NCBI GenBank assembly: GCA_964344605.1
Contig: CAYFNR010000002.1
Coordinates: 2,140 to 66,139, forward strand
From: Candidatus Woesearchaeota archaeon
GTDB lineage: Archaea; Nanobdellota; Nanobdellia; UBA10117; ARS21
DNA: 64,000 nucleotides
Reading direction: 5' to 3'
Positions 1-64,000 of this stretch are shown here, piece by piece. Numbering within the stretch: position 1 is the first letter of the stretch; the number at the start of each line of letters is the position of its first letter. A program made the translations under genes and the position numbers. Below the pieces are notes generated by a model, which saw only the letters and a list, made by a program, of their open reading frames with translations, ran no database searches and was not told the DNA's origin.

Positions 1-65
1 CATTTTAATCACTGCAATATATATGACGCAAGATATAAATAACTTTCTTCATAAGCGCCGTCTAG

Positions 66-527
66 CTATTTTTCGGTTTCACTGGCCGGTACGAACCTTC
101 CAGGCATCCTCATAGGTAGTGGTAGGTTCAAACCTTCAGATATTGGCACCGCTTTACCAAGTCCAACTACAAGTATTCTGTTTTTGATTAGAGCATCTAT
201 TTCTGGATCCATTTTCTTCTTTTTCCAATCTTTTATAATCTTTTTCAGCTCTTTTTCTTCCCCCATTGCTAGAATGGCTCCTTCTACACTTATAGATGAC
301 TTCCCACTGTAATCTGCCTTGAAAATAAAGTCGAAGGCTATGCCTGATTTTTTCTCTCCACCAGGGAAAAGTTCCCGGATCTCAGCGTTTTCAACCCTAA
401 CATCCATATTTATAGTTAAATTAGCGTCAATGTCTCCTTTACGCTCACCCAAAATTCTATCTAACCTGTGACCTACGATTTGCATTGTTTTGGCAATAAT
501 ACGAGTAAGGTTTTTAAAACTTGTCAA
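66..527 (-). CDS. hypothetical protein (153 aa), downstream of Cys-rich surface protein gene
   Basis: Intact ORF overlapping stop of upstream gene by 4 nt (operon-like); no recognisable motifs. Confidence 0.4.
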   Translation of the reverse strand: MTSFKNLTRIIAKTMQIVGHRLDRILGERKGDIDANLTINMDVRVENAEIRELFPGGEKKSGIAFDFIFKADYSGKSSISVEGAILAMGEEKELKKIIKDWKKKKMDPEIDALIKNRILVVGLGKAVPISEGLNLPLPMRMPGRFVPASETEK

Positions 528-1765
528 AATTCTTTCGCTTTTCTGGCGATTCTAATAATGGACCCAAGATAGATTACTACTCCAACTAAAAAGAAGACTA
601 GGATGGTTAAAGCAAGCCTCTGACTTTCCTTCTCTTTTAGCAATATTGTGGAAACACATTTTTTGTCGTCTCCACAAACTTCGCTTTTACATTCATAATC
701 ATTTCCACATACAGAACCTCCTGCTTTTATGGTTTTCCACCCCGAATCAGAACAGTAAAATGTTCCACCAAAACTTAGATTAGAACGCTCCCCAATATTT
801 TCACATACTCTGAACTCTTCCACGCACTCTCCAGCCGAGCAGGTCAGACCAGTTGTACAGCCACAGTCATTTACACAGCTTTCACAAGTTTCAGGATATT
901 CACATTTGTTATCTCCGCACACAACTTGATGTGGACAGTCATTGTCATTTATTTCTGTGCATCCTGGTGGACAGAAGCCATCGTTGAATTTACATTCTGT
1001 TATGTTTGAAAATATACAACTTCTTGGGTTTGCGTCAGTCCCATACCCTGAGCAAGCACCAACTATCCCTCGACTAGTATCGTCGCAGTCGTAGTCATAC
1101 GAGCAAGTGTTGTTTGCTGAACAATCTGAGTCTTTTCCTTCACCAGCCGTGCCGTACTCACAGCCAGATGGGCAGAAATCATCTGCATTTTTACATTCAG
1201 TATTTGGTACGTATTCACATTCTCCTGGATTCCTTGCATCTCCATTGCAAGAGTCAATTGTTCCGGGGTTGTCATCATCACAATCTCTGTCTTTGTAGCA
1301 TGGCTTGTAACAGTCACTATCCATCATCCAGTTACATGTGGTAGGACAACAACCGTCACTGTCAACACAAGCGGTAATGTTTTTGGAATGGTCTTCACAT
1401 GTTCTGGGCCGACCGGAGCATTTGTTAATAGTACATGCATTTCCGTCGTTACAATCTTCATCAGTAGTGCATAAATGCCGCCATTTAGCCGTCATTATTA
1501 TTGTGGCCATTCGCTCATTTGGATCTTGCGCGAAAAAAGTTTCATTTATCGTGACATTGACTCCATCTATTACAGATGAGTCTGAAACGACTCCAGTGGT
1601 ATTGTAATCTATACGGACTAGCACATTGCCGTTGCTAGCTACAGACAACAGCTCAAGAAATCTTGTGTCTGCTTCTATGGTTTCTCCGACTTTAATAGTC
1701 TCTTCAACTGGTGAGAAAGCTGCTACTGTAGGAATTATGAATAGTAGGAGTAGCAGGCGTCGCAT
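524..1765 (-). CDS. secreted cysteine-rich repeat protein with N-terminal signal peptide and C-terminal TM anchor
   Basis: N-term MRRLLLLLFIIPTVAAF hydrophobic signal; ~60 Cys in repeated D-x-D-C / C-x-x-G-C spacing with internal repeats (ECKNADDFCPSGCEY.. / ECKFNDGFCPPGCTE..); C-term hydrophobic helix LALTILVFFLVGVVIYLGSII followed by basic tail. Confidence 0.6.
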   Translation of the reverse strand: MRRLLLLLFIIPTVAAFSPVEETIKVGETIEADTRFLELLSVASNGNVLVRIDYNTTGVVSDSSVIDGVNVTINETFFAQDPNERMATIIMTAKWRHLCTTDEDCNDGNACTINKCSGRPRTCEDHSKNITACVDSDGCCPTTCNWMMDSDCYKPCYKDRDCDDDNPGTIDSCNGDARNPGECEYVPNTECKNADDFCPSGCEYGTAGEGKDSDCSANNTCSYDYDCDDTSRGIVGACSGYGTDANPRSCIFSNITECKFNDGFCPPGCTEINDNDCPHQVVCGDNKCEYPETCESCVNDCGCTTGLTCSAGECVEEFRVCENIGERSNLSFGGTFYCSDSGWKTIKAGGSVCGNDYECKSEVCGDDKKCVSTILLKEKESQRLALTILVFFLVGVVIYLGSIIRIARKAKEF

Positions 1766-1803
1766 ATTGAAAAATGACGTCAGAGATATAAATAGTTTAA
1801 GAA

Positions 1804-1876
1804 TAGCCCCGGCCGGATTCGAACCGACGTCACGAGGCCCAGAACCTCGTATGATTAACCACTACACCACAGGGCT
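1804..1876 (-). tRNA. tRNA-Gln (anticodon CTG)
   Basis: Cloverleaf read by hand on minus strand: acceptor AGCCCTG/CGGGGCT, anticodon stem CGAGG/CCTCG with loop TTCTGGG, T-arm GTCGG-TTCGAAT-CCGGC, discriminator A. Confidence 0.75.
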
Positions 1877-1919
1877 ATAACATAAGCGTTATAAACTTCA
1901 TTTTAAAAGGTTTCTCTAA

Positions 1920-1991
1920 GGGCCCGTAGTGTAGTGGATATCACGGAAGCTTGCGGAGCTTCAGACCTGAGTTCGATTCTCAGTGGGCCCG
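1920..1991 (+). tRNA. tRNA-Arg (anticodon GCG)
   Basis: Acceptor GGGCCCG/TGGGCCC, anticodon stem GAAGC/GCTTC loop TTGCGGA, T-arm CTGAG-TTCGATT-CTCAG, discriminator G; divergent from tRNA-Gln with 43-bp AT-rich spacer. Confidence 0.8.
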
Positions 1992-1992
1992 T

Positions 1993-2304
1993 TCATTTCA
2001 AAATTATGGAGAAGATGGCATGTGGAACGCCACTTATTTTCGTCACATTTTCTGGCTTAACTAAGCCCAAATCCAAACCACATCCTACGGCTTTTTCCCC
2101 AACCATATTGGCGTCAACGGAATTCAACAGTAGTTCTTTAATAGTTTTATCATCTCCAGAATCTTCTTGGTAGAAGCGTGGATTTACAAAGAATTCTATT
2201 TGTTTTTTATCATCTTTTAATTTTTTGCCTGCAAGGTTTTTGTCACAGACAGCCAAAAGTCTACCTTGGTTGCTTTTATGAATCTTATAGAAAAGATTTT
2301 TCAT
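1993..2304 (-). CDS. small conserved archaeal protein, DUF424-like, co-operonic with aIF2 beta
   Basis: 103-aa ORF from internal ATG (MKNLFYKIHKS..) giving ATGA overlap with aIF2-beta stop; LAVCD..LAGKK and GVPHA motifs recall DUF424/COG2412 family. Confidence 0.45.
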   Translation of the reverse strand: MKNLFYKIHKSNQGRLLAVCDKNLAGKKLKDDKKQIEFFVNPRFYQEDSGDDKTIKELLLNSVDANMVGEKAVGCGLDLGLVKPENVTKISGVPHAIFSIILK

Positions 2305-2726
2305 TTTATTGTTCTTACAGTACTCCTTGCTCCACAAGCTTCGCACTGCTTGAAAGTTACTCCCCTATCTTTTAGGAGCTTTGTATCGGGTTTATTACAT
2401 TGATCACAAAGGACAAATTCCTTAATGTATTTGTCTATTTTTTCATTCAGTGCCTTTGAGCTGAACTTTCCAATGAAAGTCACAGTTTCCTTGCCACTAC
2501 CTGTGGTGGCCAGTTCTCTCAGAAGAAATTTTAATAGGTGCTTTTGTGGCCGGCCAAGCTTGTTCGATATTTGAGAGAGATTTGTTACAATCGTCTTGTT
2601 ACCTTGAATACTTCCAGTTACTGAAGGTACTTCAAAACGGGTTGTCTTTTTGCTGACAGCTGGTAAGTTTTTGTAAGCCCTTTCTAACATCTTTTCGTAT
2701 GTGTGCTTCCAAGCCATGAAAAACAC
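2301..2726 (-). CDS. eif2b: translation initiation factor aIF2 beta subunit
   Basis: C-terminal zinc ribbon C-D-Q-C ... C-E-A-C, conserved central region (KKTTRFEVP, TIVTNL, LLKFLLRELATTG). Confidence 0.8.
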   Translation of the reverse strand: MFFMAWKHTYEKMLERAYKNLPAVSKKTTRFEVPSVTGSIQGNKTIVTNLSQISNKLGRPQKHLLKFLLRELATTGSGKETVTFIGKFSSKALNEKIDKYIKEFVLCDQCNKPDTKLLKDRGVTFKQCEACGARSTVRTIK

Positions 2727-2760
2727 TAAAAAGGGATATTTAATAGACTTTCGGTCTAAC

Positions 2761-3438
2761 TTACTCTAAAATTTTAAGAAAACCTTTCTTAGGTTCGAAG
2801 ATATCTCCTGATTTTAATAGGCCAACTATTACATTTTTAGCATCCTCTTCTTCTAATTTGGATTCTTCTATCACTTTTTTGATGTCCGCACCATTTTCTT
2901 TGTCAAGCCCTTTAATAATTTCAAGAACTTTCGTACTCAAATTTTCCTCAGATATCACTTCTACTTCCACACTTTCATCTATCTTTTTTTCTGAAGTTTT
3001 TTGTGCTTGCGGTTCTGCATCTAATTTATCTTGTATAATAGGTTTACCTAGCTCCAAACGTCGTACTAGGACCCAGTTGGGATCGTTAATGATTTTAACA
3101 ATTTCAGGTGATAGATGGATTTCCTCGTTGTATTCTCTAACTTTCCCAACAAACCGTACAACTCCACCTATTTTCACTTCTTTTATTTTGAAAACATCAG
3201 GACCAAATGCTTTGCATCGAATTGTATCTGAACCGTCATCTAGAGTAATAGTAGCATAATTCCCATCTTCAGAACTGAATTTACTGACAACTGTCGCTAA
3301 TAGATTAACACGAGATATCTGTTTTCCATTCACTTCAATGTAATTTGGGTTCCATCCTTCTTGTTTGATATAGGTACCACTAGTTAACGAGCTTATCCAT
3401 ATTTTATACGCAGTTTGTCTTTTGATTGGTGGTGCCAT
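2761..3438 (-). CDS. RPA32-like ssDNA-binding protein (OB fold + C-terminal winged helix), co-operonic with MCM
   Basis: OB-fold pattern (VNLLATVVS..ATITLDDGSDTIRCKAFG..GGVVRFVGKVREYNEEIHLSPEIVKIINDPNWVLVRRLEL) typical of RPA32/Stn1 including the DPNE..H.LE hinge; acidic linker; C-term LLKSGDIFEPKKGFLKILE wH-like motif; start/stop shares nt 3438 with MCM. Confidence 0.55.
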   Translation of the reverse strand: MAPPIKRQTAYKIWISSLTSGTYIKQEGWNPNYIEVNGKQISRVNLLATVVSKFSSEDGNYATITLDDGSDTIRCKAFGPDVFKIKEVKIGGVVRFVGKVREYNEEIHLSPEIVKIINDPNWVLVRRLELGKPIIQDKLDAEPQAQKTSEKKIDESVEVEVISEENLSTKVLEIIKGLDKENGADIKKVIEESKLEEEDAKNVIVGLLKSGDIFEPKKGFLKILE

Positions 3439-5468
3439 TAACTAATCTTTTGTATCATCCCCGCTCTGGGCTCGAAGATATCTCCCTTCTTTTTTAAGTT
3501 GTCTATGACTTCTTTAATCTTTTCTCTGTCGAAGCCGCTACTTTCTGCAGAGTTAATAACCTCTGAGATAGGTATGCTCTTTCCAAATTTATCCTCTAAA
3601 TCATCTATTATTTTCTTTACGGAAACAATTCTACTTCTCTGGGTTGCAGTGATTCCAGAGGCTATCCTATCTATATCAAATTTACCCGTTTCGGGATCTG
3701 TTCCCACCTCTGCCATAGAAGAGTTGACCAAATCTATTGCTCGTTTCGCATCCTCTTTGGAGACTTTGTTTGAAAGCCTTACTTTGGCAGATGCTTCAGC
3801 AAGTCTGACCAAGGCTTGTAGTTGTCTTGGAGATATAGGGATGGATTTTACATCTCCAGACTCACTCGCTGCAGAGGTTCTAAGTTTTACATAATAATTC
3901 CTAATAACTTCACTTGCTACTGCCGTAAGTTTCGGTTTACAGCTTTGCTTGGCATAGGCTATGTATTTTCTCATAAGTTCTATGTCTATATCTCCCTTTT
4001 TTGAATCCATATCACCCTGTAGTTCTAATATGTGCTGGGCCAAAGCTTCATCCACTTTTGCATTAGGTATATCTCTTATTGTGAATATCAAATCAAATCT
4101 GTTTAACAATGTTGAGGGCATATTTATTTGATTAGGTATTGGAGAGAAAGGATCAAATCTTCCGAACTTTGGATTTGCGGCCGCTAAAACAGAAGTCTCC
4201 GCTCTTAATGTTGCCTGTATGTTCGCCTTCGAAATTGTGACTGTCTGCTGCTCCAACGCTTCGTGCATTGCGGAACTGTCTTCCACACTCATCTTGTCCA
4301 ATTCATCAATACAGGCAATACCTTTATTTGCTAAGACTAACGTTCCAGCCTCTAAAGTCCAACCGCCAAGGAAGTCATCTTTAACTACAGAGGCAGTAAT
4401 ACCTGCTGCAGAAGTACCTTTACCGGCGATGTAACGAGACTTTGGGGCTAGATGATTGATATATCTTAGCATCAAGGATTTTCCTGCACCTGGATCTCCC
4501 ACTAAAAAGATATGGATGTCTCCCCTGAGCTCTGTGCCATCTGACTTAACTTTTCTTACTCCACCGAAAAGCTGCAATGCTATAGATTCCTTAACTTTTG
4601 GATATCCATATATGGATGGTGCGATGGAATTTACTATCTTTTCATATATGTCTGGTCTTCCAGCTAAGCTCTTAATTATTCTTTCATCCTCTTTACTAAT
4701 TTTAATTTCCCCAAATTCTTCTTCAACAGTCTCTATGTGATTAGAATCTATTAATATATCATATTTTGTTGATGTTCCTCCGCCTCTTATCGCAGCCGGA
4801 ACTTCCCTAAGAATACCAACTATTTTTATCTTGTTTCCTGGATACCGTTTTTTTTCAAGATTTGGATCTAATAAATCTTCTTCTAAATAACATCTTATCC
4901 TCTTTGGTTGCTCACCCCCATCTAAATTTTCTGGAGATTCTTCAATAACTAGCGTCTGAACATCTACTAGTTTGTCTTTTATCCTGCGAAATCTTGTTTT
5001 TCTTGAGCATTGGTTGCACTTCGTTGGCTCTCTTAACTTTGTGTCTATCTGTGGGACAAGAATTTTTCCATTACATTTAGGGCACTCAAAGGTTGACATC
5101 ACGGTCTTGGGTCTTATGTCTGAAGCTTGTCTAATCAACCCCTCCGTTACAATCATCTTATGTAAGTGCTTACTTCGTAAGTTCCTAATTCTCAAAAATT
5201 GACTTTTAGGTAGATTAAAGAATCTTATACAAATGTCTTTTTCGTATCCCAAAGTCTTCGCTTTCTCACTTGTGGCTTCTTCGAAATCTTCTACTGTTTT
5301 TTCTGGACTGGAGAGAAGGTCTTCGGCCAATGCCGTATCAAATCTGTTGAGCTTTGAGAAATCTATTTGTAAACTTATTCCTCCCCTCTTGACGACTTCA
5401 CTTAGGTCCTTCTGATAACGTAAATCTAAGAATTTTCTAAACTTCGCGGGCCGGTCTTCTACAACCAT
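3438..5468 (-). CDS. mcm: MCM replicative helicase
   Basis: C4 zinc finger (CPKCN..CNQCSRK), Walker A GDPGAGKS, Walker B IDELDKM, arginine finger region SVLAAANP, C-terminal winged helix; 676 aa, no intein. Confidence 0.95.
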   Translation of the reverse strand: MVVEDRPAKFRKFLDLRYQKDLSEVVKRGGISLQIDFSKLNRFDTALAEDLLSSPEKTVEDFEEATSEKAKTLGYEKDICIRFFNLPKSQFLRIRNLRSKHLHKMIVTEGLIRQASDIRPKTVMSTFECPKCNGKILVPQIDTKLREPTKCNQCSRKTRFRRIKDKLVDVQTLVIEESPENLDGGEQPKRIRCYLEEDLLDPNLEKKRYPGNKIKIVGILREVPAAIRGGGTSTKYDILIDSNHIETVEEEFGEIKISKEDERIIKSLAGRPDIYEKIVNSIAPSIYGYPKVKESIALQLFGGVRKVKSDGTELRGDIHIFLVGDPGAGKSLMLRYINHLAPKSRYIAGKGTSAAGITASVVKDDFLGGWTLEAGTLVLANKGIACIDELDKMSVEDSSAMHEALEQQTVTISKANIQATLRAETSVLAAANPKFGRFDPFSPIPNQINMPSTLLNRFDLIFTIRDIPNAKVDEALAQHILELQGDMDSKKGDIDIELMRKYIAYAKQSCKPKLTAVASEVIRNYYVKLRTSAASESGDVKSIPISPRQLQALVRLAEASAKVRLSNKVSKEDAKRAIDLVNSSMAEVGTDPETGKFDIDRIASGITATQRSRIVSVKKIIDDLEDKFGKSIPISEVINSAESSGFDREKIKEVIDNLKKKGDIFEPRAGMIQKIS

Positions 5469-5516
5469 ACCAGATATTATATTAATCTGATTAAAATGAT
5501 TTCTATAGAGAACCTA

Positions 5517-6095
5517 TTACTTTAGTTCCTTCACTTTTATGAGCTGCTTCCTTAGTAGTCTGACGGCTTCCTTTATCTGATTTTCAGACTTCGCGCCAGT
5601 GATGACTATCTTTCCAGTACCAAAAAGAAGAAAGGTTATGTTGCTTAGAACAGGAGAACCAGTAAGTTTGTAAACCAATCCAGGGAACTGTTCTGGTTCG
5701 TATTCTGTGTTGTCAAACTTGAACACGATTTCGTTAAGATTTAGAGCTCCACCAACAGATCCTGATGCAACCATATTCTGAACTTTGATATCTGGAGTGC
5801 CCTCAACTTTGATCCCAACTTTTCCAAGCTCTTCAACTAGTCTGCTGATTGCTTTCTTAGCTTCAGGTATGGATTTTGTTCCTGTACAAATGATTTTCCC
5901 TGAACTGAAAAGTAAAGAACTGGCTTTTGGATTTTCTATTTTGAATATCAAACCAGGAAACTGTTCTGGATTGTACTCCGCGTTGTCTAATTGTGTTGCT
6001 AGTTTTTCTAAAGGTAAATCGCGATGTATATCTGCAGATACGACAACATTTTCTGTCCTAGAATAGACTTTTTTTTCGACTTCAGGATGTGCCAT
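5517..6095 (-). CDS. tbp: TATA-box binding protein
   Basis: Two direct repeats each with EYxPEQFPGL(I/V)(F/Y)K; 192 aa. Confidence 0.95.
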   Translation of the reverse strand: MAHPEVEKKVYSRTENVVVSADIHRDLPLEKLATQLDNAEYNPEQFPGLIFKIENPKASSLLFSSGKIICTGTKSIPEAKKAISRLVEELGKVGIKVEGTPDIKVQNMVASGSVGGALNLNEIVFKFDNTEYEPEQFPGLVYKLTGSPVLSNITFLLFGTGKIVITGAKSENQIKEAVRLLRKQLIKVKELK

Positions 6096-6149
6096 AAGCT
6101 AACCTTAGAAAAGAAAACTATTTAAATGCTTTTTAAACTCCAACAGTGA

Positions 6150-9100
6150 TTAAGCCTTTTCTATAGCTATTTTGAATCCAACACCTTGAATCTCAACAGG
6201 TGTTTGGTTCTTCAAAGATATTTCTTTAACTAGGGAAACTTTTGCTGCATTAATCTTTGCTTTTATGTTATCTGAAGTGAGTCCAACATCACGTGAAGCG
6301 CTTACTTCAACATTGACTTTCTCAGATTTTCTAAGATTCAACTCCCTCCTCATCTCTTGTACTTTACGAGCTATTTCTCTGCTGTACCCAGAAGTGAGCA
6401 TATCTTTGGTTTGTTCAAGGTCCAGATATACAATGTATTCTCTTCTTGCAACACCCGTGATTCCTTTTGGTAAAGTCCTGCGGATTACAATATCGTCACC
6501 TTTAAGAAGAATCTGCTTCCCTTCAACTTTAAGCCTCACTCCTGTGTCAGTGGAGTCTTTTACAATTTTTGATACGGAAACTTTAGATAAAGCAGCACTT
6601 ATGTTGGAAGTTAGCTTACCATATTTTCCTCCAACCTTCTTGAAGTTCAATTTGGCATCGTATTTAACTCCACTGAGATCTTGCTTAAGGCTGACATTTT
6701 GACAGTTTGTCTGTTTCTTGATAACCCTAGAATGTTTCCTGGTGGCAGACAGCACAGTTCTGGAAGGACTTACGATTATAATTTTTTTAATTGGCCATCT
6801 TAAATTTCTCTTGATCCTATCTCTGAGTGCAAGGACATCAGATATGACACTTCCAACAAGCGCGAACTCCCTTTCCAAATGAGTATCTATCTGTGCTTTG
6901 TTTGCCGTCGGCAGCCTTTCTAAATGTACACTTTTCTCTTTTAATCCATATATTTTAAGATTTTGATATATCTTATCTGCAACGAAAGGACTTATTGGGG
7001 CCAACATTTTCAAGACCTCTGTTAGACATCGTAACAATACATATCCAACTTGTTCGTCTTTGTTTTCTATCCTTTCACGGACTAACTGTATGTATGTCCT
7101 GCTCAGATCATCCTTAATGAATTTGGACAGCCCTCGCCCCAATAAATGTATTTCAAAGCTCTCAGAAGCCTTTGGGTACAACTCTATCAATGAATTTAGT
7201 CTTGATATAATCCATTTATCTTCAGTTGCTGTAATCTTCTTTGGTTGGATATTCTTGAACTCACTTCTTAGATAATTATGCAAGTTCCAAAGAGTATTGA
7301 CAACTCCAAAAGTTTCTTTCTTTATTTCTTTTGGATTGAACTTTGCTAGTTCGTATGGTGCTACATTTGTAGCATAATATAAACGTATCAAATCGGCCCC
7401 CAAATCTCTTAGTCCTTCATCAGCCCATGTAACATTTCCAATGGACTTGGACATCTTTTCTCCTTTAGCATCAACCGTGAATGCAGGCATGGTGACAGTT
7501 TTGTAAGGTGCTTTGTTCCAGACGGAAACACCCAAATACATTTGTGAAAAGAACCAGCCTCTTATCTGGTCCGTCCCCTCACTTATCCTGGTAACTGGAT
7601 AATATTTCTTGAATAGTGCAAGATTTTTGTAAGGTGCTCCTATCCAACCCCAAGCCATAATTCCAGAGTCAAACCAAACATCCATTACATCAGGTAATTT
7701 TTTCATAGTTCCTTTACATTTTTTACATCTGAGATTTATCTGTGAAACATTGTGCAAGTCATAATTCTTAGGTAACTTTTTACCCATCAATTTTTCGAGT
7801 TCTTTTTTTGAACCAATAACGACTTTTTCCGTACAGCCCCCACATCGCCATAAAGGTATAGGTGTTCCCCAGAAACGCTGCCGTGATATGCCCCAGTCTT
7901 CATAATTTACTAACCAATTAGCCATCCTTTCTCTGGCAAATTCGGGCATCCAATTAACTTTGTTATTTTCAGACAGCATTTTTTTCCTTATTGGGTCTGT
8001 TTTGAAGAACCACTGTTTACTCATCCTAAATACTAAGGGTGTTTTGCTTCTCCAACATATTGGGAAACTGTGACTTATTCTTTCTTTATGTAATAGAAGA
8101 CCCTCTTTTTCTAAGTCCCTAATTATATCTTTGTCAGCGTCCTTAATAAATTTTCCAGCATATTTCCCAGCGTCCTTTGTAAAATTACAAGAATCATCTA
8201 AAGGACTCGGACTTGGATGGCCATAATATTTACCAACTTCGTTATCTGTTTTCCCGTGCCCTGGTGCGCTGTGGAGCAAGCCGGTCCCTTCTTCGACCGA
8301 GACGAAGTCCTCAAAGATATCTCTGGCTTTGACACCACGTTTTTCTGCGGCTTTTGGAGCCACCCTTTCCTTAAGAATTGGGATACTTCTTATGACGCGC
8401 CTGGATTCTTTAGGCAAGTTTCTTTGGACTGGAACGTCTAAAAGAGGTTCGTACTCAAGCCCAACGAGTTTTTCTCCTTTGAATTTTTCCAAAATTTTGT
8501 ATTTTATTTTGAGTCTGTCTAGAAGACCAATTCTTTTTTTGGCAAGAATTAGTTTACCTTTTGAAGTGCTAACTTTGACATACATCTCTTTGGGTGCTAC
8601 AGCTATAGACACATTTGAAGGTAAAGTCCAAGGCGTCGTTGTGAACACAAGTAAGTAAGCATCTTTAGTTTTTAGTTTGAATTTTACGTAGACAGCTGGA
8701 TCTGATAAGGTGGTCTGCTCAATTTCATTTCCTGCACAAGCAGTTTCGCATCGAGGACACCAATGAATAGGTTTTAGGCCTTCATACACTCTTCCTTGCT
8801 TCCAGATCTCTTTGAAAGTCCACCAACCACTTTCCAAATAAGAGTTGTTATATGTAAACTCGGGTTCTTTCCATGCCAACCAGTAACCAAATAACTCATA
8901 CAAGTCGGTCCAAAGCGATACATTGTCTTCAGTAAGTCTCCTGCATTCTTTCATGAACTTGTTCACACCAAATTTATAGACATCTTTTTTGCTTGTGAAG
9001 CCCAGTTTCTTTTCCACCATGTTCTCTATAGGTAGCCCATGCGTGTCAAATAGAACATTAATTGACACATTTCTGCCAGTCATGAAGGCATAACGCATGG

Positions 9101-9302
9101 CGAAGTCTTTCCATAAGAAATTCCTTAGGTGCCCAACGTGTGCCCTTGCATTTGCGTAGGGTGGGCCGTCAAGTATGATGTAAGGTTTACCAGATTTGTT
9201 TTTTTGTTGGAGAAGTTTAAGCAAGTTTATCTTTCTCCAATATATCCTCATTTCAGACTCAACTTTTTTAAAATTATAATTATCCATATCAACTAACCTC
9301 AC
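6150..9302 (-). CDS. ileS: isoleucyl-tRNA synthetase
   Basis: HIGH-type motif PPYANARAHVGH, KMSKS motif, CP1 editing domain, length 1050 aa. Confidence 0.95.
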   Translation of the reverse strand: MRLVDMDNYNFKKVESEMRIYWRKINLLKLLQQKNKSGKPYIILDGPPYANARAHVGHLRNFLWKDFAMRYAFMTGRNVSINVLFDTHGLPIENMVEKKLGFTSKKDVYKFGVNKFMKECRRLTEDNVSLWTDLYELFGYWLAWKEPEFTYNNSYLESGWWTFKEIWKQGRVYEGLKPIHWCPRCETACAGNEIEQTTLSDPAVYVKFKLKTKDAYLLVFTTTPWTLPSNVSIAVAPKEMYVKVSTSKGKLILAKKRIGLLDRLKIKYKILEKFKGEKLVGLEYEPLLDVPVQRNLPKESRRVIRSIPILKERVAPKAAEKRGVKARDIFEDFVSVEEGTGLLHSAPGHGKTDNEVGKYYGHPSPSPLDDSCNFTKDAGKYAGKFIKDADKDIIRDLEKEGLLLHKERISHSFPICWRSKTPLVFRMSKQWFFKTDPIRKKMLSENNKVNWMPEFARERMANWLVNYEDWGISRQRFWGTPIPLWRCGGCTEKVVIGSKKELEKLMGKKLPKNYDLHNVSQINLRCKKCKGTMKKLPDVMDVWFDSGIMAWGWIGAPYKNLALFKKYYPVTRISEGTDQIRGWFFSQMYLGVSVWNKAPYKTVTMPAFTVDAKGEKMSKSIGNVTWADEGLRDLGADLIRLYYATNVAPYELAKFNPKEIKKETFGVVNTLWNLHNYLRSEFKNIQPKKITATEDKWIISRLNSLIELYPKASESFEIHLLGRGLSKFIKDDLSRTYIQLVRERIENKDEQVGYVLLRCLTEVLKMLAPISPFVADKIYQNLKIYGLKEKSVHLERLPTANKAQIDTHLEREFALVGSVISDVLALRDRIKRNLRWPIKKIIIVSPSRTVLSATRKHSRVIKKQTNCQNVSLKQDLSGVKYDAKLNFKKVGGKYGKLTSNISAALSKVSVSKIVKDSTDTGVRLKVEGKQILLKGDDIVIRRTLPKGITGVARREYIVYLDLEQTKDMLTSGYSREIARKVQEMRRELNLRKSEKVNVEVSASRDVGLTSDNIKAKINAAKVSLVKEISLKNQTPVEIQGVGFKIAIEKA

Positions 9303-9464
9303 AAAAGTAATTTAAGAAACTTGTGATTAGCCCAGCATTCTTTTCATTATAGAATGGGATAACCACTTCGCATATTCTTTAATTGGAGATCAACCTTAAA
9401 AAACTTTTGATGCCGCTCTTTCAAACAAATCCTTTTATATCTAAAAGCAAAGTTAAGGACTGCA

Positions 9465-10433
9465 ATGACTTTTGAAATTTGGACTGAAAAATACCGTCCC
9501 AAAACACTAGACGAAGTTAAAGGACAGGATGATATTGTCAAGAGTTTGAAGTCCTTTGTCAAGGCCAAAAACATGCCCCATTTGCTCTTTGCTGGAATGC
9601 ATGGAACAGGCAAGACAACATGTTTCCTAGCTATGGCCCATGATTTCTATGGGGAAAACTGGAGAGATAATATTTTGGAACTCAATGCTTCGGATGATAG
9701 AGGTATATCTATAGTTAGGACAGAAATTAAGGACTTTGCCAGGACAAAACCGCTTGGAGAAATCCCTTTCAAAATGATTTTTTTAGACGAGGCCGACGCG
9801 TTGACCAAAGAAGCTCAGCAGGCACTTAGGCGTACAATGGAAGATTATACTAAAACAGTTCGTTTCTGCTTGTCATGTAATTACTCCTCAAAGATATTAG
9901 CTCCGATACAGAGCAGGTGTACAATATTCCGTTATAAACCGGTACCCAAAAAAGATGTACTAGAACTCCTTTCTGAAATTGCAAAGAAAGAGAAATTAAA
10001 AATTTCTGAAGATGCTCTAGAATTGATACAGCAGGCCTCAGAGGGCGACTGCCGCAAGGCGGAAAATATACTTCAGTCTTGTGCTGCGACTTCGTCAGAC
10101 ATTGGATTAAAAGAAGTAGAATCAGTCATTTCTTTTGCGGAACCAGAAGAAATAGCAACAGTCATATCAGCAGCCCTTTCAGGCAACTTTAATGCGGCAA
10201 AGAACGCGCTAGGAAATGTTCTGACTAAGTATGGTCTTTCAGGTATGGATGTTATTAGACAGATTCAAAAGCAGACCTGGAATATGGACAGTTTGGACGA
10301 AAAGATTAAAGTACAATTGATTAGGGCTTGTGGAGAGCATGAGTTTCGGCTTATAGAAGGAGCAAATGAATTTATACAATTGAATTCTCTGCTCGCCGAG
10401 TTCACACTTTTGGGGTCAAATGAAAAGTCATGA
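9465..10433 (+). CDS. rfcS: replication factor C small subunit
   Basis: Walker A GMHGTGKTT, DEAD box FLDEADAL, SRC-like LSCNYSSK, sensor-2 region; no intein. Confidence 0.9.
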   Translation: MTFEIWTEKYRPKTLDEVKGQDDIVKSLKSFVKAKNMPHLLFAGMHGTGKTTCFLAMAHDFYGENWRDNILELNASDDRGISIVRTEIKDFARTKPLGEIPFKMIFLDEADALTKEAQQALRRTMEDYTKTVRFCLSCNYSSKILAPIQSRCTIFRYKPVPKKDVLELLSEIAKKEKLKISEDALELIQQASEGDCRKAENILQSCAATSSDIGLKEVESVISFAEPEEIATVISAALSGNFNAAKNALGNVLTKYGLSGMDVIRQIQKQTWNMDSLDEKIKVQLIRACGEHEFRLIEGANEFIQLNSLLAEFTLLGSNEKS

Positions 10434-11580
10434 ACCTTTTTTTACAAAATATGCGCCTAAGAAGCTCATAGATATTTGTGGGCAGTCTAGAGGATTACAC
10501 AAATTAGTGTACTTTGTAGAAACCTTCCCAAATAAGAAGAGAGCAATATTAATTCACGGTCCACCTGGCTGTGGCAAGACCGCAGCAGTTTATGCTTTGG
10601 CGTACGAGAAGGATTACGAGGTGGTTGAGCTTAACTCCTCAGATTTCAGGAACAGCGAAAATATAAAAAATGTAATGGGGGCCGCCAGTAAGCAAGCAAG
10701 CCTGTTCAAGTCTAAGAAAGTAATTTTAATTGACGAGCTCGATGGAATATCTGGAACAGCTGATAAGGGTGGCGTGCAGTCTATTATAAAAATAATAAAA
10801 GAAACGAGCTTTCCAATAATATTAATAGTAAATGATCTATGGAATACTAAGTTCAGAACTTTGAGGCTTTACTGTGAACTTACGGAATTTGCTACATTAC
10901 AAAGCTCAGATATTGTTCAGAGGTTAAAGAAGATATGTCAAGTGGAAGGTATAAAACATGAAGATATTTCTTTGAGCAAATTGGCAGCAGCATCTAATGG
11001 GGACCTTAGGGCAGCCATAAATGATTTACAATTAATCGCGTCCGAAAATAAAGAGGTGAATCGTGAATCTGTAGCCGCCGGGGGCAGAGATTATGAAGAA
11101 AAAGTCTTCAATGCTTTGAGACTTATATTCAAGAGCTTCGACAGTAAGACTGCTTTAAGGGCTGTTGATGATTTGCCAATGGAACCTCAACAATTTATTT
11201 ATTGGTTAGACCAGAATATTCCAATGGAATATCGTCTGCCTAATGAGATACAAAAAGCCTATAAAGCATTGTGTGATGCAGACATTTTCCGGTTCCGTAT
11301 ATCACGGTATGTAAATTATTTCCTGTCCGCTGGTGTTCAACAAGCAAAAGAGCAAGCTAGAGGTGGCTTCTCAACTTATTCAAGACCAGAAACTCTGCAG
11401 AAAATATTTATTCGCGCCGCCAAGAATAGAAAATCCAAAAATATCGCAGCGTCTTTAAGTTCAGAGTTTCACGCCTCAGCCAAAACAATTCAGCAAAGTT
11501 TTTTACCATATTTTGACTACATTAGAGAGGTCAACCCAGAAATGGGCAAAGATGTTGACGCTCTTTTAGAGGGCAAATAA
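10420..11580 (+). CDS. rfcL: replication factor C large subunit
   Basis: Walker A HGPPGCGKT, ILIDELDG Walker B, overlaps rfcS by 14 nt (operon). Confidence 0.85.
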   Translation: MKSHEPFFTKYAPKKLIDICGQSRGLHKLVYFVETFPNKKRAILIHGPPGCGKTAAVYALAYEKDYEVVELNSSDFRNSENIKNVMGAASKQASLFKSKKVILIDELDGISGTADKGGVQSIIKIIKETSFPIILIVNDLWNTKFRTLRLYCELTEFATLQSSDIVQRLKKICQVEGIKHEDISLSKLAAASNGDLRAAINDLQLIASENKEVNRESVAAGGRDYEEKVFNALRLIFKSFDSKTALRAVDDLPMEPQQFIYWLDQNIPMEYRLPNEIQKAYKALCDADIFRFRISRYVNYFLSAGVQQAKEQARGGFSTYSRPETLQKIFIRAAKNRKSKNIAASLSSEFHASAKTIQQSFLPYFDYIREVNPEMGKDVDALLEGK

Positions 11581-11598
11581 AATAGTCTTTTTCTACTA

Positions 11599-11614
11599 CG
11601 AAACCTATTTAAAG
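11599..11614 (+). promoter_or_regulatory. putative BRE/TATA promoter for SRP RNA (gaaacctatttaaag)
   Basis: AT-rich TATA-like box ~22-30 nt upstream of the abrupt start of the GC-rich RNA segment. Confidence 0.35.
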
Positions 11615-11634
11615 CAATATTAAGCAGAATTCTT

Positions 11635-11900
11635 GGGCTAGGCTGGCGGTTTAGGGGTCCGCTTTTACTTGAAGTCCTCTAATGCAAGAGCCGAAGCTTT
11701 GGGGGCGGCATGCTTGTTTGGTGCTGTCTTGTGAAGTAGTGTCGAAGCGTTGCCTTTGGGGGCATCACTTTCATGTGAACCTGGTCAGGCGGGGAACCGA
11801 GCAGCCATAGCGTGGTTTTGATGTGCTCCAAAGTAGTGGCGTGGAGCTGTTTCTCAAGGTTAGCAGTACTGTGCTTATGTGTCCACCTCATTGCGTGCCC
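11635..11900 (+). ncRNA. ffs: signal recognition particle RNA (7S / SRP RNA); ends approximate
   Basis: GC-rich island in AT-rich genome with no credible ORF; 11780..11816 CCUGGUCAGGCGGGGAACCGAGCAGCCAUAGCGUGG closely matches the universally conserved SRP RNA domain IV / helix 8 (compare E. coli 4.5S CCAGGUCAGGUCCGGAAGGAAGCAGCCAAGGCAG) including GGAA tetraloop. Confidence 0.65.
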
Positions 11901-11904
11901 ACTT

Positions 11905-11988
11905 GCCGAGGTCGCATAATCTGGTATTGCGCTGGCTTGCTAAGCCAGTTTCCTTCGGGATGTGCGGGTTCAAATCCCGTCCTCGGCG
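11905..11988 (+). tRNA. tRNA-Ser (anticodon GCT) with long variable arm
   Basis: Acceptor GCCGAGG/CCTCGGC, anticodon stem CTGGC/GCCAG loop TTGCTAA, long variable arm TCC-TTCG-GGA, T-arm GCGGG-TTCAAAT-CCCGT, discriminator G. Confidence 0.8.
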
Positions 11989-12234
11989 TATTAATCATTG
12001 TATAACAAATTTAACTACTCACTCCATAAACGCAACCTTTAAAAACTACATATTACCGCTAGTAATTGGATATAAGTAGAAATAGAAGTCATCGTACCTC
12101 AAAAAAGGTACACAAAATATGCTCATTCTGTTTCATTTAAAATCAAGTAGATTTTAAGTTTAGAGCCCATTTGTGGGTTTTAGTGCGTTTCGTGTATTCA
12201 GTATACGATATAGTCCAAAGGAGAAATACACAAA

Positions 12235-13485
12235 ATGTCATTTCAAAAATTAGAAGTAAAAGAAGATGTAGTTAAAGCACTTTCTGAGTGCGGTATTAAT
12301 GAACCAACAGATGTACAACAAAAAGCAATACCACTTATTAAATCTGGAAGAGATGTTGTTGGAAAATCAAAAACCGGATCAGGTAAAACCGCAGCATTCG
12401 GAATTCCATTGGTTGACCAAATCTCTCCACGAGCTGGAGTGCAAGCATTAGTTCTTGCGCCAACTAGAGAGCTTGCCGTTCAGATCTCAAGAGAGTTGGA
12501 AAAATTTGGGAAGTATACAAATGTAAGAGTCGCAACTATCTTTGGTGGTGTGTCAATAAGCCATCAAATAAAAGATATTGCTCGTTCAGATATTGTAGTT
12601 GGAACGCCAGGAAGAATCCTTGATCACTTGCAACGAAGTACCCTTAATTTGTCAAAACTAACGCAGTTCGTCTTAGACGAAGCAGACAGAATGGTTGATA
12701 TGGGATTCATTAGAGATATTGAACGCATTCTATCTTATTCGCCAAAAAGAAAACAGATGTTGCTCTTTGGAGCAACTATATCTCAAGAAATTGAATATAT
12801 TAAAAGAGAACATATGGATAATCCTGTAGTTGCCGAGGCAGAGTGCCATGTTGAGGAAGAATATCTTGAACAATATTATTACAATGTTAAACAGCAAGAA
12901 AAATTTTCATTGCTTGTCCATTTGTTAAATACTGAGGAGACAGATAGAGTAATAGTCTTTTGTTCGGCCAGGCATACTGTCGAAAGAGTTTCTAGAAATC
13001 TGCGAGCCCAAGGTATAAAGATAGGGATGATACACGGCAAACTTGCTCAAAATAAACGACTCCGTATAATTGGAGAGTTCAACAAAGGTAGACCAAATGT
13101 TTTAGTAGCCTCACCGGTCGTAGCACGTGGACTTGATATTAAAGATGTGTCACACATAATTAATTTTGATCTTTCAAAAGATCCTCAAGAGTATGTGCAC
13201 CGTATTGGACGAACCGCCCGTGCGGGAGAGACTGGAAAGGCAATAACTTTGATAAGTCAAAAAGATCATGACACATTTAGACAAATTTTCAGGAGGTATG
13301 ATTTAAATATTCAAGAACTCCCTGAAGAGAGATTCCCAATACTTAAATTTGATTCAAGTCGAAATTCACGATATGGTGGAAGATTTGGTAGAAATAGATC
13401 TAACAGAGCAAGGTATGGAGGAAATAGAAACCGATACCATATAAGAAAATATAATAAGACAACTTTAAGCGGATATAACCGCTAG
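12235..13485 (+). CDS. DEAD-box ATP-dependent RNA helicase with C-terminal RGG/RNR-rich tail
   Basis: Q motif, Walker A GKSKTGSGKT, DEAD (VLDEADRM), HRIGRTAR motif VI; tail RYGGRFGRNRSNRARYGGNRNRY; GGAG Shine-Dalgarno-like element upstream. Confidence 0.9.
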   Translation: MSFQKLEVKEDVVKALSECGINEPTDVQQKAIPLIKSGRDVVGKSKTGSGKTAAFGIPLVDQISPRAGVQALVLAPTRELAVQISRELEKFGKYTNVRVATIFGGVSISHQIKDIARSDIVVGTPGRILDHLQRSTLNLSKLTQFVLDEADRMVDMGFIRDIERILSYSPKRKQMLLFGATISQEIEYIKREHMDNPVVAEAECHVEEEYLEQYYYNVKQQEKFSLLVHLLNTEETDRVIVFCSARHTVERVSRNLRAQGIKIGMIHGKLAQNKRLRIIGEFNKGRPNVLVASPVVARGLDIKDVSHIINFDLSKDPQEYVHRIGRTARAGETGKAITLISQKDHDTFRQIFRRYDLNIQELPEERFPILKFDSSRNSRYGGRFGRNRSNRARYGGNRNRYHIRKYNKTTLSGYNR

Positions 13486-13554
13486 TTTTATTGTGTCCTT
13501 TCTGATAGATTTAGTGATTTTAGTAGATACAAAATAGGAGGGAAGAGAATTAAT

Positions 13555-13941
13555 TTAGAGATCCTCATAATTGGGATAAGGTGGTCCAGACATATACTCT
13601 GGAAATCTGTCTAATATATGTAGAACTTTACCCAAATGTGGTTTAATGACACCTATAATTTCTTCGTATCTTAAGTAAGATTCCCATTCTCCGCTTTCTA
13701 AGGCCAGAGACAAAGAATCACGTGGTCCAATCCAATCAATCCTTTTGCGTAGGTCTCCATTAACACTTTTATATATTTCAATGCATACAGTTGAGTAGTC
13801 TGGGTCGTCCCCATCTAGAGGATAAAAATTGAGAAGGTAAGATCCTACTTCTGCAGCAGGTACTATTCCCCCTTCGACCATTTCAAATTTAACCATAGGT
13901 AACTTAAGCTCCGCACCTTTAAAATAGTTTTTGGGAATCAA
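13555..13941 (-). CDS. hypothetical protein (128 aa)
   Basis: Intact ORF between DEAD helicase and tRNA-Phe, no recognisable motifs. Confidence 0.4.
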   Translation of the reverse strand: MIPKNYFKGAELKLPMVKFEMVEGGIVPAAEVGSYLLNFYPLDGDDPDYSTVCIEIYKSVNGDLRKRIDWIGPRDSLSLALESGEWESYLRYEEIIGVIKPHLGKVLHILDRFPEYMSGPPYPNYEDL

Positions 13942-13978
13942 TAAGTTTAAAAATGGGACTTCAGATAGTTTCTTTATT

Positions 13979-14052
13979 GGGACCGTAGCTCAGCCTGGGA
14001 GAGCGCTCGACTGAAGATCGAGGTGTCATGGGTTCAAATCCCATCGGTCCCA
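13979..14052 (+). tRNA. tRNA-Phe (anticodon GAA)
   Basis: Acceptor GGGACCG/CGGTCCC, D-arm GCTC..GAGC, anticodon stem CTCGA/TCGAG loop CTGAAGA, T-arm ATGGG-TTCAAAT-CCCAT, discriminator A. Confidence 0.85.
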
Positions 14053-14086
14053 TTACATTTTTATAACTCCACTTACTTAATTTTGT

Positions 14087-16774
14087 ATGGCCACACAACC
14101 TTGGCATTCTATGAATATACAAGATGTATATTCTAAATTAGGGTCTTCTAAAGAAGGATTACATACCGTCGAAGCACATCGTAGACTAGCTAAATATGGA
14201 CCAAATGAGTTGGCTAAAAAGAAAGAAGTTTCTGCTTTGAAGATTTTCGTATCACAGTTCAAAAGTGTCTTGGTTCTACTTCTTGTCTTAGCCATAGGAA
14301 TTTCCATTGTTATTGGACATGTAGTGGACGCCGCTGTTATTGGTATTATTGTTGTCGTCAACGCTATACTTGGTTTTATACAAGAATACAGGGCCGAGCG
14401 TTCTATGGAAGCCCTTCAGAAACTTGCTGCACCGAAAGCCCATGTTCTTCGTGATGGAAAGGAAATAGAAGTGGAAGCATCTAAACTTGTTCCGGGAGAC
14501 ATCATCATATTATCTGAGGGAGATAAAGTTCCAGCTGATGCACGTCTTATAGAAGCTATTAATTTAGAAACTATTGAGGCGAGTCTCACTGGAGAATCGA
14601 CTCCTGTTTTGAAAGATATTGCTTTATTAAAAAAGGAAAAACTTACTGTTGGTGAGCGCAAGAATTCTGTTTTTATGAATACCATTATCACTAGGGGCCG
14701 TGGGATAGCTATAGTTACAGATACAGGGATGGAGTCTGAAGTTGGTGGCATAGCGAAGCTTCTTCAGGTTGTTGATAAAAAGCCGACCCCTCTCCAAATC
14801 AAACTTGCAGAGGTTGCCAAAAGTTTAGGTATAGCAATAATTGTGATTGCTGCAGCAGTTTTCGGAATAGGAGTTTTACGTGGAGAAGAAATTTTTGAAA
14901 TGTTCCTTACGGCTGTCAGTCTTGCCGTTGCTGCAGTGCCAGAAGGCCTACCTGCTGTAGTTACTATAACACTGGCGATTGGGCTGAATCGTATGGCTAA
15001 AGCTAAAGCGTATGTCAGAAAGTTGCCGGCTGTTGAGACCCTTGGTAGTGCAAGTATTATTTGCTCGGACAAGACAGGAACCTTGACAAAAAATGAAATG
15101 ACTGTGAAGAGGTTGTACACAAATCATAAAATAACCGATGTTTCTGGAGAAGGTTACGAACCAAAAGGAGAATTCACACAGTCAAACAAAAAGATAGATC
15201 CAATAAAGAACAAAAATGTTGAGATGCTTCTACGTGCAGCAACACTTTGCACAACATCAAGTTTGTATAAAGGGAAGTCCGGATGGTATGTTACTGGCGA
15301 TCCTACAGAAGGCGCTTTGGTTGTATCGGCCGATAAAGCCGGGCTCGATAAGGTAGAGCTTATCAAGAAAAAATTCAAACATATTGGTGAGATACCTTTC
15401 GACTCTAATCGAAAGATGATGTCTGTCATATATCAAGACCAAAGAGGCAAGAAAATAGCGTATATCAAAGGAGCACCAGAAATTATGTTGGATAAATGTG
15501 AATATATATTCTTAAATGGAACGGTTAAGAAGATAACAAAAGAAGATAAAAGGAAAATCAAGGCCGTCAATCAGAAGATGGCAAGTTCTGCCCTTAGAGT
15601 TCTGGGTGTAGGGTATAAGTATGTTTCGGAGAAGACTGACAAGTTTACTGTGCAAAACATCGAGAACAAGATTGTTTTTGTTGGCCTACAAGGAATGATA
15701 GACCCACCAAGAGAAGAAGTTAAGCCAGCGATAGAGAAGTGTAAAACTGCTGGAATAATGCCCATAATGATTACTGGAGATCACGCAATCACTGCGCAAG
15801 CCATTGCTATTGAACTGGGACTTGCGAAGGAGGGAGATAGAGTTGTTGTTGGCGATGAGTTGAATAAAATGTCTAGCCACGAGTTGTCTTCTATTGTGGA
15901 TAAAGTTAAGGTATATGCCAGGGTTTCTCCCGAACATAAAGTGAAGATAGTAGAGGCGTTGAAGCACAAGAAATACATTGTTGCCATGACAGGAGATGGA
16001 GTAAATGATGCTCCTGCGTTGAAACGAGCAGATATTGGCGTTGCTATGGGTGTCAAAGGCACAGACGTTGCTAAGGAAGCTTCAGATATGATTCTCGGCG
16101 ACGATAATTTCGCAACTATTGTGTCTTCAATTGAAGAAGGTCGTGGGATATATGATAATATACGGAACTTCATCCGCTACCTTCTCTCCAGTAATGTTGG
16201 TGAAGTTCTGACAATATTTGCCGCGGCGCTTGTAGGTCTCCCTCTCCCCCTTATAGCGGTCCAACTTCTTTGGATGAACCTTTTGACTGACGGGCTTCCC
16301 GCTTTGGCTCTTGGTGTTGACCCACCAGAGGAAGGGATAATGACTCGGCCCCCGAAGGACCCGAAAGACAAGGCAATATCAAAAGATACTTGGATATTTT
16401 CTGCTATTGTGGGGGTAATTATGATGATTGGAACATTATTACTGTTCCAGTTGAATTTAGATAGAGGCATAGAATCAGCAAGAACTATGGCCTTTAGTAC
16501 AATGGTCATGTTCCAAATGGTTAATGTGTTTAACTCCAGATCGGAAAAGTCGTTGTTTGAAGAGCGTAATATATTCAATAACACATATCTGCTACTTGCA
16601 ATTTCAATGTCCTTGATACTTCAGTTGGCTGTAGTATATCTGCCATTCATGCAACCGCTCTTCAGCACAGCCCCACTTAATATGGTCGACTGGGTTTGGA
16701 TAGTCGGAATAAGTCTGTTTGTAGTATTTGGAATTGAGATTAAGAAAAGATTATTTGTTAAAAAGTCCAAATAA
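14087..16774 (+). CDS. P-type cation-transporting ATPase, type IIA (Ca2+-ATPase-like)
   Basis: TGES actuator motif, phosphorylation site CSDKTGTLT, PEGLP in TM4, TGDGVNDAPAL hinge, 895 aa with ~10 TM segments. Confidence 0.9.
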   Translation: MATQPWHSMNIQDVYSKLGSSKEGLHTVEAHRRLAKYGPNELAKKKEVSALKIFVSQFKSVLVLLLVLAIGISIVIGHVVDAAVIGIIVVVNAILGFIQEYRAERSMEALQKLAAPKAHVLRDGKEIEVEASKLVPGDIIILSEGDKVPADARLIEAINLETIEASLTGESTPVLKDIALLKKEKLTVGERKNSVFMNTIITRGRGIAIVTDTGMESEVGGIAKLLQVVDKKPTPLQIKLAEVAKSLGIAIIVIAAAVFGIGVLRGEEIFEMFLTAVSLAVAAVPEGLPAVVTITLAIGLNRMAKAKAYVRKLPAVETLGSASIICSDKTGTLTKNEMTVKRLYTNHKITDVSGEGYEPKGEFTQSNKKIDPIKNKNVEMLLRAATLCTTSSLYKGKSGWYVTGDPTEGALVVSADKAGLDKVELIKKKFKHIGEIPFDSNRKMMSVIYQDQRGKKIAYIKGAPEIMLDKCEYIFLNGTVKKITKEDKRKIKAVNQKMASSALRVLGVGYKYVSEKTDKFTVQNIENKIVFVGLQGMIDPPREEVKPAIEKCKTAGIMPIMITGDHAITAQAIAIELGLAKEGDRVVVGDELNKMSSHELSSIVDKVKVYARVSPEHKVKIVEALKHKKYIVAMTGDGVNDAPALKRADIGVAMGVKGTDVAKEASDMILGDDNFATIVSSIEEGRGIYDNIRNFIRYLLSSNVGEVLTIFAAALVGLPLPLIAVQLLWMNLLTDGLPALALGVDPPEEGIMTRPPKDPKDKAISKDTWIFSAIVGVIMMIGTLLLFQLNLDRGIESARTMAFSTMVMFQMVNVFNSRSEKSLFEERNIFNNTYLLLAISMSLILQLAVVYLPFMQPLFSTAPLNMVDWVWIVGISLFVVFGIEIKKRLFVKKSK

Positions 16775-18457
16775 GTCCGATATAATTTTTGAAATCCATT
16801 CACCAATATTACGCTTTCTTACATCTACTTTAATTACTTGACTTTCTTCAATTCCATCTCCAGATAGAGTCAGAAACAACTTTTCTGTTCCCACAAAGTA
16901 AGCCTCTTTTGAGAATAATACGGTCTGATTGTCATTTATTCCTAAGTATATTTGTTCGCAGTCTTTTGAGGCATCTTCTAAACAAATGGAAAGATCTGAG
17001 ATTGGCGCATTTCCTGAGTTTGACAACTCCACTTCTATGCTAAAATTTTCATTTAAGTAAGCAACAGCCGGTACTTTCAAATTAACTTTTAGATTTGGAG
17101 CAAATCTACCTTGAGTCGGTACATCTTCTTGTACACCTAATATCTGTCGAGCCTCTTCAAGAGAAATTACATCATTTGATTGCGGGCTCACTTTGAAGCT
17201 CACGCTTTTCTCGTCTCCGAAGAGAGTAGCACCTCTTATTGTGTAAGTATATGCAAATCCAGTGTCTAAATCTTCGGGAGTTTGTATAATCCAGCCTACT
17301 TTCAGGGAGTTATGTGGTGGCAAAAGTACAGACTTTTGATTCTTCCCAACTATTTTAGGAGCGGCCGTCAGGAAGGCATCTGGTACCAAGTAAAAATCTT
17401 CCTTATTCTCTAAGGACATCCAAATTATATTATAACTACCAAATCCCACTTCTTCCTTTTCTACCCAAATTCTATTTGTCACAAATTTTGGGAGGTTTTC
17501 TTCTTTTCTGTTCAAATCTACAGAGGTTGATGGTTCATCAGTCGAAACATCTCCACCAATCCATGAAAATCTAAGAGATGGTGCCTCTGGACCTTCAGAT
17601 ATCTGTGTCTTGATATGTGTTGGATCTATCCAGCCAAATTCTCTAAAAGTAGGATCAAATGGTACCCACCCAACCTTAGGTAAGTAAATTTCTGTCCAAG
17701 CATGAGCGTTAAACTTCTCACCATAGACGTTACCATATGCATAACCAGATATATAACGTGCCGGAATACCTACACTTCTTGATAAAGCAATAAATAGATT
17801 AGAATATTCAACACAAACACCTGTTTTATCTTCTAAAACTGTGCTTGCTTGTTCTATTCGCCCAAGATAATCCAAATCATAAGATACTTCATTAGAGACA
17901 TACTTGGCCAACTTGTAGGCGGCGACATACCCGTCCGTTTCTCCAAGTACAATTTCATTCGCCTTTTGTTTTATAGCTAAATTATCACTATCTATTTTAG
18001 TTGTAGGTTCCAAGTACTTCCTATATCTATGTGGTATGTCTGAGAAAGGAAAGGGTTGAGAAGAGGTTAGTTTTTTGATATCAAACTCTGAATTTATACT
18101 GGATGAAAGAGTATAACCTTCTTCACCTGCTGGCAGGCTCCTCCAAGTAAATAAATAATAACCATCTTCAAGCGAGGCTGAAGGGTTAGTCTGCAAATTT
18201 GAGACTGAGATATAGTAATCGTCTTGGGGAAAAGAGTGTAATTCTAAGTTGAGCTCGTTTAGATAGGTTTGTGAGGGAACTATTTCAAAAATACCTCTTT
18301 CGTTAAACTCCAAATCAAGATAACTTACGACTTTTGGGTTTGTTATTCCTAGATTTTGTGGATTTTCAACGCCAAAGTTTATATTGGGGTTAACTTCCTC
18401 TTCTGCACCAGAAATAGTTAAAATAAATAATAGAAGGAAAAAAAGCAGTTTCCGCAT
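16751..18457 (-). CDS. secreted transglutaminase-like (Cys-His-Asp) domain protein
   Basis: Signal peptide MRKLLFFLLLFILTISG; core GVCVEYSNLFIALSRSVGIPARYISGY..HAWTEIYLP..GWVPFDPT matching transglutaminase-like cysteine protease fold. Confidence 0.7.
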   Translation of the reverse strand: MRKLLFFLLLFILTISGAEEEVNPNINFGVENPQNLGITNPKVVSYLDLEFNERGIFEIVPSQTYLNELNLELHSFPQDDYYISVSNLQTNPSASLEDGYYLFTWRSLPAGEEGYTLSSSINSEFDIKKLTSSQPFPFSDIPHRYRKYLEPTTKIDSDNLAIKQKANEIVLGETDGYVAAYKLAKYVSNEVSYDLDYLGRIEQASTVLEDKTGVCVEYSNLFIALSRSVGIPARYISGYAYGNVYGEKFNAHAWTEIYLPKVGWVPFDPTFREFGWIDPTHIKTQISEGPEAPSLRFSWIGGDVSTDEPSTSVDLNRKEENLPKFVTNRIWVEKEEVGFGSYNIIWMSLENKEDFYLVPDAFLTAAPKIVGKNQKSVLLPPHNSLKVGWIIQTPEDLDTGFAYTYTIRGATLFGDEKSVSFKVSPQSNDVISLEEARQILGVQEDVPTQGRFAPNLKVNLKVPAVAYLNENFSIEVELSNSGNAPISDLSICLEDASKDCEQIYLGINDNQTVLFSKEAYFVGTEKLFLTLSGDGIEESQVIKVDVRKRNIGEWISKIISDLFGLFNK

Positions 18458-18530
18458 ACAAATTTGACTGTGTGAAAGTTTAAATACATTCCCTCAAAAG
18501 AGTTTTATATATGACTTTTCACTATGTGCC

Positions 18531-19178
18531 ATGAAAATTAAGAAGGGAGACTTTGTAGAATTTGATTTTGTAGGTAGAGTAAAGATTACAAATCAAGTGT
18601 TCGACCTTTCGGTTGCAGACGTTGCTAAGAAAGAAAATATCTTCAGGGAAGGACACGAGTACAAGCCCTTAGCAATCTGCGCCGGAGCCGGACATATCAT
18701 ACCTGGCTTAGATAAGGCCTTGATAGGTAAGGAGTTTGGGAAAGAATATGAGTTTGATTTACCTCCAGAACAGGGATTTGGTAAAAGAAATCCAAAATTG
18801 ATTAGTTTGACATCATTATCAGTCTTTAGAAAGAAGAATATTAATCCTGTTCCAGGTATGCAGCTGGACTTAGATGGAAGGATTGCGACGGTACGCAGTG
18901 TTACTGGTGGCCGTGTCGTTCTAGATTACAATCCACCTCTTGCTGGTAAAGAGTTACATTACTGGATTAAACCAGTCAAAAAAATAAATGGGTCTGTGGA
19001 CAAAGCTAAAACGATATTCAGGACACTTGGCTTTTCTGCAGAAAATGTGAAATTCAAAAACAAAGAGTTGGTTCTCAATCTCAAAAACAAAGAGAAATTA
19101 GGTGAGAAGTTTTTAGGTTTGCTTGAAAAAGAGGTCAAAAAGCACATTCCAGAGATTAAGAAAGTAACATTCAAGTAA
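18531..19178 (+). CDS. FKBP-type peptidyl-prolyl cis-trans isomerase (archaeal long type, SlyD-like)
   Basis: IKKGDFVEFDFVGR..GHIIPGLDKALIGKEFG FKBP core with inserted flap and C-terminal domain. Confidence 0.7.
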   Translation: MKIKKGDFVEFDFVGRVKITNQVFDLSVADVAKKENIFREGHEYKPLAICAGAGHIIPGLDKALIGKEFGKEYEFDLPPEQGFGKRNPKLISLTSLSVFRKKNINPVPGMQLDLDGRIATVRSVTGGRVVLDYNPPLAGKELHYWIKPVKKINGSVDKAKTIFRTLGFSAENVKFKNKELVLNLKNKEKLGEKFLGLLEKEVKKHIPEIKKVTFK

Positions 19179-19256
19179 TTCTTATTTGTAATATCTTCTT
19201 GGTCATAACAATCTTTATAAAAATAGTAAGCGTGCCTTTATAATTGAGCCTGTCTG

Positions 19257-20498
19257 GTGATATTAATGGATTCAAACGATAATTTATCATTCCAACAACA
19301 AGACTTTGAAAGCGTCGAGGACGACACGACGGAGTCCTTTTCCGAACCGTCTCAGGAGACTGAACCTCAAACAGAGTTCGATTTTAATACTGGTGCGGAC
19401 TTACCAGTTCAACAACCTTCATATTCTGATGAGTCCGAATCTTCTTCACTAAACCCTGCAGATGAAGAGTTAGAGAAGATTTTATCCAAAAAGAGGGCAA
19501 GGATTAAAGTAATCGGGACAGGTGGTGCTGGAAACAATACTGTTTCTAGGATATCTGAAATTGGAGTTGTTGGAGCAGAGACAATAGTGGTAAATACAGA
19601 CGCTCAAGACCTTCTTAACGCCACTTCAGACAAGAAACTTCTTATTGGCAAGGACCTTACTGGTGGTCTTGGAGCGGGATCCGACCCAAAAATAGGTAAA
19701 GAAGCTGCAAAAGAGTCCGAGCAAGACATTAAAAAAATACTCAAAGATGCAAACATGTGCTTTATTACAGCTGGATTGGGAGGCGGAACTGGAACTGGAT
19801 CCATTCCTGTTATTGCGAACATAGCTAAGAAGATGGGTGTTCTTACCGTTGCAATCGTAACTCTTCCTTTTGCTATGGAAGGTAGATTGAGGCATGAAAA
19901 TGCAATAATAGGTCTAGAAGAGCTTGAGGGGGTCGTTGACACTTTGATCGTTATACCTAATGATAAATTGATAGAGCTTGCCCCAGATTTACCTTTACAT
20001 ACAGCCTTTAAAGTTGCAGATGAAATTCTCACAAACGCTGTTAAAGGTATAGCGGAGCTTATCACAAAACCAGGTCTAATCAATTTAGACTTTGCAGACA
20101 TAAAAGCCGTAATGTCCTCCGGCGGAATAGCTATGATTGGAGTTGGAGAATCTGACACCGAGAATCGTGCCGTAGAGTGTGTGGAAAAAGCTTTACAGAA
20201 TCCTCTTTTGGATGTTGAAGTAAGTGGTGCTACAGGTGCTTTGATTAATGTAGTTGGTGGGCCAAGTATGACTTTGGACGAAGCCAAGAAAGTTATAGAG
20301 ACAGTTACAGCTAGACTTGATGACTCTGCAAAGATTATATGGGGGGCTCAACTTTCACCCGATTTACAGAATTCTGTAAGAGCTATGTTGGTGATTGTTG
20401 GAGTTAAATCTTCCCAAATATTTGGACCAAAGCGTACTTTTTCTGACAAACGAAGGGAAGATTTGGCCGATGATTTAGGTATAGACTTCGTTGACTGA
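19257..20498 (+). CDS. ftsZ: cell division GTPase FtsZ with ~75-aa acidic N-terminal extension
   Basis: Tubulin signature GTGGAGNN, GLGGGTGTG, T7 loop; N-terminal D/E/S-rich segment. Confidence 0.9.
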   Translation: MILMDSNDNLSFQQQDFESVEDDTTESFSEPSQETEPQTEFDFNTGADLPVQQPSYSDESESSSLNPADEELEKILSKKRARIKVIGTGGAGNNTVSRISEIGVVGAETIVVNTDAQDLLNATSDKKLLIGKDLTGGLGAGSDPKIGKEAAKESEQDIKKILKDANMCFITAGLGGGTGTGSIPVIANIAKKMGVLTVAIVTLPFAMEGRLRHENAIIGLEELEGVVDTLIVIPNDKLIELAPDLPLHTAFKVADEILTNAVKGIAELITKPGLINLDFADIKAVMSSGGIAMIGVGESDTENRAVECVEKALQNPLLDVEVSGATGALINVVGGPSMTLDEAKKVIETVTARLDDSAKIIWGAQLSPDLQNSVRAMLVIVGVKSSQIFGPKRTFSDKRREDLADDLGIDFVD

Positions 20499-20543
20499 AT
20501 AGCTCACAAAACCTTTTTAAAGCCAGCATATTACCTTTTTTCT

Positions 20544-20765
20544 ATGGCTATAGACATAGAAGTTCCTGAGTTTAAACTCCCAAAGCCAAAGGAGTTACCA
20601 GGAATTACAAAGAAAAAATTGAAGGAGTACAAGAGAGTGCTAAGTATAACTAAGAAGCCGAGTGGCGATGAATTTAAGTCTATAAGTAAAGTGACTGGGA
20701 TAGGTATGGTAGTAATTGGTGTTGTGGGCTTTTTGGTGTTTATGGTAGCGCAGTTATTTGTTTAA
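20544..20765 (+). CDS. secE: protein translocase subunit SecE / Sec61 gamma
   Basis: 73 aa, single C-terminal TM (VTGIGMVVIGVVGFLVFMV), conserved position upstream of spt5-rpl11. Confidence 0.6.
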   Translation: MAIDIEVPEFKLPKPKELPGITKKKLKEYKRVLSITKKPSGDEFKSISKVTGIGMVVIGVVGFLVFMVAQLFV

Positions 20766-20766
20766 A

Positions 20767-21228
20767 ATGAGCAAGATTTTCATTGTCAAGACAGCAATAG
20801 GGAAAGAAGACCAAGTTATGGACTTCCTAGCCTCTAATGCTAAGAAATCTGAGGGAGTTTACACTTTGTTTTTCCCACACGGGATGACAGGATATATCTT
20901 AATAGAAGCTGAAGAGATTAACGCAGTTAGGCAGATAGCGTACCGTGTTCCTTATGTTCGTGGTGTTCTAACGAAACCAATAAAGATGGAAGATGTGGAG
21001 CATCTAATAGAGTTTAAGCCGGAAGAAATAGATATCAATATTGGAGATACTGTAAGTATTACTGCTGGTCCTTTCAAGGGAGAAAAAGCAAGAGTTACAC
21101 GTATTAATATTCAAAAATCAGAGGTTATTTTGGAGTTGCTTGAGGCAGCAGTTTCCATTCCGATAACCTTAAATCTTGATTCTGTAAAGGTCATCGGCCG
21201 CAAGGAAGAGAAAAAAGAGGAAGAATAA
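20767..21228 (+). CDS. spt5: transcription elongation factor Spt5 (NusG)
   Basis: NGN domain plus KOW motif GDTVSITAGPFKGEKARV; ATG at 20767 just after secE stop (ORF-track start 20758 is a TTG). Confidence 0.8.
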   Translation: MSKIFIVKTAIGKEDQVMDFLASNAKKSEGVYTLFFPHGMTGYILIEAEEINAVRQIAYRVPYVRGVLTKPIKMEDVEHLIEFKPEEIDINIGDTVSITAGPFKGEKARVTRINIQKSEVILELLEAAVSIPITLNLDSVKVIGRKEEKKEEE

Positions 21229-21873
21229 ATGGCAGAAACTGTTGAAATTTTGGTTAAAGGGGGACAGGCTACAGGAGGCCCGCCATTAGGTCCAGCTTTA
21301 GGTCCAACAGGAATCAAAGTTAACGAAGTAGTGGATGCTATTAACGAAAAAACATCTGATATGGCCGGAATGAACGTTCCAGTAAAAGTTATGATCAATC
21401 CTGAAGATAAATCTTTTGAGATTTCTATAGGTAGACCTCCCACATCAGCTCTTTTGAAGAAAGAGATTGGTTTGGAAAAGGCATCTCAAAATCCAGGCTC
21501 AGAGTATATTGCTGATCTCCCGATAGATAACATAATTCGTGTTGCAAGAGTGAAAGTAGAAGGTTTACTTGCTGGAGATATGAAGGCTGCGGTTAAAGAA
21601 GTTATTGGAAGTTGCCAATCTGCAGGCATAAAAATTGAAGGTCTTACTCCAAAAGAGATTATATTAAAAATTAATGAAGGTGAGTGGGATGATAAGATTT
21701 ATGGAAAAGTTCAGTTGGAGAAAGTTTCTGCTGAGGAGCTGGCTAAGAAAGCGGCTAAGATGCAGGCTGAAGTGGCTGAGAAAGCAGCCGCAGAGGCAGA
21801 GGAAGCTGCGGAGGCTGAGGCTCCGGCTGAAGAGGGTGCTGAAGAGAAACCTGCTGCTGAGGGAAAGGTGTAG
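21229..21873 (+). CDS. rpl11: ribosomal protein L11 with ~50-aa Ala/Glu/Pro-rich C-terminal extension
   Basis: GPPLGPALGPTGIKV L11 signature; tail [35 protein letters not shown]. Confidence 0.9.
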   Translation: MAETVEILVKGGQATGGPPLGPALGPTGIKVNEVVDAINEKTSDMAGMNVPVKVMINPEDKSFEISIGRPPTSALLKKEIGLEKASQNPGSEYIADLPIDNIIRVARVKVEGLLAGDMKAAVKEVIGSCQSAGIKIEGLTPKEIILKINEGEWDDKIYGKVQLEKVSAEELAKKAAKMQAEVAEKAAAEAEEAAEAEAPAEEGAEEKPAAEGKV

Positions 21874-21902
21874 TATACCAAACGGCTTTTAAAGGAACAT
21901 CC

Positions 21903-22139
21903 ATGTCAAGCAATTTGTCTCCAGAGTCTATTTGGAGATCTGGTGGGGAAGCAGAAGCAAGGATGGTGAAAGAATCCCTCGATTTAGGTATAATGGGTGA
22001 CGCAGAAGCACAGACTAAAATTATAGAGTTAGTTGTAAATCAAAGAGCACTAAGCAGAATCTATGAATTAACCCATGTTTTGCACTTGAATGGTCCAGAC
22101 CACAAGATAGGCTCTGTTGATGAACAAAGGTGGACTTAA
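21903..22139 (+). CDS. hypothetical small protein (78 aa)
   Basis: ORF following rpl11 on same strand; no motif support. Confidence 0.25.
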   Translation: MSSNLSPESIWRSGGEAEARMVKESLDLGIMGDAEAQTKIIELVVNQRALSRIYELTHVLHLNGPDHKIGSVDEQRWT

Positions 22140-22372
22140 TCTAGCTTATTATTATCTTCTAACTTTTTCAAATCGTCGCAACCACCAACAAATTCCCCAT
22201 TAAGAATTATTAGGGGTACAGTTTGATGGTTGTATTTATCTTTGACTTTCTGGAGCTCTTCGTCTTTACCATCCATAACATGCTCTGTGAATTCTATGTT
22301 GTGCCTCTTTAGAATTTCTTTTGCTTTTACGCAAAAAGGACAGTGGCTCCAAGTCCAGAGTTCTGCTTTCAT
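22136..22372 (-). CDS. glutaredoxin
   Basis: CPFC active site, TVP and GG-x-DD motifs; 78 aa; 4-nt overlap with alaS stop. Confidence 0.75.
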   Translation of the reverse strand: MKAELWTWSHCPFCVKAKEILKRHNIEFTEHVMDGKDEELQKVKDKYNHQTVPLIILNGEFVGGCDDLKKLEDNNKLD

Positions 22373-24894
22373 CTTTTTTTAACCATTCTCCTTTGAGTTT
22401 TCCAAGTTTTGAATAATTTGGAGCAGGCCCTTACAAGATTCAAACTAGCCATCTTGCCCAAGTTTGAAAAATAACTATCTACTTTGCTTTTTGAATATCC
22501 AAGAAGTTGCTGTTGCTTTCTAACATCTCCAACGAAGCGCTGAATTGTTCTTGGCAGGTCTTTTATCTGGACAGAAAAGACCTCTGCAGCGTCTTCAAGA
22601 TTTTCTTCTCTTACAGTTCCCCTTGCTTTGAATGCCGCCAGTGAATCTCTATAAATTAGTACACGTTCTTTTAGATACTCCTTGGCTGCGTCCCCACATA
22701 CATATTCTATTCTTATGACTCCATCTTGTATTCTTTTTGCTCCAGTTATTTTAATAAGTCCAATTTCAGAAGTGTTGTTTAGATGTGTCCCACCACAAGC
22801 TTGCACATCAAAGCCTTTGATGTTGATAACTCTAAGTTCTGCTCCAGGTATAAATCCCCCTTGGTAGAGAGAAAATCCAAACTTCTTTTCAGCCGGACCT
22901 TTCAGCATAAGTTCTTTTATCACAGGAAGTTTGCGTTTTATCGCGTCGTTCGCGACCTTTTCAATCTTTCTCAAATCTTTTTTTGTCAGAGATTTATAAT
23001 GTGTAACATCCAATCTCGCTTTTTCCGGCTTTACATCGGAACCTGCTTGCCATATGTGATTCCCGAGAACTCTGCGAGTAGCACCACCAACAACATGGGT
23101 CCCTGTATGATGTCTCATTAAGTTCCAGCGGCGATCCCAATCTATTCTTCCAATAGCAACGTCACGTTCTTTGAAGTTTATATCCTCGACTTCGTGTATA
23201 ATATGTTTTCCCCATTTCTGAACATCTACGACTTTAGCGCCATTAATTGTTCCAATGTCATGTGCTTGTCCACCACCTGTTGAATAGAATAATGTTTCGT
23301 TAAGGATAACATATCTTTTATCCAATATTTTCAGAATCTTTGCAGTAAACTCAACTGCACGTTCGTCAGAGTAGTAAAGAGGTTGTGTTATTGCTACATT
23401 TGGAACCTCTTTTTCTTCCTTTGTTAGTTCTTTGCGTTTATCGTGTCTTTCAGCAACTTTTGCATAAAAATTAGCAGGTACATTAACTTTGATACCATAT
23501 TTTTTTGCTTCTCTTTTGAGTAAGTCTGGACTAAGTCCTTTTGAGTCGTATAATTCGATCAGCTTCTTTTCACCGATCTTCTTTCCCCCCAAGGATTTGA
23601 GCACATTTCCTATGTTTTGCTTTGTCATCTTATACTTTTCAATTTCAACGTCGATTATTTTGTTTACATCTTTCAAGTTCTTTGACAATTCCGGATAAAT
23701 TGGTTTTAAATATTTAGCATGTAATTTTATTACATCTTTTAGGTTTATATCCCATCCATATTTCTCTGTAAAATCTATTGAACGCCTAAGCAAAATTCTG
23801 AGATTATGACCTCCTCCTGTGTTAGAAGGTAGCGCACCGTCAGAAATTGCGTACAAAAGAGTTCTTGTATGGTCTGCGATTGAGTATAAAGCCGCCAGAG
23901 GTAGGACGTGTTCCTTGAGTTCCTTCTTGCTAACGCCTATCTTCCTTGCTATACTGGACCAGACTTTTTCAGGATCGTCTATTTCGTCAATGTTTAACAT
24001 TCCAGAGAGAGGGAAGAATTTAGATAGTATCTTATCTTTGGGTTTTACTCCAGTTTTTTTGTACAAATATTTAGTTACTGTTGGCATGTTTGCATCGAAA
24101 GAACTAACTTTGCCATTAGTATACCAAGCGGGTCTCTCTTGTCCTAAGCCCATGTCTAAAACCTTCAATCTGAGTTCTTTTGGACCCCGTGGTGTTTGAT
24201 GGTATAGATGATAAACCTGGTTTGCTAGCTCTAGACCTCTGGAAAAGAATTCTATGCTAGGCCCAAAACTCCCGCCACCAGCCCAAGCATCTTCATGGAG
24301 CTGTAAGTCAGATTTTTTTATACCTAGGCTTTTAGTGAACCAATATAATAGGTCCAGGAAGTACTGGGATTGATCAAATTTTTCTGTAGATTCAAAAGCA
24401 TGTTGGCCAATCATTGTAAAACTCGTATTGTGCCTTCCAGTTATCCCTACATTATCCAAATCATTAAACCTTAGACAGACTTGTGGTACAACTAATGGAT
24501 TCGCAGGAGGATCAACCAAGCCAGTAACAACATATGGTTGAAAGTTGGCAATTGAGGCTATGTTGAAGTACATATCATCTCTCCAACGTGTGACTACGGG
24601 GTAACGTTTAATTGGAGTGTATCCGCGCTTATTGAAGAACTGAGAAAAATCTCTCCATACACCGACGAAATCCAGAGATTTTTTGGCTGGATTTCTGCCG
24701 AAGAAACTGTAGCCTCCAACACATTCAGTTTCACCACAGACTCTCCTAGACACTGTACTCCAGAAGTATCCACTGCATTTTCTACACCTATATCTAGAAA
24801 AACCCTCATTCTTAAGAGCCTCAACTGGAAAATACTTTTCAGGGTGTTTAGAAGCTTTGATTCTAAGCTGCGCTTTAAGTTTCTTATCACTCAT
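22369..24894 (-). CDS. alaS: alanyl-tRNA synthetase (archaeal type)
   Basis: Class II core, editing domain HxxxH (HTGTHV) and C-terminal region; 841 aa. Confidence 0.9.
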   Translation of the reverse strand: MSDKKLKAQLRIKASKHPEKYFPVEALKNEGFSRYRCRKCSGYFWSTVSRRVCGETECVGGYSFFGRNPAKKSLDFVGVWRDFSQFFNKRGYTPIKRYPVVTRWRDDMYFNIASIANFQPYVVTGLVDPPANPLVVPQVCLRFNDLDNVGITGRHNTSFTMIGQHAFESTEKFDQSQYFLDLLYWFTKSLGIKKSDLQLHEDAWAGGGSFGPSIEFFSRGLELANQVYHLYHQTPRGPKELRLKVLDMGLGQERPAWYTNGKVSSFDANMPTVTKYLYKKTGVKPKDKILSKFFPLSGMLNIDEIDDPEKVWSSIARKIGVSKKELKEHVLPLAALYSIADHTRTLLYAISDGALPSNTGGGHNLRILLRRSIDFTEKYGWDINLKDVIKLHAKYLKPIYPELSKNLKDVNKIIDVEIEKYKMTKQNIGNVLKSLGGKKIGEKKLIELYDSKGLSPDLLKREAKKYGIKVNVPANFYAKVAERHDKRKELTKEEKEVPNVAITQPLYYSDERAVEFTAKILKILDKRYVILNETLFYSTGGGQAHDIGTINGAKVVDVQKWGKHIIHEVEDINFKERDVAIGRIDWDRRWNLMRHHTGTHVVGGATRRVLGNHIWQAGSDVKPEKARLDVTHYKSLTKKDLRKIEKVANDAIKRKLPVIKELMLKGPAEKKFGFSLYQGGFIPGAELRVINIKGFDVQACGGTHLNNTSEIGLIKITGAKRIQDGVIRIEYVCGDAAKEYLKERVLIYRDSLAAFKARGTVREENLEDAAEVFSVQIKDLPRTIQRFVGDVRKQQQLLGYSKSKVDSYFSNLGKMASLNLVRACSKLFKTWKTQRRMVKKR

Positions 24895-24926
24895 TGATAT
24901 TAATTGTACAAAGAAATATTAAAAGG

Positions 24927-25802
24927 TTATTTCTTGCTCTTTTTTTCTTTTTTTATAGCTTCTTTCTGCAGAATAAAAATGTCTTCTTTGCTGAGCTTTT
25001 TCTTCTTCTTGAATTTATCCCTAACAGCTTCTGTTTGTTTTTGAAGAATTTCAGCGCCAGCTTTAGCTCCACCAAACATCACTCTTCCGGTAGCCATTGG
25101 TAGGCGTCCGAGACGGCTTAGATTTTTTGCCAGAAGTATGTTAAGTTGGTTAATCTGGGACTTCATAGATCTTAATGCTGCGCGTGTATTCGAACGTTCT
25201 TTCTTTATGTTAGATATTTCTTTAGATATTATTGTCAATTGATTAAAAATGTCTGTACTCTCTTTGGCCGAACCTTGTATTTTTCCATGGTACTCATCTG
25301 CAGATTGTTTGGCATTTGTTATTAAGCCCCTAATTTTCCTAAGCTCATGAAGTTCCCCTAGGCTGTTATTAATCTCTTTTAGGTCTTTCTTTAACTTGTT
25401 TATTTTGGACATGTGCTCCTTTTCTTTGGAGAAGTTAAGAACTTCTGTTTGAACTAAAAATTCAAGATTATTGATTTCTTTCTTGACTTTATTCCGCCTT
25501 TCAATTTTCTTTTTTGTACCAGAAAGAGTCTTCTTTACTTTATTTAGCTCCCCAATCAAATTTTGTACGGATTTATTCTTTTCTTCACGTAATCTCTTCA
25601 ACTCTTTGGTTCTTTTGTCAACATTATCTTTTTTCTCTTTGAGTTGGTTGGCTTTTATTATTAATTTATTCAGAGTTTCCTCTAGCTCATTTTTTTCTTT
25701 GTACTTTGATTCTTTTTTATCGCCGAGCTCTTTGAGAGATATGTTTAGCTTACGTACTTCACTCGTCACCTCATCGAGCTCACCGTTCTTTTTTTGTACC
25801 AC
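24927..25802 (-). CDS. Lys/Glu-rich coiled-coil protein (archaeal COG1340-like?)
   Basis: ~230 aa of heptad-like K/E/L-rich sequence, C-terminal basic tail; located between rpl12 and alaS in same transcription direction. Confidence 0.45.
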   Translation of the reverse strand: MVQKKNGELDEVTSEVRKLNISLKELGDKKESKYKEKNELEETLNKLIIKANQLKEKKDNVDKRTKELKRLREEKNKSVQNLIGELNKVKKTLSGTKKKIERRNKVKKEINNLEFLVQTEVLNFSKEKEHMSKINKLKKDLKEINNSLGELHELRKIRGLITNAKQSADEYHGKIQGSAKESTDIFNQLTIISKEISNIKKERSNTRAALRSMKSQINQLNILLAKNLSRLGRLPMATGRVMFGGAKAGAEILQKQTEAVRDKFKKKKKLSKEDIFILQKEAIKKEKKSKK

Positions 25803-25809
25803 TTAGCAC

Positions 25810-26139
25810 CTATCCGAAGAGTGCGCCCAATCCGGCTGCTGCTTCTTCACCGGAAGCTTCTTTTTTCTCTTCTTTCTTAGCTTCAGCTTTACTTTCTTCT
25901 GCCGGAGCTTCTGCTTCTGCTGGGGCAGTAGGGGCTGCACTAGCCGGAGCTGCTACCTGAGCAATACTGGCTTTGGATATTGATTCGTCTATGTTAACGT
26001 CTTTTAGTGCGCTAACAGTTGCTTTTACTCTACCATCATCAACTTTAACACCTGCAGAGCTGAGAACAGATTTCAAAGTGTCCTCATTAATATCTTTGCC
26101 AGCTTTATGAAGCAACATCGCTGCGTATATATATTCCAT
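25810..26139 (-). CDS. rpl12: ribosomal stalk protein P1 (L12)
   Basis: [12 protein letters not shown]-term dimerisation helix, Ala/Pro/Glu hinge and conserved C-terminus GLGALFG. Confidence 0.85.
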
Positions 26140-27011
26140 TATTCGCTTACCTCCTTTTTGTCTACCACTTCTTTGAGAGCCTGAGCTGATTTTTCGGCCT
26201 TGGCCAAAACTCCAGAGGCTGTTTTACTTGTGAGTATATCTTGCGAAGATGCCAAAATCAAAGCATCTCTTTCAGCTTGAATTACAAGCGCTTCAACGGT
26301 TTCTGTGGTTGGTATTGACTGTGAAACAGCTAATTTAAAGGCTTCTGAGTGAGCCAACTCCAACTTGTTAATATATTCTTCAACATTCACATCTAAAATG
26401 TTTCTTGTCATTAAACTACCACTTTCTAGGGCTACGACAAGATTCAAACCAATTTTCATCGGTTTTATGTCGAACCTGGAAAGAACACTCGCAACTTTCT
26501 CGGAAACGGGCTCACCTTTTTTTACCACAACAGCATCCTCTTTAATCACTACCTTCCCACCTTCTATTGCAGCTTTTAGTCCTACTTCTCCAAGTTCAGA
26601 TAATATTGGCCCGGGTGAAAAAGGTGTGGGACCAGCTTTTATAGAGATGTCAGACGGAGCGACTTGTCCAGCTCGTGCCGGAGATGCACTCATGTTTGCT
26701 TTGAGTAGTCTAAATAATTCAAATGAGTCCAAGTCTGAACATATTATAGCAGACATTCCTTCCATATTATCTACTAATTTTTCTATCCCCTTGATTTTAG
26801 ACTTTTCAAGAGCACGTTTTAGAAGCCTCTTTCTTGTAACACTTAATTTAATATCTTCCTTCACTTTTGCTCTTATGTCTTGAAGTTGTCTGCTTGGAAG
26901 ATTAACTAGATTTACAACGGCGACTGTGCGGGCACCTCTAATGTTATTAGATATCCTATCTACTGTTGGTTCTTTCCATTTAGTTACGCTTGGTCTTACT
27001 ACTTTAGCCAT
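26139..27011 (-). CDS. rpl10: ribosomal protein P0 (L10)
   Basis: 290 aa, N-terminal L10 rRNA-binding domain, start/stop sharing with rpl12. Confidence 0.85.
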
Positions 27012-27644
27012 CTACACCACCACCACTTTACCCATAGTTGTTTTAACAAAGACTTTTCCAATATTTTGCTTTCCACGAGGTAGCTTGTTCTCCAATAATC
27101 TTAATACGGAACCTGCATTTTCTGTTAGATCTTTCCCACTCATTTTTTCGTTGCCAATAGAACATTGAACAACAGGACTTTTGCTAATAATAATCTTTAC
27201 AGTATCTCTTAATTTTTCTGTTAAAGGTTTAAGGTTAACACTTGGGGGAACTACACAGCCGGCTTTGGGGTTTGGCATTTTACCCAAAGGTCCAAAATAT
27301 TTACCAAAAATCTGGGCAATTTGTGGCATTGCCGTTGCCTGTGCAACAAAAAAGTCAAAATTCCGTGCGAGTTTCTTAATTTCTCTAGTATCGGTCCACT
27401 TTGAAAGGTCACTAGAAAGTATTACTTTGTCAGTATATTCTTCTGCTTGTTTTTTTAATTCAGGGCCAACAATAGCACATATTTTGTTTTTCTTCCCCTT
27501 TTCATGAGGTAAACGGACGAATTCCTCTATCTTTTCCGCACGCTTAATGTCAAAATCTTTAAGTCCTACTATTAAATCCACTGATTGAGAAAAATTTCTT
27601 TTCTTTTCTTTTTTTGCTTCTTCTATTGCCTTTTGTAGATCCAT
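27012..27644 (-). CDS. rpl1: ribosomal protein L1
   Basis: 210 aa with conserved L1 core (KFDESV-like N-term, GKxxxxxP region ILSSDLSKW.., MPNPKAG). Confidence 0.9.
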   Translation of the reverse strand: MDLQKAIEEAKKEKKRNFSQSVDLIVGLKDFDIKRAEKIEEFVRLPHEKGKKNKICAIVGPELKKQAEEYTDKVILSSDLSKWTDTREIKKLARNFDFFVAQATAMPQIAQIFGKYFGPLGKMPNPKAGCVVPPSVNLKPLTEKLRDTVKIIISKSPVVQCSIGNEKMSGKDLTENAGSVLRLLENKLPRGKQNIGKVFVKTTMGKVVVV

Positions 27645-27756
27645 TTCATCCTCCTGCTAAAGCAGTATGCGGATAGTTCTGGGGAGAATCAAACGTTTAT
27701 ATACTTTTCTCTTTGCCTAGTTTCAATATCTTTAAATATATATGACTTAATATATT

Positions 27757-28308
27757 TTGATGGGTTTTAAGGGATTGCTAAGGGCTGTTCATCAAGCAAC
27801 GGGCTTAGTTTTCCGCAGAAGGACAAATATACTGACTGCAGCTCTTATTTCAGCAATGATTTTCTTCGTTTTTATTCTTGTAAATTACTTCGCAGAGTTC
27901 CGCTCAGCTTTAGCTGTAACTGGGAGTCCTTTGTTAATATTCAATGTGTTCTGGAGTAGCACAACGTTTCTCCTCTCGGCAGCTGGGTTGCTCAATTTTT
28001 CGGCGGTTGTATTAGTGTCTCTACTTTCAGGCATATCTCTCACCATGGTAATCTATAAATTCCGAAATGCTAAGTCTGCTAGCGGCAAAGGTGGATTTAT
28101 TAGCTCAGCAGGAGTTTTTACAGGAGCATTTGCAGCCTCATGTCCAGCATGCTCTGTTGCCTTAGTGTCAATATTTGGAGTTTCGGGAGGATTGGCGGTT
28201 TTTCCGTTGAAAGGTTTAGAATTTAGCTTACTTTCTTTGACTTTACTTTTATTTTCAATAGTTATGATATCTAAGAGTCTAATATCTTGTGAAGAGTGTA
28301 ACATCTAG
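27757..28308 (+). CDS. hypothetical polytopic membrane protein with C-terminal CxxC...CxxC
   Basis: 4-5 hydrophobic helices; SCPACS and CEEC motifs near C-terminus; stop overlaps herA-like gene stop (convergent). Confidence 0.45.
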   Translation: MMGFKGLLRAVHQATGLVFRRRTNILTAALISAMIFFVFILVNYFAEFRSALAVTGSPLLIFNVFWSSTTFLLSAAGLLNFSAVVLVSLLSGISLTMVIYKFRNAKSASGKGGFISSAGVFTGAFAASCPACSVALVSIFGVSGGLAVFPLKGLEFSLLSLTLLLFSIVMISKSLISCEECNI

Positions 28309-30377
28309 TTTCTTAATTTTAAAGAGTAGCTCATACCATCTATTATTTTTGTCCCCGACGAGCTTTTTATTTTGTAAAAAGGCATATACACAAGTCTCTT
28401 ACCCGTAACTTTGACACCCAAAGATTGTATAAAATTGATTACATTAATATCAGAGATCTTTTGTTTTAGAATGTCAACGTTAGGTAGGTGTAGGAATCTA
28501 GGTCTCTCCATGAAATTAAAGCTACCTAAATCTAGGCTTCCCATCACTGAAGAAACAGTTTTTCCATGTATAGAAATTAGGTTTTGTCTTACGAGTGTAT
28601 TGAGTACAGACTTGACTTCTCCAAATCCCAGCCCTGTTTTAACAAATATGTCTGAAACGCTCACTTGTCCTGTCCTATTCACCAAAACCAGAATCTTCTT
28701 TTGAATAGGAGATAGATTTGTAACAGTATTTGGAATCTTGATGGCCTCTAATTTATCATTTAGCTTGTATACACTAAGATTTACAGTATCTATTACTAGC
28801 TGAAAGACTTTTTCACCGTCCGAACAATTCAGACTTAGACAAGGTCTCAGAACTAAGTTTATATCTTTGACTCTGCTTGTTTCCAATTTTTCTATATCTT
28901 TTTTACTTAGACGTGGTTCAAATGTTAATAAGGTTTTTTCGGCCCGTTCCTTTGGTGTTTTAACTATAGTTGATCTTCTGGGTGTATCTGTTATTTCAAA
29001 AGTCTTAGAACGACCTCCATGCTGAGATCTTCTTACTCTAATATCCACAAAAACAGGGTGATCTGAAGCACCCATAACAAGAGCTTTTCCCGTAGGCAGA
29101 GACTTAATCTCGCGTTCTGTCTCACTAGTTATTCCTTCAAAAGAGTTTGATATAGCACTTAAATCATTTGGATTCGTAACTTGTAAAGCTACTTGACTTG
29201 TACACTGGCTTAGTACACTTTTATCAACCCTGGCTGGCCTTTGAGATATCATACACAAACCCAGTCCAAATTTTCTTCCTTCACTTGCAACAGTCCTAAT
29301 AATTTTAGAAGCTTTAGTTTCGCCAAAGCCCCGGTCTGGACAAAAATTATGTGCTTCTTCGATTATTAAAAAGAAGGGAGGTATATTCTCTCGTTTGCGT
29401 TGTTCGAATAGATTTGATATTATTGTTTGAGCAACAACTTCTTGATTTTCTACGTGGGCCCCCTTGAAATTTATAATAGTTAATTGGCCGGGACGTATTA
29501 AATCCGATACTGGAGTTGGGCTAAAAGAAAACATTCCACTTTTTTCTAAAGCCTGTAGACCTCCAATAAGTTTCCATTTTGCAGGTGATTCGGAGAATTC
29601 AATTTCTTTGATTAGCTCTTTAAAACTAAAATTCTCTTTTCTTTCTAGTATATCATTTACAATATTATACAGCAAGCCTTTTTGAGCAGGACTTACTTTA
29701 AAAGGTAAGGCATCGACTAAGCTAAATGCATTATTTGGAACCTTCAATTTTATTTGAATTGTTTCAGGATTAATTTCGGGATTTAGAGAATACTCACGGA
29801 CATTTTTGGCGAAACCCTTCGAAGTTACATCATAGGTTTTGAAGTATTTTTTGTCTTCGGAATGCTTATTTGGATATCTTATAGAACCATATTCTCCATG
29901 GGCGTCTAATATCACAACTGGAACACCTAATGAAATGAGCTCTTCGAGCAGCACACCAATTGCATAAGATTTTCCAGCACCAGATTTTGCTATTACTGCT
30001 AAATGCTTACTTAGGAGTCTCTTTGGATCAAGAAAGGCTTTAAGATCACTCTTCCCTTCCAATATACCTAAATAAAGTCCATTTGAAGTAAGCCCAAGTG
30101 TTGTTTTGATAGTATCGTTGCCTGCCGTTGAAACTGAAGTCCCAGGTTCAAAAGGTGTTCGAGGTTTTCTCAAAAATCCGCGTTCGGTTCTGTATCCAAT
30201 TATTATACAATCAGCCAAAGTTTCTCCCCCGCTTTTGGTGATTTCAGCAACCTGTGCTAGGACTAGTCCGCTATCTTGGTGCTCTATTGACACATAATCC
30301 CATTTACTAACTTTGCCAGTAACTTTAAATTTGAAAGAATGAGTAGATGTTTTCCCGAATATTTTACCTATAGACAT
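28305..30377 (-). CDS. HerA-family (FtsK/HerA superfamily, DUF87) ATPase with ~220-aa C-terminal extension
   Basis: N-terminal HAS-barrel-like region, Walker A AKSGAGKSYAIG, Walker B FFLIIEEAHNF, HerA-type RKFGLGLCMISQRPARVD..QCTSQVALQVTNPND; extra C-terminal region with wH-like segment. Confidence 0.8.
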   Translation of the reverse strand: MSIGKIFGKTSTHSFKFKVTGKVSKWDYVSIEHQDSGLVLAQVAEITKSGGETLADCIIIGYRTERGFLRKPRTPFEPGTSVSTAGNDTIKTTLGLTSNGLYLGILEGKSDLKAFLDPKRLLSKHLAVIAKSGAGKSYAIGVLLEELISLGVPVVILDAHGEYGSIRYPNKHSEDKKYFKTYDVTSKGFAKNVREYSLNPEINPETIQIKLKVPNNAFSLVDALPFKVSPAQKGLLYNIVNDILERKENFSFKELIKEIEFSESPAKWKLIGGLQALEKSGMFSFSPTPVSDLIRPGQLTIINFKGAHVENQEVVAQTIISNLFEQRKRENIPPFFLIIEEAHNFCPDRGFGETKASKIIRTVASEGRKFGLGLCMISQRPARVDKSVLSQCTSQVALQVTNPNDLSAISNSFEGITSETEREIKSLPTGKALVMGASDHPVFVDIRVRRSQHGGRSKTFEITDTPRRSTIVKTPKERAEKTLLTFEPRLSKKDIEKLETSRVKDINLVLRPCLSLNCSDGEKVFQLVIDTVNLSVYKLNDKLEAIKIPNTVTNLSPIQKKILVLVNRTGQVSVSDIFVKTGLGFGEVKSVLNTLVRQNLISIHGKTVSSVMGSLDLGSFNFMERPRFLHLPNVDILKQKISDINVINFIQSLGVKVTGKRLVYMPFYKIKSSSGTKIIDGMSYSLKLRN

Positions 30378-30433
30378 GCTTAAAAGAAAACTTGGTAGTT
30401 ATATAAAAGAATATAGATTAGAGAGTATAATTT

Positions 30434-31417
30434 CTAAAGCCAGTTTACTTCCACTTGGTCTGTTCTCCACTTACTATTAATTTCCGTATCTTTAACTTTG
30501 TGCTGAATTCCAGACCCATATTTTAATATACCTTGCCAGGCTATCATGGCTCCGTTGTCCATGGCTAGCGAAAATGGGCAGGCAGCAAATTTTATTCCCC
30601 TCTCTTTACACATTACTTTGAGCATTTTCTGGAGTCTTTTGTTCGCAGCTACACCTCCTGTCAAGAGTACTTCTTTTTTGTTGATGTGAGCCACGGCCCT
30701 TTCTGTAGCTTCAGTCATAACTGCAAATACAGTTTCCTGTGCCGAGTGACATAAATCTTCATCTGAATATTTTCCCGAGCGAGCCAGTTGCTCTAGTCTG
30801 GTTTGAATGCCTGAAAATGCAAAATCCATGCCTTTTATGGTGTAGGGAAGTTCAATATATTTTTTTCCCTTGGCCGCAAGTTTTTCGATTTTTGGACCGC
30901 CAGGGAATCCTAAATTAATTGAACGTCCGAAACTATCTAAAAGATTCCCGATCCCAATATCTAATGTTTCTCCAAATATTCTATATCTGCCTCCAGCATA
31001 GGCGATAATTTGGGTGTTGGCCCCAGATACATACAAAGTTACTGGATCTTTTAGCTCTGTTTTTAGTTTCCCAATCTCTATATGGGCAACGCAGTGGTTT
31101 ACGCCAACGAGTGGCTTGTTGACCACCCGGGAAATGGATCTGGCAGCCGCAGCTCCCACTCGAAGACACCCTCCCAAGCCGGGTCCCTGCGAGAAAGATA
31201 CTAAGTCTATGTCCTCTAAATCGATTTCTGCACTTTCTAAAGCGCGTTTTAGGACAAAATCATACATGAGTAGATGATGCTCAACAGCCTTGCGGGGATG
31301 AATCCCACCTTTTTCTGTTGTAAATGTGCTTTTCTCATTAGCCAGAATTTCACCTTTACTATCAACAATTCCTATGCTTAAAGTGTGCGCTGTGCTTTCT
31401 ATCCCTAAGCAGATCAT
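30434..31417 (-). CDS. kae1: tRNA N6-threonylcarbamoyladenosine synthase Kae1 (standalone, not fused to Bud32)
   Basis: MICLGIESTAHTLSIGIV.. ASKHA-fold with metal-binding H-x-x-H (VNHCVAHIE) and conserved C-terminal GGVAAN. Confidence 0.9.
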   Translation of the reverse strand: MICLGIESTAHTLSIGIVDSKGEILANEKSTFTTEKGGIHPRKAVEHHLLMYDFVLKRALESAEIDLEDIDLVSFSQGPGLGGCLRVGAAAARSISRVVNKPLVGVNHCVAHIEIGKLKTELKDPVTLYVSGANTQIIAYAGGRYRIFGETLDIGIGNLLDSFGRSINLGFPGGPKIEKLAAKGKKYIELPYTIKGMDFAFSGIQTRLEQLARSGKYSDEDLCHSAQETVFAVMTEATERAVAHINKKEVLLTGGVAANKRLQKMLKVMCKERGIKFAACPFSLAMDNGAMIAWQGILKYGSGIQHKVKDTEINSKWRTDQVEVNWL

Positions 31418-31558
31418 AATCTCCTCTTAGTTACATACTTTATAAAAGTAGTGAAAATAGTATTACTTCATGTACCACGTTTTTAGTAAAAAATAACCGA
31501 AAAGTTTATATAAGGCAAATCCATCTCAGAACGGATTTCACATCCAGGATATATTAAA

Positions 31559-31726
31559 ATGGGAAACAAAAAAGAAGAGAATGATTACACTACATCAATA
31601 GATGACATTGTAGCTAACAGTGAAAACGAAGTTGTGTTAATACTTCCAGAAGAGGCACAGACATACCAAAACTTTGCTTTACTGCCTTTTTATGAGATGT
31701 TTTATGGTAGAGTAATTATAGAATGA
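31559..31726 (+). CDS. possible small upstream ORF (55 aa) translationally coupled (ATGA) to 31723 gene
   Basis: ATG..TGA frame read by hand; acidic small peptide; not in ORF track (<60 aa). Confidence 0.2.
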   Translation: MGNKKEENDYTTSIDDIVANSENEVVLILPEEAQTYQNFALLPFYEMFYGRVIIE

Positions 31727-32493
31727 CTAAGTATGAGTTGATAGATTTGACTGAAGAAAGCTTTGTGGAAAGGGTAGGTACTTCCATTTCTATCGATATG
31801 GGATACTATGCGGAAGCCATACCAGTGAGAACACCCATAATAGAAATAGGATATGAGGAGCTTACTGACTTGTTGTTCAAACGTGATCCTATGCTTAAAG
31901 GGATTTTAGGTAGTGAGGGGGAATCCAGAAGAAGGATATCCCGTCACTTACAGGATCACCAAAATACTTGTTCCTACTCTCTGGGAAGATCTTTAGATTA
32001 TCTTGTTCCAAAAGATTGTGGTTTGCTTATATCTACTTTAACTGACGAACAGTGGGAGGAAGCCCGCAGTGTTTATATGGGTTCCTCTGGCAATGGGAGT
32101 CAGGACATAAGACGTACGAGAATAATTGAGACTCCACAGAGTCTTTTGAAGAATCTGGAAGCAATGCAGAAAATCCATGTGTGGAAGGGGCAAGAGATGG
32201 CACAATTTTATGGTCTTTTTGATGAACTTTTGGAAGAAGGCATAAAACAAGCGTACTCTGAAGGCGTTATGGATAAAGTAAGAGCTTATTTTAATCCTGA
32301 GTTGAAGGTACTGCGGGACGAAGGCGACATTCGTAAATTGATGACAAAGAGACGTGTAAGAAAGAATGGAAGAGTTTGGAAGAGGCCAGAAAACGACGAT
32401 TATGTCCATGCTTTGCTGATATCTCGTTACAACAGGCCGAGCAATAGTCGAAGAGTGAATAAATCCAGGAAAATTAAGATTAGAAAGAAATAA
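31723..32493 (+). CDS. hypothetical protein with basic C-terminal tail (256 aa)
   Basis: Intact ORF, no recognisable motif; Arg/Lys-rich C-terminus. Confidence 0.45.
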   Translation: MTKYELIDLTEESFVERVGTSISIDMGYYAEAIPVRTPIIEIGYEELTDLLFKRDPMLKGILGSEGESRRRISRHLQDHQNTCSYSLGRSLDYLVPKDCGLLISTLTDEQWEEARSVYMGSSGNGSQDIRRTRIIETPQSLLKNLEAMQKIHVWKGQEMAQFYGLFDELLEEGIKQAYSEGVMDKVRAYFNPELKVLRDEGDIRKLMTKRRVRKNGRVWKRPENDDYVHALLISRYNRPSNSRRVNKSRKIKIRKK

Positions 32494-32544
32494 CTTACGC
32501 AATTAGAGTTCTTTTCCTTAAAATTTTTAAATGTTACAATAATA

Positions 32545-33264
32545 TTGCTCTTAATGAAACCAAGTGACAATAAAGTTCCAAAGCATGTAGGTGTAATCCT
32601 TGATGGAAATCGTCGCTTAGCGAAGAAACTCATGCTTAAGCCTTGGAAGGGCCATGAATGGGGGGCTAAGAAAGTCGAGAAGTTATTTGACTGGGCAAAT
32701 GAGCTTGGCATTAAAGAGCTAACTCTTTATACACTTTCAATCGAAAATTTTAATCGTCCTAAAACGGAATTTGAATATTTAATGAATCTTTTCAAAAAAG
32801 AATTTACGCGTTTTCTTAACGACCCGAGAGTTTATGAGCGTGGTCTTAGAGTTAACTTCATTGGACGACTTTGGATGTTGGACAGCGAGCTTCAGGATTT
32901 GATGAAGAAAGTAGAATATAAAACAAAAGAGAACAACAATTTAATTGTTAACTTTGCGGTTGCATATGGTGGCAGACAGGAAGTAGTTGATGCAACGCGA
33001 AAAATAGCCGAAGACGTCAAGCTGGGAAAGTTAGATGTTAATCAGATTAACGAAGAAATATTTTCTAAAAAATTATGGAACAGTTCCGAACCAGATCTAA
33101 TAATAAGAACTGGTGGGGAAAGAAGAACTAGCAATTTTCTAAACTTTCAGGCAGCTTATAGTGAGTGGATATTTGTGGATAAGCATTGGCCTGAGTTTGA
33201 GAAAGAGGATTTGGTTGCAGCCGTCAAAGAATATAAGCAGCGAGAAATAAGAAGAGGTCGCTAG
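32545..33264 (+). CDS. uppS: cis-prenyltransferase (undecaprenyl/tritrans,polycis-polyprenyl diphosphate synthase)
   Basis: HVGVILDGNRR substrate-binding motif, RTGGERRTSNFL C-terminal motif. Confidence 0.85.
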   Translation: MLLMKPSDNKVPKHVGVILDGNRRLAKKLMLKPWKGHEWGAKKVEKLFDWANELGIKELTLYTLSIENFNRPKTEFEYLMNLFKKEFTRFLNDPRVYERGLRVNFIGRLWMLDSELQDLMKKVEYKTKENNNLIVNFAVAYGGRQEVVDATRKIAEDVKLGKLDVNQINEEIFSKKLWNSSEPDLIIRTGGERRTSNFLNFQAAYSEWIFVDKHWPEFEKEDLVAAVKEYKQREIRRGR

Positions 33265-34178
33265 GCCAAAACTAGTGGCAATAGGACAGTTACGTCACCT
33301 TCTACTGTGATGTGTGTCGCCTCTTCCTTGATTTTACCCCAAGAAATAGCCTCTCTTGTTTGGGCCCCGCTTAAAGATCCATCCCATTCAACTGCAGTAG
33401 ATATCTGAACAGCATAATCCAGTCCATTCCTAAATTGGTTCCACCAAATCACGTGATGTTTGGATATACCTCCTCCCAACATCAGAGCCCCAGTTTTTTT
33501 GGCGTCTGTAACTTTAATGAATAAATCTTGTTCGTCCTCAAATAAGTTTAGTTTGAAATCCCTGTTAGTTTGCCAAAAATTCCATAATTGTGAACCCCAT
33601 GCGCCGTCCAATGGTCCAGGTAAGTAAATTGGAATTTGGTTTTTCCATGCCCAATAAACTATTGTTTCTTTAGCCTTCTCTTCGTCTTTAATTGCTTCTC
33701 CAAAAGCCCAAACTATATCTTTTGTACTCCATTCTTTCTTTTCTTTGTGAAGCTTTTTGAGAATTGGCTGCATTTTGTTTTCAAGAACTTCTCCATAAGA
33801 TTCGTTTGGAACCAAAACATTTCCTAGCCTATTTATTCCTTGTTTGTATAACTCCTTGTCGTCCATCTTGAATGAACCTTGGTAGTAATCTCTCCATAAT
33901 CTTGCCAAATCATGATCGAGAGTTCCACAGGTTGTAATTATTGCCTGAACTTTCTTTTTCTTGACTAAATCTTTGATTACTCCCCGGATTCCAGTTGCTA
34001 TAATGCAAGCTGGAAAACTAAGAAAATTAAAACAGTCTGCGTCGGAAAGCATTTTTTTAACAATGTCCGAAGCTTGATGGACTTTTTTGGCTGAGAAGCC
34101 TCCGGCTTCTCCGAACTGAGTTATTAAGTCCGAAACTGTTTGCCCATCTTTTAACTGTATATCTTTTACAGGTTTCAT
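33261..34178 (-). CDS. dys: deoxyhypusine synthase
   Basis: IITTCGTLDHD and GGGISKHH motifs, 305 aa. Confidence 0.85.
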   Translation of the reverse strand: MKPVKDIQLKDGQTVSDLITQFGEAGGFSAKKVHQASDIVKKMLSDADCFNFLSFPACIIATGIRGVIKDLVKKKKVQAIITTCGTLDHDLARLWRDYYQGSFKMDDKELYKQGINRLGNVLVPNESYGEVLENKMQPILKKLHKEKKEWSTKDIVWAFGEAIKDEEKAKETIVYWAWKNQIPIYLPGPLDGAWGSQLWNFWQTNRDFKLNLFEDEQDLFIKVTDAKKTGALMLGGGISKHHVIWWNQFRNGLDYAVQISTAVEWDGSLSGAQTREAISWGKIKEEATHITVEGDVTVLLPLVLA

Positions 34179-34208
34179 AAAGTTGCCTTGTTTAAAGGGT
34201 TTAAAAAG

Positions 34209-34403
34209 TTAACTAGTTTGCTTGAACTCAGAAAAACCGCACTTACCACAGTGTGTTCTGTCTTTATGCTGAGCCATAAATACTCCAGGTCCACACTTTG
34301 GGCAGGACTTTCTTTGCCTAGATATAGAGCTTCCTTCTAATTTATAAAATGAAGATTTTTTTGGAGAAGATTTTCTCTCAACATCTTGTTTTCCTTCTGC
34401 CAT
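34209..34403 (-). CDS. rps27ae: ribosomal protein S27a (S27ae)
   Basis: C4 zinc ribbon CPKCG..CGKCG, 64 aa. Confidence 0.8.
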
Positions 34404-34405
34404 TT

Positions 34406-34795
34406 TTATTTACCTTCCTTTTCTTCGGATTTTTCTTCTTTTGGAGCTTCAGTAGATTCAGTAGGTGCTGCTTCTTCAGCTGGGGCCTCAGCAGGTGCTT
34501 CTTCTTTTGGAGTCTCCTTTTTTTGCCCTCGTTTTAATATGTGTTTAGGTTCATTCTCTTCCAATTCTTTTCTTTTCTTGTAGATATTTGCATGACATAC
34601 ACTTTTTGCCTGCCCGAAAACAGATCTAACTGATCTGATAGAAATTAAATCTTCATCCGCTCCAGAATTTGCTGAAACAAGAGATATTGCTTCTTGTCTA
34701 GAAGGAGTCTTACCTCCTCCATGATTTATCTCAAATCTTAATTCAGTCCTACTAAAATTAGGATTTTTCTTTTCTTCTAAAACAGAAATTTTCAT
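34406..34795 (-). CDS. rps24e: ribosomal protein S24e with Ala/Glu/Pro/Lys-rich C-terminal extension
   Basis: N-terminal S24e fold ([13 protein letters not shown].. HANIYKKR) then tail [36 protein letters not shown]. Confidence 0.8.
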
Positions 34796-34971
34796 CTTAC
34801 TGCATATTCTCCGGCGTCGCTGATGTCTACCTTTTTAGCCAAGTCTGATTTCGAAGGCTCTATTACTATGATTCTTCCTTTCCAAGTTTCAACTAACTTT
34901 GCGTCCTTGTGGACTGGACAAGTAGAAGTACTTAACAATCTTTTGCATTTTGGACACATTAACTTTGCCAT
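34792..34971 (-). CDS. spt4: transcription elongation factor Spt4 (RNA polymerase subunit E'')
   Basis: Hand-translated 59-aa ORF MAKLMCPKCKRLLSTSTCPVHKD.. with C-x-x-C..C-P-x-H zinc ribbon, ATGA overlap with rps24e, directly downstream of rpoE; missed by ORF track (<60 aa). Confidence 0.65.
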   Translation of the reverse strand: MAKLMCPKCKRLLSTSTCPVHKDAKLVETWKGRIIVIEPSKSDLAKKVDISDAGEYAVR

Positions 34972-34972
34972 T

Positions 34973-35551
34973 TTATTCTTTTGATGCTGCCGCAGCTGCC
35001 GCAGCTTTCATTTCCTCCGCTCTTGCTTCTTCTATCCATTCTATTTTACCTAAATAAGGTTGACGCATTGTCAGACCTATTTTTGGATTATCAATTTCTT
35101 TCATACTTATAGCAATTATTCTTGCTCTTACTCTGTCCCCAACTTTAAGGACTTTTTTGGAATCCTTTCCAAGCAGAGTTCCCTGTTTGCTCAGAGACAC
35201 AAAGTCATCCATTGTTTGAGATATATGCACCATGCCTTCAAATGCTCCAAAGTCTATGAAAGCACCGAATTTCGTTATATCTTTTACCTCACCTTCAATC
35301 AGTTCGTTTGGTTCAGGTAAGTAATGTACAACACTAAATTCGGCAGTGTAATAAGCAGCACCGTCTCCAGCCACAATCACACCTTCTCCGATTTTGTTGA
35401 CTTTGTTCACTGCAATAACTCTTCCAAGACCTTCAACAACCTTACTTAAAAAGTCGGTTTTCAGTTGGTTGAATATTGCATCTTCAAGCTTGTTTGCAAA
35501 GGATTTTGGATCAACCCTCACAACACCCTCAACAATTGATTTGTAATACAT
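34973..35551 (-). CDS. rpoE: RNA polymerase subunit E' (Rpb7 homologue) with S1 domain
   Basis: N-terminal Rpb7-like domain and S1 OB fold (GEVKDITKFGAFIDFGAFEGMVHISQ), conserved rpoE-spt4-S24e-S27ae order. Confidence 0.8.
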   Translation of the reverse strand: MYYKSIVEGVVRVDPKSFANKLEDAIFNQLKTDFLSKVVEGLGRVIAVNKVNKIGEGVIVAGDGAAYYTAEFSVVHYLPEPNELIEGEVKDITKFGAFIDFGAFEGMVHISQTMDDFVSLSKQGTLLGKDSKKVLKVGDRVRARIIAISMKEIDNPKIGLTMRQPYLGKIEWIEEARAEEMKAAAAAAASKE

Positions 35552-35592
35552 TGTAGCTTTCTTAGAAATTAGTAGCTTTTTAAACCTTGCGT

Positions 35593-35976
35593 CTATCTTT
35601 TAGAGAGGTACTTTTTCTGCCTTAGTGAGTATATTGGAACCCCAAGCTCTTTCAGTTTTAGTGAAAAGGCAGCATCACTAGTTATAACAGCAGCCTTGTT
35701 TGTCTGTGCCCAATTTGCTATGAGATAATCAGTGTGACCTTCTCCAAACTCTTCTATCTTAAATTTTGAGTGCTTAATAATTTGTAAGGCAAGATTTGCT
35801 GCAGTTTTGTCGGAACCGCGCTTCGCTTTTTCTTTTAGATTTTCTAACTCATTAATTACTGAATCCGGAATTATGATTTGAGGATTTGGGAGTGTCAATT
35901 TCCTCACGGCTTCTTTTAAGTCAATTTTTCTTTTTACAGCGTAAATAATTGTGTTTGTGTCAATGACTATTTTCAT
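35593..35976 (-). CDS. PIN-domain protein (Fcf1/Utp24-like candidate rRNA-processing nuclease)
   Basis: MKIVIDTNTIIYAV.. PIN N-terminal acidic D, conserved T/S-x-D near C-term (VITSDAAF), 127 aa upstream of rpoE as in many archaea. Confidence 0.55.
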   Translation of the reverse strand: MKIVIDTNTIIYAVKRKIDLKEAVRKLTLPNPQIIIPDSVINELENLKEKAKRGSDKTAANLALQIIKHSKFKIEEFGEGHTDYLIANWAQTNKAAVITSDAAFSLKLKELGVPIYSLRQKKYLSKR

Positions 35977-36017
35977 GTAAAGATAGGTTTTTAATCATTT
36001 AAAAAAATGTCTTAATC

Positions 36018-36503
36018 ATGCGCAAGTCCAAGAATATACAAAAAAAGTATGATAAAACAGCCGGTATATATAATTCTAGGTATGCAGAGATTCAACAAGA
36101 AAAATATCAAAAAGTACTTGGAGAGATGGATCTGAGAGGCAGGATTTTGGATTTAGGTAGTGGTACAGGCCTTTTAAGGGAGTTTCTCAAGATAGATGTT
36201 GTTGGTGCAGACATATCGATGGACATGTTGCTTAAAGGTTCTGGTGGCAGGATACAAGCGAATGCTGAGAAATTACCTTTTAAAGATAAAAGCTTTGATT
36301 ATGTTCTGAGTTTTTCAATGCTAATGAATTCCGAAAATCCTGAGAAAGTTATTAAGGAAGTAAGACGTATACTTGTAAAAAACGGAGTTTTCATCTGTAC
36401 TTTTTTGAAGAGCTTCGATTTTAGTAGAATTATAAAGAAACACTTCACTGTTCTAGAGAAAAAGGACTGTGGAGAAGATGTGTGTTATATTCTCAAACCT
36501 TAA
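36018..36503 (+). CDS. small class I SAM-dependent methyltransferase
   Basis: Motif I ILDLGSGTGLL, motif post-I VVGADIS, 161 aa. Confidence 0.6.
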   Translation: MRKSKNIQKKYDKTAGIYNSRYAEIQQEKYQKVLGEMDLRGRILDLGSGTGLLREFLKIDVVGADISMDMLLKGSGGRIQANAEKLPFKDKSFDYVLSFSMLMNSENPEKVIKEVRRILVKNGVFICTFLKSFDFSRIIKKHFTVLEKKDCGEDVCYILKP

Positions 36504-37066
36504 ACTCCAACAAATAATTTATACCTGTCTCCGTTGTCCAACTCTTTCAGTATTCTATCTATTATGAGTTTCTTTGGACTTGGAACAGATTTCACTCTTT
36601 TTCTTATGTCTTCAAAGTTTTTGAATGGCTCCTCTTCTCTAATTTTGAGTATCTCTGCAGCGTGCCTCTTCCCTACGCCAGGGAGTAGCTCTAACTGATG
36701 TGCTCTAAGAGAAACTGCTCCACACTTGTTGAAGAATTCTACAAACTTTTCTTCCTTGGCTTCGACTAACTTTTCTAGTATGAAAGGTAGTTCTGTTTTG
36801 GCCGTTTGAGTAAGCTTTTCAGGAATAAGTAGTCCTTTAATGTAAGATATTTGAGTCCTTTCTCCTTCTCCGATGTAAACCTCGTCGTGAGGCTTAAGTG
36901 TAACGTTTGGAGATGGAACCAACTCTAGAAGAACAAAGTGATTTTTACCAATAGCTTGGACAATGGGTTCTCGCTGATGGAACGAACGAGAGTCCTCCGA
37001 ATAGCCATGCTTTAAAAAATCCAGTACTATTGCGTACTCTTCTCTTGCTCGTCTTCTTTCTTGCAT
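36500..37066 (-). CDS. DUF655/COG1491-like nucleic-acid-binding protein (OB fold + helix-hairpin-helix)
   Basis: HhH motif ELLPGVGKRHAAEIL; conserved archaeal L21e-RpoF-DUF655 neighbourhood. Confidence 0.55.
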   Translation of the reverse strand: MQERRRAREEYAIVLDFLKHGYSEDSRSFHQREPIVQAIGKNHFVLLELVPSPNVTLKPHDEVYIGEGERTQISYIKGLLIPEKLTQTAKTELPFILEKLVEAKEEKFVEFFNKCGAVSLRAHQLELLPGVGKRHAAEILKIREEEPFKNFEDIRKRVKSVPSPKKLIIDRILKELDNGDRYKLFVGV

Positions 37067-37083
37067 TTCCTATTCGTTTTTCC

Positions 37084-37428
37084 TTACTTTTCATGTGCCT
37101 TGATCACTTCTTGTAGTCTGTTCAAGTTCTCTGCTGAGACAGTTGTCTTTGAACCTGCAAATATTGTTTGCAGTTCAGACAGAGTCTTTGGCATTAGGTT
37201 GATTATTTCAACCATGTGAGTATCAGTCAGCAAAGGTATTTCTAAGGCCTTTATTTCTTGGCCCAGTTTAGCCTCTACATCTTTATTAATTTTGCTAAAC
37301 CGTAGAGCATAGTCCTTTACTTTTTGCTGTATTGCTATTGGTTCTTTCTTATCTTCTGCTTTTTTAAGGTCGTCAGCTAATGTTGCATAGCAGAGGCCTT
37401 CTTTCTCTATGAATTTTATGTCTGTCAT
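37084..37428 (-). CDS. rpoF: RNA polymerase subunit F (Rpb4 homologue)
   Basis: 114-aa helical protein directly downstream of rpl21e, conserved archaeal gene order; weak sequence signal. Confidence 0.5.
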   Translation of the reverse strand: MTDIKFIEKEGLCYATLADDLKKAEDKKEPIAIQQKVKDYALRFSKINKDVEAKLGQEIKALEIPLLTDTHMVEIINLMPKTLSELQTIFAGSKTTVSAENLNRLQEVIKAHEK

Positions 37429-37429
37429 T

Positions 37430-37717
37430 TTACAGTTTCTCCAAGTGAATTGCGGCAGAGATTACTTTCTTTCTCTTTCCCAAATCACTTATTTCCACAA
37501 CATATGAATTACCTTGTTTTCTTTTAACCGAACCCGTTCTGTTCTTGAAGCGTGGATGAGGCATTCCTCTTTGAATTGCAGAGTCTTGAAGTATCCTTAC
37601 TTTATCTCCGACTTCGAACTTCTGCAAGAGTTTGTTGATGTTAACCTTTCCTCTATCGCGCTTCCTTTTCTGAAGTTTGTATCTGGTTCTTGATCTTGAT
37701 CCACCTGTTGCTTTCAT
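37430..37717 (-). CDS. rpl21e: ribosomal protein L21e
   Basis: MKATGGSRSRTRYKLQKRKRDRGK..FEVGDKVRI SH3-like L21e signature. Confidence 0.85.
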   Translation of the reverse strand: MKATGGSRSRTRYKLQKRKRDRGKVNINKLLQKFEVGDKVRILQDSAIQRGMPHPRFKNRTGSVKRKQGNSYVVEISDLGKRKKVISAAIHLEKL

Positions 37718-37752
37718 AATTCTCTCTAAAAATATCGCTTTTTAAAGGTTTC

Positions 37753-39117
37753 TTAACCTAATCCTAGCGGCAAGTCTGGCATGTTCCCTCCAAACCTTTT
37801 CATCATCTTTTTCATCTTTCCGCCACCTTTTCCCGAGAACATTTTGAGCATTTGCTTCATTTGTTTGTGTTGTTTTAGAAGGTCACGGACTTCTGATTCT
37901 TCCCTGCCACTGCCAGACGATATACGTTTAATTCTTGAATGATTAATAAGTTCAGGATTTTCTTTTTCTTCTGGAGTCATTGAATCCATTAAGAATTTCC
38001 AGACTTTCATTTTATCCTCTTGGTCTTTCATGGCGCCTTCTGGGATTTTCATTCCACCCATTCCAGGGATAAGGTTTGCAATCTGTCCAAAAGAACCCAT
38101 TTTGTTAAGAGCTTCCATTTGTTCGTAAAGATCTTGTAGGCTCAGTTCTCCTTTCATGACTTTCTTGCCCATCTTTGCGGCTTGCTCTTTGTCAATTGCA
38201 GTTTCTGCTTTTTTCAGCAAAGTTTCTAAATCTCCCATTCCTAAAAGTCTTGAAACAAAATTCTTCGGCTTGAAGTCTTCTAAGTCGTCTAACTTTTCAC
38301 CAACTCCAATAAGTTTGACATTTGCGTTTGTGGCTGAGCAAGCAGACAAAGCTCCACCACCTTTTGCTGTTCCATCCAACTTTGTAACTATAATTCCAGT
38401 AACTCCAGCAGTTTCATGAAACTTGCTCGCCTGTGTTTCAGCAGTTTGACCAATGTCAGCTGGAAGAACCAGTAGACTTTCATCTGGATTTACTGCGGCA
38501 GTTACTTTCTTGATTTCATCAATAAGTTCATTGTTTAGAGCGTCTCTACCTGCTGTATCAATGATTACGACGTCAAACTTCTCAAATTTATTTTGGTTTG
38601 CTTTGACTATTTTTACTGGATTCCGTTCTTCGGCATCTCCAAAAAAGTCTACGTGTGTTTTTTCTGCAAGTTGCTTCAGTTGGTCGTATGCCGCAGGTCT
38701 CCAAGTATCTGTTTGTACAACAGCAACTTTCTTTCCCTGCTTTTTGAACATTTTGGCAAGCTTGCCGGCCGTAGTTGTTTTACCAGAACCAAAAAGTCCA
38801 ACAAGCATTATTTTAGTTGGCTTTTTGTCAACTTTGATTTCTTCATAGTTCTTTCCGAGAAGATTAGTTATTTCATTGTAAACAATATTAACTGTGTGTT
38901 CGCGAGCAGTTAGACCTTTTGCTGGTTTTTCCTTCAGAGCTCGTTTTTCTATTTTTTCAGAGACTTCTTTGGCGAGTTTAATATTAACATCTGCTGATAT
39001 GAGTGTCTTTTTGATATCTTCAGATAACTCTTTAACTGCAGCTTTATCTACCAAACCTACTTTCGTTATCTTCTGCAGCGCGTTTTTCAGTCCAGAGCTT
39101 AATTTGTCTAATACCAT
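37753..39117 (-). CDS. srp54: signal recognition particle protein SRP54
   Basis: N domain, G domain GLFGSGKTTT / DTAGR / TKLDG, Met-rich M domain (KMMKRFGGNMPD). Confidence 0.95.
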   Translation of the reverse strand: MVLDKLSSGLKNALQKITKVGLVDKAAVKELSEDIKKTLISADVNIKLAKEVSEKIEKRALKEKPAKGLTAREHTVNIVYNEITNLLGKNYEEIKVDKKPTKIMLVGLFGSGKTTTAGKLAKMFKKQGKKVAVVQTDTWRPAAYDQLKQLAEKTHVDFFGDAEERNPVKIVKANQNKFEKFDVVIIDTAGRDALNNELIDEIKKVTAAVNPDESLLVLPADIGQTAETQASKFHETAGVTGIIVTKLDGTAKGGGALSACSATNANVKLIGVGEKLDDLEDFKPKNFVSRLLGMGDLETLLKKAETAIDKEQAAKMGKKVMKGELSLQDLYEQMEALNKMGSFGQIANLIPGMGGMKIPEGAMKDQEDKMKVWKFLMDSMTPEEKENPELINHSRIKRISSGSGREESEVRDLLKQHKQMKQMLKMFSGKGGGKMKKMMKRFGGNMPDLPLGLG

Positions 39118-39141
39118 ATTTCTACCGTGTTTTTTGGGTTT

Positions 39142-40038
39142 TTAAAGTATTTGTTTTATGATTTTTCCTGAATCAAACATTTCCAAGTCTTTATATTCTT
39201 GGCCTGTACCTAGGAACAGGATCGGTTTACTACTTTCAAAACCAACTGAGATTATTGCTCCTCCACGTTCGTCAGCATCTGTTTTTGTGAGTATTGAACT
39301 ATCTACTCCAATTTTTTCATTGAAAATTTTAGCTTGCTCGACAGCATCGTTCCCCGTTAGAGAATCAACCACCAAGACCGTTAGATCTGGATTGGAGACC
39401 CTCTTCACTTTTGCAAGTTCGTCCATTAAATCTTGGTTTGCATGACTTCTACCTGCGCTGTCTATAAGCACAAAATCTAGCCCCTTCGCTTTTGCGTGCT
39501 CAATTGCGTCGTATGCAACTGCGGCTGCGTCTGACCCATATTTGTGCTTAATTAATTTAATACCTACCTTGTCCGCGTGAGTCTGTAGTTGTTCAATGGC
39601 TGCAGCCCGGAATGTATCGCTGGCCGCCAAGACTACCGTCTTTTTTTGTTTTTTTAGCCAGTGTGCAACTTTTGCCAGAGTGGTCGTTTTTCCAGCACCG
39701 TTAACTCCTACAAAGAGTATTACGAATGGTTTCTTGTTTTCTGAAATCTCTAACAAATTAATTTCTTTTGGTTTGTTTAGAATATCTGAAAGAGTTTTTT
39801 CCAGATTTTTCTTAAGGTCTTTTTTTGTCTTACTCTTTCTTAATTCCCTGCACACTTCCTGCGCAATGTCGTAAGCTATATTATTTTGGAGAAGACCTTC
39901 TTCTAATTCTTTAACAGAAGACTCAAATCTTTTTTCCGAAACTTTTTTTATAACGCTTTTTTTCTCTTTTTTAGTGATCTCTTCTTTGGTACTCTTTTTA
40001 TTAAACTTTGAGAATACACCTTTTAATTTTTTGAACAT
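39142..40038 (-). CDS. ftsY: SRP receptor FtsY
   Basis: FVGVNGAGKTTT, DSAGR, TKTDA G-domain motifs; likely start MFKKLKG at 40038 avoiding overlap with pfdA. Confidence 0.9.
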   Translation of the reverse strand: MFKKLKGVFSKFNKKSTKEEITKKEKKSVIKKVSEKRFESSVKELEEGLLQNNIAYDIAQEVCRELRKSKTKKDLKKNLEKTLSDILNKPKEINLLEISENKKPFVILFVGVNGAGKTTTLAKVAHWLKKQKKTVVLAASDTFRAAAIEQLQTHADKVGIKLIKHKYGSDAAAVAYDAIEHAKAKGLDFVLIDSAGRSHANQDLMDELAKVKRVSNPDLTVLVVDSLTGNDAVEQAKIFNEKIGVDSSILTKTDADERGGAIISVGFESSKPILFLGTGQEYKDLEMFDSGKIIKQIL

Positions 40039-40039
40039 T

Positions 40040-40453
40040 TTATTGTCCTGACTCTTTATGTAGCTGTGCTTGAAGTGCCTGGGCTTGAACTGCAAGCATT
40101 TGATAATTTTGAGTTAGATTTCTAGAAAGTTCTTCGAACTGTTTGATTTGTTTTTTAATTGATTTGCTTATTTCTGCGGGCTTTTTTTCAGCAAAGATAT
40201 CTGCACCGACATTGACAAGCAAATTTTTAGTGTCTAGGACTTTTGATTTTACATAAACTCCTAATCCTAAAGGAGAAAAAGAATTAACATTGGATTTATT
40301 ATTATCCAATTCCCCTAAGCTTTTATTCATGTTCAGAAGCTCTTGCTTCTTGTTTTCAACATGTACAACTTGCTCCTGTAAGTCATTTAGTTGATTTTCT
40401 ATAAGCTGCAGTTGCAAATATGCTTGCTGAAGTCCTTCTTTATCTTTTCCCAT
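40040..40453 (-). CDS. pfdA: prefoldin alpha subunit
   Basis: coiled coil - beta hairpins - coiled coil architecture, 137 aa, conserved L31e-eIF6-LX-pfdA-ftsY order. Confidence 0.6.
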   Translation of the reverse strand: MGKDKEGLQQAYLQLQLIENQLNDLQEQVVHVENKKQELLNMNKSLGELDNNKSNVNSFSPLGLGVYVKSKVLDTKNLLVNVGADIFAEKKPAEISKSIKKQIKQFEELSRNLTQNYQMLAVQAQALQAQLHKESGQ

Positions 40454-40454
40454 T

Positions 40455-40664
40455 TTACTCAGATTCGTCCAAAACGACGCTTACGTCGCTTGTTTCAGCT
40501 ATGTTGAGTATATTTATAAGTCTTCTGGGAGTGCCGTGTTTGCTTCCAAGCAAACACATGATAAGTTCTTTAGCATGATCCTCATCTCTCGCAGTAATAT
40601 CTTTGTTGAGGGTTGCATGTTGCTTGCCCATCTTAAACTTTGCAGAAACCTTGAATTTTTTCAT
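40455..40664 (-). CDS. rplX: ribosomal protein LX (L18Ae/L20A)
   Basis: 69 aa MKKFKVSAKFKMGKQ.. typical LX start, conserved cluster position. Confidence 0.65.
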   Translation of the reverse strand: MKKFKVSAKFKMGKQHATLNKDITARDEDHAKELIMCLLGSKHGTPRRLINILNIAETSDVSVVLDESE

Positions 40665-40703
40665 TATTGTTCAAAGTCCCGAAAATATAAAACAATTATG
40701 AAA

Positions 40704-41393
40704 CTACTTGTTGAGGAAACCTAAGCTTTCGTCTGCCCTGGCTATCTCATATCCGCTACTTAATGTGCTTACTACAAGCCCAAATGAATTCGCTACTACT
40801 CCAGACCCAACCATCTTTCCACCCATACTTATGGTTCCGAGGCCAATTTCAAATCCAAGAAGCTTCTCCAGTTGAGTTATATCTGATTCAGACAAGTCTG
40901 TTGGGAAAATTGCACCTTTATTTGTAAGAGTGCCAGCTGATCCAGGCAACAAAGAAAGTGTACCCATTTTCAATCCGCGTTTTACTTTGACACCCAAAAC
41001 TTTTCCTATTTCTTTCGCTTTTGCTGCTGAAAACTCTTCATTGACTACAGCCACTTTGTCATTTGTAAGAATATTATTCCCAAGAGCATTTAATTCAGTT
41101 TTAACGACTTTTACTTCAGCTAGACCCTTGACTTTTTCTTTAATTTCTTTTAACTCATCTTTGAAAATTACTTCAGGCACTAAAATGGTATTTGAGTTTG
41201 CACATATGAACAATCCAATTAGATTTGTGTTGTAGATATTTATTTGAATTGGTGGAACTTTGAAGATTTTTTCTAGTTTTTTTAATTGCGTAGAACTAAC
41301 ATCTTTGCCAACCAGAAAGAATTTGTCAGTTGCGACACAGTAAAGTCCAACGTTGGGGTCACCCTTAAAACTAAATTTGTCGATATGAACCAT
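40704..41393 (-). CDS. eif6: translation initiation factor 6 (aIF6)
   Basis: Pentein repeats with G-x-x-x-V/L pattern (VGLYCVATDKFFLVG, IGLFICANSNTILVP, LGNNILTNDKVAVVN), 229 aa. Confidence 0.85.
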   Translation of the reverse strand: MVHIDKFSFKGDPNVGLYCVATDKFFLVGKDVSSTQLKKLEKIFKVPPIQINIYNTNLIGLFICANSNTILVPEVIFKDELKEIKEKVKGLAEVKVVKTELNALGNNILTNDKVAVVNEEFSAAKAKEIGKVLGVKVKRGLKMGTLSLLPGSAGTLTNKGAIFPTDLSESDITQLEKLLGFEIGLGTISMGGKMVGSGVVANSFGLVVSTLSSGYEIARADESLGFLNK

Positions 41394-41395
41394 AT

Positions 41396-41926
41396 CTATT
41401 TTTTACTCATCTTTAATTCTTGCTGTCTTGTTGGAGTAGTTTTGCTTTTCTTAGTTTTCCTTTTTTCTTCAGCAGCCTTTGCTTCCTCAAGTTCCTTCTG
41501 GAGGTCTTTCCTAGAAGCCTTCTTTTCTTCCTTTGCTTTCTTAGATGGTGCTTTTTTCTTGGTTGGCTTTTCTTCAGCTTTCTTCTCAGGAAGTTCAGCT
41601 TTTTTATCTTCAGCTTCTTTCTTTGCTTCAGCTTCCATCAAACGCTTTGCGCGCGGTGAAAGTTCAACAAGTTCAGCAGTTACAAAATCTTTCTCTTTTT
41701 TTATTTCGACTTTGACTTTTCCAGGAGGGTTCTTGCCTCCGTGCTTCCAAATTTCTTCATTTAGCCATCGTCCTATTTTGATGTCTTCAGTCTTGGTATG
41801 TTTTATTAGAAAATTCCTGACTTCTGAAACGGCTCTTTTGCTCCTCCGCCATTTCGGAGCTTTAAGAAAACCTTTTCTAAGTGGAATAGTATAAGTTCTT
41901 GTGGAGCCCTCTTTTAGTCGTGCCAT
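41396..41926 (-). CDS. rpl31e: ribosomal protein L31e with ~85-aa Lys/Glu/Ala-rich C-terminal extension
   Basis: N-terminal L31e core (TYTIPLRKGFLKAPKWRRSKRAVSEVRNFL), tail KKEAEDKKAELPEKKAEEKPTKKKAPSKKAKEEKK.. Confidence 0.7.
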   Translation of the reverse strand: MARLKEGSTRTYTIPLRKGFLKAPKWRRSKRAVSEVRNFLIKHTKTEDIKIGRWLNEEIWKHGGKNPPGKVKVEIKKEKDFVTAELVELSPRAKRLMEAEAKKEAEDKKAELPEKKAEEKPTKKKAPSKKAKEEKKASRKDLQKELEEAKAAEEKRKTKKSKTTPTRQQELKMSKK

Positions 41927-41927
41927 T

Positions 41928-42101
41928 TTAAGGTCTTATACTTCTTCTCCTCCAAGTCCTTTTAATTCTGTTTAATCTTGAAGGATGAACTTTTCTGCCT
42001 GGACCAAATACTTTGGGGATCAACCAAACTGGTGCCCATCTAGTCTGCCTCCTAGCCCTAGCGAGCCTGTTCTTTTTCCCCGAATGTTTTCTTGAACTCA
42101 T
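41928..42101 (-). CDS. rpl39e: ribosomal protein L39e
   Basis: Hand-translated 57 aa MSSRKHSGKKNRLARARRQTRWAPVWLIPK.. matches L39e; ATGA overlap with rps19e stop; missed by ORF track. Confidence 0.7.
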   Translation of the reverse strand: MSSRKHSGKKNRLARARRQTRWAPVWLIPKVFGPGRKVHPSRLNRIKRTWRRRSIRP

Positions 42102-42532
42102 TTTGCCACCTTAGAGGCTTTCATAATTTTAACTGCAGTCTTATCTAATAAAGCCTGTCCTGATGCTGTAATTACTCTACCTTTTCGATCCCCCTCACTT
42201 TTTTTGATTAATTTGGCTTCTTCAAGTTGCTGAAGAATCTTTCTGATTATATTTCCAGAGGCTTTTGCCATTCTTCCTGGCTTTGTTCCTCTGTTTTGAC
42301 GGCCACCATATTTTGTACGAAGCTTTGAAACTCCGACAGGTCCGTTCTTATAAATTTGCTTTAGAACAGAAGCTGCTCTTATACTCCACCAGTTTTCTTG
42401 GGTTGGAGGTCTCTCTTTATGTATGCCAGTTTTTACGAAATTGTGCCACTCTGGTGCCTTTAGTTTACCTTCTAATTCTCTGGCTAGCTCTTCTGTGAGC
42501 TTCTGTTGATTGACGTCATGTATTGAAGCCAT
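42098..42532 (-). CDS. rps19e: ribosomal protein S19e
   Basis: 144 aa, conserved EWHNFVKTG, RKILQQLE motifs. Confidence 0.85.
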   Translation of the reverse strand: MASIHDVNQQKLTEELARELEGKLKAPEWHNFVKTGIHKERPPTQENWWSIRAASVLKQIYKNGPVGVSKLRTKYGGRQNRGTKPGRMAKASGNIIRKILQQLEEAKLIKKSEGDRKGRVITASGQALLDKTAVKIMKASKVAK

Positions 42533-42568
42533 GGTCTAAGCTAATCTCAGCCCAATTTAAAAGCTTTC

Positions 42569-42883
42569 TTATTTCAGGAAAATTACAACAAGAAATAATA
42601 ATAGGAAGATAAAGGCATGATTTCTCTTTCCGTTTAGGCTTGTCTGTGCTAGAATCAATCCAAATATTACTAAAGCCACACTTGCTTCATATTCGAGTCT
42701 CCAGGCGAGGCCAAGAATCAATCCATATATTACTGCGAGCAAGGCGCCAAATTTTCCAAGCGCTTTGGCAAAAGCCGATTTTCTTAACTTTTTACCTTCA
42801 TCTTTTGTCCATTTCCCGAGTAAAGGACCAAGTATGTAAGCGAAAGATACTGTTAGACCAAGCAGGAGCTTCTGAATCATATT
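42569..42883 (-). CDS. small hypothetical membrane protein (3 TM)
   Basis: Hydrophobic helices; start placed at internal Met MIQKLLLG. Confidence 0.35.
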   Translation of the reverse strand, partial: NMIQKLLLGLTVSFAYILGPLLGKWTKDEGKKLRKSAFAKALGKFGALLAVIYGLILGLAWRLEYEASVALVIFGLILAQTSLNGKRNHAFIFLLLFLVVIFLK

Positions 42884-42911
42884 ATATTTAATACAACATG
42901 ATTTTAAATGC

Positions 42912-43454
42912 TTGCTGTCAACCAAATTTATGAAAATTCATACTGCCAAAGGAGTTTATGTACCAAGAGAGGACTCTTTTTTGCTTGAGAAAGTCGTTAG
43001 AAAATTCTGCAAAGAAAACAAACCAAAGGCCGTTTTGGACGTCGGAACGGGAACTGGGATACAGGCAATTGCGGCAAAGCTTTCTGGAGCGCAAGAAGTC
43101 ACGGCTGTTGATATTAATCCCTCAGCTGTTAAACTTGTAAAGAAAAATGCTGAACGGAATGGAGTTGAAGTTAGAGCTTTTCAGTCTGATCTGTTTTCAA
43201 ATGTGAAAGAGTCTTTTGACTTGATAATATTCAATGCTCCTTATCTTCCATTAGATCCACCGATAGATCCCCAATGGAGTGGCGGCCGGAAGCTTATAGA
43301 AAAGTTCGTTGAGAATGCGAAGAGGCATGTCAACTCCGGTGGAAAATTGCTGTTTGTTTATTCTTCAAAATCTCCAATCAAAACAAAGCACAAAATACTT
43401 GCAGAGAATACAATGTCCGACGGAGAAATCGTTTATGTGGCAACTCTGAAATAA
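42912..43454 (+). CDS. HemK/Mtq2-family N5-glutamine (protein) methyltransferase
   Basis: Motif I VLDVGTGTGIQA, NPPY-like IIFNAPYLP substrate motif, 180 aa. Confidence 0.65.
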   Translation: MLSTKFMKIHTAKGVYVPREDSFLLEKVVRKFCKENKPKAVLDVGTGTGIQAIAAKLSGAQEVTAVDINPSAVKLVKKNAERNGVEVRAFQSDLFSNVKESFDLIIFNAPYLPLDPPIDPQWSGGRKLIEKFVENAKRHVNSGGKLLFVYSSKSPIKTKHKILAENTMSDGEIVYVATLK

Positions 43455-43461
43455 CAACCAC

Positions 43462-43476
43462 AAGTTTTTATGTAAG
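43462..43476 (+). promoter_or_regulatory. putative TATA box for structured ncRNA (tttttatgtaag)
   Basis: AT-rich TATA-like element ~25 nt upstream of onset of GC-rich segment. Confidence 0.3.
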
Positions 43477-43492
43477 CAATTACTATGCTTTA

Positions 43493-43769
43493 GAAGCAGT
43501 GGGCATACCGCATAGATTGTTGCGTTAAGATTCGTCTCTTCGCGAACGAATGGTTGTGGCAATTAGGTGTTGAGGGCAACTGCCAGTGACTTAGAGTGAC
43601 TAGTAAGGCTTTAGGCCGCGAAAGCGAACCTTATTAGACTCACTTAATCCGGCTGGCATCTCTTGTTATCTGGATTGGCTACGAACTGCAATATTTAAGT
43701 CGCCCCCATGGGCTGGAAAGTGTTGTAGGAGCAGACCTCTCCTGTGCGGGCCTAAGCTGCTACTTTTTC
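43493..43769 (+). ncRNA. unidentified structured ncRNA (~275 nt); RNase P RNA is a candidate
   Basis: GC-rich island without ORF in any frame; multiple perfect hairpins (AGGAG-CAGACCT-CTCCT, CGC-GAAA-GCG, CCCAUGGG); 5' AGAAGCAGU can pair with 3' GCUGCUACU (P1-like closure); ends in oligo-T (ctacttttt); weak resemblance to RNase P CR-I/P5-P7 (GUGGGCAUACCGCAUAG, GGGCAACUGCCAG). Confidence 0.4.
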
Positions 43770-44314
43770 TTAACAACTAAATTCTTAACAAAGAAACTAT
43801 TTGGAATCATTATGTCATGACCATTCTTAGTTCTAATATGTGTATCAATTAGATCAATCTTCTTAATCTTGCCTTCGACGTCTTTGACTTTTATTGTCTG
43901 GCCAACTTTCAACCTTTTTTTGTAGATTATATATGCCCCTGCAACTGCATTCGGAACAAAATCCTTTATACTTAAGAAAAGGCCAACAGCAACTATTACT
44001 AATAATATTGTTAAAATTTGATTGAGGAAATTCAAAGCAACTCCAATTTGATTAAGGGCCAGAATCAGGGCAAGGATATAAATTAGATACTTAATTGTGG
44101 ACCCAACGACCATATCCACACGACGCTTTTTCTTACCTTTGCCATTAAGCTTTAATCTTTGTATGGCATTTGATGCTAAATTGCCAGCGGCCCGTCCCGC
44201 CATAAATCCGACTATTATTATCAGAATAGCAATTATGAATCTTGAGAACGTTGATAGGATAGGTAAGGCCTCTTCTATTCTTACTCCAAAGAAGCTCAAT
44301 GCGCCAATTAACAT
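43760..44314 (-). CDS. mini MscS-like mechanosensitive channel
   Basis: 3 TM helices then beta domain with VGQTIKV..G.I..I....T.IRT.NGHDIMIPNS signature; lacks the usual C-terminal alpha-beta domain (184 aa). Confidence 0.55.
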   Translation of the reverse strand: MLIGALSFFGVRIEEALPILSTFSRFIIAILIIIVGFMAGRAAGNLASNAIQRLKLNGKGKKKRRVDMVVGSTIKYLIYILALILALNQIGVALNFLNQILTILLVIVAVGLFLSIKDFVPNAVAGAYIIYKKRLKVGQTIKVKDVEGKIKKIDLIDTHIRTKNGHDIMIPNSFFVKNLVVKKK

Positions 44315-44364
44315 GTCTTGGAGAGAACGAAAAGGCTATTAAAAGCTTTTTGCTAGCAGTAATT

Positions 44365-45252
44365 ATGCCAACAAACGTGACTCATGAATATTTGACGGCC
44401 GAAGCTGAATTTCACGAGGCGCAGACAACCTCTGATAAGATTAAAGCTCTCAGAAAAATGTTAGCAACTGCTCCAACTCACAAAGGAGCGGAGAAGATGA
44501 GGGGCCAGATCAAAAAGCAGATTTCTAAATATAGAGATATTGCCGAGAAGGAGAAAAAAACTGGGAAAGGTAAGTCCTATGCCATATCTAAGGAAGGTGC
44601 GGCTCAAATTGTTATTATAGGTCTCCCAAATTCTGGAAAATCTACTTTGCTTTCCAAACTATCTGGGAAGGATGTAAAAGTTGCAGAGTACGAATTTACA
44701 ACAAAAGAACCTGAAATGAGAATGATTCCTTTTGAAAATGTATGGATACAAGCAATAGAATTGCCAGCAATCTATCCAAGATATCACGAATCTAAACAAG
44801 GCAGGCAAATGCTTTCTTTGCTGAGGAATTCTGATTTTGTTTTGGTGGTCTTGAAGAAGTTGAAAGATTTGAAGATGATAGAGTCAGAGCTCAAGTCAGC
44901 AGGCATAGAACTCAAGGCGAAGCGTAAGTACAGGGAAGACTTAACAGAACACATGCCATCCATGAATATAGGTTGGAAAGATTTTGACAGCAAGGGATTG
45001 CTGTTGAAGATTTGGAAAAGCCAGAACAAAATTAGAGTCCAGACTAAAACAGCCGGTAAGGTAGCTAAAAAGCCAATAGTTCTAAAAAAGGGAGCAACTG
45101 TTGGTGAGGCCGCAAAACATATACATAAGGACTTTGTAAAGAATTTTAGACATGCTAAAATCTGGGGGCCTTCAGCTAAATTTAATGGGCAGCAAGTAGG
45201 TCTAGAGCATGTTCTTAAAGATAAGGATGTTGTGGAGATATTCACTAAATGA
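44365..45252 (+). CDS. DRG/Obg-family GTPase-like protein with TGS domain and degenerate G3/G4 motifs
   Basis: G1 GLPNSGKST, G2 YEFTTKEP, but ELPA in place of DxPG and no NKxD; C-terminal TGS-like domain (KKPIVLKKGATVGEAAKHIHKDF..); start at internal ATG 44365. Confidence 0.6.
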   Translation: MPTNVTHEYLTAEAEFHEAQTTSDKIKALRKMLATAPTHKGAEKMRGQIKKQISKYRDIAEKEKKTGKGKSYAISKEGAAQIVIIGLPNSGKSTLLSKLSGKDVKVAEYEFTTKEPEMRMIPFENVWIQAIELPAIYPRYHESKQGRQMLSLLRNSDFVLVVLKKLKDLKMIESELKSAGIELKAKRKYREDLTEHMPSMNIGWKDFDSKGLLLKIWKSQNKIRVQTKTAGKVAKKPIVLKKGATVGEAAKHIHKDFVKNFRHAKIWGPSAKFNGQQVGLEHVLKDKDVVEIFTK

Positions 45253-45629
45253 AAGTTAAAGGTTCAAACGCCGAACGTGAGCTTGTAGCAATGTTTTGGG
45301 AGATGGGATTCGCAGCTTTGCGAATTGCTGGTTCTGGAAGAATGAATTTCCCTTGCTCTGACGTCCTGGCTTCAGACGGTGAGAGGATATTTTCTATAGA
45401 ATGCAAGTCAACGAAGAAAAAGCACCAATACATAACAAACGCTCAGATTGGTGATTTGCACAAGTTTTCTGCTATGTTTAGTGCCCAGCCGGTCGTAGGT
45501 GTAAAGTTTGGTTCAGAGTGGCGTTTCTATAATCCTGAAGGATTAAAAAGAACTCCTTCCGGACAAGTCGTAATTAACAAGAAGGATAATTTTAGGACGT
45601 TTGCTGAGTTGATAAGTGAAGGTATTTAG
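45249..45629 (+). CDS. hjc: Holliday junction resolvase Hjc
   Basis: KGSNAERELV..GFAALRIAGSG..SDVLA..IFSIECKSTKK Hjc/PD-(D/E)xK signature, 126 aa, ATGA overlap with upstream gene. Confidence 0.75.
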   Translation: MKVKGSNAERELVAMFWEMGFAALRIAGSGRMNFPCSDVLASDGERIFSIECKSTKKKHQYITNAQIGDLHKFSAMFSAQPVVGVKFGSEWRFYNPEGLKRTPSGQVVINKKDNFRTFAELISEGI

Positions 45630-45886
45630 CTCTTCTTTAAGAACTCTGCAATTTCATTTGCTGCTGCTTTTTTGCCTGTAAGTAAAAGCATAGACAAAAG
45701 GATAATTGCAATTAGGATTGGCAGGGCTATTATAATTGTGAACTTTTGGGCAGAAGTTCCCTGCATCACATTGTAGAAATACCAAGACATATAAGAAAAC
45801 AAAGCTGCAATGAAAATGCAGACTCCTAGTAAAGCGTAGTATGCTTTCTCAGCGAATATGTAAACTTTTTCGTTTTCAAGAGCCAT
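45626..45886 (-). CDS. small hypothetical membrane protein (2 TM)
   Basis: Two hydrophobic helices, start/stop coupling with downstream transporter gene. Confidence 0.3.
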   Translation of the reverse strand: MALENEKVYIFAEKAYYALLGVCIFIAALFSYMSWYFYNVMQGTSAQKFTIIIALPILIAIILLSMLLLTGKKAAANEIAEFLKKS

Positions 45887-46857
45887 TATTTAATTCCATA
45901 CAAATGAATGTCTTTTATGAAAGTCATAGCGACGGACAGTATTATTGGACCCACTACAATCCCAAGTAGACCCAAGACATGTATTCCCCCAAAGATCCCT
46001 AAAAATACGACTAGCGGATGTGTTTTTGCTCTCTTGCTCATGAGATAAGGACGTGCCGCATAATCAAGGATACTTCCAGCAATTAAACCATAAAGTAGAA
46101 TTCCGACTGCGACGCCTGCCAACCCCTTATAGAACATAAAAAGTGCTATACTTACATAAAGTAGGTAGGGACCTAGCACAGGTATCATAGATAAAGCCGC
46201 TGCTGCGACCGCCGCAAGGAAGGGGTAGCTCAGACCAAATATTAGGAATCCAATTGCTGCAATTAGACCTTGTACTAATCCAATAGCAAATGTCACAAAT
46301 ACAAAAGCGTCAACATTCGCACGTACATCTTTAAGCAATATTTCTCTCTTGCTTGGGGGCAGAGGGATTGCTCTCCAAGCCGTACCAAATATCTGCTTCC
46401 CTTGCTTTAGGAAGTAGAAAAGCGCGATGAAGAAAAGAAACGTTGAGACTATTAATGAAGGAATAACGCTTGCCTGTTCAGATATATAAGCAATTGATTT
46501 TGTCATGATAAGTCTGAATATATCATTGAAAGTTGGTCCAAGTACTGCGGTTTGTGCCTTGGATAGGAAGAGGTATATGGAGCCCATTTCATTTAGAATA
46601 AACGAGACACCATAATTTACTATAGATGCCAATATTGCAAGAAGAGCTATACAGACAGTGAAAGCAGCTAATGTATCTGGGAGCTTCTTCTTGATCTTAA
46701 GGTAGAGTGGATGAGTAAGATAAGCTAAAACTGCAGCGAAAAGCAGGGTTGATAAGAATGGCATGACGAACAATATGCCTAGAAAAATAACGGCAAGTAT
46801 AGTGAATGTTTGGAAGTGGCTCATGGTTAGCTGGACCATAAAATTAAGTGTAGCCAA
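45886..46857 (-). CDS. AI-2E/UPF0118 (PerM-like) family membrane transporter
   Basis: ~8 TM, 323 aa, hydrophobic profile and conserved Pro/Gly-rich TM pattern. Confidence 0.5.
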   Translation of the reverse strand: MATLNFMVQLTMSHFQTFTILAVIFLGILFVMPFLSTLLFAAVLAYLTHPLYLKIKKKLPDTLAAFTVCIALLAILASIVNYGVSFILNEMGSIYLFLSKAQTAVLGPTFNDIFRLIMTKSIAYISEQASVIPSLIVSTFLFFIALFYFLKQGKQIFGTAWRAIPLPPSKREILLKDVRANVDAFVFVTFAIGLVQGLIAAIGFLIFGLSYPFLAAVAAAALSMIPVLGPYLLYVSIALFMFYKGLAGVAVGILLYGLIAGSILDYAARPYLMSKRAKTHPLVVFLGIFGGIHVLGLLGIVVGPIILSVAMTFIKDIHLYGIK

Positions 46858-47003
46858 TAGTATTTATGGGTTTTGGCTACTTCAGGGAAAAGTATATTAA
46901 GGAACAAAATCTAATTATAATATGGTTTTTGTTTTTAAGTTGCCACAGTTTTTAAGGAAAGCTTCAGCCGCCGCTGGGCAGGTAACAAGCATCGCTGCTG
47001 GAA

Positions 47004-47537
47004 GTGAATATTGCTAAGGAAGACATGCGATTTATCAATGGCATGCACAAAACAATTACCGCGGCTTTGACCCAGGACGAGCAGGAGCTTGCTGAGCTTG
47101 GGAATGCCAAAAAAGTCCTTGCAGAGACAGAAAAACTAGTGAGAATGCTTATTGCAGACACCACACAAATAGAGCAATTAGAAGCTGCACATGGATTACA
47201 TGGCCAGATGGCCGGGTACCAGAAGCAAAACCAGCAGACGTTCAAAATGATAAAGTCTGACATCTACAGCGCCCATGAACTAATAGAGAGAATTTCCAAG
47301 AATGTGAAGTATCTTAGGAAAGTTTCGGGCAATGTTTCTTCGACGAAATTAAAAGAAGCCACCCGCATCAGAACAGAGCTGAATGCCTTCGCAAACAAAA
47401 CACTTATGGCGACCAAAGAGTACAGTGCGAGACTTCAGGGATTGTTCAAAGACTCTCAGTATGAAGAAACTTTAGCTACTGCCACAATGGGTCTTCCGAA
47501 CCAAGGAAGAATCCCGAAGGAAGAATCCCGTAATTAA
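47004..47537 (+). CDS. hypothetical helical protein (177 aa)
   Basis: Intact ORF; no recognisable motif. Confidence 0.35.
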   Translation: MNIAKEDMRFINGMHKTITAALTQDEQELAELGNAKKVLAETEKLVRMLIADTTQIEQLEAAHGLHGQMAGYQKQNQQTFKMIKSDIYSAHELIERISKNVKYLRKVSGNVSSTKLKEATRIRTELNAFANKTLMATKEYSARLQGLFKDSQYEETLATATMGLPNQGRIPKEESRN

Positions 47538-48148
47538 GCCTGCATTTCTGGATAAAGAATATCATTTATGCCTGTTTCTTTTAATTCATTGAATTTGCGT
47601 TTTAGCTTTCTGTTCCCACACCTTTCCAAAGCTTTTTCCAATCGCTTTCTCAGCATTCCGGGACCGATTAGCTCGGCAAATTCTTCGTCATAAACATCCA
47701 ATGCCAATTCATTTTTAGTCAGCGCTGCTTCAAGAACACTTTGCATCGTTAGGTAAGCTATGGACGCTATTTTAGTCCGATGAGTGAATTCGTCAATGAT
47801 TTCTTCTGGGTAAGGAGAATCTTCGTATATTATCTCACCTGCTCTAAGGTACATCTCTCCAGCTAGATAATATCCGTGCCTAGCCGAAGCTAAGCGCAGA
47901 ACCACAGAACCTTTCTTTGCTCTGATTGCTAAATCCAGGTCAGACGCAATTTCTTCGAGGGGCAGTCCCAACTCTTCCGGAACATCCCCTTCCAAATCCA
48001 CTTCTGTGTCCCCCAAGGATGATGCTAATGTGAGATTCTTTATTAACTGGTAAACATATCCTGCTTTGTGTGTTAGTTCTTCTTCCCCCAAGTCCTTCGT
48101 TATGAAAGCAAGATAATCATACTCAGCCATACTCTCCCTTGAAACCAA
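47534..48148 (-). CDS. hypothetical acidic protein (204 aa)
   Basis: Intact ORF convergent with 47004 gene (stop codons overlap). Confidence 0.4.
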   Translation of the reverse strand: MVSRESMAEYDYLAFITKDLGEEELTHKAGYVYQLIKNLTLASSLGDTEVDLEGDVPEELGLPLEEIASDLDLAIRAKKGSVVLRLASARHGYYLAGEMYLRAGEIIYEDSPYPEEIIDEFTHRTKIASIAYLTMQSVLEAALTKNELALDVYDEEFAELIGPGMLRKRLEKALERCGNRKLKRKFNELKETGINDILYPEMQA

Positions 48149-48180
48149 AATCTTAAAAACCTTCTCTTCAGCTCTAAAGC

Positions 48181-48927
48181 ATGCTAAGATTAGTAGGCTT
48201 GGGACTGAGTTGGAAAGATTTATCTTTACAGGGCCTAGAAGAAATCCATGATTCTGAAATTGTTTATTTAGAAGGCTACACTTCAGTCTCAGATTTCTCA
48301 GTACAAAAGCTAGAAAGACTGCTTGGCAAGAAGATTAACATATTAAACAGAAAGGATGTGGAAGAGGAACAGAAATTCCTAAAGGAAGCCAAGACAAAAG
48401 AAGTTACGTTGTTGGTCTATGGAGACCCTCTTTCTGCAACAACCCACTACGAGATTTTGCAAGAGGCTAGAAAGCGTAAAATCAAAACTAAAATAGTTCA
48501 TGCTCCTTCTGTTTTTAGTGCGGTTGCGGAGACAGGATTGTCATTGTACAGATTTGGCAAGACGGCATCCATCCCTTTCAAGCAGAAAGGCTTTGAGCCA
48601 GCATCATTCTTCAACATTTTGAAAGAAAATCTTTCACAAAATGCCCACACACTTTTCCTTCTCGATTTGGACCCAGAGAAAAAGAAATTTCTTACAATTA
48701 AGAACGCATTAGACAGATTACTTGCTCTTTCGGGTGGGGACAACATAATCGACAAAAAAACAACTTTTGTTGGCTGCGCAAGATTGGGGTCGGAGACACA
48801 AATTATAAAAGAAGGCAACGCTTCAGAATTAAAGAAGCAAAACTTTGGAAAACCACCATACTGTCTCATAGTGCCTGCAAAGCTTAACTTCAAAGAGAAA
48901 GAATATTTACATGGTAAGAGAAACTGA
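48181..48927 (+). CDS. dphB: diphthine synthase (DphB/Dph5)
   Basis: Tetrapyrrole-methylase fold start MLRLVGLGL, 248 aa, conserved YGDPL motif (VYGDPLSATTH). Confidence 0.8.
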   Translation: MLRLVGLGLSWKDLSLQGLEEIHDSEIVYLEGYTSVSDFSVQKLERLLGKKINILNRKDVEEEQKFLKEAKTKEVTLLVYGDPLSATTHYEILQEARKRKIKTKIVHAPSVFSAVAETGLSLYRFGKTASIPFKQKGFEPASFFNILKENLSQNAHTLFLLDLDPEKKKFLTIKNALDRLLALSGGDNIIDKKTTFVGCARLGSETQIIKEGNASELKKQNFGKPPYCLIVPAKLNFKEKEYLHGKRN

Positions 48928-49270
48928 GCACCAAAAAATTTCTAGAAAAAGGCATAGATATTCTGAATTGTACCATTACTTAAACAAGGCGGCACACCAA
49001 GCCCTGGCAGTAGAGCATGAACTCCGCAGTGCAGAGACTTACAGTAGGGAGATGGTCAATTTAGAGGCTGAATTACACGATTTAAAATCGAGACTTCGAA
49101 GTGCCAAAGGGTACGAGAAAAGAGACATCCTAAATAGAATCACTGCAAAGCGTACTCGTTATAGTAGGTTAAGTAAAGGTATACACTGGGCAAGGATAGG
49201 TAGGCTGCTTAAAAGGATGAAGGATATGCTGCGAGATGTTTCTAGAGCTGCCAGACTTGCTAGGCGCTAA
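48911..49270 (+). CDS. hypothetical Arg-rich basic protein (119 aa), locally GC-enriched
   Basis: ORF overlapping dphB 3' end by 17 nt and pelota 3' end by 11 nt; composition differs from neighbours. Confidence 0.3.
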   Translation: MVRETEHQKISRKRHRYSELYHYLNKAAHQALAVEHELRSAETYSREMVNLEAELHDLKSRLRSAKGYEKRDILNRITAKRTRYSRLSKGIHWARIGRLLKRMKDMLRDVSRAARLARR

Positions 49271-50306
49271 ATCTTAGCAGTGCTCCAATTCCACTGAGGC
49301 CATTAAGTTTTTGTCCAGCATCGCCTTTCGAGTTGATTATGTGGACTACGCCCCCTAACTTCTCAACTTCGTCAATTATTGGTAGAATTTCTTCTTTAAG
49401 GTCGGCCAGTTTGGAGTCAGTGATTAACAAAGTTTCAACAGAACCTGTTGGAGCATACTTTGAGACTTTAGCTTTCTTGTAAGCTACTAGATCACTATCT
49501 TTTGCTATTTCTTTAAGTAAGGTTTCCACTATCTTTGACTCTTTGGCTGCCTGAGTCTGCTTGGTTATCTTATCTAGGGCGCCACCATTAACTAATTCTT
49601 GGACGCCCTTTTCATCTCCTGAAGTGGTGTTTTCCAAATGAATCTTCTTGCTGAATTTAGGATAAAGTTCCTTGCACCTCTTGAAGACAATTTCTTTCCA
49701 GAATAGAGGGCTACCAATAATTACAACTTCAATATCTTCCCTTGCTTTTTCATTTATATTCTCTACCAGTCTATCAATATCTTGTTGGGGCTTCCTTTGC
49801 TTTTCTTCATAGAGCTTCCTACTTAAGCGTAGACTCATTTCTCCTTGAAGAGTATACCCCGCAGCTGTAAGAAATGCAAATGTGGCACGCTCATCATCTA
49901 AAACACAAACCAGGGCTTTTGGAGCAGCTGAAGCTTCCTCTGCTTCCTCCAACCTTTTAATCTGAAATTCTCTCCACTGTTCTTTGTAGATTTCGAATGT
50001 AGTACCTAATTGAATATCTAAAGAATGCGCAGAATGGAGTGGAACAGCTTCAATTTCATTTTCTACAGTTCCGTGGATTTTAAGATGTGCTCCCAAATCT
50101 ACATCCTCTACTTTAATTTGGACGTATATCCCTCGCTTTACTGCTTTCTGCCTTTCGCCTTCTCCTGCAAGCTTGACTTTCCTTGAACTTTGGCCTGAAA
50201 CCAGATCTCCTGCTTCGATGACCTTACTCAAGTGCCATAGATCATCTAGACTATCAATTTTGATTTTAGCAATCCCTAACTTGCGTTTGAAGCCAAGTAT
50301 TTTCAT
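49260..50306 (-). CDS. pelA: Pelota / Dom34 (mRNA surveillance, aRF1 paralogue)
   Basis: N-terminal Sm-like domain MKILGFKRK..LDDLWHLSKVIEAGDLV, central and eRF1-like C-terminal domains, 348 aa. Confidence 0.85.
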   Translation of the reverse strand: MKILGFKRKLGIAKIKIDSLDDLWHLSKVIEAGDLVSGQSSRKVKLAGEGERQKAVKRGIYVQIKVEDVDLGAHLKIHGTVENEIEAVPLHSAHSLDIQLGTTFEIYKEQWREFQIKRLEEAEEASAAPKALVCVLDDERATFAFLTAAGYTLQGEMSLRLSRKLYEEKQRKPQQDIDRLVENINEKAREDIEVVIIGSPLFWKEIVFKRCKELYPKFSKKIHLENTTSGDEKGVQELVNGGALDKITKQTQAAKESKIVETLLKEIAKDSDLVAYKKAKVSKYAPTGSVETLLITDSKLADLKEEILPIIDEVEKLGGVVHIINSKGDAGQKLNGLSGIGALLRFSA

Positions 50307-50382
50307 ACGGGATTTATCTATTACAACCTATTAAATCTTTGCTAGAGGAACTTTTATTAATGTCCATAAACTAAGATAAGCA

Positions 50383-51540
50383 ATGACCAAAAATTATAGA
50401 CATGACCCTGTTGCAGCAGTAATTCTTCTTACAATACTTGCTGCCTTATTCTTCTACATATTTTCGGTTCCGACCGAAGTGAGAGAAGAGCTCTTGCCAT
50501 CAACGGTAACTTACGAAAATACATGGCTCACATCTTCTCCAGGGGGAGTCCCAATCCAAAAAGCCGAAATTGATTTTAAGCTCGTAACTTTTCCAACAAC
50601 TACTGTAGACAACACTCTAAAAGCGGAACCCACTCTACTCTCAAACCAATTTTCAGTTTCATCTGGAGTATATAGTGCTGTACCACAAGCTTTCAGCTTT
50701 AACATTGATGATACTGCTGCTGTGTATGATGTCAGAGTGCCCTTGACCGTAGCCGGCAAAAGCGGCTCAGGAAGGCTGGAGGCTTCTTTAAACGGACAGA
50801 AAATATATTCCGCAAGCAATGTCATTGGAGAGCAAGCGGTAATCATAATCCCAACACATTTGTTGCAAACTGGGGCAAATTCCTTAACCTTTTCAGCAAG
50901 TTCACCAGGATTTAAGTTTTGGCAGAGCAATTCCTATGTGTTATCTAGCGCCACAATAGAGATAAGTAGATACAGTTCCAATCAGGCTTCTGTAGCGAGA
51001 CCATTTTCCTTGTCGAGCGATGAGGCAGCAAATATTGAAAGCTCCGAGCTTACTATGTTCGTCCGTAGATTGTCGACTGTGTCCACTAATTTAGAAGTAG
51101 GGTTGAATGGAGCTACTTTGTTTAGCGGAATCCCTCCTTCAACATTCTCCGTTGATGTTCCAACAAATTTGCTCAAATCTGGGCAGAATGATATAACTTT
51201 CAGTGTCGACGAGGAAGGCAAATACGAGATGAATTTCATTGTAATCCGAATACAAACTGAAACAATTAAAGGAGGGTTAGATTATTTCTTCACTATAAGC
51301 TCCTCTGATTGGAGAAGGGTACAGGGCGGAGCCTATACTTGTGAAATGCTTATTAGAAAAACCACGGGGGCCAATAGCGTAGTTGTCCAGCTAAATTCCC
51401 ATACAGGAGAGTACCATTTTTCTGCAGGAGAAGTTAAAGTTGATGTCTGCGAACAGCTCAGAGAAGGATCAAACAAGATAAGCATAACTTCTGATGAAGC
51501 GCTTGATTTGGCAGATATTAGTGTTGGAATAAAACCTTAG
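50383..51540 (+). CDS. hypothetical N-terminally anchored extracellular protein with two internal repeats
   Basis: N-term TM VAAVILLTILAALFFYIFSV; Ser/Thr-rich beta-like ectodomain; repeats LNGQKIYSASNVIGEQAVIIIPTHLLQTGANSLTFSASS / LNGATLFSGIPPSTFSVDVPTNLLKSGQNDITFSVDEEG. Confidence 0.55.
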   Translation: MTKNYRHDPVAAVILLTILAALFFYIFSVPTEVREELLPSTVTYENTWLTSSPGGVPIQKAEIDFKLVTFPTTTVDNTLKAEPTLLSNQFSVSSGVYSAVPQAFSFNIDDTAAVYDVRVPLTVAGKSGSGRLEASLNGQKIYSASNVIGEQAVIIIPTHLLQTGANSLTFSASSPGFKFWQSNSYVLSSATIEISRYSSNQASVARPFSLSSDEAANIESSELTMFVRRLSTVSTNLEVGLNGATLFSGIPPSTFSVDVPTNLLKSGQNDITFSVDEEGKYEMNFIVIRIQTETIKGGLDYFFTISSSDWRRVQGGAYTCEMLIRKTTGANSVVVQLNSHTGEYHFSAGEVKVDVCEQLREGSNKISITSDEALDLADISVGIKP

Positions 51541-51541
51541 A

Positions 51542-53296
51542 ATGGTTGATTATAGCCACCTAGGGGGAGTTGGTACAAAAACAAATGCTCTCTTAGAAGG
51601 CCACAGTCATGAAGATATACATGAAGGAGGACATGATTTTCTTAGAGATTTAGGTATTAATCATGGACCGAGGAGGGAGGCAATTCTCACGGAGGCTGAG
51701 AGAAATGTGGTAGCGGGACCAGCAGCACCTGCTGAGCCACCAGCTCAACCTCCAGCAGTGCCAGCAGGATCAGCACCTCCCCCAATAAGGATGCCACCGC
51801 CAGCAAGATCGCCACTTGGCCCAATACCTGCAGACTTAGACGCTGAGGGAGAAGGGAAAAATAAAGTTATAAAGTTCTTTGGAATGGTTGTCACCTTGGT
51901 GCTTATTTTCTTAGTTTCTAGTTTTGTATTAGGTCCAGGATGGGCTGTATTGATTGTTGGCATAGTAGCTTTCATTTTTATTTTTATATATTTTTTAGGT
52001 AAAAAGAAAGGCAAGGTTGACTGGGCAATATTTATTATTTTGCTTATTATCTTAGTTGTTGGTGGGTTGTGGGTAGGAAATAATATTGCTAAGTCCACTA
52101 CTGGCAAAGGCCTCTGGGAGTTGGGCTCTGAGGCTTTGTTTGCTATTGAATTGGGCCGTGAAGAAACAAGTCCGCAGCGCAATACCCTAGCTGCCCTTTT
52201 TAAAGGTGAGTGGGATCTAGATCAGCAAAAATGGGAGTCCAGACAGGTCCAAGATAGTTATGTCGTTCCTGAAGATGCAGGGGTTGTGTTTGAGGATATC
52301 GCTCCTTCACAGAGCAACTTTTTCTCCGACGAGATTCTTGAAGTTACGGGAGATGTTACTATAGTGAGTCTTTTTGAAGATGGGCAAGATATAGAAATAA
52401 CCACTCCCTTAGAGATTGACGTTGAGATTCAAAGATGCAAAAGTGCCTTGAGCGAAGGACTTATTGGGCGAGCATTTGATGAATTTTCAGAACTTTTCGG
52501 TGGAAGGATAGCTATGACTGACTGGTGTGGAAAGTCCTGGACATGCGAGATACCTGGAGAAGACCCAGTTAGTGACAACAAATTTGAGGTCGACAAGGCA
52601 TATAACAGGTTCTTTGCGTGTGAGCATTCAGGAATAACTACGTCAGAAAATATTATTGATTTAAATGCTAAAGTTGTTTGGGATTATACTACACAGGCTG
52701 TTTCAGGCAAGCAGGTATTTGTGGCGAGCCCAGACGCGCTGGCTCGCATAGAGGACCTTAGGACCCATTATAATATACCAAGTACAGCATTTGACCCTTG
52801 GTCTATTAGTGATGGTACAGTGAATTTTGGTGTAGGTTTTGATAAAAAATGGGAATTTTTGAGGGCAGGTTCAAAGTACCGGCTAGGAGTTAGTGTTGTT
52901 AATGATGGCAGAGGTGATGTTGTGGAGATAAATGATTTAGAAGTTAGCATACCTCACGATGAAGATATCATCATGATTTCAAGTGATAAGGAAGAGATTA
53001 GGAATAAGGCTGATATAGGAAAGGAGTCAGGACAGTTCGTTTTTGACAGGATAGATGAAGTAAATGGTACAGTCCCCGTTAAAGTCTTTAAACTCAAAGG
53101 TCTACCTCTTAATCTTAAGGATGGAAAAGAAGAGATAGAACCAGGTTTCTCCAATACTTATTATCTCAAACTAACTATAAATGAAGATTACTTGCAAGGA
53201 TCAAATTATCAAAGCTTCTTTACGAAGGCCAAGATTTCTTACGACTATGAACAAGGTAAAAGGACAAGAATAAAGATCAAACCAGAACCTTTTTGA
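51542..53296 (+). CDS. hypothetical membrane protein: His/Pro-rich cytoplasmic N-terminus, 3 TM, large extracellular domain
   Basis: HSHEDIHEGGHDF then PAAPAEPPAQPPAVPAGSAPPPIRMPPPARSPLGP; three hydrophobic helices; ~370-aa C-terminal domain with paired Cys. Confidence 0.55.
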   Translation: MVDYSHLGGVGTKTNALLEGHSHEDIHEGGHDFLRDLGINHGPRREAILTEAERNVVAGPAAPAEPPAQPPAVPAGSAPPPIRMPPPARSPLGPIPADLDAEGEGKNKVIKFFGMVVTLVLIFLVSSFVLGPGWAVLIVGIVAFIFIFIYFLGKKKGKVDWAIFIILLIILVVGGLWVGNNIAKSTTGKGLWELGSEALFAIELGREETSPQRNTLAALFKGEWDLDQQKWESRQVQDSYVVPEDAGVVFEDIAPSQSNFFSDEILEVTGDVTIVSLFEDGQDIEITTPLEIDVEIQRCKSALSEGLIGRAFDEFSELFGGRIAMTDWCGKSWTCEIPGEDPVSDNKFEVDKAYNRFFACEHSGITTSENIIDLNAKVVWDYTTQAVSGKQVFVASPDALARIEDLRTHYNIPSTAFDPWSISDGTVNFGVGFDKKWEFLRAGSKYRLGVSVVNDGRGDVVEINDLEVSIPHDEDIIMISSDKEEIRNKADIGKESGQFVFDRIDEVNGTVPVKVFKLKGLPLNLKDGKEEIEPGFSNTYYLKLTINEDYLQGSNYQSFFTKAKISYDYEQGKRTRIKIKPEPF

Positions 53297-53343
53297 CCAA
53301 AGCATAAAGTATAAAAACGAGCAACTGCTTTTCATACTTAAAC

Positions 53344-54342
53344 ATGCTGTCGTTTGATAGATTAAAATCTACTTTACTCCCTTTTTTAATTGTAGCCGTT
53401 GTTTTAGTTAGTGGATGTGTAAATCAAACGGCTGACGAAGGAGTAGTTCCTACAGGGATGGAGGGAATAGTTGTGACTTTTTTTCAAGGAGCACCGCCCT
53501 CTGTTTTGGGGGAAGGTGAGACTTTTGACGCTGGAGTGACCATTGAGAATAAAGGTGATCATGAAGTGGTTGTTGGAGATGCGGAGATATATCTTAGAGG
53601 GGTCAATCCTACAAACTTCGGATATGGGGGTGTTGGTCAGATACCAGCTAATCAGCAAGTACTTTCTAATCTAGTGGGAGCACAGTTGTTGGATAATCAA
53701 CTTATTGGTGGACAGGATGCTTTGACTTGGCCAGACCTGTGTTATCGTGTTGATTTAAATACAGATCAAGTTGTCGATTTCATAGCGCAGAGCTGCTACA
53801 AATATAAAAGTAAAGCTCGTTTTGACGGTTGCTTCAACGAAAATGCGTACAGACAAACAACGGGCACCGAGCTCTGTTCGGTTTTAGGTGATAAATTAAT
53901 TTCAAATAGTAGGGCGCCAGTCCAAATTACAAGCGTGTCCGAAAGCCCGGCCGGAGAAGGAAAGTTTAGGTTTATAGTGAAAGTTGGGAACCTAGGTACA
54001 GGTCAAGTCTATACTGAAGATTTAGGAACAGCTTGTGTTGACGCGGCAATTAGAGAACTAAATGTGGTGCACATAGATGGAATTAAAATTGGTGCAACTT
54101 CTCTTGATTTGGGAGACACAGCCACAGTTACATCTGCCACGTGGCTTGGGACGCAGAAGCCATATTTTAAGCTTGTAAATGGAGAGGGACAGTTCATGTT
54201 TACATATGCTCCATCATTTACAGCTGTGCCTATTTACATAGATCCTGTGGAAATAACTCTGAGTTATGGGTACTCTGACCAGGTAATTACCTCAACTCAG
54301 ATTTCATCTATACCTGGAGTGAACCCCCAATCTGTATGTTAA
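53344..54342 (+). CDS. hypothetical secreted protein, putative lipoprotein (lipobox LVSGC)
   Basis: Signal-like N-term ending VVLVSGCVNQT; paralogue of next gene. Confidence 0.55.
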   Translation: MLSFDRLKSTLLPFLIVAVVLVSGCVNQTADEGVVPTGMEGIVVTFFQGAPPSVLGEGETFDAGVTIENKGDHEVVVGDAEIYLRGVNPTNFGYGGVGQIPANQQVLSNLVGAQLLDNQLIGGQDALTWPDLCYRVDLNTDQVVDFIAQSCYKYKSKARFDGCFNENAYRQTTGTELCSVLGDKLISNSRAPVQITSVSESPAGEGKFRFIVKVGNLGTGQVYTEDLGTACVDAAIRELNVVHIDGIKIGATSLDLGDTATVTSATWLGTQKPYFKLVNGEGQFMFTYAPSFTAVPIYIDPVEITLSYGYSDQVITSTQISSIPGVNPQSVC

Positions 54343-54380
54343 TCCAATAAATATATATTCTAACTACGTGTACGTTCTGT

Positions 54381-55331
54381 ATGAGATTTAGGTCTTTGCT
54401 CATATTTTCTTTGATTGTCTTAGTTAGCGGATGCTTAGGACAGACTCCTGAAGAAACACTATCAACTGGACAGTTTATTGGAGGAGATAAGGGTCTTGAG
54501 CTTTCTTATGTTGAACTCCCTCCCAGAGTTTTTCAAAATACTCCATTTGAAATAGATGTAATGGCCGTTAATGAAGGTGAGACAGACATTCCTGTAGGTG
54601 TAGCTACATTCAAACTTAGCAATTCTAGAGTTTTTGGTCTGACTGAAGAAGAAGCTGTTAAGATAAATGAAGAGTCTCTTGCAAAGGCGGCTGAGTTTGG
54701 TGGCTTTGGAGGACAGACTTTCATAACCTTCGAAGTTCCAGGATATTCGGGAGGTGTTTTAAGTACGGAGTCTCCAGTTCCAATATCTATAGATGCTTGT
54801 TATCCTTATGAAACTAATGCGGTTGTAGATATATGTATTGCGCGCAGCGATTTTTCTGAAGTTTGTACTCCTTCCGAAATAAAAAATACACAAAATAGCG
54901 GATCTCCAATACATGTTTCTGAGGTTGAGCAAGTTCTTAGTTTACTAATACTCGAAAAAGTTAGAATTGGAATTATTATAAGAGTGGAAATTAAAGGGGA
55001 ACTAACAGACAGAATCTATAGCACAGCAGTAGAGGGAGTCGCTGAGGGTACTACTTGTGGTGAAAGAAACTCTCAATTTGAAAATCAGATTTCTATCCAA
55101 GATATTAGAATAGGAAGTGCAACCCCTTACACAGCTCAGGAAATAGAAAGTTCATGTGGTTCAAGTATTATAGGTTTGAATGCTGAAGGTAAGGGAAGAG
55201 TCCAGTGTAATTTCGAGATTAAAGATTATGTTTCAGGTGCAGGAGATTATGTCGAAAGAATGACAATAAAACTTGGATATCTTCACTCAACCTTGGCAAA
55301 CACAAACATAAATATAATACCTGTTGAGTAA
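54381..55331 (+). CDS. hypothetical secreted protein, putative lipoprotein (lipobox LVSGC), paralogue of 53344 gene
   Basis: N-term LIFSLIVLVSGCLGQT; shared blocks with upstream protein (..DICIARSDFSEVC vs ..FIAQSCYKYK; GSPIHVSEVEQ vs RAPVQITSVSE; KVRIGIIIRVEIKG vs KFRFIVKVGNLG). Confidence 0.55.
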   Translation: MRFRSLLIFSLIVLVSGCLGQTPEETLSTGQFIGGDKGLELSYVELPPRVFQNTPFEIDVMAVNEGETDIPVGVATFKLSNSRVFGLTEEEAVKINEESLAKAAEFGGFGGQTFITFEVPGYSGGVLSTESPVPISIDACYPYETNAVVDICIARSDFSEVCTPSEIKNTQNSGSPIHVSEVEQVLSLLILEKVRIGIIIRVEIKGELTDRIYSTAVEGVAEGTTCGERNSQFENQISIQDIRIGSATPYTAQEIESSCGSSIIGLNAEGKGRVQCNFEIKDYVSGAGDYVERMTIKLGYLHSTLANTNINIIPVE

Positions 55332-55370
55332 TTTAGCTAATGTTTTAAACTTGAGTTTTCTCAAAGTTTT

Positions 55371-55910
55371 ATGGACAAAACTGTAGTTTCTGGCGAAGGT
55401 TCAAATAATCCAAAAGTTGTTTTTGTTGGAGAAGCCCCCGGACGCAACGAGGAAGTCCAAGGTAGGCCTTTTGTTGGACGGGCAGGACAAGTTCTTAGAA
55501 GCACAATCAAAGAGATTGAATTGGAAGAAAAGGATTATTATATTACAAATTTGGTTAAAATCAGACCTCCGGGCAATCGTGATCCCACTTTAGATGAAGT
55601 TAAAGAGTGGTTTCCTAAACTTAAGTCGGAGCTTGTAAGACTTAACCCCAAAATAATATGTTCTTTGGGAGCCCATTCAACTAAGTATTTAATATCTAAT
55701 GGGAATTTTGAAAATATTGATGGCGAGAGTATATCCAAGCACCGTGGAAATTTTAAAGAAATAAAATTAGGAAGTAAAAATTATATTTTGTTCCCAACAT
55801 ACCATCCAGCAGCAACAATATACAGGAAAGAGTTGAAGAGTATATTCGTTGAAGATTTAAAGAAACTCAAAAACTCATTGTCTGCAGATACAACTTTGGA
55901 CCAGTCCTAA
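55371..55910 (+). CDS. udg: uracil-DNA glycosylase, family 4
   Basis: GEAPG-x-x-E motif (GEAPGRNEE), FVGRAGQ-L motif, C-terminal HP-A/S motif (HPAAT); 179 aa. Confidence 0.85.
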   Translation: MDKTVVSGEGSNNPKVVFVGEAPGRNEEVQGRPFVGRAGQVLRSTIKEIELEEKDYYITNLVKIRPPGNRDPTLDEVKEWFPKLKSELVRLNPKIICSLGAHSTKYLISNGNFENIDGESISKHRGNFKEIKLGSKNYILFPTYHPAATIYRKELKSIFVEDLKKLKNSLSADTTLDQS

Positions 55911-56755
55911 CCAATATAGCTTGGATCTGCTACTTCCCCACTACCACCAAGACGCTTCAGACTTTTGAATAAGGCAGGTTCTCCTTCCTCTTCTTCGCCC
56001 CCTTCTTCTTGCTTCTTTTCTGCTTTGATTATCTCTTTATCTAACGCCTTTAAATCCATGTCTAGAGAAAATATGTTGTTAATATTTTTAATCAGCTCTT
56101 TCGCTTCTCTTAGTCCCAAATGGTATCTGTGTCCAATAGTTTCGACAAGTAGAGATACTCCTTTCCATCCTCTCAAGCTTGCTAGACCAATAAGTAATCC
56201 AGCAGCCCCAACAATTGTTGCGGCTTTGCTTTTGTTAAAAATAATTTTACCATCAAGCTCTTGATATTTTTTAATCATATCTTCTTCCGTCACAGCCCCA
56301 AAAACTTTCGGATTTTTTGGGCCAGCGTGCAACCCTATACCGCCAAGAGTGATGACTTCTTTACATCCAAACTCTTTTACAAGATCGAGTATTTTGTTGC
56401 AGAACTTGTAGCTTGATTCCTCATCTATTGGTTGTACATCTCCAGACAGCAAGAGTATATCTCGTCCACTTTTGGATTTGTAAGCATAAAGGCAAACTAT
56501 TGGCAGTTCAACTACATTTTTATCGTTTATGAAGACTGAATTTGGGAAAAGATGAGAATGTATTTCATAAAGTAGTTGCGGCTTAATCTCATCTATCATG
56601 AAATCCACAGAAAGCTTTCCAACATTTCCTATGCCGGGAAGACCCTCAATAAGAACGGGGTCGTTTAGGTCTATTTTACCTGTGAAACACTTCTTTATTA
56701 TCCACTCTGATCCATGACCTTCAATTATTTTACCTTTTCCGTTAGTTTCAGACAT
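55907..56755 (-). CDS. PAC2-family (proteasome assembly chaperone-like, COG1938) protein
   Basis: LIEGLPGIGNVG motif characteristic of PAC2 family; acidic C-terminal tail; conserved position after aIF2 alpha. Confidence 0.6.
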   Translation of the reverse strand: MSETNGKGKIIEGHGSEWIIKKCFTGKIDLNDPVLIEGLPGIGNVGKLSVDFMIDEIKPQLLYEIHSHLFPNSVFINDKNVVELPIVCLYAYKSKSGRDILLLSGDVQPIDEESSYKFCNKILDLVKEFGCKEVITLGGIGLHAGPKNPKVFGAVTEEDMIKKYQELDGKIIFNKSKAATIVGAAGLLIGLASLRGWKGVSLLVETIGHRYHLGLREAKELIKNINNIFSLDMDLKALDKEIIKAEKKQEEGGEEEEGEPALFKSLKRLGGSGEVADPSYIG

Positions 56756-57547
56756 CTAAGCCACCACCTTTTGAAATCTCAGTGAACCTTTATTCTTTTC
56801 AATATATTTCCCAGCTTCTTTTAATGCCTCATTTAAATCGCTTTCTCCTCTCTTGAGGTTAGTTGATTCAAAGACAATTTGATATTTTGGAGCACCCAAG
56901 TATTTAATCTCAACTTCAGCATCAGCTTTCTTAACAACTGATTGAAGCATTTGTAGAGTTTTTTTAACAACTTCAAGACCGTTGGAATCCTGAGATTGAA
57001 GGTTCAAAATACCTCTGACTCGCGCTTTCTTCAATTTGATTCTTGCTTTTACTGCATCAACCAGTTGCGAGGAAAGTTTTTTGTCTAAATTGAGTTCTTT
57101 GATTATACTATCATTTATTACAATCTGCTCCAAGAAAGGATATATTGAACCATATTTGTCCAATATTGGATCTCCGATTTTTTTGAAAATAATCTCGTAT
57201 TTGACTTTGGAGGATTTAGATAAAGTAATTAGAAAGTCATTTGCTCGTTTCTCTTTACTCCAATTATCTTGTTTAGTTTTTGCTTGTGAAGCTCCAACTC
57301 TTCGTGTTGAAAGATTGATGTATCCTGAATTTTTATCAACGTCCAAAACTTTACAGACTGTTTTTCTGCCAGGTTTTAGAAAAGTTCTGATGTTTCGTGC
57401 CCATTTTCTGTTCATTTCAGAAGAGGTTACAGTTCCATCTATGTTTTGGAACTCATCTAACTCAAATTTCGCTGCGTGCTGCGAGACGTTTTTAACTGTA
57501 CAAATGACAAAATCATCAACTTCTGGGAAACCTTTCTTTTTATACAT
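56756..57547 (-). CDS. eif2a: translation initiation factor aIF2 alpha subunit
   Basis: N-terminal S1 domain (VICTVKNVSQHAAKFELDEF..GTVTSSEM), helical and C-terminal alpha-beta domains, 263 aa. Confidence 0.85.
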   Translation of the reverse strand: MYKKKGFPEVDDFVICTVKNVSQHAAKFELDEFQNIDGTVTSSEMNRKWARNIRTFLKPGRKTVCKVLDVDKNSGYINLSTRRVGASQAKTKQDNWSKEKRANDFLITLSKSSKVKYEIIFKKIGDPILDKYGSIYPFLEQIVINDSIIKELNLDKKLSSQLVDAVKARIKLKKARVRGILNLQSQDSNGLEVVKKTLQMLQSVVKKADAEVEIKYLGAPKYQIVFESTNLKRGESDLNEALKEAGKYIEKNKGSLRFQKVVA

Positions 57548-57723
57548 TAACCAAGGACCTCCAAGATCTTACCTTTAATCTTGATTTTTCCACCAGTTGG
57601 TTCAGCAACAACTTTACTACATACAAGGCATTTTATTGCTGTTGAAGATTTTCCAAAAATTATTTGCTCGTTTTTGCATCCTTCACACTTAACTTTGACA
57701 AATTTTGATTTTGGATTTTCCAT
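57547..57723 (-). CDS. rps27e: ribosomal protein S27e
   Basis: Hand-translated 58 aa MENPKSKFVKVKCEGCKNEQIIFGKSSTAIKCLVCSKVVAEPTGGK.. with C4 zinc finger; TAATG stop/start overlap with eif2a; missed by ORF track. Confidence 0.7.
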   Translation of the reverse strand: MENPKSKFVKVKCEGCKNEQIIFGKSSTAIKCLVCSKVVAEPTGGKIKIKGKILEVLG

Positions 57724-57724
57724 T

Positions 57725-58015
57725 TTATACTTGAGTTACTTTCTTTAGTCTGCCGTAACTTTTGACAGTAGATTTTTTACATGTGCTGCAAGTGAAAAGC
57801 AAAGTTGGGTGTGTGCTGGTTTTATATTTGTCTCCGGCTTTGGGTCTTGGAGAACCCCCATAACCTTTAGATATGCGAAACATCTGCCGAACTCCGTGCT
57901 TCAACCCGCCTTTTTTAGTTTTAGGCCTGGATTTGGTCTTCACTTGTTTGATTTGCTGGAGTGTGTGTTTCTTGCACTTCTGGCAATATGTCTTCGCTTG
58001 TTTTGGAAATTTCAT
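57725..58015 (-). CDS. rpl44e: ribosomal protein L44e
   Basis: MKFPKQAKTYCQKCKKHT.. C4 zinc ribbon (CQKC..CSTC), 96 aa. Confidence 0.8.
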   Translation of the reverse strand: MKFPKQAKTYCQKCKKHTLQQIKQVKTKSRPKTKKGGLKHGVRQMFRISKGYGGSPRPKAGDKYKTSTHPTLLFTCSTCKKSTVKSYGRLKKVTQV

Positions 58016-58685
58016 CTTTTTCTTCGTTGCTATCCTCTGATTTTACTAATTCGACTTTATTTTTGCTCATTAAAAGGTTTGCGATTCCTTCCGGAAGCTC
58101 TGCTTCCTCACTGACGGAATATGGACCATAGCTTTTTAAGTCTTCGGCTACGAAGGACTCGACTCCTTCCAAGAATCTGACTTTTACTGTCTTAATTGGT
58201 TCAGCAACGTCATCTGGTTCCAAACTCTCAACTGGTGTTGGTTCTTCTTCCTCAATTTTTGGGTCGGCGATGGAATCTTGCCCAGGTTCCAAAAGTTTGA
58301 AAAATGCGTCTCGATTTTGAGGTATTATTTGTGTTAACAGATTATAAAATTCTATTTCGTGAGTAAGCATATTTGTAGTGTCTTTAACCAAAGTTCCCCC
58401 ACGAACACTGAAAACTGCTCTGCTTATTATCTTCTTTTCACGAAATTCATATAAATCTTTGAGTGCTCTTAAGGCATTATCTATCTCTATTTGAATAACT
58501 ACTCTCTTTTGGGAGCTAAAAATCTGTGTAGACTCTTCCTGCTTGTCTAGAAGTCTTTGCTTATCTTGTAGGTATTTGCTTATCTTGCTTAAATCTTCGT
58601 TGCTTATACTCTGAAGCTCTGAGTTGAATTTTTCAGAGTGCAGCATATCATAAATATTGTCATATGTGAAGACTTCATCTGTCAT
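57921..58685 (-). CDS. GINS subunit Gins15 (Gins51)-like protein with acidic C-terminal tail
   Basis: Helical A-domain followed by B-domain motif VKVRFLEGVESFVAEDLKSYGPYSVSEEAELPEGIANLLMSKNKVELV; adjacent to primase gene as in many archaea; 3' 95 nt overlap rpl44e in another frame. Confidence 0.5.
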   Translation of the reverse strand: MTDEVFTYDNIYDMLHSEKFNSELQSISNEDLSKISKYLQDKQRLLDKQEESTQIFSSQKRVVIQIEIDNALRALKDLYEFREKKIISRAVFSVRGGTLVKDTTNMLTHEIEFYNLLTQIIPQNRDAFFKLLEPGQDSIADPKIEEEEPTPVESLEPDDVAEPIKTVKVRFLEGVESFVAEDLKSYGPYSVSEEAELPEGIANLLMSKNKVELVKSEDSNEEKDEISKTSEDILPEVQETHTPANQTSEDQIQA

Positions 58686-58741
58686 AAATCTTATCTGTAT
58701 AATCTGTTTTAAGTATATTTATAGAATTTAAGATATAGCTT

Positions 58742-59995
58742 CTACTGCTTACTTCTAACTTTCCTTACTGCATAAGAAACAGGATTCTTATGGTCTTTAC
58801 AAGTTCCTCCAGATAGTCCGATGCTATAATAGAAGTCTCCGCAATTTGGTGGCGGGAACTTCTTATGTTGGCGTCTTTGCCAACTTAATTGGCTTCTTAC
58901 ATATCCTTCTTTAAGTGGTGGAGAATTTGTTGAGTTCCACTCTCTGACTTTTTCCTCTATTTCATCCATGGACCAGTTCATCATCCTCAAAAAGTTGATC
59001 AGAGCAAATAGGGCTCGTTTTCTTCCGTCGGGCATCCCTCCTTTTAGTATGAAATTAATACATGGCGGAAAGAACTTCTCTGATATTCTGCCCTCGATCT
59101 CCTCATACTCTTTTTTGCCAGTCTTCTCTGGACCGGTTTCGCTCCAATCCAATGACTGGATTAGTAATTGACGTCCATCATCGTCACCGATTAAATCTGA
59201 ATTAAAGAATATGTCTTTTACATCTTTTATTTTGCTTACATGCGCATCCTCTTTTTTAAATTTCAGAATTTTATCTGGCTTAATGGGTAAAGAAACAAGC
59301 CAGGTCTTTTCATGTAAACTGTATGGTGCACGTATCAAATGTCTTACAGAACTTAGCTGAATATCGACTCCACTAAGTGCAGAAAAATCAACTTCTGAGT
59401 TTTTGGAGTTCTCTTTTCCAAGTGTCTTTAATATGTTTTTAACGTCACCTTCATATCTTAACACTCTTTCTTTTATTTGCTCCTGCGTAAAATCCTTTAG
59501 ATAAGATATAATTGCTGCTGCTGCAACAGGGAACAGATCTTTGAAATCTTTTTTACCGACTTTAGATGGAAAAACTTCTCCAAGCACACCTATATGCCAT
59601 CCTCTATTCCCAGAAAATTTGACACTAGGATTTTTTATTCCGTGGAACTTGAGGGCCTCAACTATGACATCTGCGGCAATCCGTGAGTAATCAAATATAG
59701 GACAGTCGATGTCTATAACTAAGTCCCAATTATTTCGGAGGTCAGTAATCTCTCTATCAGTAATATCTGACTTCAAACTCATCGGGTTGCTCCACCTTTC
59801 TTCAGATATGTGGAAAGAGGTCGCACCTTGTCTTGCAAGAGATTTTACATCAGTAGGAAATTGAAGTATTGCCGGTCTTTTACCATATCCCCCTTGCCTA
59901 TATATATGGGCCACCTCTCTGTCTTGCCCAACTCTAACTAATTCTGTGGCGACATCTCGTCTAGAATACCAAGTAATTACTTCAGACTGCCTCAT
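58742..59995 (-). CDS. priS: DNA primase: catalytic small subunit PriS fused to PriL-like C-terminal Fe-S domain
   Basis: Catalytic motifs LVIDIDCP (DxD) and FSGNRGWHI; C-terminal region with FPPCINFIL (PriL PPC motif) and additional Cys (NCGD..TCKDH); 417 aa. Confidence 0.75.
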   Translation of the reverse strand: MRQSEVITWYSRRDVATELVRVGQDREVAHIYRQGGYGKRPAILQFPTDVKSLARQGATSFHISEERWSNPMSLKSDITDREITDLRNNWDLVIDIDCPIFDYSRIAADVIVEALKFHGIKNPSVKFSGNRGWHIGVLGEVFPSKVGKKDFKDLFPVAAAAIISYLKDFTQEQIKERVLRYEGDVKNILKTLGKENSKNSEVDFSALSGVDIQLSSVRHLIRAPYSLHEKTWLVSLPIKPDKILKFKKEDAHVSKIKDVKDIFFNSDLIGDDDGRQLLIQSLDWSETGPEKTGKKEYEEIEGRISEKFFPPCINFILKGGMPDGRKRALFALINFLRMMNWSMDEIEEKVREWNSTNSPPLKEGYVRSQLSWQRRQHKKFPPPNCGDFYYSIGLSGGTCKDHKNPVSYAVRKVRSKQ

Positions 59996-60027
59996 ACTTG
60001 GCCTATATTGCTAAAAGTTATAAGGGT

Positions 60028-61752
60028 TTATTTGATGTTCCAGTACTTTCTGAGCTGAGTCAAGGTCATGGTGTTGATAATGTCTTTTTTTTCAGCCCAC
60101 CCTCTTCTGGCTTGGGATACTCCAAAACGCATTTGATTAAGCTGTTCTGCTGTATGTGCGTCTGTCCCAAGTGTAAGTTTTACTCCACGTTCCACAGCTT
60201 TTTTAATGTGTACATCTTTTAAATCTAGCCTGTGCATGGATGAGTTTATTTCCAAGGCTGTCTTTGTATCTTTTGCCAGTTGACATAAATAATCTATATC
60301 TACAGCATAAGGTTTGCGTTCGTGTATAATTCTTCCAGTTGGATGCCCAAGAATTTTTACATGTTTGTTTTCCAAAGCAGATTCAATTCTTTTCATTATC
60401 TTGCTTTGGGACTGCTTGAAACCAGAGTGTATGGAAACCAAAACGATGTCTAGTTTTTTTAGAAGTTCGTCATGATAATCAAGTGACCCATTGGCAAGTA
60501 TGTCAACTTCAGCACTTTTGAATATTTTAATTCCACTGACTTTTTTATTTACTTTACTGATTTCTTTTATCTGTTTAAGAATGCGTTTTTCGTCCATTCC
60601 ATTTGCAATCCTTGTTGATTTTGAGTGGTCCGTAATTGATATATATTTGTACCTAAGTTTTTTTGCAGCCAGAGCCATACCTTCTATTGTGTTTCTTCCA
60701 TCGCTCCATTTTGTGTGCATTTGAAAATCTCCTTTAATATCTTTGAGATTCACAAGTTTAGGCAATTTACCTTTTAGAGCAGCTTCAATTTCTCCAGAGT
60801 TAGTACGTATTTCTGGAGGTATGTACGGCATCCCGAGCCTTTTGTATATATCTTCTTCTGTCCTCGCTGCAACTAATCTGTTTGTTTTTCTATTGACTAA
60901 ACCATATTCTGAGAGTTTGTATCCTTTTTTAATTGCAATTTTTCTAGTTTCTACATTGTGTATTTTGTCCCCCGTAAAATATTGCAGGGCCGCTCCAAAA
61001 CTTTTATCTTCCAAAACTCTTAGATCACATTGTATTCCATTTTTTAGAACTATTGCACTTTTTGTTGGACCTTTTACTAGAACTTTTCTGACTTCTGGCA
61101 TTGAAGTAAAGGCAGCCACAACTTTCTCAGCGTTATTAGAAGTTGCAAGAATGTCTATGTCTCCAATGGTTTCTTTCCATCTTCGGATAGATCCTGCAAT
61201 CTCAACTCTCTTAACTCCTGGAACTTTTTTTAGACGCTCTGCTATCTCTTCGGCGACCGGTCTTACATGGCCAACAAGAGTGCGTTTCCCAGCCAAATGA
61301 AACATCCCTATCCCAGATAGGATTTCCTGCTCGGACTTTGGTCCGAAACCTGGGAGCTTTTGGACCTTGCCCGCTTTTGCCGCGCGTTCTAAACTACGAA
61401 TGTTCTTTATTTTTAATTTATTATACAGCACCTTGACTTTCTTAGGACCCAAAGATTGTATTCTTATCATATCCATTAGGCCCGAAGGTATCTTCTTTTT
61501 CAGAACTTCGTAGTCTTTAATCTTTCCAGTTTCTAGAAATTCAATTATTTTTAAGGCTGTAGATTGGCCCACACCAGAAATTTTGCGTATGCCGACTATC
61601 CCTTGATCCCTGTATATATCTCCAACATCCTCTGGCAGAGCCTCAATTGCTCGAGCAGCGGTTTGGAGCGCTCTGGGCTTCCACTGAACATCAAGTATCT
61701 CCAATATGTCGGCCATTTCATAAAATATGGCTGCAATAACTTGGTTATTCAT
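60028..61752 (-). CDS. polX: family X DNA polymerase (Pol beta-like) with C-terminal PHP domain
   Basis: N-terminal HhH lyase domain, nucleotidyltransferase GS/DID motif (GSIRRWKETIGDIDIL), PHP domain HMHTKWSDG..ITDH. Confidence 0.85.
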   Translation of the reverse strand: MNNQVIAAIFYEMADILEILDVQWKPRALQTAARAIEALPEDVGDIYRDQGIVGIRKISGVGQSTALKIIEFLETGKIKDYEVLKKKIPSGLMDMIRIQSLGPKKVKVLYNKLKIKNIRSLERAAKAGKVQKLPGFGPKSEQEILSGIGMFHLAGKRTLVGHVRPVAEEIAERLKKVPGVKRVEIAGSIRRWKETIGDIDILATSNNAEKVVAAFTSMPEVRKVLVKGPTKSAIVLKNGIQCDLRVLEDKSFGAALQYFTGDKIHNVETRKIAIKKGYKLSEYGLVNRKTNRLVAARTEEDIYKRLGMPYIPPEIRTNSGEIEAALKGKLPKLVNLKDIKGDFQMHTKWSDGRNTIEGMALAAKKLRYKYISITDHSKSTRIANGMDEKRILKQIKEISKVNKKVSGIKIFKSAEVDILANGSLDYHDELLKKLDIVLVSIHSGFKQSQSKIMKRIESALENKHVKILGHPTGRIIHERKPYAVDIDYLCQLAKDTKTALEINSSMHRLDLKDVHIKKAVERGVKLTLGTDAHTAEQLNQMRFGVSQARRGWAEKKDIINTMTLTQLRKYWNIK

Positions 61753-61834
61753 GGTAAAAATATAATGGTCTGCTTAATTAAGTTTTTGTTGAGTTTGTCG
61801 AAAGCAATTTAAGTTTACCTTACTAAATTTAGAC

Positions 61835-62809
61835 ATGGGACAGGAGCAAACTGAAGATATTGCTGGTACTAATGCTAGACGTATACGCTCGAGAGACATA
61901 CCTATTGATGAGTGGGAAGTTGAAAGAAGTAGTATAGAATTTGTTAGGCAGAGGTACAGGACGAAAGATGCTGTTTTTAAATTACAAGGTGAGACAGAAG
62001 CATTCGCGTTGAGATTATACTCTCCACAAAAAGAACTAGATGCAGTTCTTTATGAGCATAAAGTTATGGAGGAATATAATAATATAATACCTTTAGCGAA
62101 ACCTATTCTTACAAAGACTGGTGAGACTCTTGCTGAAGACAATAGGGGAAGGTACTGGTCGTTATCTCCTTGGATAAAAGGAGTGCACCCTGAAAATGAA
62201 GATAGGGAAGTAATTGGACGTTGTGCTAGCATACTAGCTAGAATTCATAAAGGACCAGTGATAACACCACCCGAAGGTTACGTAACTAGTGTTGCTGGAG
62301 AAATAGGGAAAGCTTGTCCTGGAATGGGTTTAGAACAAGCACTTAATGTACTAAACTCCTATATTAAACCTAGACACACACATTTACTAGATAAATTTAC
62401 TTCTTCAGATTTCACTTTGGACGAGCCAACCGTTCAGATACATGGGGACTTTCAAAATATGAATATTATATTTGGCAAGCGGACGGAAACGGTAATTGAT
62501 TGGGAACGTTCACGTCCCGGAGAAGCCAGTTATGACGTCGCGTGGGGAGCTTTCCATATAAGCAAACTTCCTAAATACCGCAATCTATTCATTGAAACAT
62601 ATGCCGAAGAGATGGACATCTCAGTTGATGACTTACGTTATTCTACCCAAGAATCCATAAAAGCAAGATTGATTAGAAGCATATTGAATAAAGCTGATCA
62701 CTTAAACTGTAATCCTAAGAACCAAAACGCTATTAACCATATTTTGAGATATGTAGCCAAGTTAGAAAATTTGGAAGATGGAAAGGAGATTTGGGTACAA
62801 GATTTTTAG
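61835..62809 (+). CDS. protein-kinase-like fold phosphotransferase (APH/CotS/choline-kinase family)
   Basis: Catalytic HGD motif (IHGDFQNMNII) and D-x-E metal site (IDWERS), 324 aa. Confidence 0.55.
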   Translation: MGQEQTEDIAGTNARRIRSRDIPIDEWEVERSSIEFVRQRYRTKDAVFKLQGETEAFALRLYSPQKELDAVLYEHKVMEEYNNIIPLAKPILTKTGETLAEDNRGRYWSLSPWIKGVHPENEDREVIGRCASILARIHKGPVITPPEGYVTSVAGEIGKACPGMGLEQALNVLNSYIKPRHTHLLDKFTSSDFTLDEPTVQIHGDFQNMNIIFGKRTETVIDWERSRPGEASYDVAWGAFHISKLPKYRNLFIETYAEEMDISVDDLRYSTQESIKARLIRSILNKADHLNCNPKNQNAINHILRYVAKLENLEDGKEIWVQDF

Positions 62810-62943
62810 CGCAACATTTAAAAACTCTACATTACGAGGCTAAGTATGGCAAGACAAGGTGATTATCCCCATCTATAGAATAGATATGTCTAGCCAGTTC
62901 TCTCGTGATTTAGGTGGTTATCCCCATAACGAGAGTTAAATGT

Positions 62944-63019
62944 GGCGAGGGTGGGGTAGTTTGGTTTATCCTCTCCGACTGTGGCTCGGAGGACCCGAGT
63001 TCAAATCTCGGCTCTCGCC
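62944..63019 (+). tRNA. tRNA-His (anticodon GTG) with genomically encoded G-1
   Basis: G-1 then acceptor GCGAGGG/CTCTCGC, anticodon stem TCCGA/TCGGA loop CTGTGGC, T-arm CCGAG-TTCAAAT-CTCGG, discriminator C (His identity). Confidence 0.65.
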
Positions 63020-63055
63020 CTTTATTTTCAGTATACTTTTATAGGAGGTTGAACT

Positions 63056-64000
63056 ATGAAAACTATGGCTGGCGCGCCTAAAGGTATGAAGGATTTTCTT
63101 CCCGAAGAACAGATTATAAGAGAAGAATTGTTTGGAGTACTTAAGGAAGTGTTTGAGAGATATGGATTTTCTCCCCTTGAAACTCCTGCTATGGAGAACC
63201 TGGGTGTCCTTACTGCTAAAGGAGCCGGTGGTACTGAGATTGGAAAGGAAATTTACACTCTCAAAGATAGAGGAGGTCGAAAATTGGGTCTGAAGTTCGA
63301 TCTTACGGTGCCCTTGGCTAGAGTTTTGGCTTCTAATACAAATATTCCTATACCTTTTAAACGATATCAAATAGATCGCGTCTGGAGGCAAGAGTTCGGA
63401 ACTAGGACAAGAGAATTCTGGCAGTGTGATGCAGATACAGTGGGTGCCAGTTCCTCCAGGGCAGACGCAGAAATGCTTGCAATAGCACGAGATATTTTCA
63501 AAGAGCTTGGACTCAAAATCACAATTAAATATAATAGCCGCAAATTGATAGAAAACATTTTGACAAAAGTTGGTATCTCAAAAAGCAAGCAAATATCTAT
63601 GATTACAGAAATAGACAAGCTCGAAAAAGGTAAGGGTAAAGTTCCATTGAAAGTTTTGAAAGCAATTAAATCTGCAAAAGTTTCTGATGATCCTGATTTG
63701 GCAGAATTGGCAAAAACCCTTAGAAAGTTTGGTGTAAAGGCTGAGTTTGACCCTACATTAGCCAGAGGATTGGAGTACTACACTGGAGCAATATTTGAAG
63801 TAGTTTCCAAAGATTACAAATACTCTCTTGCGGGAGGAGGTAGATATGATAATCTACTGAAAGTTTTGGGGGGCAGAGACTTGCCAGCAACAGGAATCAG
63901 CTTTGGACTTACCAGAATTTATGAATTAATTGTTAATCTAAAGAAAACAAAGCCAAGAAAGACTTTGACGAAAGTATATGTTGTTCCAATTGGTGCTGAA
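63056..64000 (+). CDS. hisS: histidyl-tRNA synthetase (5' partial, continues beyond window)
   Basis: N-terminal KGMKDFLPEE, motif 1 GFSPLETPAMENL, LKFDLTVPLAR, motif 3 GGGRYDNL; GGAGG Shine-Dalgarno 7 nt upstream; no stop before window end so absent from ORF track. Confidence 0.8.
   Translation, partial: MKTMAGAPKGMKDFLPEEQIIREELFGVLKEVFERYGFSPLETPAMENLGVLTAKGAGGTEIGKEIYTLKDRGGRKLGLKFDLTVPLARVLASNTNIPIPFKRYQIDRVWRQEFGTRTREFWQCDADTVGASSSRADAEMLAIARDIFKELGLKITIKYNSRKLIENILTKVGISKSKQISMITEIDKLEKGKGKVPLKVLKAIKSAKVSDDPDLAELAKTLRKFGVKAEFDPTLARGLEYYTGAIFEVVSKDYKYSLAGGGRYDNLLKVLGGRDLPATGISFGLTRIYELIVNLKKTKPRKTLTKVYVVPIGAE

Follow-up and report, generated by a model that had tools for sequence, protein, structure and literature searches.

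A predicted cysteine-rich, membrane-anchored surface protein with tandem CTDC-CCP modules in a woesearchaeal archaeon

The window, a 64,000-nucleotide stretch of one contig from a Candidatus Woesearchaeota archaeon, carries on its reverse strand a gene for a cysteine-rich protein, which lies between a tRNA gene and a second conserved gene. The features at this locus are as follows.

1803..1877, reverse strand: tRNA-Gln(CTG), directly upstream, at the upstream edge of the gene slot (ARAGORN and Rfam)
1786..1792, reverse strand: TATA-like box TTTATAT, centred ~24 nt upstream of the ATG (from the sequence)
524..1765, reverse strand: coding sequence of the cysteine-rich, putative type I membrane protein; ATG start, 413 aa, stop codon at 524-526 (ORF list)
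511..519, reverse strand: TTTTAAAAA box in the 38-nt spacer that follows the stop codon of the cysteine-rich gene, 26-34 nt before the p139 ATG (from the sequence)
66..485, reverse strand: p139, a conserved downstream gene of 139 aa (its orthologues, of 137-139 aa, begin MQIVGH)

The open reading frame at 524..1765 is a real gene, as orthologues with 60% and 53% identity are equal in length and retain all of its cysteines (40/40). An identical copy of the 413-aa protein was present on 4-6 metagenome contigs. Within the window the gene occurs once, and its product has the highest cysteine content of any ORF, with 40 Cys (9.7%) alongside 9% Asp; the initial annotation had put the number of cysteines too high, at about 60. 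That annotation had also made its reading depend on conserved Cys spacing in homologues, and the Cys columns of the modules described below were invariant across the family. The chance that the ORF is spurious or a pseudogene is practically nil: it stays open for 413 aa in DNA of 39% G+C, its orthologues keep both length and cysteines, the module profile gives 382 matches, a TATA-like box lies where expected upstream of the ATG, and the AF2 model is confident. We found no point in favour of a spurious ORF.

The TTTATAT box may act as the promoter of this gene, judging from the archaeal TATA consensus, and its distance of ~24 nt from the ATG implies a leaderless or near-leaderless transcript. 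A-T-rich TATA-like boxes were equally spaced in two orthologous loci (L005 and L020), and in a third (L009) the orthologue is likewise adjoined by a tRNA. A sigma-70 promoter scan was disregarded, as this bacterial model is not applicable to archaea. Downstream, a co-operonic ORF of 153 aa had been proposed. This length requires a TTG start that overlaps the stop codon, whereas the start used by orthologues is an internal ATG (MQIVGH...) and leaves 139 aa. A shared operon is also doubtful, because p139 has a TATA-like box of its own and is found elsewhere without the cysteine-rich gene. Four loci (L005, L009, L020 and the window) share this TTTTAAAAA box, which is probably the promoter of p139. 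The p139 gene follows the cysteine-rich gene in six lineages, whereas in L013 and L019 it is present without that gene; it is a neighbour of the cysteine-rich gene and only possibly a functional partner. No match to p139 was detected in Pfam, NCBIfam, PDB (also by profile), PHROG or PADLOC, and DUF7504, considered as a relative, proved unrelated by hhalign.

Both genes occupy a conserved slot in six lineages, with the order MCM-RPA-aIF2beta-DUF424-[tRNA]-Cys-rich-p139. Only one of the 80 MCM loci from GTDB Woesearchaeota/Pacearchaeota had the cysteine-rich gene in this slot, which argues for a clade-restricted family rather than a universal envelope component. The MCM of the window was at most 62% identical to those of Woesearchaeota, Pacearchaeota and Nanoarchaeia MAGs, which together with the names of homologues (DHVE6, Woesearchaeota and Nanoarchaeia) supports a DPANN genome. 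The protein itself was divided into the following segments.

1718..1765, reverse strand: predicted Sec-type signal peptide, residues 1-16 (MRR / LLLLLFIIPTV / AA, then F; hydropathy)
1472..1717, reverse strand: N-domain, residues 17-98, predicted all-beta; ~80 aa, no Cys, three N-x-T sequons
1310..1471, reverse strand: M1, residues 99-152; 10 Cys including the optional pair C111/C139 (leave-out HMM 50.3 bits)
1121..1300, reverse strand: M2, residues 156-215; 8 Cys, without both optional Cys (leave-out HMM 46.0 bits; module alignment)
935..1105, reverse strand: M3, residues 221-277; 8 Cys, without both optional Cys (leave-out HMM 41.1 bits; module alignment)
824..919, reverse strand: module D, residues 283-314; 8 Cys, CGDxxC...DCGC type (CGDNKCEYPETCESCVNDCGCTTGLTCSAGEC)
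656..805, reverse strand: module E, residues 321-370; 6 Cys, membrane-proximal (C.NIGER..YC..GW..K..G..C..DYEC.S..C....C)
551..616, reverse strand: predicted C-terminal transmembrane (TM) helix, residues ~384-405 (Kyte-Doolittle window >2.0; AF2 helix 373-412)
527..550, reverse strand: basic, putatively cytoplasmic tail, residues 406-413 (IRIARKAKEF region; read from the sequence)

The initial annotation had described a secreted, C-terminally anchored protein with a signal peptide, a TM helix and a basic tail, and the topology signals support this description: a hydrophobic segment lies at the N-terminus, and a second at ~384-405 is followed by RIARKAKEF. The signal-like segment reads MRRLLLLLFIIPTVAA and would be cleaved before the F that comes next. 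AF2 placed a low-pLDDT helix there (residues 2-14), and the n-h-c pattern is common to 17 family members. The signal-like N-terminus, the C-terminal TM and the basic tail recur across the family, with a TM at the corresponding place in most of the same-architecture members checked by hydropathy (14 in all). A lipobox Cys is absent, as no Cys precedes residue 99. The ectodomain has a net charge of -37 and a pI of 4.19, and it contains seven N-x-S/T sequons, which may be glycosylated. Archaeal type I envelope proteins are similar in having a signal peptide, a sequon-bearing, beta-rich ectodomain, a C-terminal TM and a short basic tail. The protein shares no sequence match with S-layer families and lacks a PGF-CTERM motif (the pre-TM sequence is KEKESQRLALTIL, without PGF), and the whole protein matched no archaeosortase sorting signal in NCBIfam. 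We know of no S-layer protein built from disulfide knots.

The central ectodomain consists of three tandem 52-aa modules, named CTDC-CCP here, with the pattern C..D.DC.D.N.[C]T.D.C…C…ITxC…DG[C]CP..C….D.DC, in which the bracketed Cys are optional. Internal repeats and Cys/Asp motifs had been pointed out before, and both hold: the two quoted strings were found at residues 190 and 257, and D-x-D-C occurs six times, CP..C three times and C..GC twice. A module HMM made from other family members only, with the window protein and its two close orthologues excluded, detected M1-M3 at full length (i-E 1e-17 to 1e-14), whereas the top-listed matches from 500 residue shuffles of the module region scored below 0 bits. 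Scores of 41-50 bits against negative shuffle scores indicate that the repeats are genuine and not an effect of composition. Among 17 aligned members (27-61% identity), the module Cys columns were invariant or >90% conserved. Across the unique modules of the family, columns 7-18 read C, D(0.92), [ND], C/S, T(0.93), D(0.83), C, and conserved Asp occupied columns 9, 37, 49 and 51. AF2 gave a pLDDT of 80.4 for the full-length protein, 82-90 for the modules and 87.1 for M1 modelled alone. The module has no coverage in Pfam, NCBIfam or the PDB by sequence or fold: a profile search of the CCP module alignment against the PDB gave nothing, Foldseek with the module model gave zero PDB matches, and the whole protein gave nothing in Pfam, NCBIfam, PDB sequences, PHROG or PADLOC. 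Modules D and E likewise lack Pfam and NCBIfam coverage.

The two optional cysteines were informative about the state of the Cys. Of 305 unique modules, 164 had Cys at both column 13 and column 39, 138 had Cys at neither and three were discordant (Fisher p 1.8e-84, uncorrected for phylogeny), which indicates that these two Cys form a disulfide. Their presence or absence as a pair favours disulfide knots over metal clusters; the Cys number is also even in every Cys domain (10, 8, 8, 8 and 6), and the remaining cysteines may be paired in the same manner. The high Cys and Asp content, the six D-x-D-C motifs and the rank of the protein as the most Cys-rich ORF of the window would suit a surface protein that binds or sequesters metal, either metallothionein-like or through Cys/Asp sites for Fe, Zn or Cu. 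Such a function is nevertheless quite improbable, since a 3-4-ligand metal site would not gain and lose Cys as a pair, the even counts fit disulfides, no Pfam metal-binding family matched, AF2 reaches a confident module fold with no ligand, and the location is extracellular. Metallothioneins also differ from this protein in their CxC/CxxC clusters, which are nearly absent here (one CC and few CxxC). Giardia-type VSPs differ as well, as there is essentially one CxxC (C294-C297), the tail is RKAKEF instead of CRGKA, and no Pfam match was obtained. The conserved Asp of columns 9, 37, 49 and 51 may bind Ca2+. A WCxxC motif scan detected no thioredoxin-like oxidoreductase in the window, and no disulfide-forming enzyme was seen there, a point against the surface-stalk reading given below; an archaeon with a reduced genome and probably anaerobic life would have many extracellular Cys to oxidize.

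Small tandem extracellular modules with multiple disulfides form rigid spacers in cbEGF, LDL-receptor class A and thrombospondin type 3 proteins. These share with the window modules invariant acidic residues beside Cys but differ in Cys number and spacing. A check against families of this kind, proposed in the initial annotation, was negative for the whole protein (no Pfam match to EGF, LDLa, TSP_3, Dickkopf_N or Disintegrin) and, for single modules, negative for EGF, LDLa and TSP_3 in Pfam; two of the 133 single modules matched Dickkopf_N (best E 0.014) and two Disintegrin (E 0.13). A partial likeness was found to PF00526 (Dicty_CTDC), a 24-aa Cys-rich repeat of Dictyostelium (slime mold) that occurs in extracellular matrix proteins and also in bacterial surface proteins. 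The first half of the module (DC.D.N.CT.D.C) resembles positions 1-14 of the 24 in this profile, the core motif C-x-D-x-N-x-C-T-x-D-x-C is present in three tandem copies, and both repeats are extracellular, tandem and rich in Asp, Asn and Thr between Cys. M1 alone matched Dicty_CTDC at E 3.6e-4 and 20.7 bits, below the 27-bit gathering cut-off; 53 of 133 single modules matched at E<=1 (best 1.3e-7), and the whole protein did not match at E<=1. However, the match spans only about one quarter of the 52-aa unit, and the second half (ITxC...DG(C)CP..C....D.DC), together with the long-range optional disulfide, is absent from the 24-aa repeat. A published list of repeat families that lack a known structure includes Dicty_CTDC (PMC8078820).

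The module D HMM detected 45 copies in 30 proteins, some in tandem. This module was modelled with low confidence (pLDDT <50) and had no match in PDB or Pfam beyond a profile match to DKK4 at E 3.5. Module E was found in 59 proteins, as a single copy in each and preceding the TM in those read, and reached a pLDDT of 71-83. A profile of 34 E modules matched the antimicrobial peptide LEAP-2 in the PDB (2l1q; E 1.1e-3, 22 bits) through its last four Cys over only 24 aa, a short match that serves as a lead only; the LEAP-2 core compared with the C-terminal half of module E is C-x5-C-x4-C-x4/5-C, with disulfides 1-3 and 2-4. Small disulfide knots are frequent among toxins, and this match could point to a toxin-like or antimicrobial cysteine-knot protein that is released from the surface and acts on other cells. 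We regard this as very improbable, given that a TM anchors the protein and no processing site is evident, that its gene sits in a conserved slot amid replication and translation genes and not in a mobile or variable island, that PADLOC, PHROG and toxin families gave no match, and that the similarity to LEAP-2 is confined to a short four-Cys motif and lies close to noise. The metal-binding and toxin-like roles of the initial annotation are both disfavoured by the paired Cys co-occurrence, the even Cys counts and the membrane anchor.

The N-domain was modelled with eight strands at pLDDT 91-94, and its HMM detected 62 copies in 54 proteins, some of them in arrays of 2-3 in tandem. It is the most divergent part of the ectodomain, with 24% identity compared with 36-38% non-Cys identity for M1 and M2. 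No sequence match was found in Pfam or NCBIfam. Foldseek with the full model gave a sole PDB match, the Methanosarcina S-layer DUF1608 domain (3u2g; E 8e-3, probability 1.0, 103 columns, rmsd 4.5), with low TM-scores (0.15/0.22); the match presumably falls on the N-domain. Among BFVD viral structures, only unnamed 80-aa beta proteins were matched, at E 3e-3 or weaker. A profile search against the PDB returned designed 'Pizza' propellers and the PknD NHL domain with low summed E-values. These were rejected as an artefact, because each stretch scored ~9 bits (i-E ~10), the targets are identical tandem repeats, and AF2 predicts a single beta-sandwich-like domain.

Proteins of the same architecture formed ~20 clusters in Woesearchaeota/Pacearchaeota-type DPANN archaea. 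The 17 aligned members share the order signal peptide, N-domain, CTDC-CCP modules, module E and TM, and we propose that such proteins constitute a new family; modules D and E are optional in it, and the order differs in the P0006/P0137/P0143 subtype. A scan of GTDB genomes by orthologue patterns yielded none that was confirmed, and two alignments (A2 and A3) proved too divergent to be used in such scans. A DNA pattern for DGCCP..GC...D.DC had two matches in viral contigs, both by chance, as no module was present by HMM. We found nothing on the Cys-rich family in the literature on DPANN or woesearchaeal cysteine-rich or disulfide proteins.

Taken as a whole, this is probably a Sec-exported type I (N-out, C-in) anchored cell-surface protein of Woesearchaeota/Pacearchaeota-grade DPANN, with an acidic disulfide stalk and a variable head. 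After removal of the signal peptide, the ectodomain would be a string of small independent domains: the 80-aa beta-sandwich, presumed to be the distal head; the three 52-aa modules, each held together by four invariant disulfides and, in M1, by an optional fifth; the 8-Cys CGDxxC...DCGC module; and the 6-Cys membrane-proximal module, followed by the TM helix and the eight-residue basic tail. Twenty disulfides, possibly with Ca2+ on the near-invariant Asp, would give a stalk that is rigid, resistant to proteases and very acidic (pI about 4.2) and that keeps the more variable head off the membrane. This arrangement is suggested by the N-domain being the least conserved part of the ectodomain and by its tandem arrays elsewhere. 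Annotated or experimentally characterized relatives were not found; judging from the architecture, the role is most likely structural or adhesive, in cell-envelope organization or in contact with another cell or surface; the adhesin of the initial annotation is plausible.

Alternatively, the ectodomain might bind a ligand or sense the state of the envelope and signal through the TM to cytoplasmic partners. A related subtype (P0006/P0175) shares the N-domain, the D, CCP and E modules and the TM. In two genomes its gene belongs to an operon of overlapping genes, flanked by two DUF7504 genes on one side and the gene of a 143-aa multi-TM protein on the other, with two KaiC-like ATPase genes (PF06745) adjacent; this setting hints at signalling more than at a purely structural role, as may a wHTH gene two genes downstream of the cysteine-rich gene in several loci. 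For the window protein, however, a sensor or receptor is unlikely: its cytoplasmic tail has only ~8 residues and no signalling domain, the locus has no KaiC-like or DUF7504 gene, and p139 is not a DUF7504 relative, is preceded by a promoter-like box of its own and is also found apart from the cysteine-rich gene.

The gene product is a compact, conserved, clade-specific DPANN surface candidate from a fixed chromosomal slot. DPANN archaea presumably rely on contact with other cells, yet to our knowledge only a very small number of their surface proteins are defined. The anatomy predicts 20 disulfides, Ca2+ binding by invariant Asp and a variable head on a conserved stalk. Models of the three small uncovered domains and the repeatable beta domain would annotate hundreds of 'hypothetical' surface proteins. 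If the protein has no more than a structural role in the envelope, annotation would be its main value. More speculatively, and with little confidence, CTDC-CCP might be an undescribed, possibly Ca2+-dependent knot fold common to DPANN and Myxococcota/Acidobacteriota surface proteins, with the window family serving one Woesearchaeota/Pacearchaeota clade as an envelope-spanning stalk that presents a variable head for host or partner attachment and the KaiC-linked subtype coupling contact to signalling.

The CTDC-CCP module profile matched 382 cluster representatives (>=380 clusters), including bacterial surface proteins. Several have DPANN names (DHVE6, Woesearchaeota and Nanoarchaeia), which provides the DPANN homologues that the initial annotation had suggested looking for and makes its view that such repeat proteins are uncommon in archaea an overstatement for DPANN. 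In other proteins, its fusion partners are carboxypeptidase-regulatory/Ig-like, NHL propeller, LamG and CARDB domains, suggesting that it is used extracellularly there too. The same 52-aa module occurs in Cys-rich acidic repeat surface proteins of Myxococcota/Acidobacteriota (P0005, P0007, P0008 and P0043). Compared with the TIGR02232 (myxo_disulf_rpt) proteins, the window protein lacks that repeat by NCBIfam and is much poorer in repeats; its N-domain is of archaeal type and its anchor a plain TM. One deltaproteobacterial protein (P0043) combines the module with myxo_disulf_rpt and a MYXO-CTERM sorting signal.

The cysteine-rich ORF (524..1765, minus strand) has an ATG start and a 413-aa product with 40 Cys (9.7%), 38 Asp, 28 Asn, and 34 Gly; the ~60 Cys reported in the initial annotation was too high. 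D-x-D-C motifs occur six times and CP..C three times, and the two repeat strings quoted in that annotation were located at residues 190 and 257. No other ORF in the window comes near its Cys content or carries these modules. Several independent metagenome contigs encode an identical protein, and orthologues at 60% and 53% identity have equal length and all 40 Cys invariant, so the Cys spacing is conserved in homologues. Given this conservation, the ORF evidently encodes a real gene, and a spurious ORF is next to impossible. A TATA-like box (TTTATAT) lies ~24 nt 5' of the ATG, right after a tRNA-Gln gene, and similar boxes precede the orthologues. Because the box spacing fits the usual archaeal promoter geometry, the transcript is probably leaderless. 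Divergent tRNA-Gln(CTG) (−) and tRNA-Arg(GCG) (+) genes occupy window positions 1803-1991, between the DUF424 and Cys-rich genes, and the orthologue in the related locus L009 is likewise adjoined by a tRNA.

The N-terminus (MRR-LLLLLFIIPTV-AA, followed by F) shows the n/h/c arrangement of a Sec signal peptide and contains no lipobox Cys. A strongly hydrophobic segment at ~residues 384-405 is followed by RIARKAKEF; the signal peptide, C-terminal TM helix, and basic tail proposed earlier are all present. As basic residues follow the TM helix, the positive-inside rule predicts a type I, N-out/C-in topology. Domain boundaries were set by alignment and HMMs.

Domains of the Cys-rich protein
Residues 1-16, signal peptide, 0 Cys
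Residues 17-98, all-beta N-domain, 0 Cys
Residues 99-152, module M1, 10 Cys
Residues 156-215, module M2, 8 Cys
Residues 221-277, module M3, 8 Cys
Residues 283-314, module D (CGDNKCEYPETCESCVNDCGC...), 8 Cys
Residues 321-370, module E, membrane-proximal, 6 Cys
Residues 371-413, linker, TM helix, and basic tail, 0 Cys

An HMM built only from the modules of other family members recovered M1-M3, the tandem CTDC-CCP modules, at full length with 41-50 bits. By comparison, when the residues of this region were shuffled 500 times, the top matches listed scored below 0, indicating that the repeats are not a composition artefact. The full-length AlphaFold2 model (17-sequence family alignment) had a mean pLDDT of 80.4, with values of >90 for the N-domain, 82-90 for the modules, 71-83 for E, and <50 for D; a single-module model (133 modules) reached 87.1.

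In a set of 305 unique complete modules, drawn from 171 proteins, conservation was at least 98% at eight Cys columns and 92-100% for Asp at columns 9/37/49/51, Thr at 14, and Pro at 41. Of these modules, 164 carry Cys at both column 13 (the 'NAC-T' Cys) and column 39 (the first C of 'CCP'), 138 at neither, and 3 at only one of the two (Fisher p 1.8e-84, without correction for relatedness). In the Cys-rich protein, M1 has both (C111 and C139), and M2 and M3 have neither. Since the two Cys are gained or lost strictly as a pair, these columns are predicted to form a disulfide, and disulfides are predicted rather than metal sites. A metal-binding protein is very unlikely, as a 3- or 4-ligand site would not show such paired gain and loss, and the Cys number is even in every domain. 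We infer the remaining disulfide pairings, as well as a putative Ca2+ site.

Searches of Pfam, NCBIfam, PDB sequences, PHROGs, and PADLOC with the whole protein gave no match. When M1 was scanned alone, the Pfam family Dicty_CTDC, one of the repeat families without known structure (PMC8078820), matched at E 3.6e-4, scoring 20.7 bits (cut-off 27) and covering only profile positions 1-14 of 24. This family matched 53 of 133 modules at E≤1 (best 1.3e-7). On these matches, the first half of the module is Dicty_CTDC-like; neither this nor any other model has a counterpart of the second half or of the disulfide linking the halves. There is no NCBIfam model for the module, even in bacterial multi-repeat proteins bearing it. 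The module profile matched no PDB sequence, and Foldseek with the single-module model matched no PDB structure. The final four Cys of module E align with LEAP-2 (E 1.1e-3, 24 residues), a lead rather than membership, and module D matched nothing. The sole PDB match of the full model was 3u2g, a Methanosarcina S-layer DUF1608 domain, at E 8e-3 with a low TM-score; the N-domain, which itself matched nothing in Pfam, is presumably responsible. Designed Pizza propellers were rejected as N-domain relatives, their summed scores being an artefact of identical tandem repeats. The EGF, Dickkopf, VSP, and metallothionein families suggested previously were each tested or checked, and the protein belongs to none of them, nor to LDLa, TSP3, or PGF-CTERM. 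The family is unannotated and clade-specific, with a composite module of which only half resembles a known repeat, within the already known class of extracellular disulfide-rich repeat proteins.

When 1.84 billion cluster representatives were searched with a profile of the three orthologues, 382 proteins matched at E≤1e-3; 99 of them passed E≤1e-10 and 17 passed E≤1e-30. About 20 of the matches have the protein's own architecture: a signal peptide and N-domain, then two or three modules, D and E in some members, and a TM. The source names (among them 'uncultured DHVE6 group euryarchaeote', 'Candidatus Woesearchaeota archaeon', and 'Candidatus Nanoarchaeia archaeon') place homologues in other DPANN genomes, as had been proposed for checking. 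No GTDB species representative has an MCM more than 62% identical to that of the window, and the best GTDB matches all come from Woesearchaeota, Pacearchaeota, or Nanoarchaeota MAGs, supporting the DPANN assignment. In other proteins, fusions join the module to carboxypeptidase-regulatory/Ig-like, NHL, LamG, and CARDB domains, and a deltaproteobacterial protein combines it with myxo_disulf_rpt and a MYXO-CTERM sorting signal. Such fusions independently support an extracellular spacer role. In the subtype of homologues P0006/P0137/P0143, the order is N-D-M-M'-E-TM; the modules act as shufflable units. The Cys-free N-domain (...LLNVGS.G.hhV.VDG....NGh.I.V...FY....ER.A.L), a repeatable beta domain without an existing model, occurs in two or three tandem copies in other secreted proteins (P0089, P0112, P0117, P0130, and P0087), P0089 adding LamG and CARDB.

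Five small disulfide-locked domains (20 disulfides) would form a rigid, very acidic rod anchored at the surface (ectodomain net charge −37, pI 4.2), which Ca2+ held by invariant Asp may further stiffen and which would hold the 80-aa beta head off the membrane. This head diverges more than any other part of the ectodomain (24% identity vs 36-38% for M1/M2, excluding Cys), and seven sequons suggest N-glycosylation. We consider the protein to be probably a surface-anchored stalk, likely in envelope organisation or adhesion; attachment to a host in particular is far less certain. A toxin is highly improbable. In the shorter P0006/P0175 subtype (327-328 aa), overlapping genes form an operon (L007 7004-9526, L010 4004-6529) in the order DUF7504, 143-aa multi-TM protein, Cys-rich protein, DUF7504, adjoined by two KaiC-like ATPase genes (PF06745). 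This suggests a surface protein linked to KaiC-type signalling in that subtype and leaves a sensor as an unlikely alternative to the stalk. The family should help annotation and offers a defined candidate for a DPANN surface/attachment protein.

The slot TBP-MCM-RPA-aIF2beta-DUF424-[tRNA]-Cys-rich-p139-...-wHTH is occupied in six lineages (the window, L005, L009, L020, L092, and L093; protein identity 27-61%). The Cys-rich gene was at this slot in only 1 of 80 GTDB MCM loci (L020), and the family is thus limited to a subclade. The gene directly downstream, p139, is its conserved neighbour and encodes 139 aa rather than the 153 aa claimed, orthologues starting MQIVGH. A TTTTAAAAA box, conserved in four loci, lies 26-34 nt 5' of its ATG. 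The description 'co-operonic' is doubtful, as p139 has its own TATA-like box and as L013 and L019 have p139 but no Cys-rich gene. The initial observation is partly confirmed: the ORF, repeats, and anchor stood, but the Cys count, downstream ORF length, and operon claim had to be corrected. Its interpretation is partly supported. No match to p139 was found in Pfam, NCBIfam, PDB, PHROG, or PADLOC, and it is unrelated to DUF7504. Its family (134-171 aa) lacks a signal peptide and TM, and keeps to the MCM-RPA-aIF2beta neighbourhood also where the Cys-rich gene is missing.

p139 family members
Window 66-485 (−)
L005 8346-8762
L009 6165-6569
L013 9021-9536
L019 11094-11609
L020 11502-11936

The aIF2-beta (2301-2726) and DUF424 genes overlap or abut (window 1993-2726, minus strand) and are paired downstream of MCM-RPA in every related locus examined; DUF424 was called as 103 aa in L001. 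Three loci carry a tyrosine recombinase gene (Phage_integrase, XerA-like) 2-7 kb downstream of the Cys-rich gene; L005 also has interspersed LAGLIDADG and HNH-like ORFs.

Tyrosine recombinase genes
L001 17971-18759
L005 12825-13643
L009 7895-8695

Finally, an archaeal SRP RNA (RF01857, 128 bits; window 11631-11904, plus strand) adjoins a tRNA (11905-11988) without a gap, and the two (11631-11988) may form a co-transcript cut by RNase P/Z.

What the first reader, a model, noticed from the sequence alone, without database searches (positions are those of the whole stretch)
28305..30377. Standalone HerA-family ATPase with a ~220-aa C-terminal extension and no NurA/Mre11/Rad50 neighbours
The HAS-barrel, Walker A/B and HerA-specific motifs are intact, but the usual archaeal herA-nurA-mre11-rad50 operon is absent. 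The neighbours are kae1 upstream and a convergent CxxC membrane protein. The C-terminal third is an extra, possibly winged-helix-containing region. Standalone HerA-like ATPases also occur in anti-phage defence and DNA-translocation systems, so the function is open.
Basis: partly seen in the sequence, partly recalled or inferred. Interest (0 to 1): 0.6.

Follow-up and report, generated by a model that had tools for sequence, protein, structure and literature searches.

The report
DPANN HerA-like ATPase with winged-helix tail
This is a real, conserved housekeeping gene for a ring-type DNA-pumping ATPase related to the archaeal repair helicase HerA, but it belongs to a separate, uncharacterised pan-archaeal branch and carries a private winged-helix tail, which makes it a testable candidate for the missing archaeal counterpart of the bacterial division-site DNA pump FtsK.

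Summary
ORF 28305-30377 (-) encodes a 690-aa protein made of a HAS-barrel, a HerA/FtsK-type ATPase with intact motifs, a disordered ~25-aa linker and a ~210-aa folded C-terminal module. No NurA, Mre11 or Rad50 gene lies in the 64-kb window or within 10 kb of about 85 related genes.

The module is a beta-rich domain with an inserted MarR/TrmB-like winged helix. It has no other structural match and occurs only at the C-end of this protein family, in Nanoarchaeota/Woesearchaeota, Aenigmatarchaeota and Nanohaloarchaea.

The gene is housekeeping, not defence. It keeps synteny with kae1 and the L1-L10-L12 ribosomal genes, and its homologs carry inteins at five or more sites.

The ATPase core is 36-48% identical to a pan-archaeal clade, against about 20% to the solved repair HerAs. 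Of 120 homologs of the euryarchaeal branch (~500-600 aa), 118 replace the module with a flexible linker ending in a MinD-like amphipathic, basic motif.

A 2026 preprint reports a Haloferax HerA-domain protein at midcell. I could not test whether it belongs to this clade.

Best reading, inferred only: a hexameric dsDNA translocase whose C-terminal module is a targeting device, working like FtsK or SftA. A repair HerA with an unlinked NurA is not excluded.

The parts
28305..30377 (-). Complete ORF of the HerA-like ATPase (690 aa plus stop codon)
   Evidence: ORF list. An identical protein is on public contigs. Full-length AF2 model has pLDDT 89.7.
30400..30407 (-). TATA-box-like TTTATATA about 26 nt upstream of the ATG. 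It suggests an own promoter and a leaderless or short-leader mRNA.
   Evidence: Read directly from the sequence. Function is inferred, not tested.
30123..30377 (-). N-terminal HAS-barrel (residues 1-85)
   Evidence: AF2 predicts six strands at pLDDT >90. Pfam HAS-barrel E=0.017, below the family cut-off. Foldseek aligns about 506 columns to S. solfataricus HerA 4d2i.
29016..30122 (-). HerA/FtsK-type RecA-like ATPase core with a four-helix insertion (residues 86-454)
   Evidence: Pfam DUF87 8e-31 and HerA_C. PDB sequence hits to 9x1l and 4d2i. Foldseek 4d2i E=1e-32, TM 0.78.
29967..29990 (-). Walker A / P-loop, AKSGAGKS (residues 130-137). Homologs carry inteins after K136.
   Evidence: G133, G135 and K136 are invariant in 113 sequences. 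The loop aligns to the S. solfataricus HerA P-loop. Intein junctions.
29355..29372 (-). Walker B, FLIIEE (residues 336-341)
   Evidence: E341 is invariant. It aligns to IEEAH of S. solfataricus and T. kodakarensis HerA.
29235..29282 (-). EGRKFG...SQRP block (residues 366-381). R368 is the candidate arginine finger and Q379 the candidate sensor-1 at the end of strand 372-378.
   Evidence: E366, G367, R368, K369, F370, G371, Q379 and R380 are invariant. Strand position. The clade definition is quoted from PMC10853773.
28941..29015 (-). Flexible linker (residues 455-479)
   Evidence: pLDDT is below 50 for most of it (fragment residues 1-24 = 455-478; residues 464-479). Conservation is lowest here and length varies from 13 to 61 aa among homologs.
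28734..28940 (-). N-terminal flank of the C-terminal module (residues 480-548): strand, helix, long beta-hairpin, two more strands
   Evidence: AF2 module model has pLDDT 87 and pTM 0.77. No PDB or BFVD match. L510 and P512 are conserved.
28542..28733 (-). Winged helix-turn-helix (residues 549-612), inserted between the two beta flanks
   Evidence: Foldseek matches to MarR, ArsR, IclR, Sso10a and AspA over 55-77 residues. Profile against PDB: CheF C-terminal domain 2e-5, MarR about 1e-3. Pfam TrmB or MarR hits in some members. The wHTH is absent in the 604-637-aa variants L035, L042, L053, L067 and L070.
28308..28541 (-). C-terminal flank of the module (residues 613-690): strand, helix, long beta-hairpin
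   Evidence: AF2. It aligns in register with the N flank, but only at P=0.026.
30434..31417 (-). Upstream neighbour kae1/tsaD (t6A synthesis). This is syntenic context, not a demonstrated partner.
   Evidence: Pfam TsaD 1e-79. Adjacency is kept in L004 and L005. Sua5 lies near the gene in ANME-1 and Bathyarchaeia loci.
27757..28308 (+). Convergent 183-aa membrane protein with CPAC and CEEC motifs. Its 3' end overlaps the ATPase gene by 4 nt. It is not a conserved neighbour.
   Evidence: ORF list. Gene callers disagree here. Homologs in L035 and L053 are not adjacent to the ATPase gene. The downstream gene in L004 is different.

Best explanation
The gene encodes a housekeeping ring ATPase of the HerA/FtsK superfamily that most likely forms a hexamer and pumps double-stranded DNA through its central pore.

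It is not the NurA-coupled repair HerA. It is the DPANN form of a separate, uncharacterised HerA-like clade found across archaea. In that clade the motor is always followed by a flexible linker and then a lineage-specific C-terminal device.
- Euryarchaeal members, and also Hydrothermarchaeota, Bathyarchaeia and Altiarchaeales, end in a short amphipathic, basic motif that resembles the MinD membrane-targeting sequence.
- Some Thermoplasmatota carry a Cys-rich motif instead.
- DPANN members, including this window, carry a folded ~210-aa beta domain with an inserted winged helix.

I infer that the C-terminal module is a tethered targeting or loading device that binds DNA or a partner protein, one copy per subunit on a flexible leash. 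I also infer that the enzyme acts on the chromosome during segregation or division, working like FtsK or the soluble B. subtilis translocase SftA.

Shown here: the fold, the intact catalytic motifs, the module anatomy and its restriction to this family, the housekeeping context, the absence of linked repair or defence partners, and the alternative tails.

Inferred only: hexamer formation, DNA pumping, what the winged helix binds, and the role in division.
For: Fold and motifs.

Not a repair equivalog. NCBIfam scores are 130 bits against a cut-off of 970, and 110 against 800. Identity to S. solfataricus and T. kodakarensis HerA is about 20%. The same is true of the euryarchaeal relatives.

No NurA, Mre11 or Rad50 in the window or in 87 related loci. 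No neighbour family occurs in more than 10 of 80 loci. As a control, haloarchaeal plasmid HerAs sit in Mre11-Rad50-NurA-x-HerA operons.

Housekeeping character: conserved synteny with kae1 and L1-L10-L12, and inteins at five or more conserved sites in homologs.

Module: a confident fold. Only the winged helix matches known structures. It is found in only 298 clusters out of 1.84 billion; the strongest matches place the whole module at the C-end of this family or in short fragments, and the weaker multi-stretch hits match only the winged helix. The module has no invariant polar residue, so it is non-catalytic. Its net charge is positive.

Pan-archaeal clade: 36-48% core identity. 118 of 120 euryarchaeal members end in a hydrophobic-hydrophobic-x-x-[LIMVF]-F-[GST] motif followed by basic residues, after a charged linker of about 45 aa. 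None of the 120 DPANN members has it.

Literature. The H. volcanii HerA-domain protein HVO_1301 cross-links to the divisome protein CdpB1 and localises to midcell (bioRxiv 10.64898/2026.07.16.738847). An archaeal FtsK analogue is an acknowledged gap, with HerA as the proposed candidate (PMC2958812). SftA is a soluble FtsK-type translocase recruited to the Z-ring by SepF (PMC9320952).
Against: There are no experimental data for any member of this clade.

I could not obtain the HVO_1301 sequence, so its membership is untested. Its deletion had only minor effects.

The winged helix shows no specific similarity to FtsK gamma; none appears in the top 50 Foldseek hits. Its recognition helix is not strongly basic and carries a conserved Glu, so DNA binding is not assured.

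The closest solved structures are repair HerAs. NurA-linked haloarchaeal HerAs are 27-33% identical to a Methanocellaceae member of the euryarchaeal branch, so the two groups are not far apart.

ftsZ lies within 10 kb only in close relatives and in one other locus, L060, which is no enrichment.

NurA could be encoded elsewhere in the genome.

The MinD-like reading of the euryarchaeal tail rests on motif resemblance recalled from memory. A PIP-like or other peptide-motif reading is possible.
Confidence: 0.4

Rival explanations
1. It is the lineage's double-strand-break repair HerA. It resects DNA ends together with a NurA nuclease and Mre11-Rad50 that are encoded elsewhere in the genome, and the winged-helix module is a lineage-specific DNA-end or partner-binding add-on.
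For: The best structural and sequence matches are repair HerAs: 4d2i and the T. kodakarensis HerA-NurA complex 9x1m. The top partial NCBIfam hits are the repair equivalogs. NurA-linked haloarchaeal HerAs share 27-33% identity with a Methanocellaceae member of the euryarchaeal branch. herA and nurA are known to be unlinked from mre11-rad50 in some archaea (established knowledge). One submitter named a relative 'repair helicase HerA'.
Against: No nurA lies within 10 kb in any of about 85 loci across many phyla, whereas herA-nurA linkage was immediate in both control loci. Scores are 7-8 times below the equivalog cut-offs. The conserved membrane-targeting-like tail in the euryarchaeal branch has no role in the repair model. 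H. volcanii was reported to lack apparent HerA and NurA (PMC2700283), yet it has a HerA-domain protein at midcell.
Confidence: 0.25
2. It is a housekeeping HerA-type motor with another cellular role, neither division nor end resection. Examples are DNA uptake or export (Ced-like), nucleoid or replication-fork remodelling, or a link to t6A/KEOPS-associated genome maintenance. In this reading the winged helix recruits it to specific DNA or RNA.
For: Partial hits to the DNA-translocating ATPases CedD and CedB are comparable to the hits on repair HerA. The gene recurs next to t6A genes: kae1 in the window, kae1-sua5 in L004, and sua5-S8e-gene in ANME-1 and Bathyarchaeia. Archaeal KEOPS has been discussed in relation to recombination repair (PMC10989989, seen). 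DPANN cells depend on hosts, so DNA or nucleotide acquisition is plausible (inference).
Against: No membrane channel or Ced partner genes are nearby. The t6A adjacency is seen in only a minority of loci and among other translation genes. No data point to any specific alternative.
Confidence: 0.25
3. It is the ATPase of an anti-phage defence system or of a mobile element: a Sir2-HerA or DUF4297-HerA-like system, a 'HerA/FtsK capture' system, or a viral packaging or conjugation ATPase.
For: PADLOC HerA models hit the C-terminal half of the ATPase (best 1.8e-42). PHROG hits include an unknown family and a terminase-like family. HerA/FtsK plus wHTH combinations are known in defence systems (PMC10853773).
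Against: All these hits are partial motor-domain matches. No effector, recombinase or capsid genes are adjacent in about 85 loci. The gene keeps stable synteny with ribosomal-protein genes. It is broadly and apparently vertically distributed. GC content is uniform across the region. NCBIfam anti-phage equivalogs score 96-99 bits against cut-offs of 800-850.
Confidence: 0.03

Closest known systems
Archaeal repair helicase/translocase HerA (S. solfataricus 4d2i; T. kodakarensis HerA-NurA 9x1l/9x1m)
   Same: Same three-part core: HAS-barrel, RecA-like ATPase with a helical insertion, and the same Walker A, Walker B, Arg-finger and sensor motifs. Best Foldseek match has E=1e-32 and TM 0.78. The expected hexameric dsDNA-translocase mechanism follows by homology.
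   Different: Only about 20% identical. Far below the NCBIfam equivalog cut-offs. No linked nurA/mre11/rad50. It carries a 235-aa linker plus beta-wHTH-beta module that the solved repair HerA chains (458-592 residues) are too short to contain, and it belongs to a separate pan-archaeal clade.
Uncharacterised pan-archaeal HerA-like clade (for example Methanocella conradii 'ATP-binding protein', ANME-1, ANME-2, Methanoperedens, Hydrothermarchaeota, Altiarchaeales; ~490-600 aa)
   Same: 36-48% identity over the whole core, residues 1-457. Also standalone among housekeeping genes. Also not HerA equivalogs. Same layout of motor, flexible linker and C-terminal device.
   Different: Instead of the folded module, these proteins end in a conserved amphipathic, basic motif such as GLFKKVFGSGK or SLYHKMFGSRKK. 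It is present in 118 of 120 of them and in none of 120 DPANN members.
Bacterial FtsK/SpoIIIE and soluble SftA (division-site DNA translocases)
   Same: Same ATPase superfamily. Same logic of a ring motor, a flexible linker and a terminal winged helix (FtsK gamma) or a recruitment element. SftA is soluble and is recruited to the Z-ring (PMC9320952). The euryarchaeal relatives appear to be membrane-tethered.
   Different: No FtsK alpha/beta domain match beyond a weak PHROG hit (2e-4). The winged helix is embedded in a beta domain and shows no specific similarity to FtsK gamma. There is no transmembrane anchor. The resemblance is functional analogy only.
Haloferax volcanii HVO_1301 (D4GXE5, DUF87/HerA-domain protein, 588 aa)
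   Same: A non-canonical HerA-domain protein in an archaeon reported to lack HerA and NurA. It cross-links to the divisome protein CdpB1 and localises to midcell. Its length fits a core plus a tail of about 115 aa.
   Different: I could not obtain its sequence, so orthology is untested. Haloarchaea also have NurA-linked DUF87 paralogs. Its deletion phenotype is minor.
MarR/TrmB/ArsR-type winged helix-turn-helix domains
   Same: Residues ~555-610 form three helices plus a beta wing. Foldseek probability is 1.0 with rmsd 1.4-4 A over 55-77 residues. Profile hits to the CheF C-terminal domain and MarR. Pfam TrmB or MarR hits in some members.
   Different: It is not a free-standing dimeric regulator. 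It is inserted in a novel beta domain at the end of an ATPase. The recognition helix is weakly basic, and the domain can be missing in some family members.

Membership tests
HerA/FtsK superfamily of P-loop pumping ATPases (HerA clade) | Walker A (GxxGxGKS/T) and Walker B (hhhhD/EE) motifs intact | tested here: met
   AKSGAGKS at 130-137 and FLIIEE at 336-341. G133, G135, K136 and E341 are invariant in 113 sequences. Both motifs align to those of S. solfataricus and T. kodakarensis HerA.
HerA/FtsK superfamily of P-loop pumping ATPases (HerA clade) | Gln sensor-1 at the end of core strand 4, with an arginine finger just upstream (definition quoted from PMC10853773) | tested here: met
   Predicted strand 372-378 is followed by invariant Q379. 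Invariant R368 lies in EGRKFG just upstream. The assignment rests on sequence and a predicted structure, not on experiment.
HerA/FtsK superfamily of P-loop pumping ATPases (HerA clade) | N-terminal HAS-barrel and helical insertion in the RecA fold | tested here: met
   AF2 predicts a beta-barrel at residues 1-84 and a four-helix insertion at 217-280, at pLDDT >90. Foldseek aligns about 506 columns to 4d2i with TM 0.78. Pfam HAS-barrel reaches only E=0.017.
HerA/FtsK superfamily of P-loop pumping ATPases (HerA clade) | Hexameric ring that translocates dsDNA | not testable with these tools
   Only monomer predictions were possible. This is inferred from homology.
Repair HerA (HerA-NurA end-resection helicase) | Equivalog-level similarity (NCBIfam NF040819 / NF040937 cut-offs) | tested here: not met
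   130 bits against 970, and 110 bits against 800. About 20% identity to the solved repair HerAs.
Repair HerA (HerA-NurA end-resection helicase) | Gene linkage with nurA (and often mre11-rad50) | tested here: not met
   None in the 64-kb window. None within 7-10 kb in 87 related loci. The positive control operons were detected.
Repair HerA (HerA-NurA end-resection helicase) | NurA encoded in the same genome and binding the HAS-barrel face | not testable with these tools
No interaction test was possible.
Anti-phage HerA systems (Sir2-HerA, DUF4297-HerA and related) | Adjacent effector gene and equivalog-level similarity | tested here: not met
   Neighbours are kae1, ribosomal-protein and tRNA-synthetase genes. 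NF042943 and NF042944 score 96-99 bits against cut-offs of 800-850. PADLOC hits cover only part of the motor.
FtsK/SpoIIIE | FtsK alpha/beta motor domains and the gamma winged helix that reads KOPS | tested here: not met
   No Pfam FtsK_SpoIIIE hit. Only a weak PHROG FtsK-like hit at 2e-4. FtsK gamma is not among the top 50 Foldseek matches of the module. The analogy concerns architecture, not membership.
Winged helix-turn-helix (MarR/TrmB-like) | Three-helix bundle with a beta-hairpin wing | tested here: met
   AF2 helices 557-569, 574-581 and 585-597, and strands 601-604 and 607-610. Foldseek matches to MarR, ArsR, IclR and Sso10a. Profile against PDB gives 2e-5. Pfam TrmB in 6 of 32 members, best 1e-7.
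Winged helix-turn-helix (MarR/TrmB-like) | Binds DNA | not testable with these tools
   Indirect evidence only: median net charge is +3, with conserved K561, K580, R597 and K606, but also conserved E587 in the recognition helix.

The most novel reading that the evidence does not exclude
This protein and its euryarchaeal relatives together are the long-sought archaeal functional counterpart of FtsK: a HerA-type chromosome pump stationed at the division site. In most archaea it would be held at the membrane by a MinD-like C-terminal amphipathic helix. In DPANN archaea that tail has been swapped for a private beta-plus-winged-helix module that reads DNA or docks on a division or segregation partner. 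The module fusion would also be a rare shared character linking Nanoarchaeota, Aenigmatarchaeota and Nanohaloarchaeota, but not Altiarchaeota.
Probability: 0.25. Interest if true: 0.85.

Novelty: new variant of a known kind. Interest (0 to 1): 0.6.

Why it matters
Archaea that divide with FtsZ have no FtsK. What clears or resolves DNA at the closing septum has been open since HerA was proposed as the candidate in 2004 (background in PMC2958812).

The canonical HerA turned out to be a repair enzyme. This work delineates a different, widely conserved, NurA-unlinked HerA-like clade whose C-termini look like localisation devices. That fits a 2026 report of a HerA-domain protein at the Haloferax division site.

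The question therefore becomes directly testable in cultivable organisms such as Methanocella, Methanosarcinales relatives and possibly Haloferax.

For DPANN biology, it adds a conserved, intein-prone core gene of unknown role, with a previously undescribed domain that is shared by several DPANN phyla.

Tried and rejected
- Iyer et al. 2004 is not held in the library.

HVO_1301
- I tried to get its sequence or gene neighbours from the preprint supplement. Only the accession (D4GXE5) and the length (588 aa) were retrievable; the primer tables are truncated.
- A search with a relative labelled 'Halobacteriales' (L074) returned Thermoplasmatota-like proteins, not haloarchaea.
- A tblastn of plasmids gave only NurA-linked haloarchaeal paralogs at 27-33% identity. 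These served as a control but not as a bridge to HVO_1301.

Tests with weak or negative results
- Internal duplication of the two beta flanks: hhalign aligns them in register, but only at P=0.026 with 1.9% probability. This is suggestive only.
- Enrichment of ftsZ, MCM, kae1 or L1 near family members: none beyond close relatives.
- The convergent CxxC membrane protein as a partner: rejected, because it is not a conserved neighbour.
- A catalytic (nuclease) role for the extension: rejected, because the module has no invariant polar residue.
- Literature searches for NurA, Mre11 and Rad50 content of DPANN genomes gave nothing usable.
Full report
OBSERVATION

The ORF at 28305-30377 (-) is real and encodes 690 aa. 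The identical protein is present on several public metagenome contigs. More than 2700 database proteins match at E<=1e-5, and about 110 of the listed hits are full-length at 38-74% identity. Where the source names them, they come from Woesearchaeota, Nanoarchaeota or the DHVE6 group.

The window itself is an archaeal, DPANN-like core-genome segment of about 38% GC with uniform composition. It holds MCM, RFC, TBP, IleRS, FtsZ, Spt5, L11, AlaRS, L12/L10/L1, Kae1, UppS, deoxyhypusine synthase, SRP54/FtsY, Pelota, a fused PriS-PriL primase, GINS and PolX.

A TATA-like TTTATATA box lies about 26 nt upstream of the ATG, in the 56-nt gap after kae1. This suggests the gene has its own promoter.

THE MOTOR

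Pfam finds DUF87/HerA-central (8e-31) and HerA_C; the HAS-barrel hit is sub-threshold. The full-length AlphaFold2 model, built on 113 sequences, is confident (pLDDT 89.7). It shows:
- an N-terminal beta-barrel, residues 1-84;
- a RecA-like core with a four-helix insertion;
- a disordered segment, residues 464-479;
- a separate C-terminal body.

Foldseek places the model closest to S. solfataricus HerA (4d2i; E=1e-32, TM 0.78) and to T. kodakarensis HerA in the HerA-NurA complex (9x1m). The anti-phage HerAs come next. All matches are at about 14-20% identity.

Walker A (AKSGAGKS, 130-137), Walker B (FLIIEE, 336-341), R368 and Q379 are invariant across the family. They fit the HerA/FtsK signature of a Gln sensor at the end of strand 4 with an Arg finger just upstream (definition quoted). 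Membership in the HerA/FtsK superfamily is therefore met.

Membership in any named HerA family is not met. NCBIfam equivalogs for repair HerA score 130 bits against a cut-off of 970, and 110 against 800. The anti-phage HerA models score 96-99 against 800-850, and CedD scores 67 against 600.

THE EXTENSION

Residues 455-479 form a poorly conserved linker of variable length (13-61 aa) and low confidence.

Residues 480-690 fold confidently when modelled alone (pLDDT 87, pTM 0.77). The order of elements is:
- a strand, a helix, a long hairpin and two more strands (482-547);
- a three-helix winged helix with a beta wing (557-610);
- a strand, a helix and a long hairpin (627-680).

Only the winged helix matches known structures. 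Foldseek hits MarR, ArsR, IclR, Sso10a and AspA over 55-77 residues, and no whole-module match reaches E<1e-3 in the PDB or BFVD. A profile of the module hits the CheF C-terminal winged helix at 2e-5 and MarR proteins at about 1e-3. Pfam TrmB or MarR models hit 6 and 4 of 32 members, and nothing hits the flanks.

An exhaustive profile search of 1.84 billion representative proteins finds only 298 clusters at E<=1e-3. The strongest matches place the whole module at the C-end of ~600-720-aa proteins, of ~1060-1340-aa versions, or in short fragments. The weaker multi-stretch hits in other proteins match only the winged-helix part.

The long versions carry insertions of about 380-690 residues. These sit after K136 of the P-loop and near residues 343-346, 365, 375 and 387. 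Two of them have Pfam intein domains.

The module has no invariant polar residue: only P512 is invariant, and L510, S556, F585 and L595 are nearly so. It is therefore not an enzyme. Its net charge is positive, but the recognition helix is only weakly basic.

Some Woesearchaeota members of 604-637 aa keep both beta flanks and lack the winged helix. The winged helix therefore looks like an insertion into a beta domain formed by the two flanks. The two flanks align in register, but only at P=0.026.

CONTEXT

Relatives at 52% identity keep the block DS-kae1-(sua5)-gene-x-L1-L10-L12-DUF7121...L11-Spt5-FtsZ. More distant members sit among other housekeeping genes.

In 80 loci from GTDB species genomes, no neighbour family occurs in more than 10 loci. 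The recurring neighbours are Cbf5, S19e, L31e, AspRS, S8e, Sua5 and diphthine synthase.

phmmer with haloarchaeal NurA and Rad50 finds nothing in the window or in any locus. Pfam on the unassigned window ORFs finds no repair genes.

As a positive control, haloarchaeal plasmid DUF87 genes sit in metallophosphoesterase-SMC-NurA-x-DUF87 operons. These genes are 27-33% identical to a Methanocellaceae member of the euryarchaeal branch.

The convergent CxxC membrane protein is real but is not a conserved neighbour.

The defence reading is therefore not supported. The repair reading is weakened, but it is not excluded, because whole genomes could not be scanned.

A WIDER CLADE

The genome scan showed that the core, residues 1-457, is 36-48% identical to proteins from many archaeal lineages.
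- The module is detectable in Nanoarchaeota/Woesearchaeota, in Aenigmatarchaeota (about 1e-17) and in Nanohaloarchaea (1e-8 to 1e-11).
- Members from Hydrothermarchaeota, ANME-1, Syntrophoarchaeum, Methanoperedens, Methanocellaceae, Bathyarchaeia and Altiarchaeales are only ~490-600 aa long.
- These shorter members are also not HerA equivalogs.

In place of the module, the shorter members have a charged, low-complexity linker (median about 45 aa) that ends in a strikingly conserved motif. Examples are KGLLSRLFGRG, GLFKKVFGSGK and SLYHKMFGSRKK. The motif is present in 118 of 120 homologs of the Methanocellaceae member and in none of 120 DPANN members.

From memory, this is nearly the E. coli MinD membrane-targeting sequence (KGFLKRLFGG). 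The hydrophobic moments are similar. A PIP-like or other peptide-motif reading cannot be excluded.

Several relatives labelled Thermoplasmatota or Thermoplasmata, one Thermoplasmatota-like relative labelled 'Halobacteriales' (L074), and the unnamed homolog P0346 instead end in a Cys-rich C-x6-7-C-x2-C-x5-C motif.

The common plan is thus a motor, a leash and a lineage-specific terminal device.

LITERATURE

A July 2026 preprint found that the H. volcanii DUF87/HerA-domain protein HVO_1301 (588 aa) cross-links to the divisome protein CdpB1 and localises to midcell. Its deletion has only minor effects.

H. volcanii was earlier reported to lack apparent HerA and NurA.

Cortez et al. noted that archaea may use an FtsK-KOPS-like mechanism and that HerA had been proposed as the analogue.

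B. subtilis SftA shows that a soluble FtsK-type motor can be recruited to the Z-ring.

I could not obtain the HVO_1301 sequence. The link to this clade is a lead, not a result.

INTERPRETATION

Most likely (about 0.4), the window gene is the DPANN form of a housekeeping HerA-type dsDNA translocase whose C-terminal module targets or loads the ring. It would work like FtsK or SftA in chromosome segregation or clearance.

Rivals:
- a repair HerA with an unlinked NurA (about 0.25);
- another housekeeping DNA-handling role, such as Ced-like transport or a KEOPS/t6A-linked function (about 0.25);
- defence or a mobile element (about 0.03).

The fold, motifs, module anatomy, distribution and context are shown here. 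Oligomeric state, substrate, the ligand of the winged helix and the cellular role are inferred.

NOVELTY AND SCORE

This is a new variant of a known kind: a HerA/FtsK-superfamily motor with a previously undescribed, family-private C-terminal domain, inside an uncharacterised pan-archaeal clade.

Interest is 0.6. The window gene alone is a conserved hypothetical protein with a clear fold. The clade-level pattern, however, makes a long-standing question about an archaeal FtsK analogue directly testable.

Noticed in passing
Related loci L051, L054, L057, L059, L061, L062, L064, L065, L068, L069, L072, L073, L076, L079, L081, L083, L085, L087; proteins P0388-P0507: The ~490-600-aa relatives outside DPANN end in a conserved amphipathic, basic C-terminal motif (for example GLFKKVFGSGK, KGLLSRLFGRG) after a charged linker of about 45 aa. 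The motif is present in 118 of 120 proteins and closely resembles the MinD membrane-targeting sequence.
   Followed up: partly
Homologs P0055, P0094, P0121, P0125, P0128, P0130, P0132-P0134, P0136, P0139, P0142, P0158, P0162, P0169: About 15 family representatives are 1058-1339 aa long because of insertions of about 380-690 residues. These sit after K136 of the P-loop and near residues 343-346, 365, 375 and 387 of the window protein. Two of them have Pfam intein and LAGLIDADG domains. The gene is a multi-site intein host.
   Followed up: partly
L056, L063, L074 (C-terminal tails); protein P0346: Relatives labelled Thermoplasmatota or Thermoplasmata (L056, L063), one Thermoplasmatota-like relative labelled 'Halobacteriales' (L074) and the unnamed homolog P0346 carry long Pro/Glu-rich tails ending in a Cys motif, C-x6-7-C-x2-C-x5-C. 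From memory, this resembles the iron-sulfur cluster loop of endonuclease III-type DNA glycosylases.
   Followed up: no
L035, L042, L053, L067, L070: Some Woesearchaeota-type members (593-637 aa) keep both beta flanks of the C-terminal module but lack the winged helix. The winged helix therefore appears to be an insertion into a beta domain.
   Followed up: partly
window 30434-31417; L004 8414-9945; L065, L076, L083, L085: The gene recurs next to t6A-synthesis genes: kae1 in the window, kae1-sua5 in a 52%-identical relative, and sua5-S8e-gene-aspS in ANME-1, Bathyarchaeia and Methanobacteriota loci.
   Followed up: partly
window 27757-28308 (+) versus 28053-28304 (-): Public gene calls disagree downstream of the ATPase gene. 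One calls an 83-aa same-strand ORF; another calls the convergent 182/183-aa membrane protein with CPAC and CEEC motifs. The membrane protein has homologs in L035 and L053, so it is the more credible call.
   Followed up: partly
window 58742-59995 (-): A 417-aa protein matches both the small and the large DNA primase subunits in Pfam. It is a fused PriS-PriL primase, as known from Nanoarchaeum-like genomes (from memory). A Gins51-like gene (57921-58685) and a PolX-PHP gene (60028-61752) lie next to it.
   Followed up: no
window 50383-55331 (+): Four consecutive genes encode 316-584-aa proteins with N-terminal hydrophobic segments. The two that were scanned (50383-51540 and 51542-53296) have essentially no Pfam match. 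This may be a surface or secreted protein cluster.
   Followed up: no
window 524-1765 (-): A 413-aa Cys-rich protein with a signal-like N-terminus, a C-terminal membrane anchor and no Pfam hit.
   Followed up: no
L060 7858-12034: In one Nanoarchaeota genome, ftsZ lies two genes upstream of the HerA-like gene on the same strand. In the window, ftsZ (19257-20498) is about 8 kb away. There is no general enrichment.
   Followed up: yes
L088 and L089 (haloarchaeal plasmids CP002989.1 and NZ_CP119991.1): Both plasmids carry repair operons annotated SMC-domain protein (Rad50-like), NurA, hypothetical protein, DUF87/ATP-binding protein (HerA-like). In L088 a metallophosphoesterase gene (Mre11-like) lies directly upstream. 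A conserved ~195-233-aa unknown gene sits between nurA and herA.
   Followed up: no

What the first reader, a model, noticed from the sequence alone, without database searches (positions are those of the whole stretch)
43493..43769. GC-rich structured ncRNA of unknown identity with promoter-like TATA box and oligo-T end
This is a ~275-nt segment with sharply higher GC than its surroundings and no ORF in any frame. It contains several perfect hairpins, a possible terminal helix pairing its 5' and 3' ends, and a T-run at the 3' end. It is the second such island in the window, after the SRP RNA. A weak resemblance to RNase P RNA conserved regions makes that the leading guess, but the canonical GGAAAGUCCGGGC and ACAGAANCCGGCUUA motifs are not clearly present. 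It could be a reduced RNase P RNA or an undescribed RNA.
Basis: partly seen in the sequence, partly recalled or inferred. Interest (0 to 1): 0.6.

Follow-up and report, generated by a model that had tools for sequence, protein, structure and literature searches.

The report
New knotted RNA gene in DPANN archaea
This is a real, separately transcribed gene for a roughly 275-base, tightly folded RNA that matches no described RNA family, including RNase P, is conserved in one group of marine Woesearchaeota-like archaea, and has ends shaped like the motif archaea use to cut out and circularise stable RNAs.

Summary
Window 43493-43769 (+) is a non-coding island of 48% GC, against about 39% for the window. 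It has a conserved TATA box, a helix joining its two ends and a T-run.

I collected 22 further distinct homologues, all directly downstream of the same HemK2/MTQ2 methyltransferase gene in related DPANN (Woesearchaeota-like) contigs. On this 23-sequence alignment, 97% of cells pair and 42 of 75 pairs show compensatory changes. Slid controls give 4-13 such pairs.

The fold is a terminal stem on a four-way junction with three arms. Three long-range helices lock it together.

The RNase P guess is not supported:
- Rfam 15 finds nothing, even at E<=10 on the isolated 285 bases.
- The generic CR-I and CR-V patterns are absent.
- There are no P2/P4 or P15/P2 joining strands.
- The P4-like pseudoknot has its 5' strand in the wrong place.

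The terminal stem is a strict bulge-helix-bulge motif (3-nt bulge, 4-bp helix, 3-nt bulge) in 20 of 23 sequences. It is relaxed in the window's own copy.

My best reading is a new RNA family that the splicing endonuclease excises and that is probably circularised. Excision would free GCCUA to pair with the invariant UAGGC. Its function is unknown. A radically rearranged RNase P RNA remains possible, at about 0.2.

The parts
43465..43473 (+). TATA box (TTTTTATGT). The predicted transcription start is about 43493-43497, at the first bases of the terminal helix.
   Evidence: Sequence. It aligns with an invariant TTTAT.T box at the same distance in homologues. The same 22-25 nt spacing from TATA end to RNA 5' end is seen for the SRP RNA and four tRNAs of the window.
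43493..43769 (+). The whole RNA gene: primary transcript from the terminal helix to the T-run. The predicted excised core is 43507-43755.
   Evidence: Homologues align end to end. The structure is supported by covariation. Conserved G-U pairs fix the + strand as the functional one.
43493..43500 (+). T1 5' strand (GAAGCAGU), the outer helix h of the bulge-helix-bulge motif. It pairs with 43757-43764.
   Evidence: Helix 10-17/301-308 of alignment A4 has 4 pairs with compensatory changes. Mini-construct folds agree.
43501..43504 (+). T2 5' strand (GGGC), the central 4-bp helix H of the motif. It pairs with GCCU at 43750-43753.
   Evidence: Columns 18-21/294-297 pair in all 23 sequences; one column is C/U opposite G.
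43505..43507 (+). 5' bulge (AUA; UAA or AGA in relatives). Cleavage is predicted between 43506 and 43507.
   Evidence: It is 3 nt in all 23 sequences and its third A is invariant. The cleavage position is inferred from pre-tRNA 37/38 geometry (own knowledge).
43508..43515 (+). T3 5' strand (CCGCAUAG), the inner helix h'. It pairs with 43742-43749.
   Evidence: Helix 25-31/287-293 has 5 of 7 pairs with compensatory changes.
43516..43563 (+). Arm A. It has an outer helix (43516-43521 with 43558-43563), an internal loop with invariant GUUA(A), an inner hairpin (43529-43534 with 43547-43552), and a loop carrying the invariant palindrome UCGCGA.
   Evidence: The inner helix has 4 of 6 pairs with compensatory changes. 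The outer helix has 6-7 bp in every sequence with 3-4 covarying positions once a one-column MAFFT offset is corrected.
43566..43670 (+). Arm B, a long bent rod of helices B1-B5. It carries the CAAC bulge, the internal loop that holds X and Y strands, the UUAGGC internal loop, and the CGC-GAAA-GCG tip followed by invariant AA.
   Evidence: Helices 90-100/188-198, 105-111/180-186, 119-132/156-170 and 142-144/150-152 pair in 98.6-100% of cells and have 17 pairs with compensatory changes. The covariance model R1 scores 100.7 bits here.
43672..43742 (+). Arm C: helices C1 and C2 and the variable tip hairpin C3. Invariant GGCU and GGAC lie at the C1 end.
   Evidence: Helices 200-208/277-286 and 214-224/263-272 have 11 pairs with compensatory changes.
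43611..43616 (+). pk1 5' strand (UUAGGC), in the internal loop just before the B5 hairpin.
   Evidence: It pairs with 43750-43755 in 23 of 23 sequences. Five pairs are invariant and one is A-U (20) or U-A (3).
43750..43755 (+). GCCUAA, the 3' strand of both T2 and pk1; the two pairings exclude each other. After predicted excision it becomes the loop closing T3.
   Evidence: The switch between the two pairings is inferred.
43589..43593 (+). Tertiary helix X, 5' strand (ACUUA), in the B3/B4 internal loop.
   Evidence: It pairs with 43696-43700 in 100% of cells. Column 113/229 is G-C (17) or A-U (6), including a switch inside one sublineage. Column 116/226 is U-G, C-G or U-A.
43696..43700 (+). 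Tertiary helix X, 3' strand (UAAGU), at the C2/C3 junction.
43648..43651 (+). Tertiary helix Y, 5' strand (UCCG), on the 3' side of the B3/B4 internal loop.
   Evidence: It pairs with UGGA at 43714-43717. The equivalent CCCU(C)/(G)AGGG pairing is seen in relatives. About 95% of cells pair despite a MAFFT gap offset, and C-G changes to U-A in L081.
43714..43717 (+). Tertiary helix Y, 3' strand (UGGA), at the C3/C2' junction.
43754..43756 (+). 3' bulge of the motif: AAG here, of which G can pair with U43500 to leave 2 nt. It is AUA in 20 relatives. Cleavage is predicted after 43755.
43757..43764 (+). T1 3' strand (CUGCUACU). It overlaps the stop codon of the convergent MscS-like gene (43760-44314, - strand).
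43765..43771 (+). Oligo-T run (TTTTCTT, preceded by T43764), the likely archaeal terminator.
   Evidence: Sequence. T-rich runs follow T1 in homologues.

Best explanation
This is the gene for a previously undescribed, highly structured stable RNA found in one clade of marine DPANN (Woesearchaeota-like) archaea.

Shown:
- It has its own TATA box, and transcription should start at the first base of a terminal helix and end at a T-run.
- The RNA folds into a terminal stem (T1-T2-T3) on a four-way junction with three arms (A, B, C).
- Three long-range helices (pk1, X, Y) tie arm B to arm C and to the 3' end, so nearly every base is paired.

Inferred:
- The terminal stem is a bulge-helix-bulge motif in the same strand orientation as in pre-tRNA and pre-rRNA.
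- The tRNA-splicing endonuclease would therefore cut in both bulges, and RtcB ligase would join the ends into a circle of about 250-275 nt (43507-43755 in the window).
- Excision removes the GGGC strand. The invariant GCCUA then sits in the 7-nt loop closing T3 and is free to pair with the invariant UAGGC in arm B, locking the compact fold.
- The mature RNA most likely works as the core of a housekeeping ribonucleoprotein or as a ribozyme.

It is not a member of the RNase P family by any feature I could test. Its actual function is unknown.
For: Independent gene:
- The TATA box is conserved at fixed spacing and a T-run follows.
- There is no ORF, and homologues differ by 1-2-nt indels.
- Invariant G-U pairs fix the + strand.

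Conservation:
- There are 23 distinct sequences (30 full-length and 3 end-truncated copies) in 4 sublineages. In every locus whose genes I saw (the five closest genome loci and the six look-up lineages), the RNA sits immediately downstream of the HemK2/MTQ2 methyltransferase gene.
- The methyltransferase itself is only 53-62% identical across these loci.
- 83 of the 288 aligned window positions are invariant.

Structure:
- 97.1% of cells pair and 42 of 75 pairs have double changes, with 0 of 500 shuffles as good. Slid controls give 4-13 such pairs (RNAalifold).
- The tertiary helices pair in 98.8% of cells, against 12-52% when slid.
- In helix X, column 113/229 switches G-C to A-U at least twice independently.

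Bulge-helix-bulge motif:
- 20 of 23 sequences fold to exactly 8-11 bp, 4 bp, a 3-nt bulge on each strand, and an inner helix. This meets the published strict hBHBh' definition (PMC3978253).
- T1 and T3 covary freely, while the 4-bp helix and the third bulge A are invariant.
- DPANN endonucleases mostly carry the L3 insert linked to cleavage of relaxed motifs (PMC5829648).

Not a known family: Rfam 15 gives nothing at gathering score or at E<=10.
Against: - No expression, end-mapping or circular-junction data exist. Processing is inferred from geometry alone.
- The window's own copy and L081 have a 2-nt (or 1x3) 3' bulge rather than 3 nt.
- L087 lacks the outer helix altogether, and its predicted start lies about 2 nt before GGGU. 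The motif is therefore not universal in the family.
- pk1 rests on five invariant pairs and a single covarying column that changed once. Helix Y is short and partly obscured by alignment gaps.
- All homologues come from one clade, so the number of independent substitutions is small.
- Function is not established. A very divergent RNase P RNA cannot be excluded, and type T RNase P once escaped the Rfam model too.
Confidence: 0.5

Rival explanations
1. It is the clade's RNase P RNA, radically rearranged. Under this reading T1 = P1, T3 = P2, arm A = P3, arm C = P15-17, X = P6 and pk1 = P4. The P4 5' strand plus a stub of P5 would have been moved to the end of a long extra helix (B1-B4).
For: - The size, GC content, own promoter and housekeeping neighbourhood all fit.
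- RNase P RNA and SRP RNA are the two large stable RNAs expected in an archaeon besides rRNA, and the SRP RNA is accounted for.
- DPANN lack the protein-only HARP enzyme (PMC6380272).
- The pk1 3' strand (GGCCUA) lies exactly where P4' lies, between the P2-like and P1-like 3' strands, and resembles GGCUUA. UAGGCC resembles AAGUCC (comparison from own knowledge of E. coli M1 RNA).
- X has the topology of P6: its 5' strand follows a P5-like helix and its 3' strand lies in the P15-17-like arm.
- Relatives show RNase P decay. Nst1 has a short, unfoldable RNase P RNA and N. equitans has none (PMC3655853).
- Type T RNase P RNA once escaped the Rfam archaeal model.
Against: - No RNase P model gives a hit even at E<=10 on 285 nt.
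- The CR-I and CR-V patterns are absent.
- J2/4 and J15/2, which hold universally conserved nucleotides even in the minimal type T, are 0 nt long here.
- The bulged U of P4 is replaced by a G-C pair.
- The pk1 5' strand is deep inside arm B, not between P3 and P5. pk1 and X cross each other, whereas P6 is nested inside P4.
- Four of the five tRNA genes in the window have TATA boxes placed for leaderless transcripts, as in RNase P-free N. equitans. This lowers the need for RNase P.
- No RNase P protein gene was found among the 45 window ORFs scanned. This is weak evidence, since the window is only a small part of the genome.
Confidence: 0.2
2. It is the same new structured RNA, but the bulge-helix-bulge shape of the terminal stem is coincidental. 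The RNA would stay linear, T1-T2-T3 would be an ordinary closing stem, and UAGGC would be conserved for another reason such as protein binding.
For: - L087 has no outer helix, and win and L081 deviate from the 3-4-3 geometry.
- Covariation in T1 is equally expected for a plain terminal helix.
- pk1 has only one covarying column.
Against: - The exact 3-nt/4-bp/3-nt geometry, in the correct strand orientation, is kept in 20 of 23 sequences while the flanking helices change sequence.
- GCCUA(U/A) is complementary to two invariant partners that cannot both pair at once. That is explained naturally by processing followed by refolding.
- In L087, which lacks the outer helix, the pk1 complementarity extends to 9 bp.
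Confidence: 0.3
3. It is not an RNA gene in its own right. It would be a cis element such as the methyltransferase 3' UTR, a bidirectional terminator between convergent genes, or a leader or riboswitch for a downstream gene.
For: - It lies 38 nt after the methyltransferase stop codon and overlaps the stop codon of the convergent MscS-like gene.
- In one sublineage an AsnC-family gene follows on the same strand, about 30 nt downstream.
Against: - Its own conserved TATA box lies between the methyltransferase stop codon and the RNA.
- About 290 nt with roughly 100 covarying or invariant pairs and three tertiary helices is far beyond a terminator.
- No same-strand downstream gene exists in three of the four sublineages.
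- No riboswitch family matches.
Confidence: 0.03
4. It is a degraded or frameshifted protein-coding gene whose composition mimics an RNA gene.
For: None beyond two short mechanical ORFs on the minus strand.
Against: - No frame is open in the window or in homologues, and the indels are not multiples of three.
- Substitutions are paired at the RNA level: 192 cells have double changes, against 57 in shuffles.
Confidence: 0.01

Closest known systems
Archaeal RNase P RNA (Rfam RF00373 types A/M; RF02357 type T)
   Same: - Similar length and an independent stable RNA gene.
- A closing P1/P2-like stem with three arms radiating from a core.
- A conserved GGCCUA strand between the P2-like and P1-like 3' strands, forming a long-range helix (P4-like).
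- A second long-range helix with P6-like topology.
   Different: - No covariance-model match at all.
- No CR-I or CR-V pattern, no J2/4 or J15/2 strand, and no bulged U.
- The P4-like 5' strand sits in a distal internal loop of arm B.
- The two pseudoknots cross instead of nesting.
- An extra helix Y has no RNase P counterpart.
- There is no recognisable specificity domain.
BHB-flanked stable RNAs of archaea: pre-16S/23S rRNA processing stems, and the permuted SRP RNA of Thermoproteus (the SRP case is from my own knowledge, Plagens et al. 2015, and was not read here)
   Same: The ends of the primary transcript pair into a stem that contains a 3-nt/4-bp/3-nt bulge-helix-bulge motif. In those systems EndA cuts the motif and a ligase circularises the product.
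   Different: - The RNA body is unrelated to rRNA or SRP RNA.
- The gene is a small stand-alone unit with the motif only 8 bp from both transcript ends.
- Here the 3' strand of the central helix doubles as a strand of a tertiary helix in the product.
- Processing has not been observed.
Large orphan structured RNAs and multi-pseudoknot ribozymes (for example OLE, GOLLD, ROOL, group I introns; comparison from own knowledge)
   Same: High density of covarying helices, several long-range pairings, invariant unpaired motifs and unknown biochemical function.
   Different: - Those are bacterial or phage RNAs, or introns with exons, and all are in Rfam, which does not match.
- This RNA is archaeal, smaller, and sits in a fixed position next to translation-related genes.

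Membership tests
RNase P RNA | Match to a curated covariance model (RNaseP_arch, RNaseP-T, bact_a/b, nuc, MRP) | tested here: not met
   There is no hit at gathering score on the whole window. There is none at E<=10 on 43300-43950 or on 43488-43772 alone.
RNase P RNA | CR-I (GNAANNUCNGNG) and CR-V (ACNNNANNNNGNNUA) conserved regions. The patterns are recalled from Piccinelli et al. 2005 (own knowledge). | tested here: not met
   Neither pattern occurs in 43488-43775. The window-wide hits are at chance level; I placed them in coding sequence by comparing their coordinates with the ORF map.
RNase P RNA | P4 pseudoknot between the strand following P3 and the strand between P2' and P1', with a bulged U | tested here: not met
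   A 6-7-bp long-range helix does use the strand between the P2-like and P1-like 3' strands. However, its 5' partner lies in the B4/B5 internal loop, about 50 nt beyond arm A, and there is no bulged U.
RNase P RNA | J2/4 and J15/2 joining regions carrying universally conserved nucleotides, which are kept even in the minimal type T (PMC3579882) | tested here: not met
   C1' abuts T3', and T3' abuts GCCUA, with 0 nt between them in all 23 sequences.
RNase P RNA | Catalyses 5' leader removal from pre-tRNA | not testable with these tools
   This needs an in vitro cleavage assay. Indirectly, four of the five tRNA genes in the window look leaderless.
Archaeal BHB (hBHBh') processing motif | Two 3-nt bulges on opposite strands separated by a 4-bp helix | tested here: met
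   This holds in 20 of 23 sequences. In win and L081 the 3' bulge is 2 nt (or a 1x3 loop). L087 has only the 5' bulge. The definition is from PMC3978253.
Archaeal BHB (hBHBh') processing motif | Flanking helices h and h', each of more than two base pairs | tested here: met
   T1 has 6-11 bp and T3 has 7-8 bp, and both covary. The exception is L087, which has no T1.
Archaeal BHB (hBHBh') processing motif | Strand polarity as in pre-tRNA, where each strand reads central helix then bulge in the 5' to 3' direction | tested here: met
   The 5' strand reads T1-GGGC-bulge-T3 and the 3' strand reads T3'-GCCU-bulge-T1'. The polarity rule is derived from the 37/38 intron position (own knowledge).
Archaeal BHB (hBHBh') processing motif | Actually cleaved by EndA and ligated (circular junction) | not testable with these tools
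   No transcript data are available. The predicted junction is 43755 joined to 43507.
Archaeal SRP RNA | Match to RF01857 | tested here: not met
   The window's SRP RNA is elsewhere (11631-11904, 128 bits, full length). The candidate gives no hit.
rRNA fragment encoded separately | Local match to the SSU, LSU or 5S rRNA models | tested here: not met
   There is no hit at E<=10.

The most novel reading that the evidence does not exclude
This would be a new class of archaeal housekeeping RNA, made like a miniature rRNA. A stand-alone gene's transcript ends would form a bulge-helix-bulge stem, the splicing endonuclease and RtcB would release a circle of about 250-275 nt, and loss of the leader strand would flip an invariant GCCUA from the processing helix into a kissing helix. 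That would complete a cage-like fold of three four-way junctions. Such an RNA could be a new ribozyme or ribonucleoprotein core. It could even be the functional replacement for canonical RNase P RNA in relatives of the RNase P-less Nanoarchaeum.
Probability: 0.35. Interest if true: 0.85.

Novelty: categorically new. Interest (0 to 1): 0.72.

Why it matters
- Apart from rRNA, tRNA, SRP RNA and RNase P RNA, very few large and intricately folded RNAs are known in archaea, and none specific to DPANN.
- An RNA of about 275 nt with nearly every base paired, three long-range helices and roughly 30% invariant positions is under the kind of constraint seen in ribozymes and ribonucleoprotein cores.
- It lies in a lineage related to the only organism known to live without RNase P. 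It is either an unrecognisably rearranged RNase P RNA or an entirely new functional RNA.
- Its ends suggest that the rRNA/tRNA splicing machinery is reused to make a circular non-coding RNA, with a built-in refolding switch.
- All of this can be tested directly with one junction PCR, one EndA assay and one pre-tRNA cleavage assay.

Tried and rejected
1. Rfam at three stringencies found no family.

2. Positional orthology to a canonical RNase P RNA was tested with Rfam on 19 other DPANN and archaeal loci around the same methyltransferase. Only tRNAs were found.

3. More distant homologues were sought in several ways, and none was found beyond the clade:
- an nhmmer profile and a covariance model of arm B (R1) on 70+ other loci;
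- a UAGGCC...GGCCUA pattern on all loci;
- three further methyltransferase loci at 47-51% identity;
- two pattern scans of viral contigs, which gave only chance hits in GC-rich coding DNA.
The metagenome pattern scan gave 20 real hits and 7 chance hits.

4. H/ACA, C/D and K-turn readings were rejected. There are no ACA boxes inside the RNA, and no conserved tandem G-A motif at the internal loops (by eye).

5. Pairing of the palindromic UCGCGA loop with the B5 hairpin strand was rejected. L081 changes B5 by an internal compensatory pair without any change in the loop.

6. GUUAA pairing with the 3' side of the B loop is not kept in L081 or L087, judged by eye on the alignment columns printed.

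7. RNase P proteins, EndA and RtcB were sought among 45 ORFs of the window. None was found, which is uninformative for a 64-kb piece.

8. A full-length covariance model was not attempted, because about 300 columns exceeds the calibration limit.

Full report
**What is at the coordinates**

Window 43455-43759 is one of the few long non-coding gaps in a gene-dense 64-kb piece of an archaeal genome with about 39% GC. The gap lies between a HemK2/MTQ2-type methyltransferase gene (42912-43454, +; Pfam MTS) and a convergent MscS-like gene (43760-44314, -).

GC rises to 0.44-0.53 across 43500-43799, against 0.29-0.39 in the flanks. Of nine regions tested (the SRP RNA, this RNA and seven other intergenic gaps), only the SRP RNA (53%) and this one (48%) are GC islands. 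Nothing longer than a 65-aa mechanical TTG ORF overlaps it.

The + strand folds to -99.9 kcal/mol (z = -2.46). The - strand gives z = -0.84.

A TATA-like TTTTTATGT sits at 43465-43473, and TTTTT follows the 3' strand of the terminal helix at 43765-43769.

**The organism**

The closest methyltransferase relatives are in MAGs labelled Candidatus Woesearchaeota or Nanoarchaeota. The window also carries an archaeal SRP RNA (128 bits), TBP, Spt5, and L1/L10/L12, L11, L21e, L31e, L39e, S19e, S24e, S27a, eIF6, FtsY and prefoldin genes. This is a DPANN archaeon.

**Homologues**

The five closest genome loci hold a homologous sequence directly after the methyltransferase gene (nhmmer; alignment). Look-ups of methyltransferase relatives at 55-61% identity gave six more lineages with the same order of genes: methyltransferase, then the RNA, then sometimes an AsnC-family gene, then MscS (opposite strand), DRG GTPase and Hjc.

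A metagenome scan with a pattern built from invariant blocks gave 27 loci. Twenty are family members and seven are chance matches in GC-rich coding DNA.

After de-duplication there are 23 distinct full-length sequences in four sublineages. Loci whose methyltransferase is 51% identical or less do not have the RNA at this position. No profile, covariance-model or pattern search found it there.

**Secondary structure**

RNAalifold on the 23 sequences predicts 69 pairs, 39 of them with compensatory changes.

I curated a model of 75 pairs covering T1, T3, A2, B1-B5, C1, C2 and pk1. In it 97.1% of cells pair, against 86.7% in shuffles and 39-46% when the partners are slid. 42 pairs have changes on both sides, against 4-13 when slid, and 0 of 500 shuffles reach the observed values.

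The outer helix of arm A is also real: 6-7 bp in every sequence with three to four covarying positions. MAFFT offsets it by one column between lineages. Invariant G-U pairs (for example 18/297, 91/197, 208/277) show that the + strand is the functional one.

The architecture is a terminal stem T1-T2-T3 opening onto a four-way junction with 0-3 linker nucleotides:
- arm A, 43516-43563;
- arm B, 43566-43670;
- arm C, 43672-43742 (window coordinates).

**Tertiary helices**

A scan for antiparallel runs of columns that pair in at least 22 of 23 sequences recovered the model helices. It also found three long-range ones between segments that are unpaired and invariant in the nested model.

- pk1 pairs (U/A)UAGGC in the B4/B5 internal loop (43611-43616) with GCCUA(A/U) just before the T1 3' strand (43750-43755). 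Five pairs are invariant and one is A-U (20) or U-A (3).
- X pairs RCUUR on the 5' side of the B3/B4 internal loop (43589-43593) with URAGY at the C2/C3 junction (43696-43700). All cells pair. Column 113/229 is G-C (17) or A-U (6), including a switch inside the L005/L097 sublineage. Column 116/226 is U-G, C-G or U-A.
- Y pairs YCC(C/G) on the 3' side of the same B loop (43648-43651) with GGR at the C3/C2' junction (43714-43717). It shows C-G to U-A changes in L081.

Together the three helices pair in 98.8% of cells, against 12-52% when slid.

X and Y join arm B to arm C and create two further four-way junctions ({B3, X, C3, Y} and {X, B4, Y, C2}). The RNA is therefore a closed, cage-like fold in which almost every base is paired. 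The support for X is good. Support for pk1 and Y is suggestive, with few independent changes.

**The terminal stem is a bulge-helix-bulge motif**

In 20 of 23 sequences the stem reads as follows:
- an outer helix of 8-11 bp;
- a 4-bp helix, GGGC/GCCU;
- a 3-nt bulge on the 5' strand (UAA);
- an inner helix;
- on the 3' strand, after GCCU, a 3-nt bulge (AUA) before the outer helix (mini-construct folds).

This meets the published strict hBHBh' definition: 3-nt bulges, a 4-bp central helix and flanking helices of more than 2 bp (PMC3978253).

The strand polarity also fits. Each strand reads central helix then bulge in the 5' to 3' direction. That is the polarity required by the 37/38 intron position in pre-tRNA (own knowledge).

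The flanking helices covary freely. The central helix and the third bulge A are invariant.

There are exceptions. The window's copy and L081 have a 2-nt 3' bulge, or a 1x3 loop. L087 has no outer helix, and its TATA spacing predicts a start about 2 nt before GGGU. DPANN splicing endonucleases mostly carry the L3 insert associated with cleavage of relaxed motifs (PMC5829648).

**Proposed mechanism (inferred)**

EndA cuts after the second nucleotide of each bulge, in the window after 43506 and after 43755. RtcB then joins the ends. This is what happens to pre-16S/23S rRNA.

The product is a circle of about 250-275 nt in which T3 is closed by the 7-nt loop GCCUA(A/U)A. In the precursor, GCCU is held by the leader strand GGGC. 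Once that strand is removed, all six loop bases can pair with UAGGC(+1) in arm B.

This accounts for two observations:
- one invariant hexamer is complementary to two invariant partners that cannot both pair at once;
- in L087, which lacks the outer helix, the pk1 complementarity extends to 9 bp.

Simple helix-length arithmetic allows the contact, though it is my own estimate and not computed. B1-B3 (17 bp) out and B4 (about 10 bp) back leaves about 7 bp, the length of T3.

**Is it RNase P RNA?**

Arguments in favour:
- The size, composition and housekeeping context fit.
- DPANN lack the protein-only enzyme (PMC6380272).
- The pk1 3' strand is in the P4' position and resembles GGCUUA.
- X has P6-like topology.
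- Type T RNase P RNA once escaped the Rfam model (PMC3579882).

Arguments against:
- No Rfam RNase P model scores even at E<=10 on the isolated 285 nt.
- CR-I and CR-V patterns are absent.
- The J2/4 and J15/2 joiners, which keep universally conserved nucleotides even in type T, have zero length.
- There is no bulged U.
- The pk1 5' strand is in a distal loop of arm B rather than between P3 and P5.
- pk1 and X cross, whereas P6 nests inside P4.

The window also hints that RNase P may be dispensable here. TATA-like octamers end 23-25 nt before the mature 5' ends of tRNA-Gln, tRNA-Arg, tRNA-Phe and tRNA-Ser. That is the same spacing as for the SRP RNA and this RNA, and it matches the arrangement in RNase P-free Nanoarchaeum equitans. 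Its relative Nst1 has a decayed RNase P RNA (PMC3655853).

I therefore do not file this RNA under RNase P. I put that reading at about 0.2.

**Other readings**

Three further readings are very unlikely: a cis element (3' UTR, terminator or leader), a pseudogene, or an rRNA fragment. The RNA has its own conserved promoter, and three sublineages have no same-strand downstream gene. Its substitutions are paired at the RNA level, and no riboswitch or rRNA model matches.

The main rival on mechanism is that the RNA is real and new but stays linear, so that the bulge-helix-bulge shape is incidental (about 0.3).

**Verdict**

This is a genuine, conserved, independently transcribed RNA with an unusually intricate fold supported by covariation. 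It belongs to no family in Rfam 15.

Its maturation logic resembles that of BHB-flanked archaeal stable RNAs. Its body resembles nothing described, and its function is unknown.

The limits of the evidence are these:
- a single clade;
- few independent substitutions for pk1 and Y;
- no transcript data;
- the window's own motif is of the relaxed kind.

Noticed in passing
window 11631-11989: The archaeal SRP RNA (11631-11904, Rfam 128 bits) abuts tRNA-Ser(GCU) (11904/5-11989) with no spacer. A TATA-like TTATGTGT inside the SRP RNA 3' end (11875-11882) ends 23 nt before the tRNA 5' end. The tRNA is therefore either cut off the SRP transcript or started from a promoter inside the SRP gene.
   Followed up: partly
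window 1803-1991, 13947-13979, 11875-11905: TATA-like octamers end 23-25 nt upstream of the mature 5' ends of tRNA-Gln, tRNA-Arg, tRNA-Phe and tRNA-Ser. tRNA-Gln and tRNA-Arg are a divergent pair only 42 nt apart with two back-to-back TATA boxes. The SRP RNA and the candidate RNA show the same spacing. This suggests leaderless tRNA transcripts, as in RNase P-free Nanoarchaeum equitans. With only 5 tRNAs available, it is not statistically tested.
   Followed up: partly
window 62863-62872 and 62918-62927: A 10-nt direct repeat, TTATCCCCAT, occurs twice, 55 nt apart, upstream of tRNA-His (62945-63020). No clear TATA box sits at the usual spacing for this tRNA.
   Followed up: no
window 25413-25809: A 397-nt AT-rich (33% GC) gap lies downstream of the L1-L10-L12 genes. 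It shows mildly negative folding z-scores on both strands (-2.2 and -2.4, mononucleotide shuffles). There is no Rfam hit.
   Followed up: no
L085 3369-3614; L089 3375-3620; L083 2104-2448: In one sublineage a small AsnC-family regulator gene is inserted on the RNA's strand, about 30 nt after the RNA and before MscS. In L083 the called ORF start even overlaps the RNA's 3' part. This is probably an over-extended gene call.
   Followed up: no
L087 3054-3062: The region just upstream of the predicted start of the L087 RNA contains CUUUAGCC. This is a near-copy of the internal UUUAGGCC motif and is complementary to the 3' GGCCUAAAG. It may be coincidence or a remnant of a different processing stem.
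   Followed up: no
window 35593-35976 (-): A 127-aa PIN_9/PIN-domain protein is encoded between the Rpo7 and S24e genes. It is not the PIN_5 (HARP) family of protein-only RNase P, but it is a small nuclease-fold protein in a translation gene cluster.
   Followed up: no
L132 3001-6433; L093: In relatives with a methyltransferase 47% identical, the same neighbourhood is kept (S19e, methyltransferase, MscS, DRG GTPase). There, however, a 58-aa ORF, a UPP synthase gene and two AsnC genes occupy the place of the RNA. In the window the UPP synthase gene is 10 kb away (32554-33264). The locus has therefore been rearranged around the RNA gene.
   Followed up: partly
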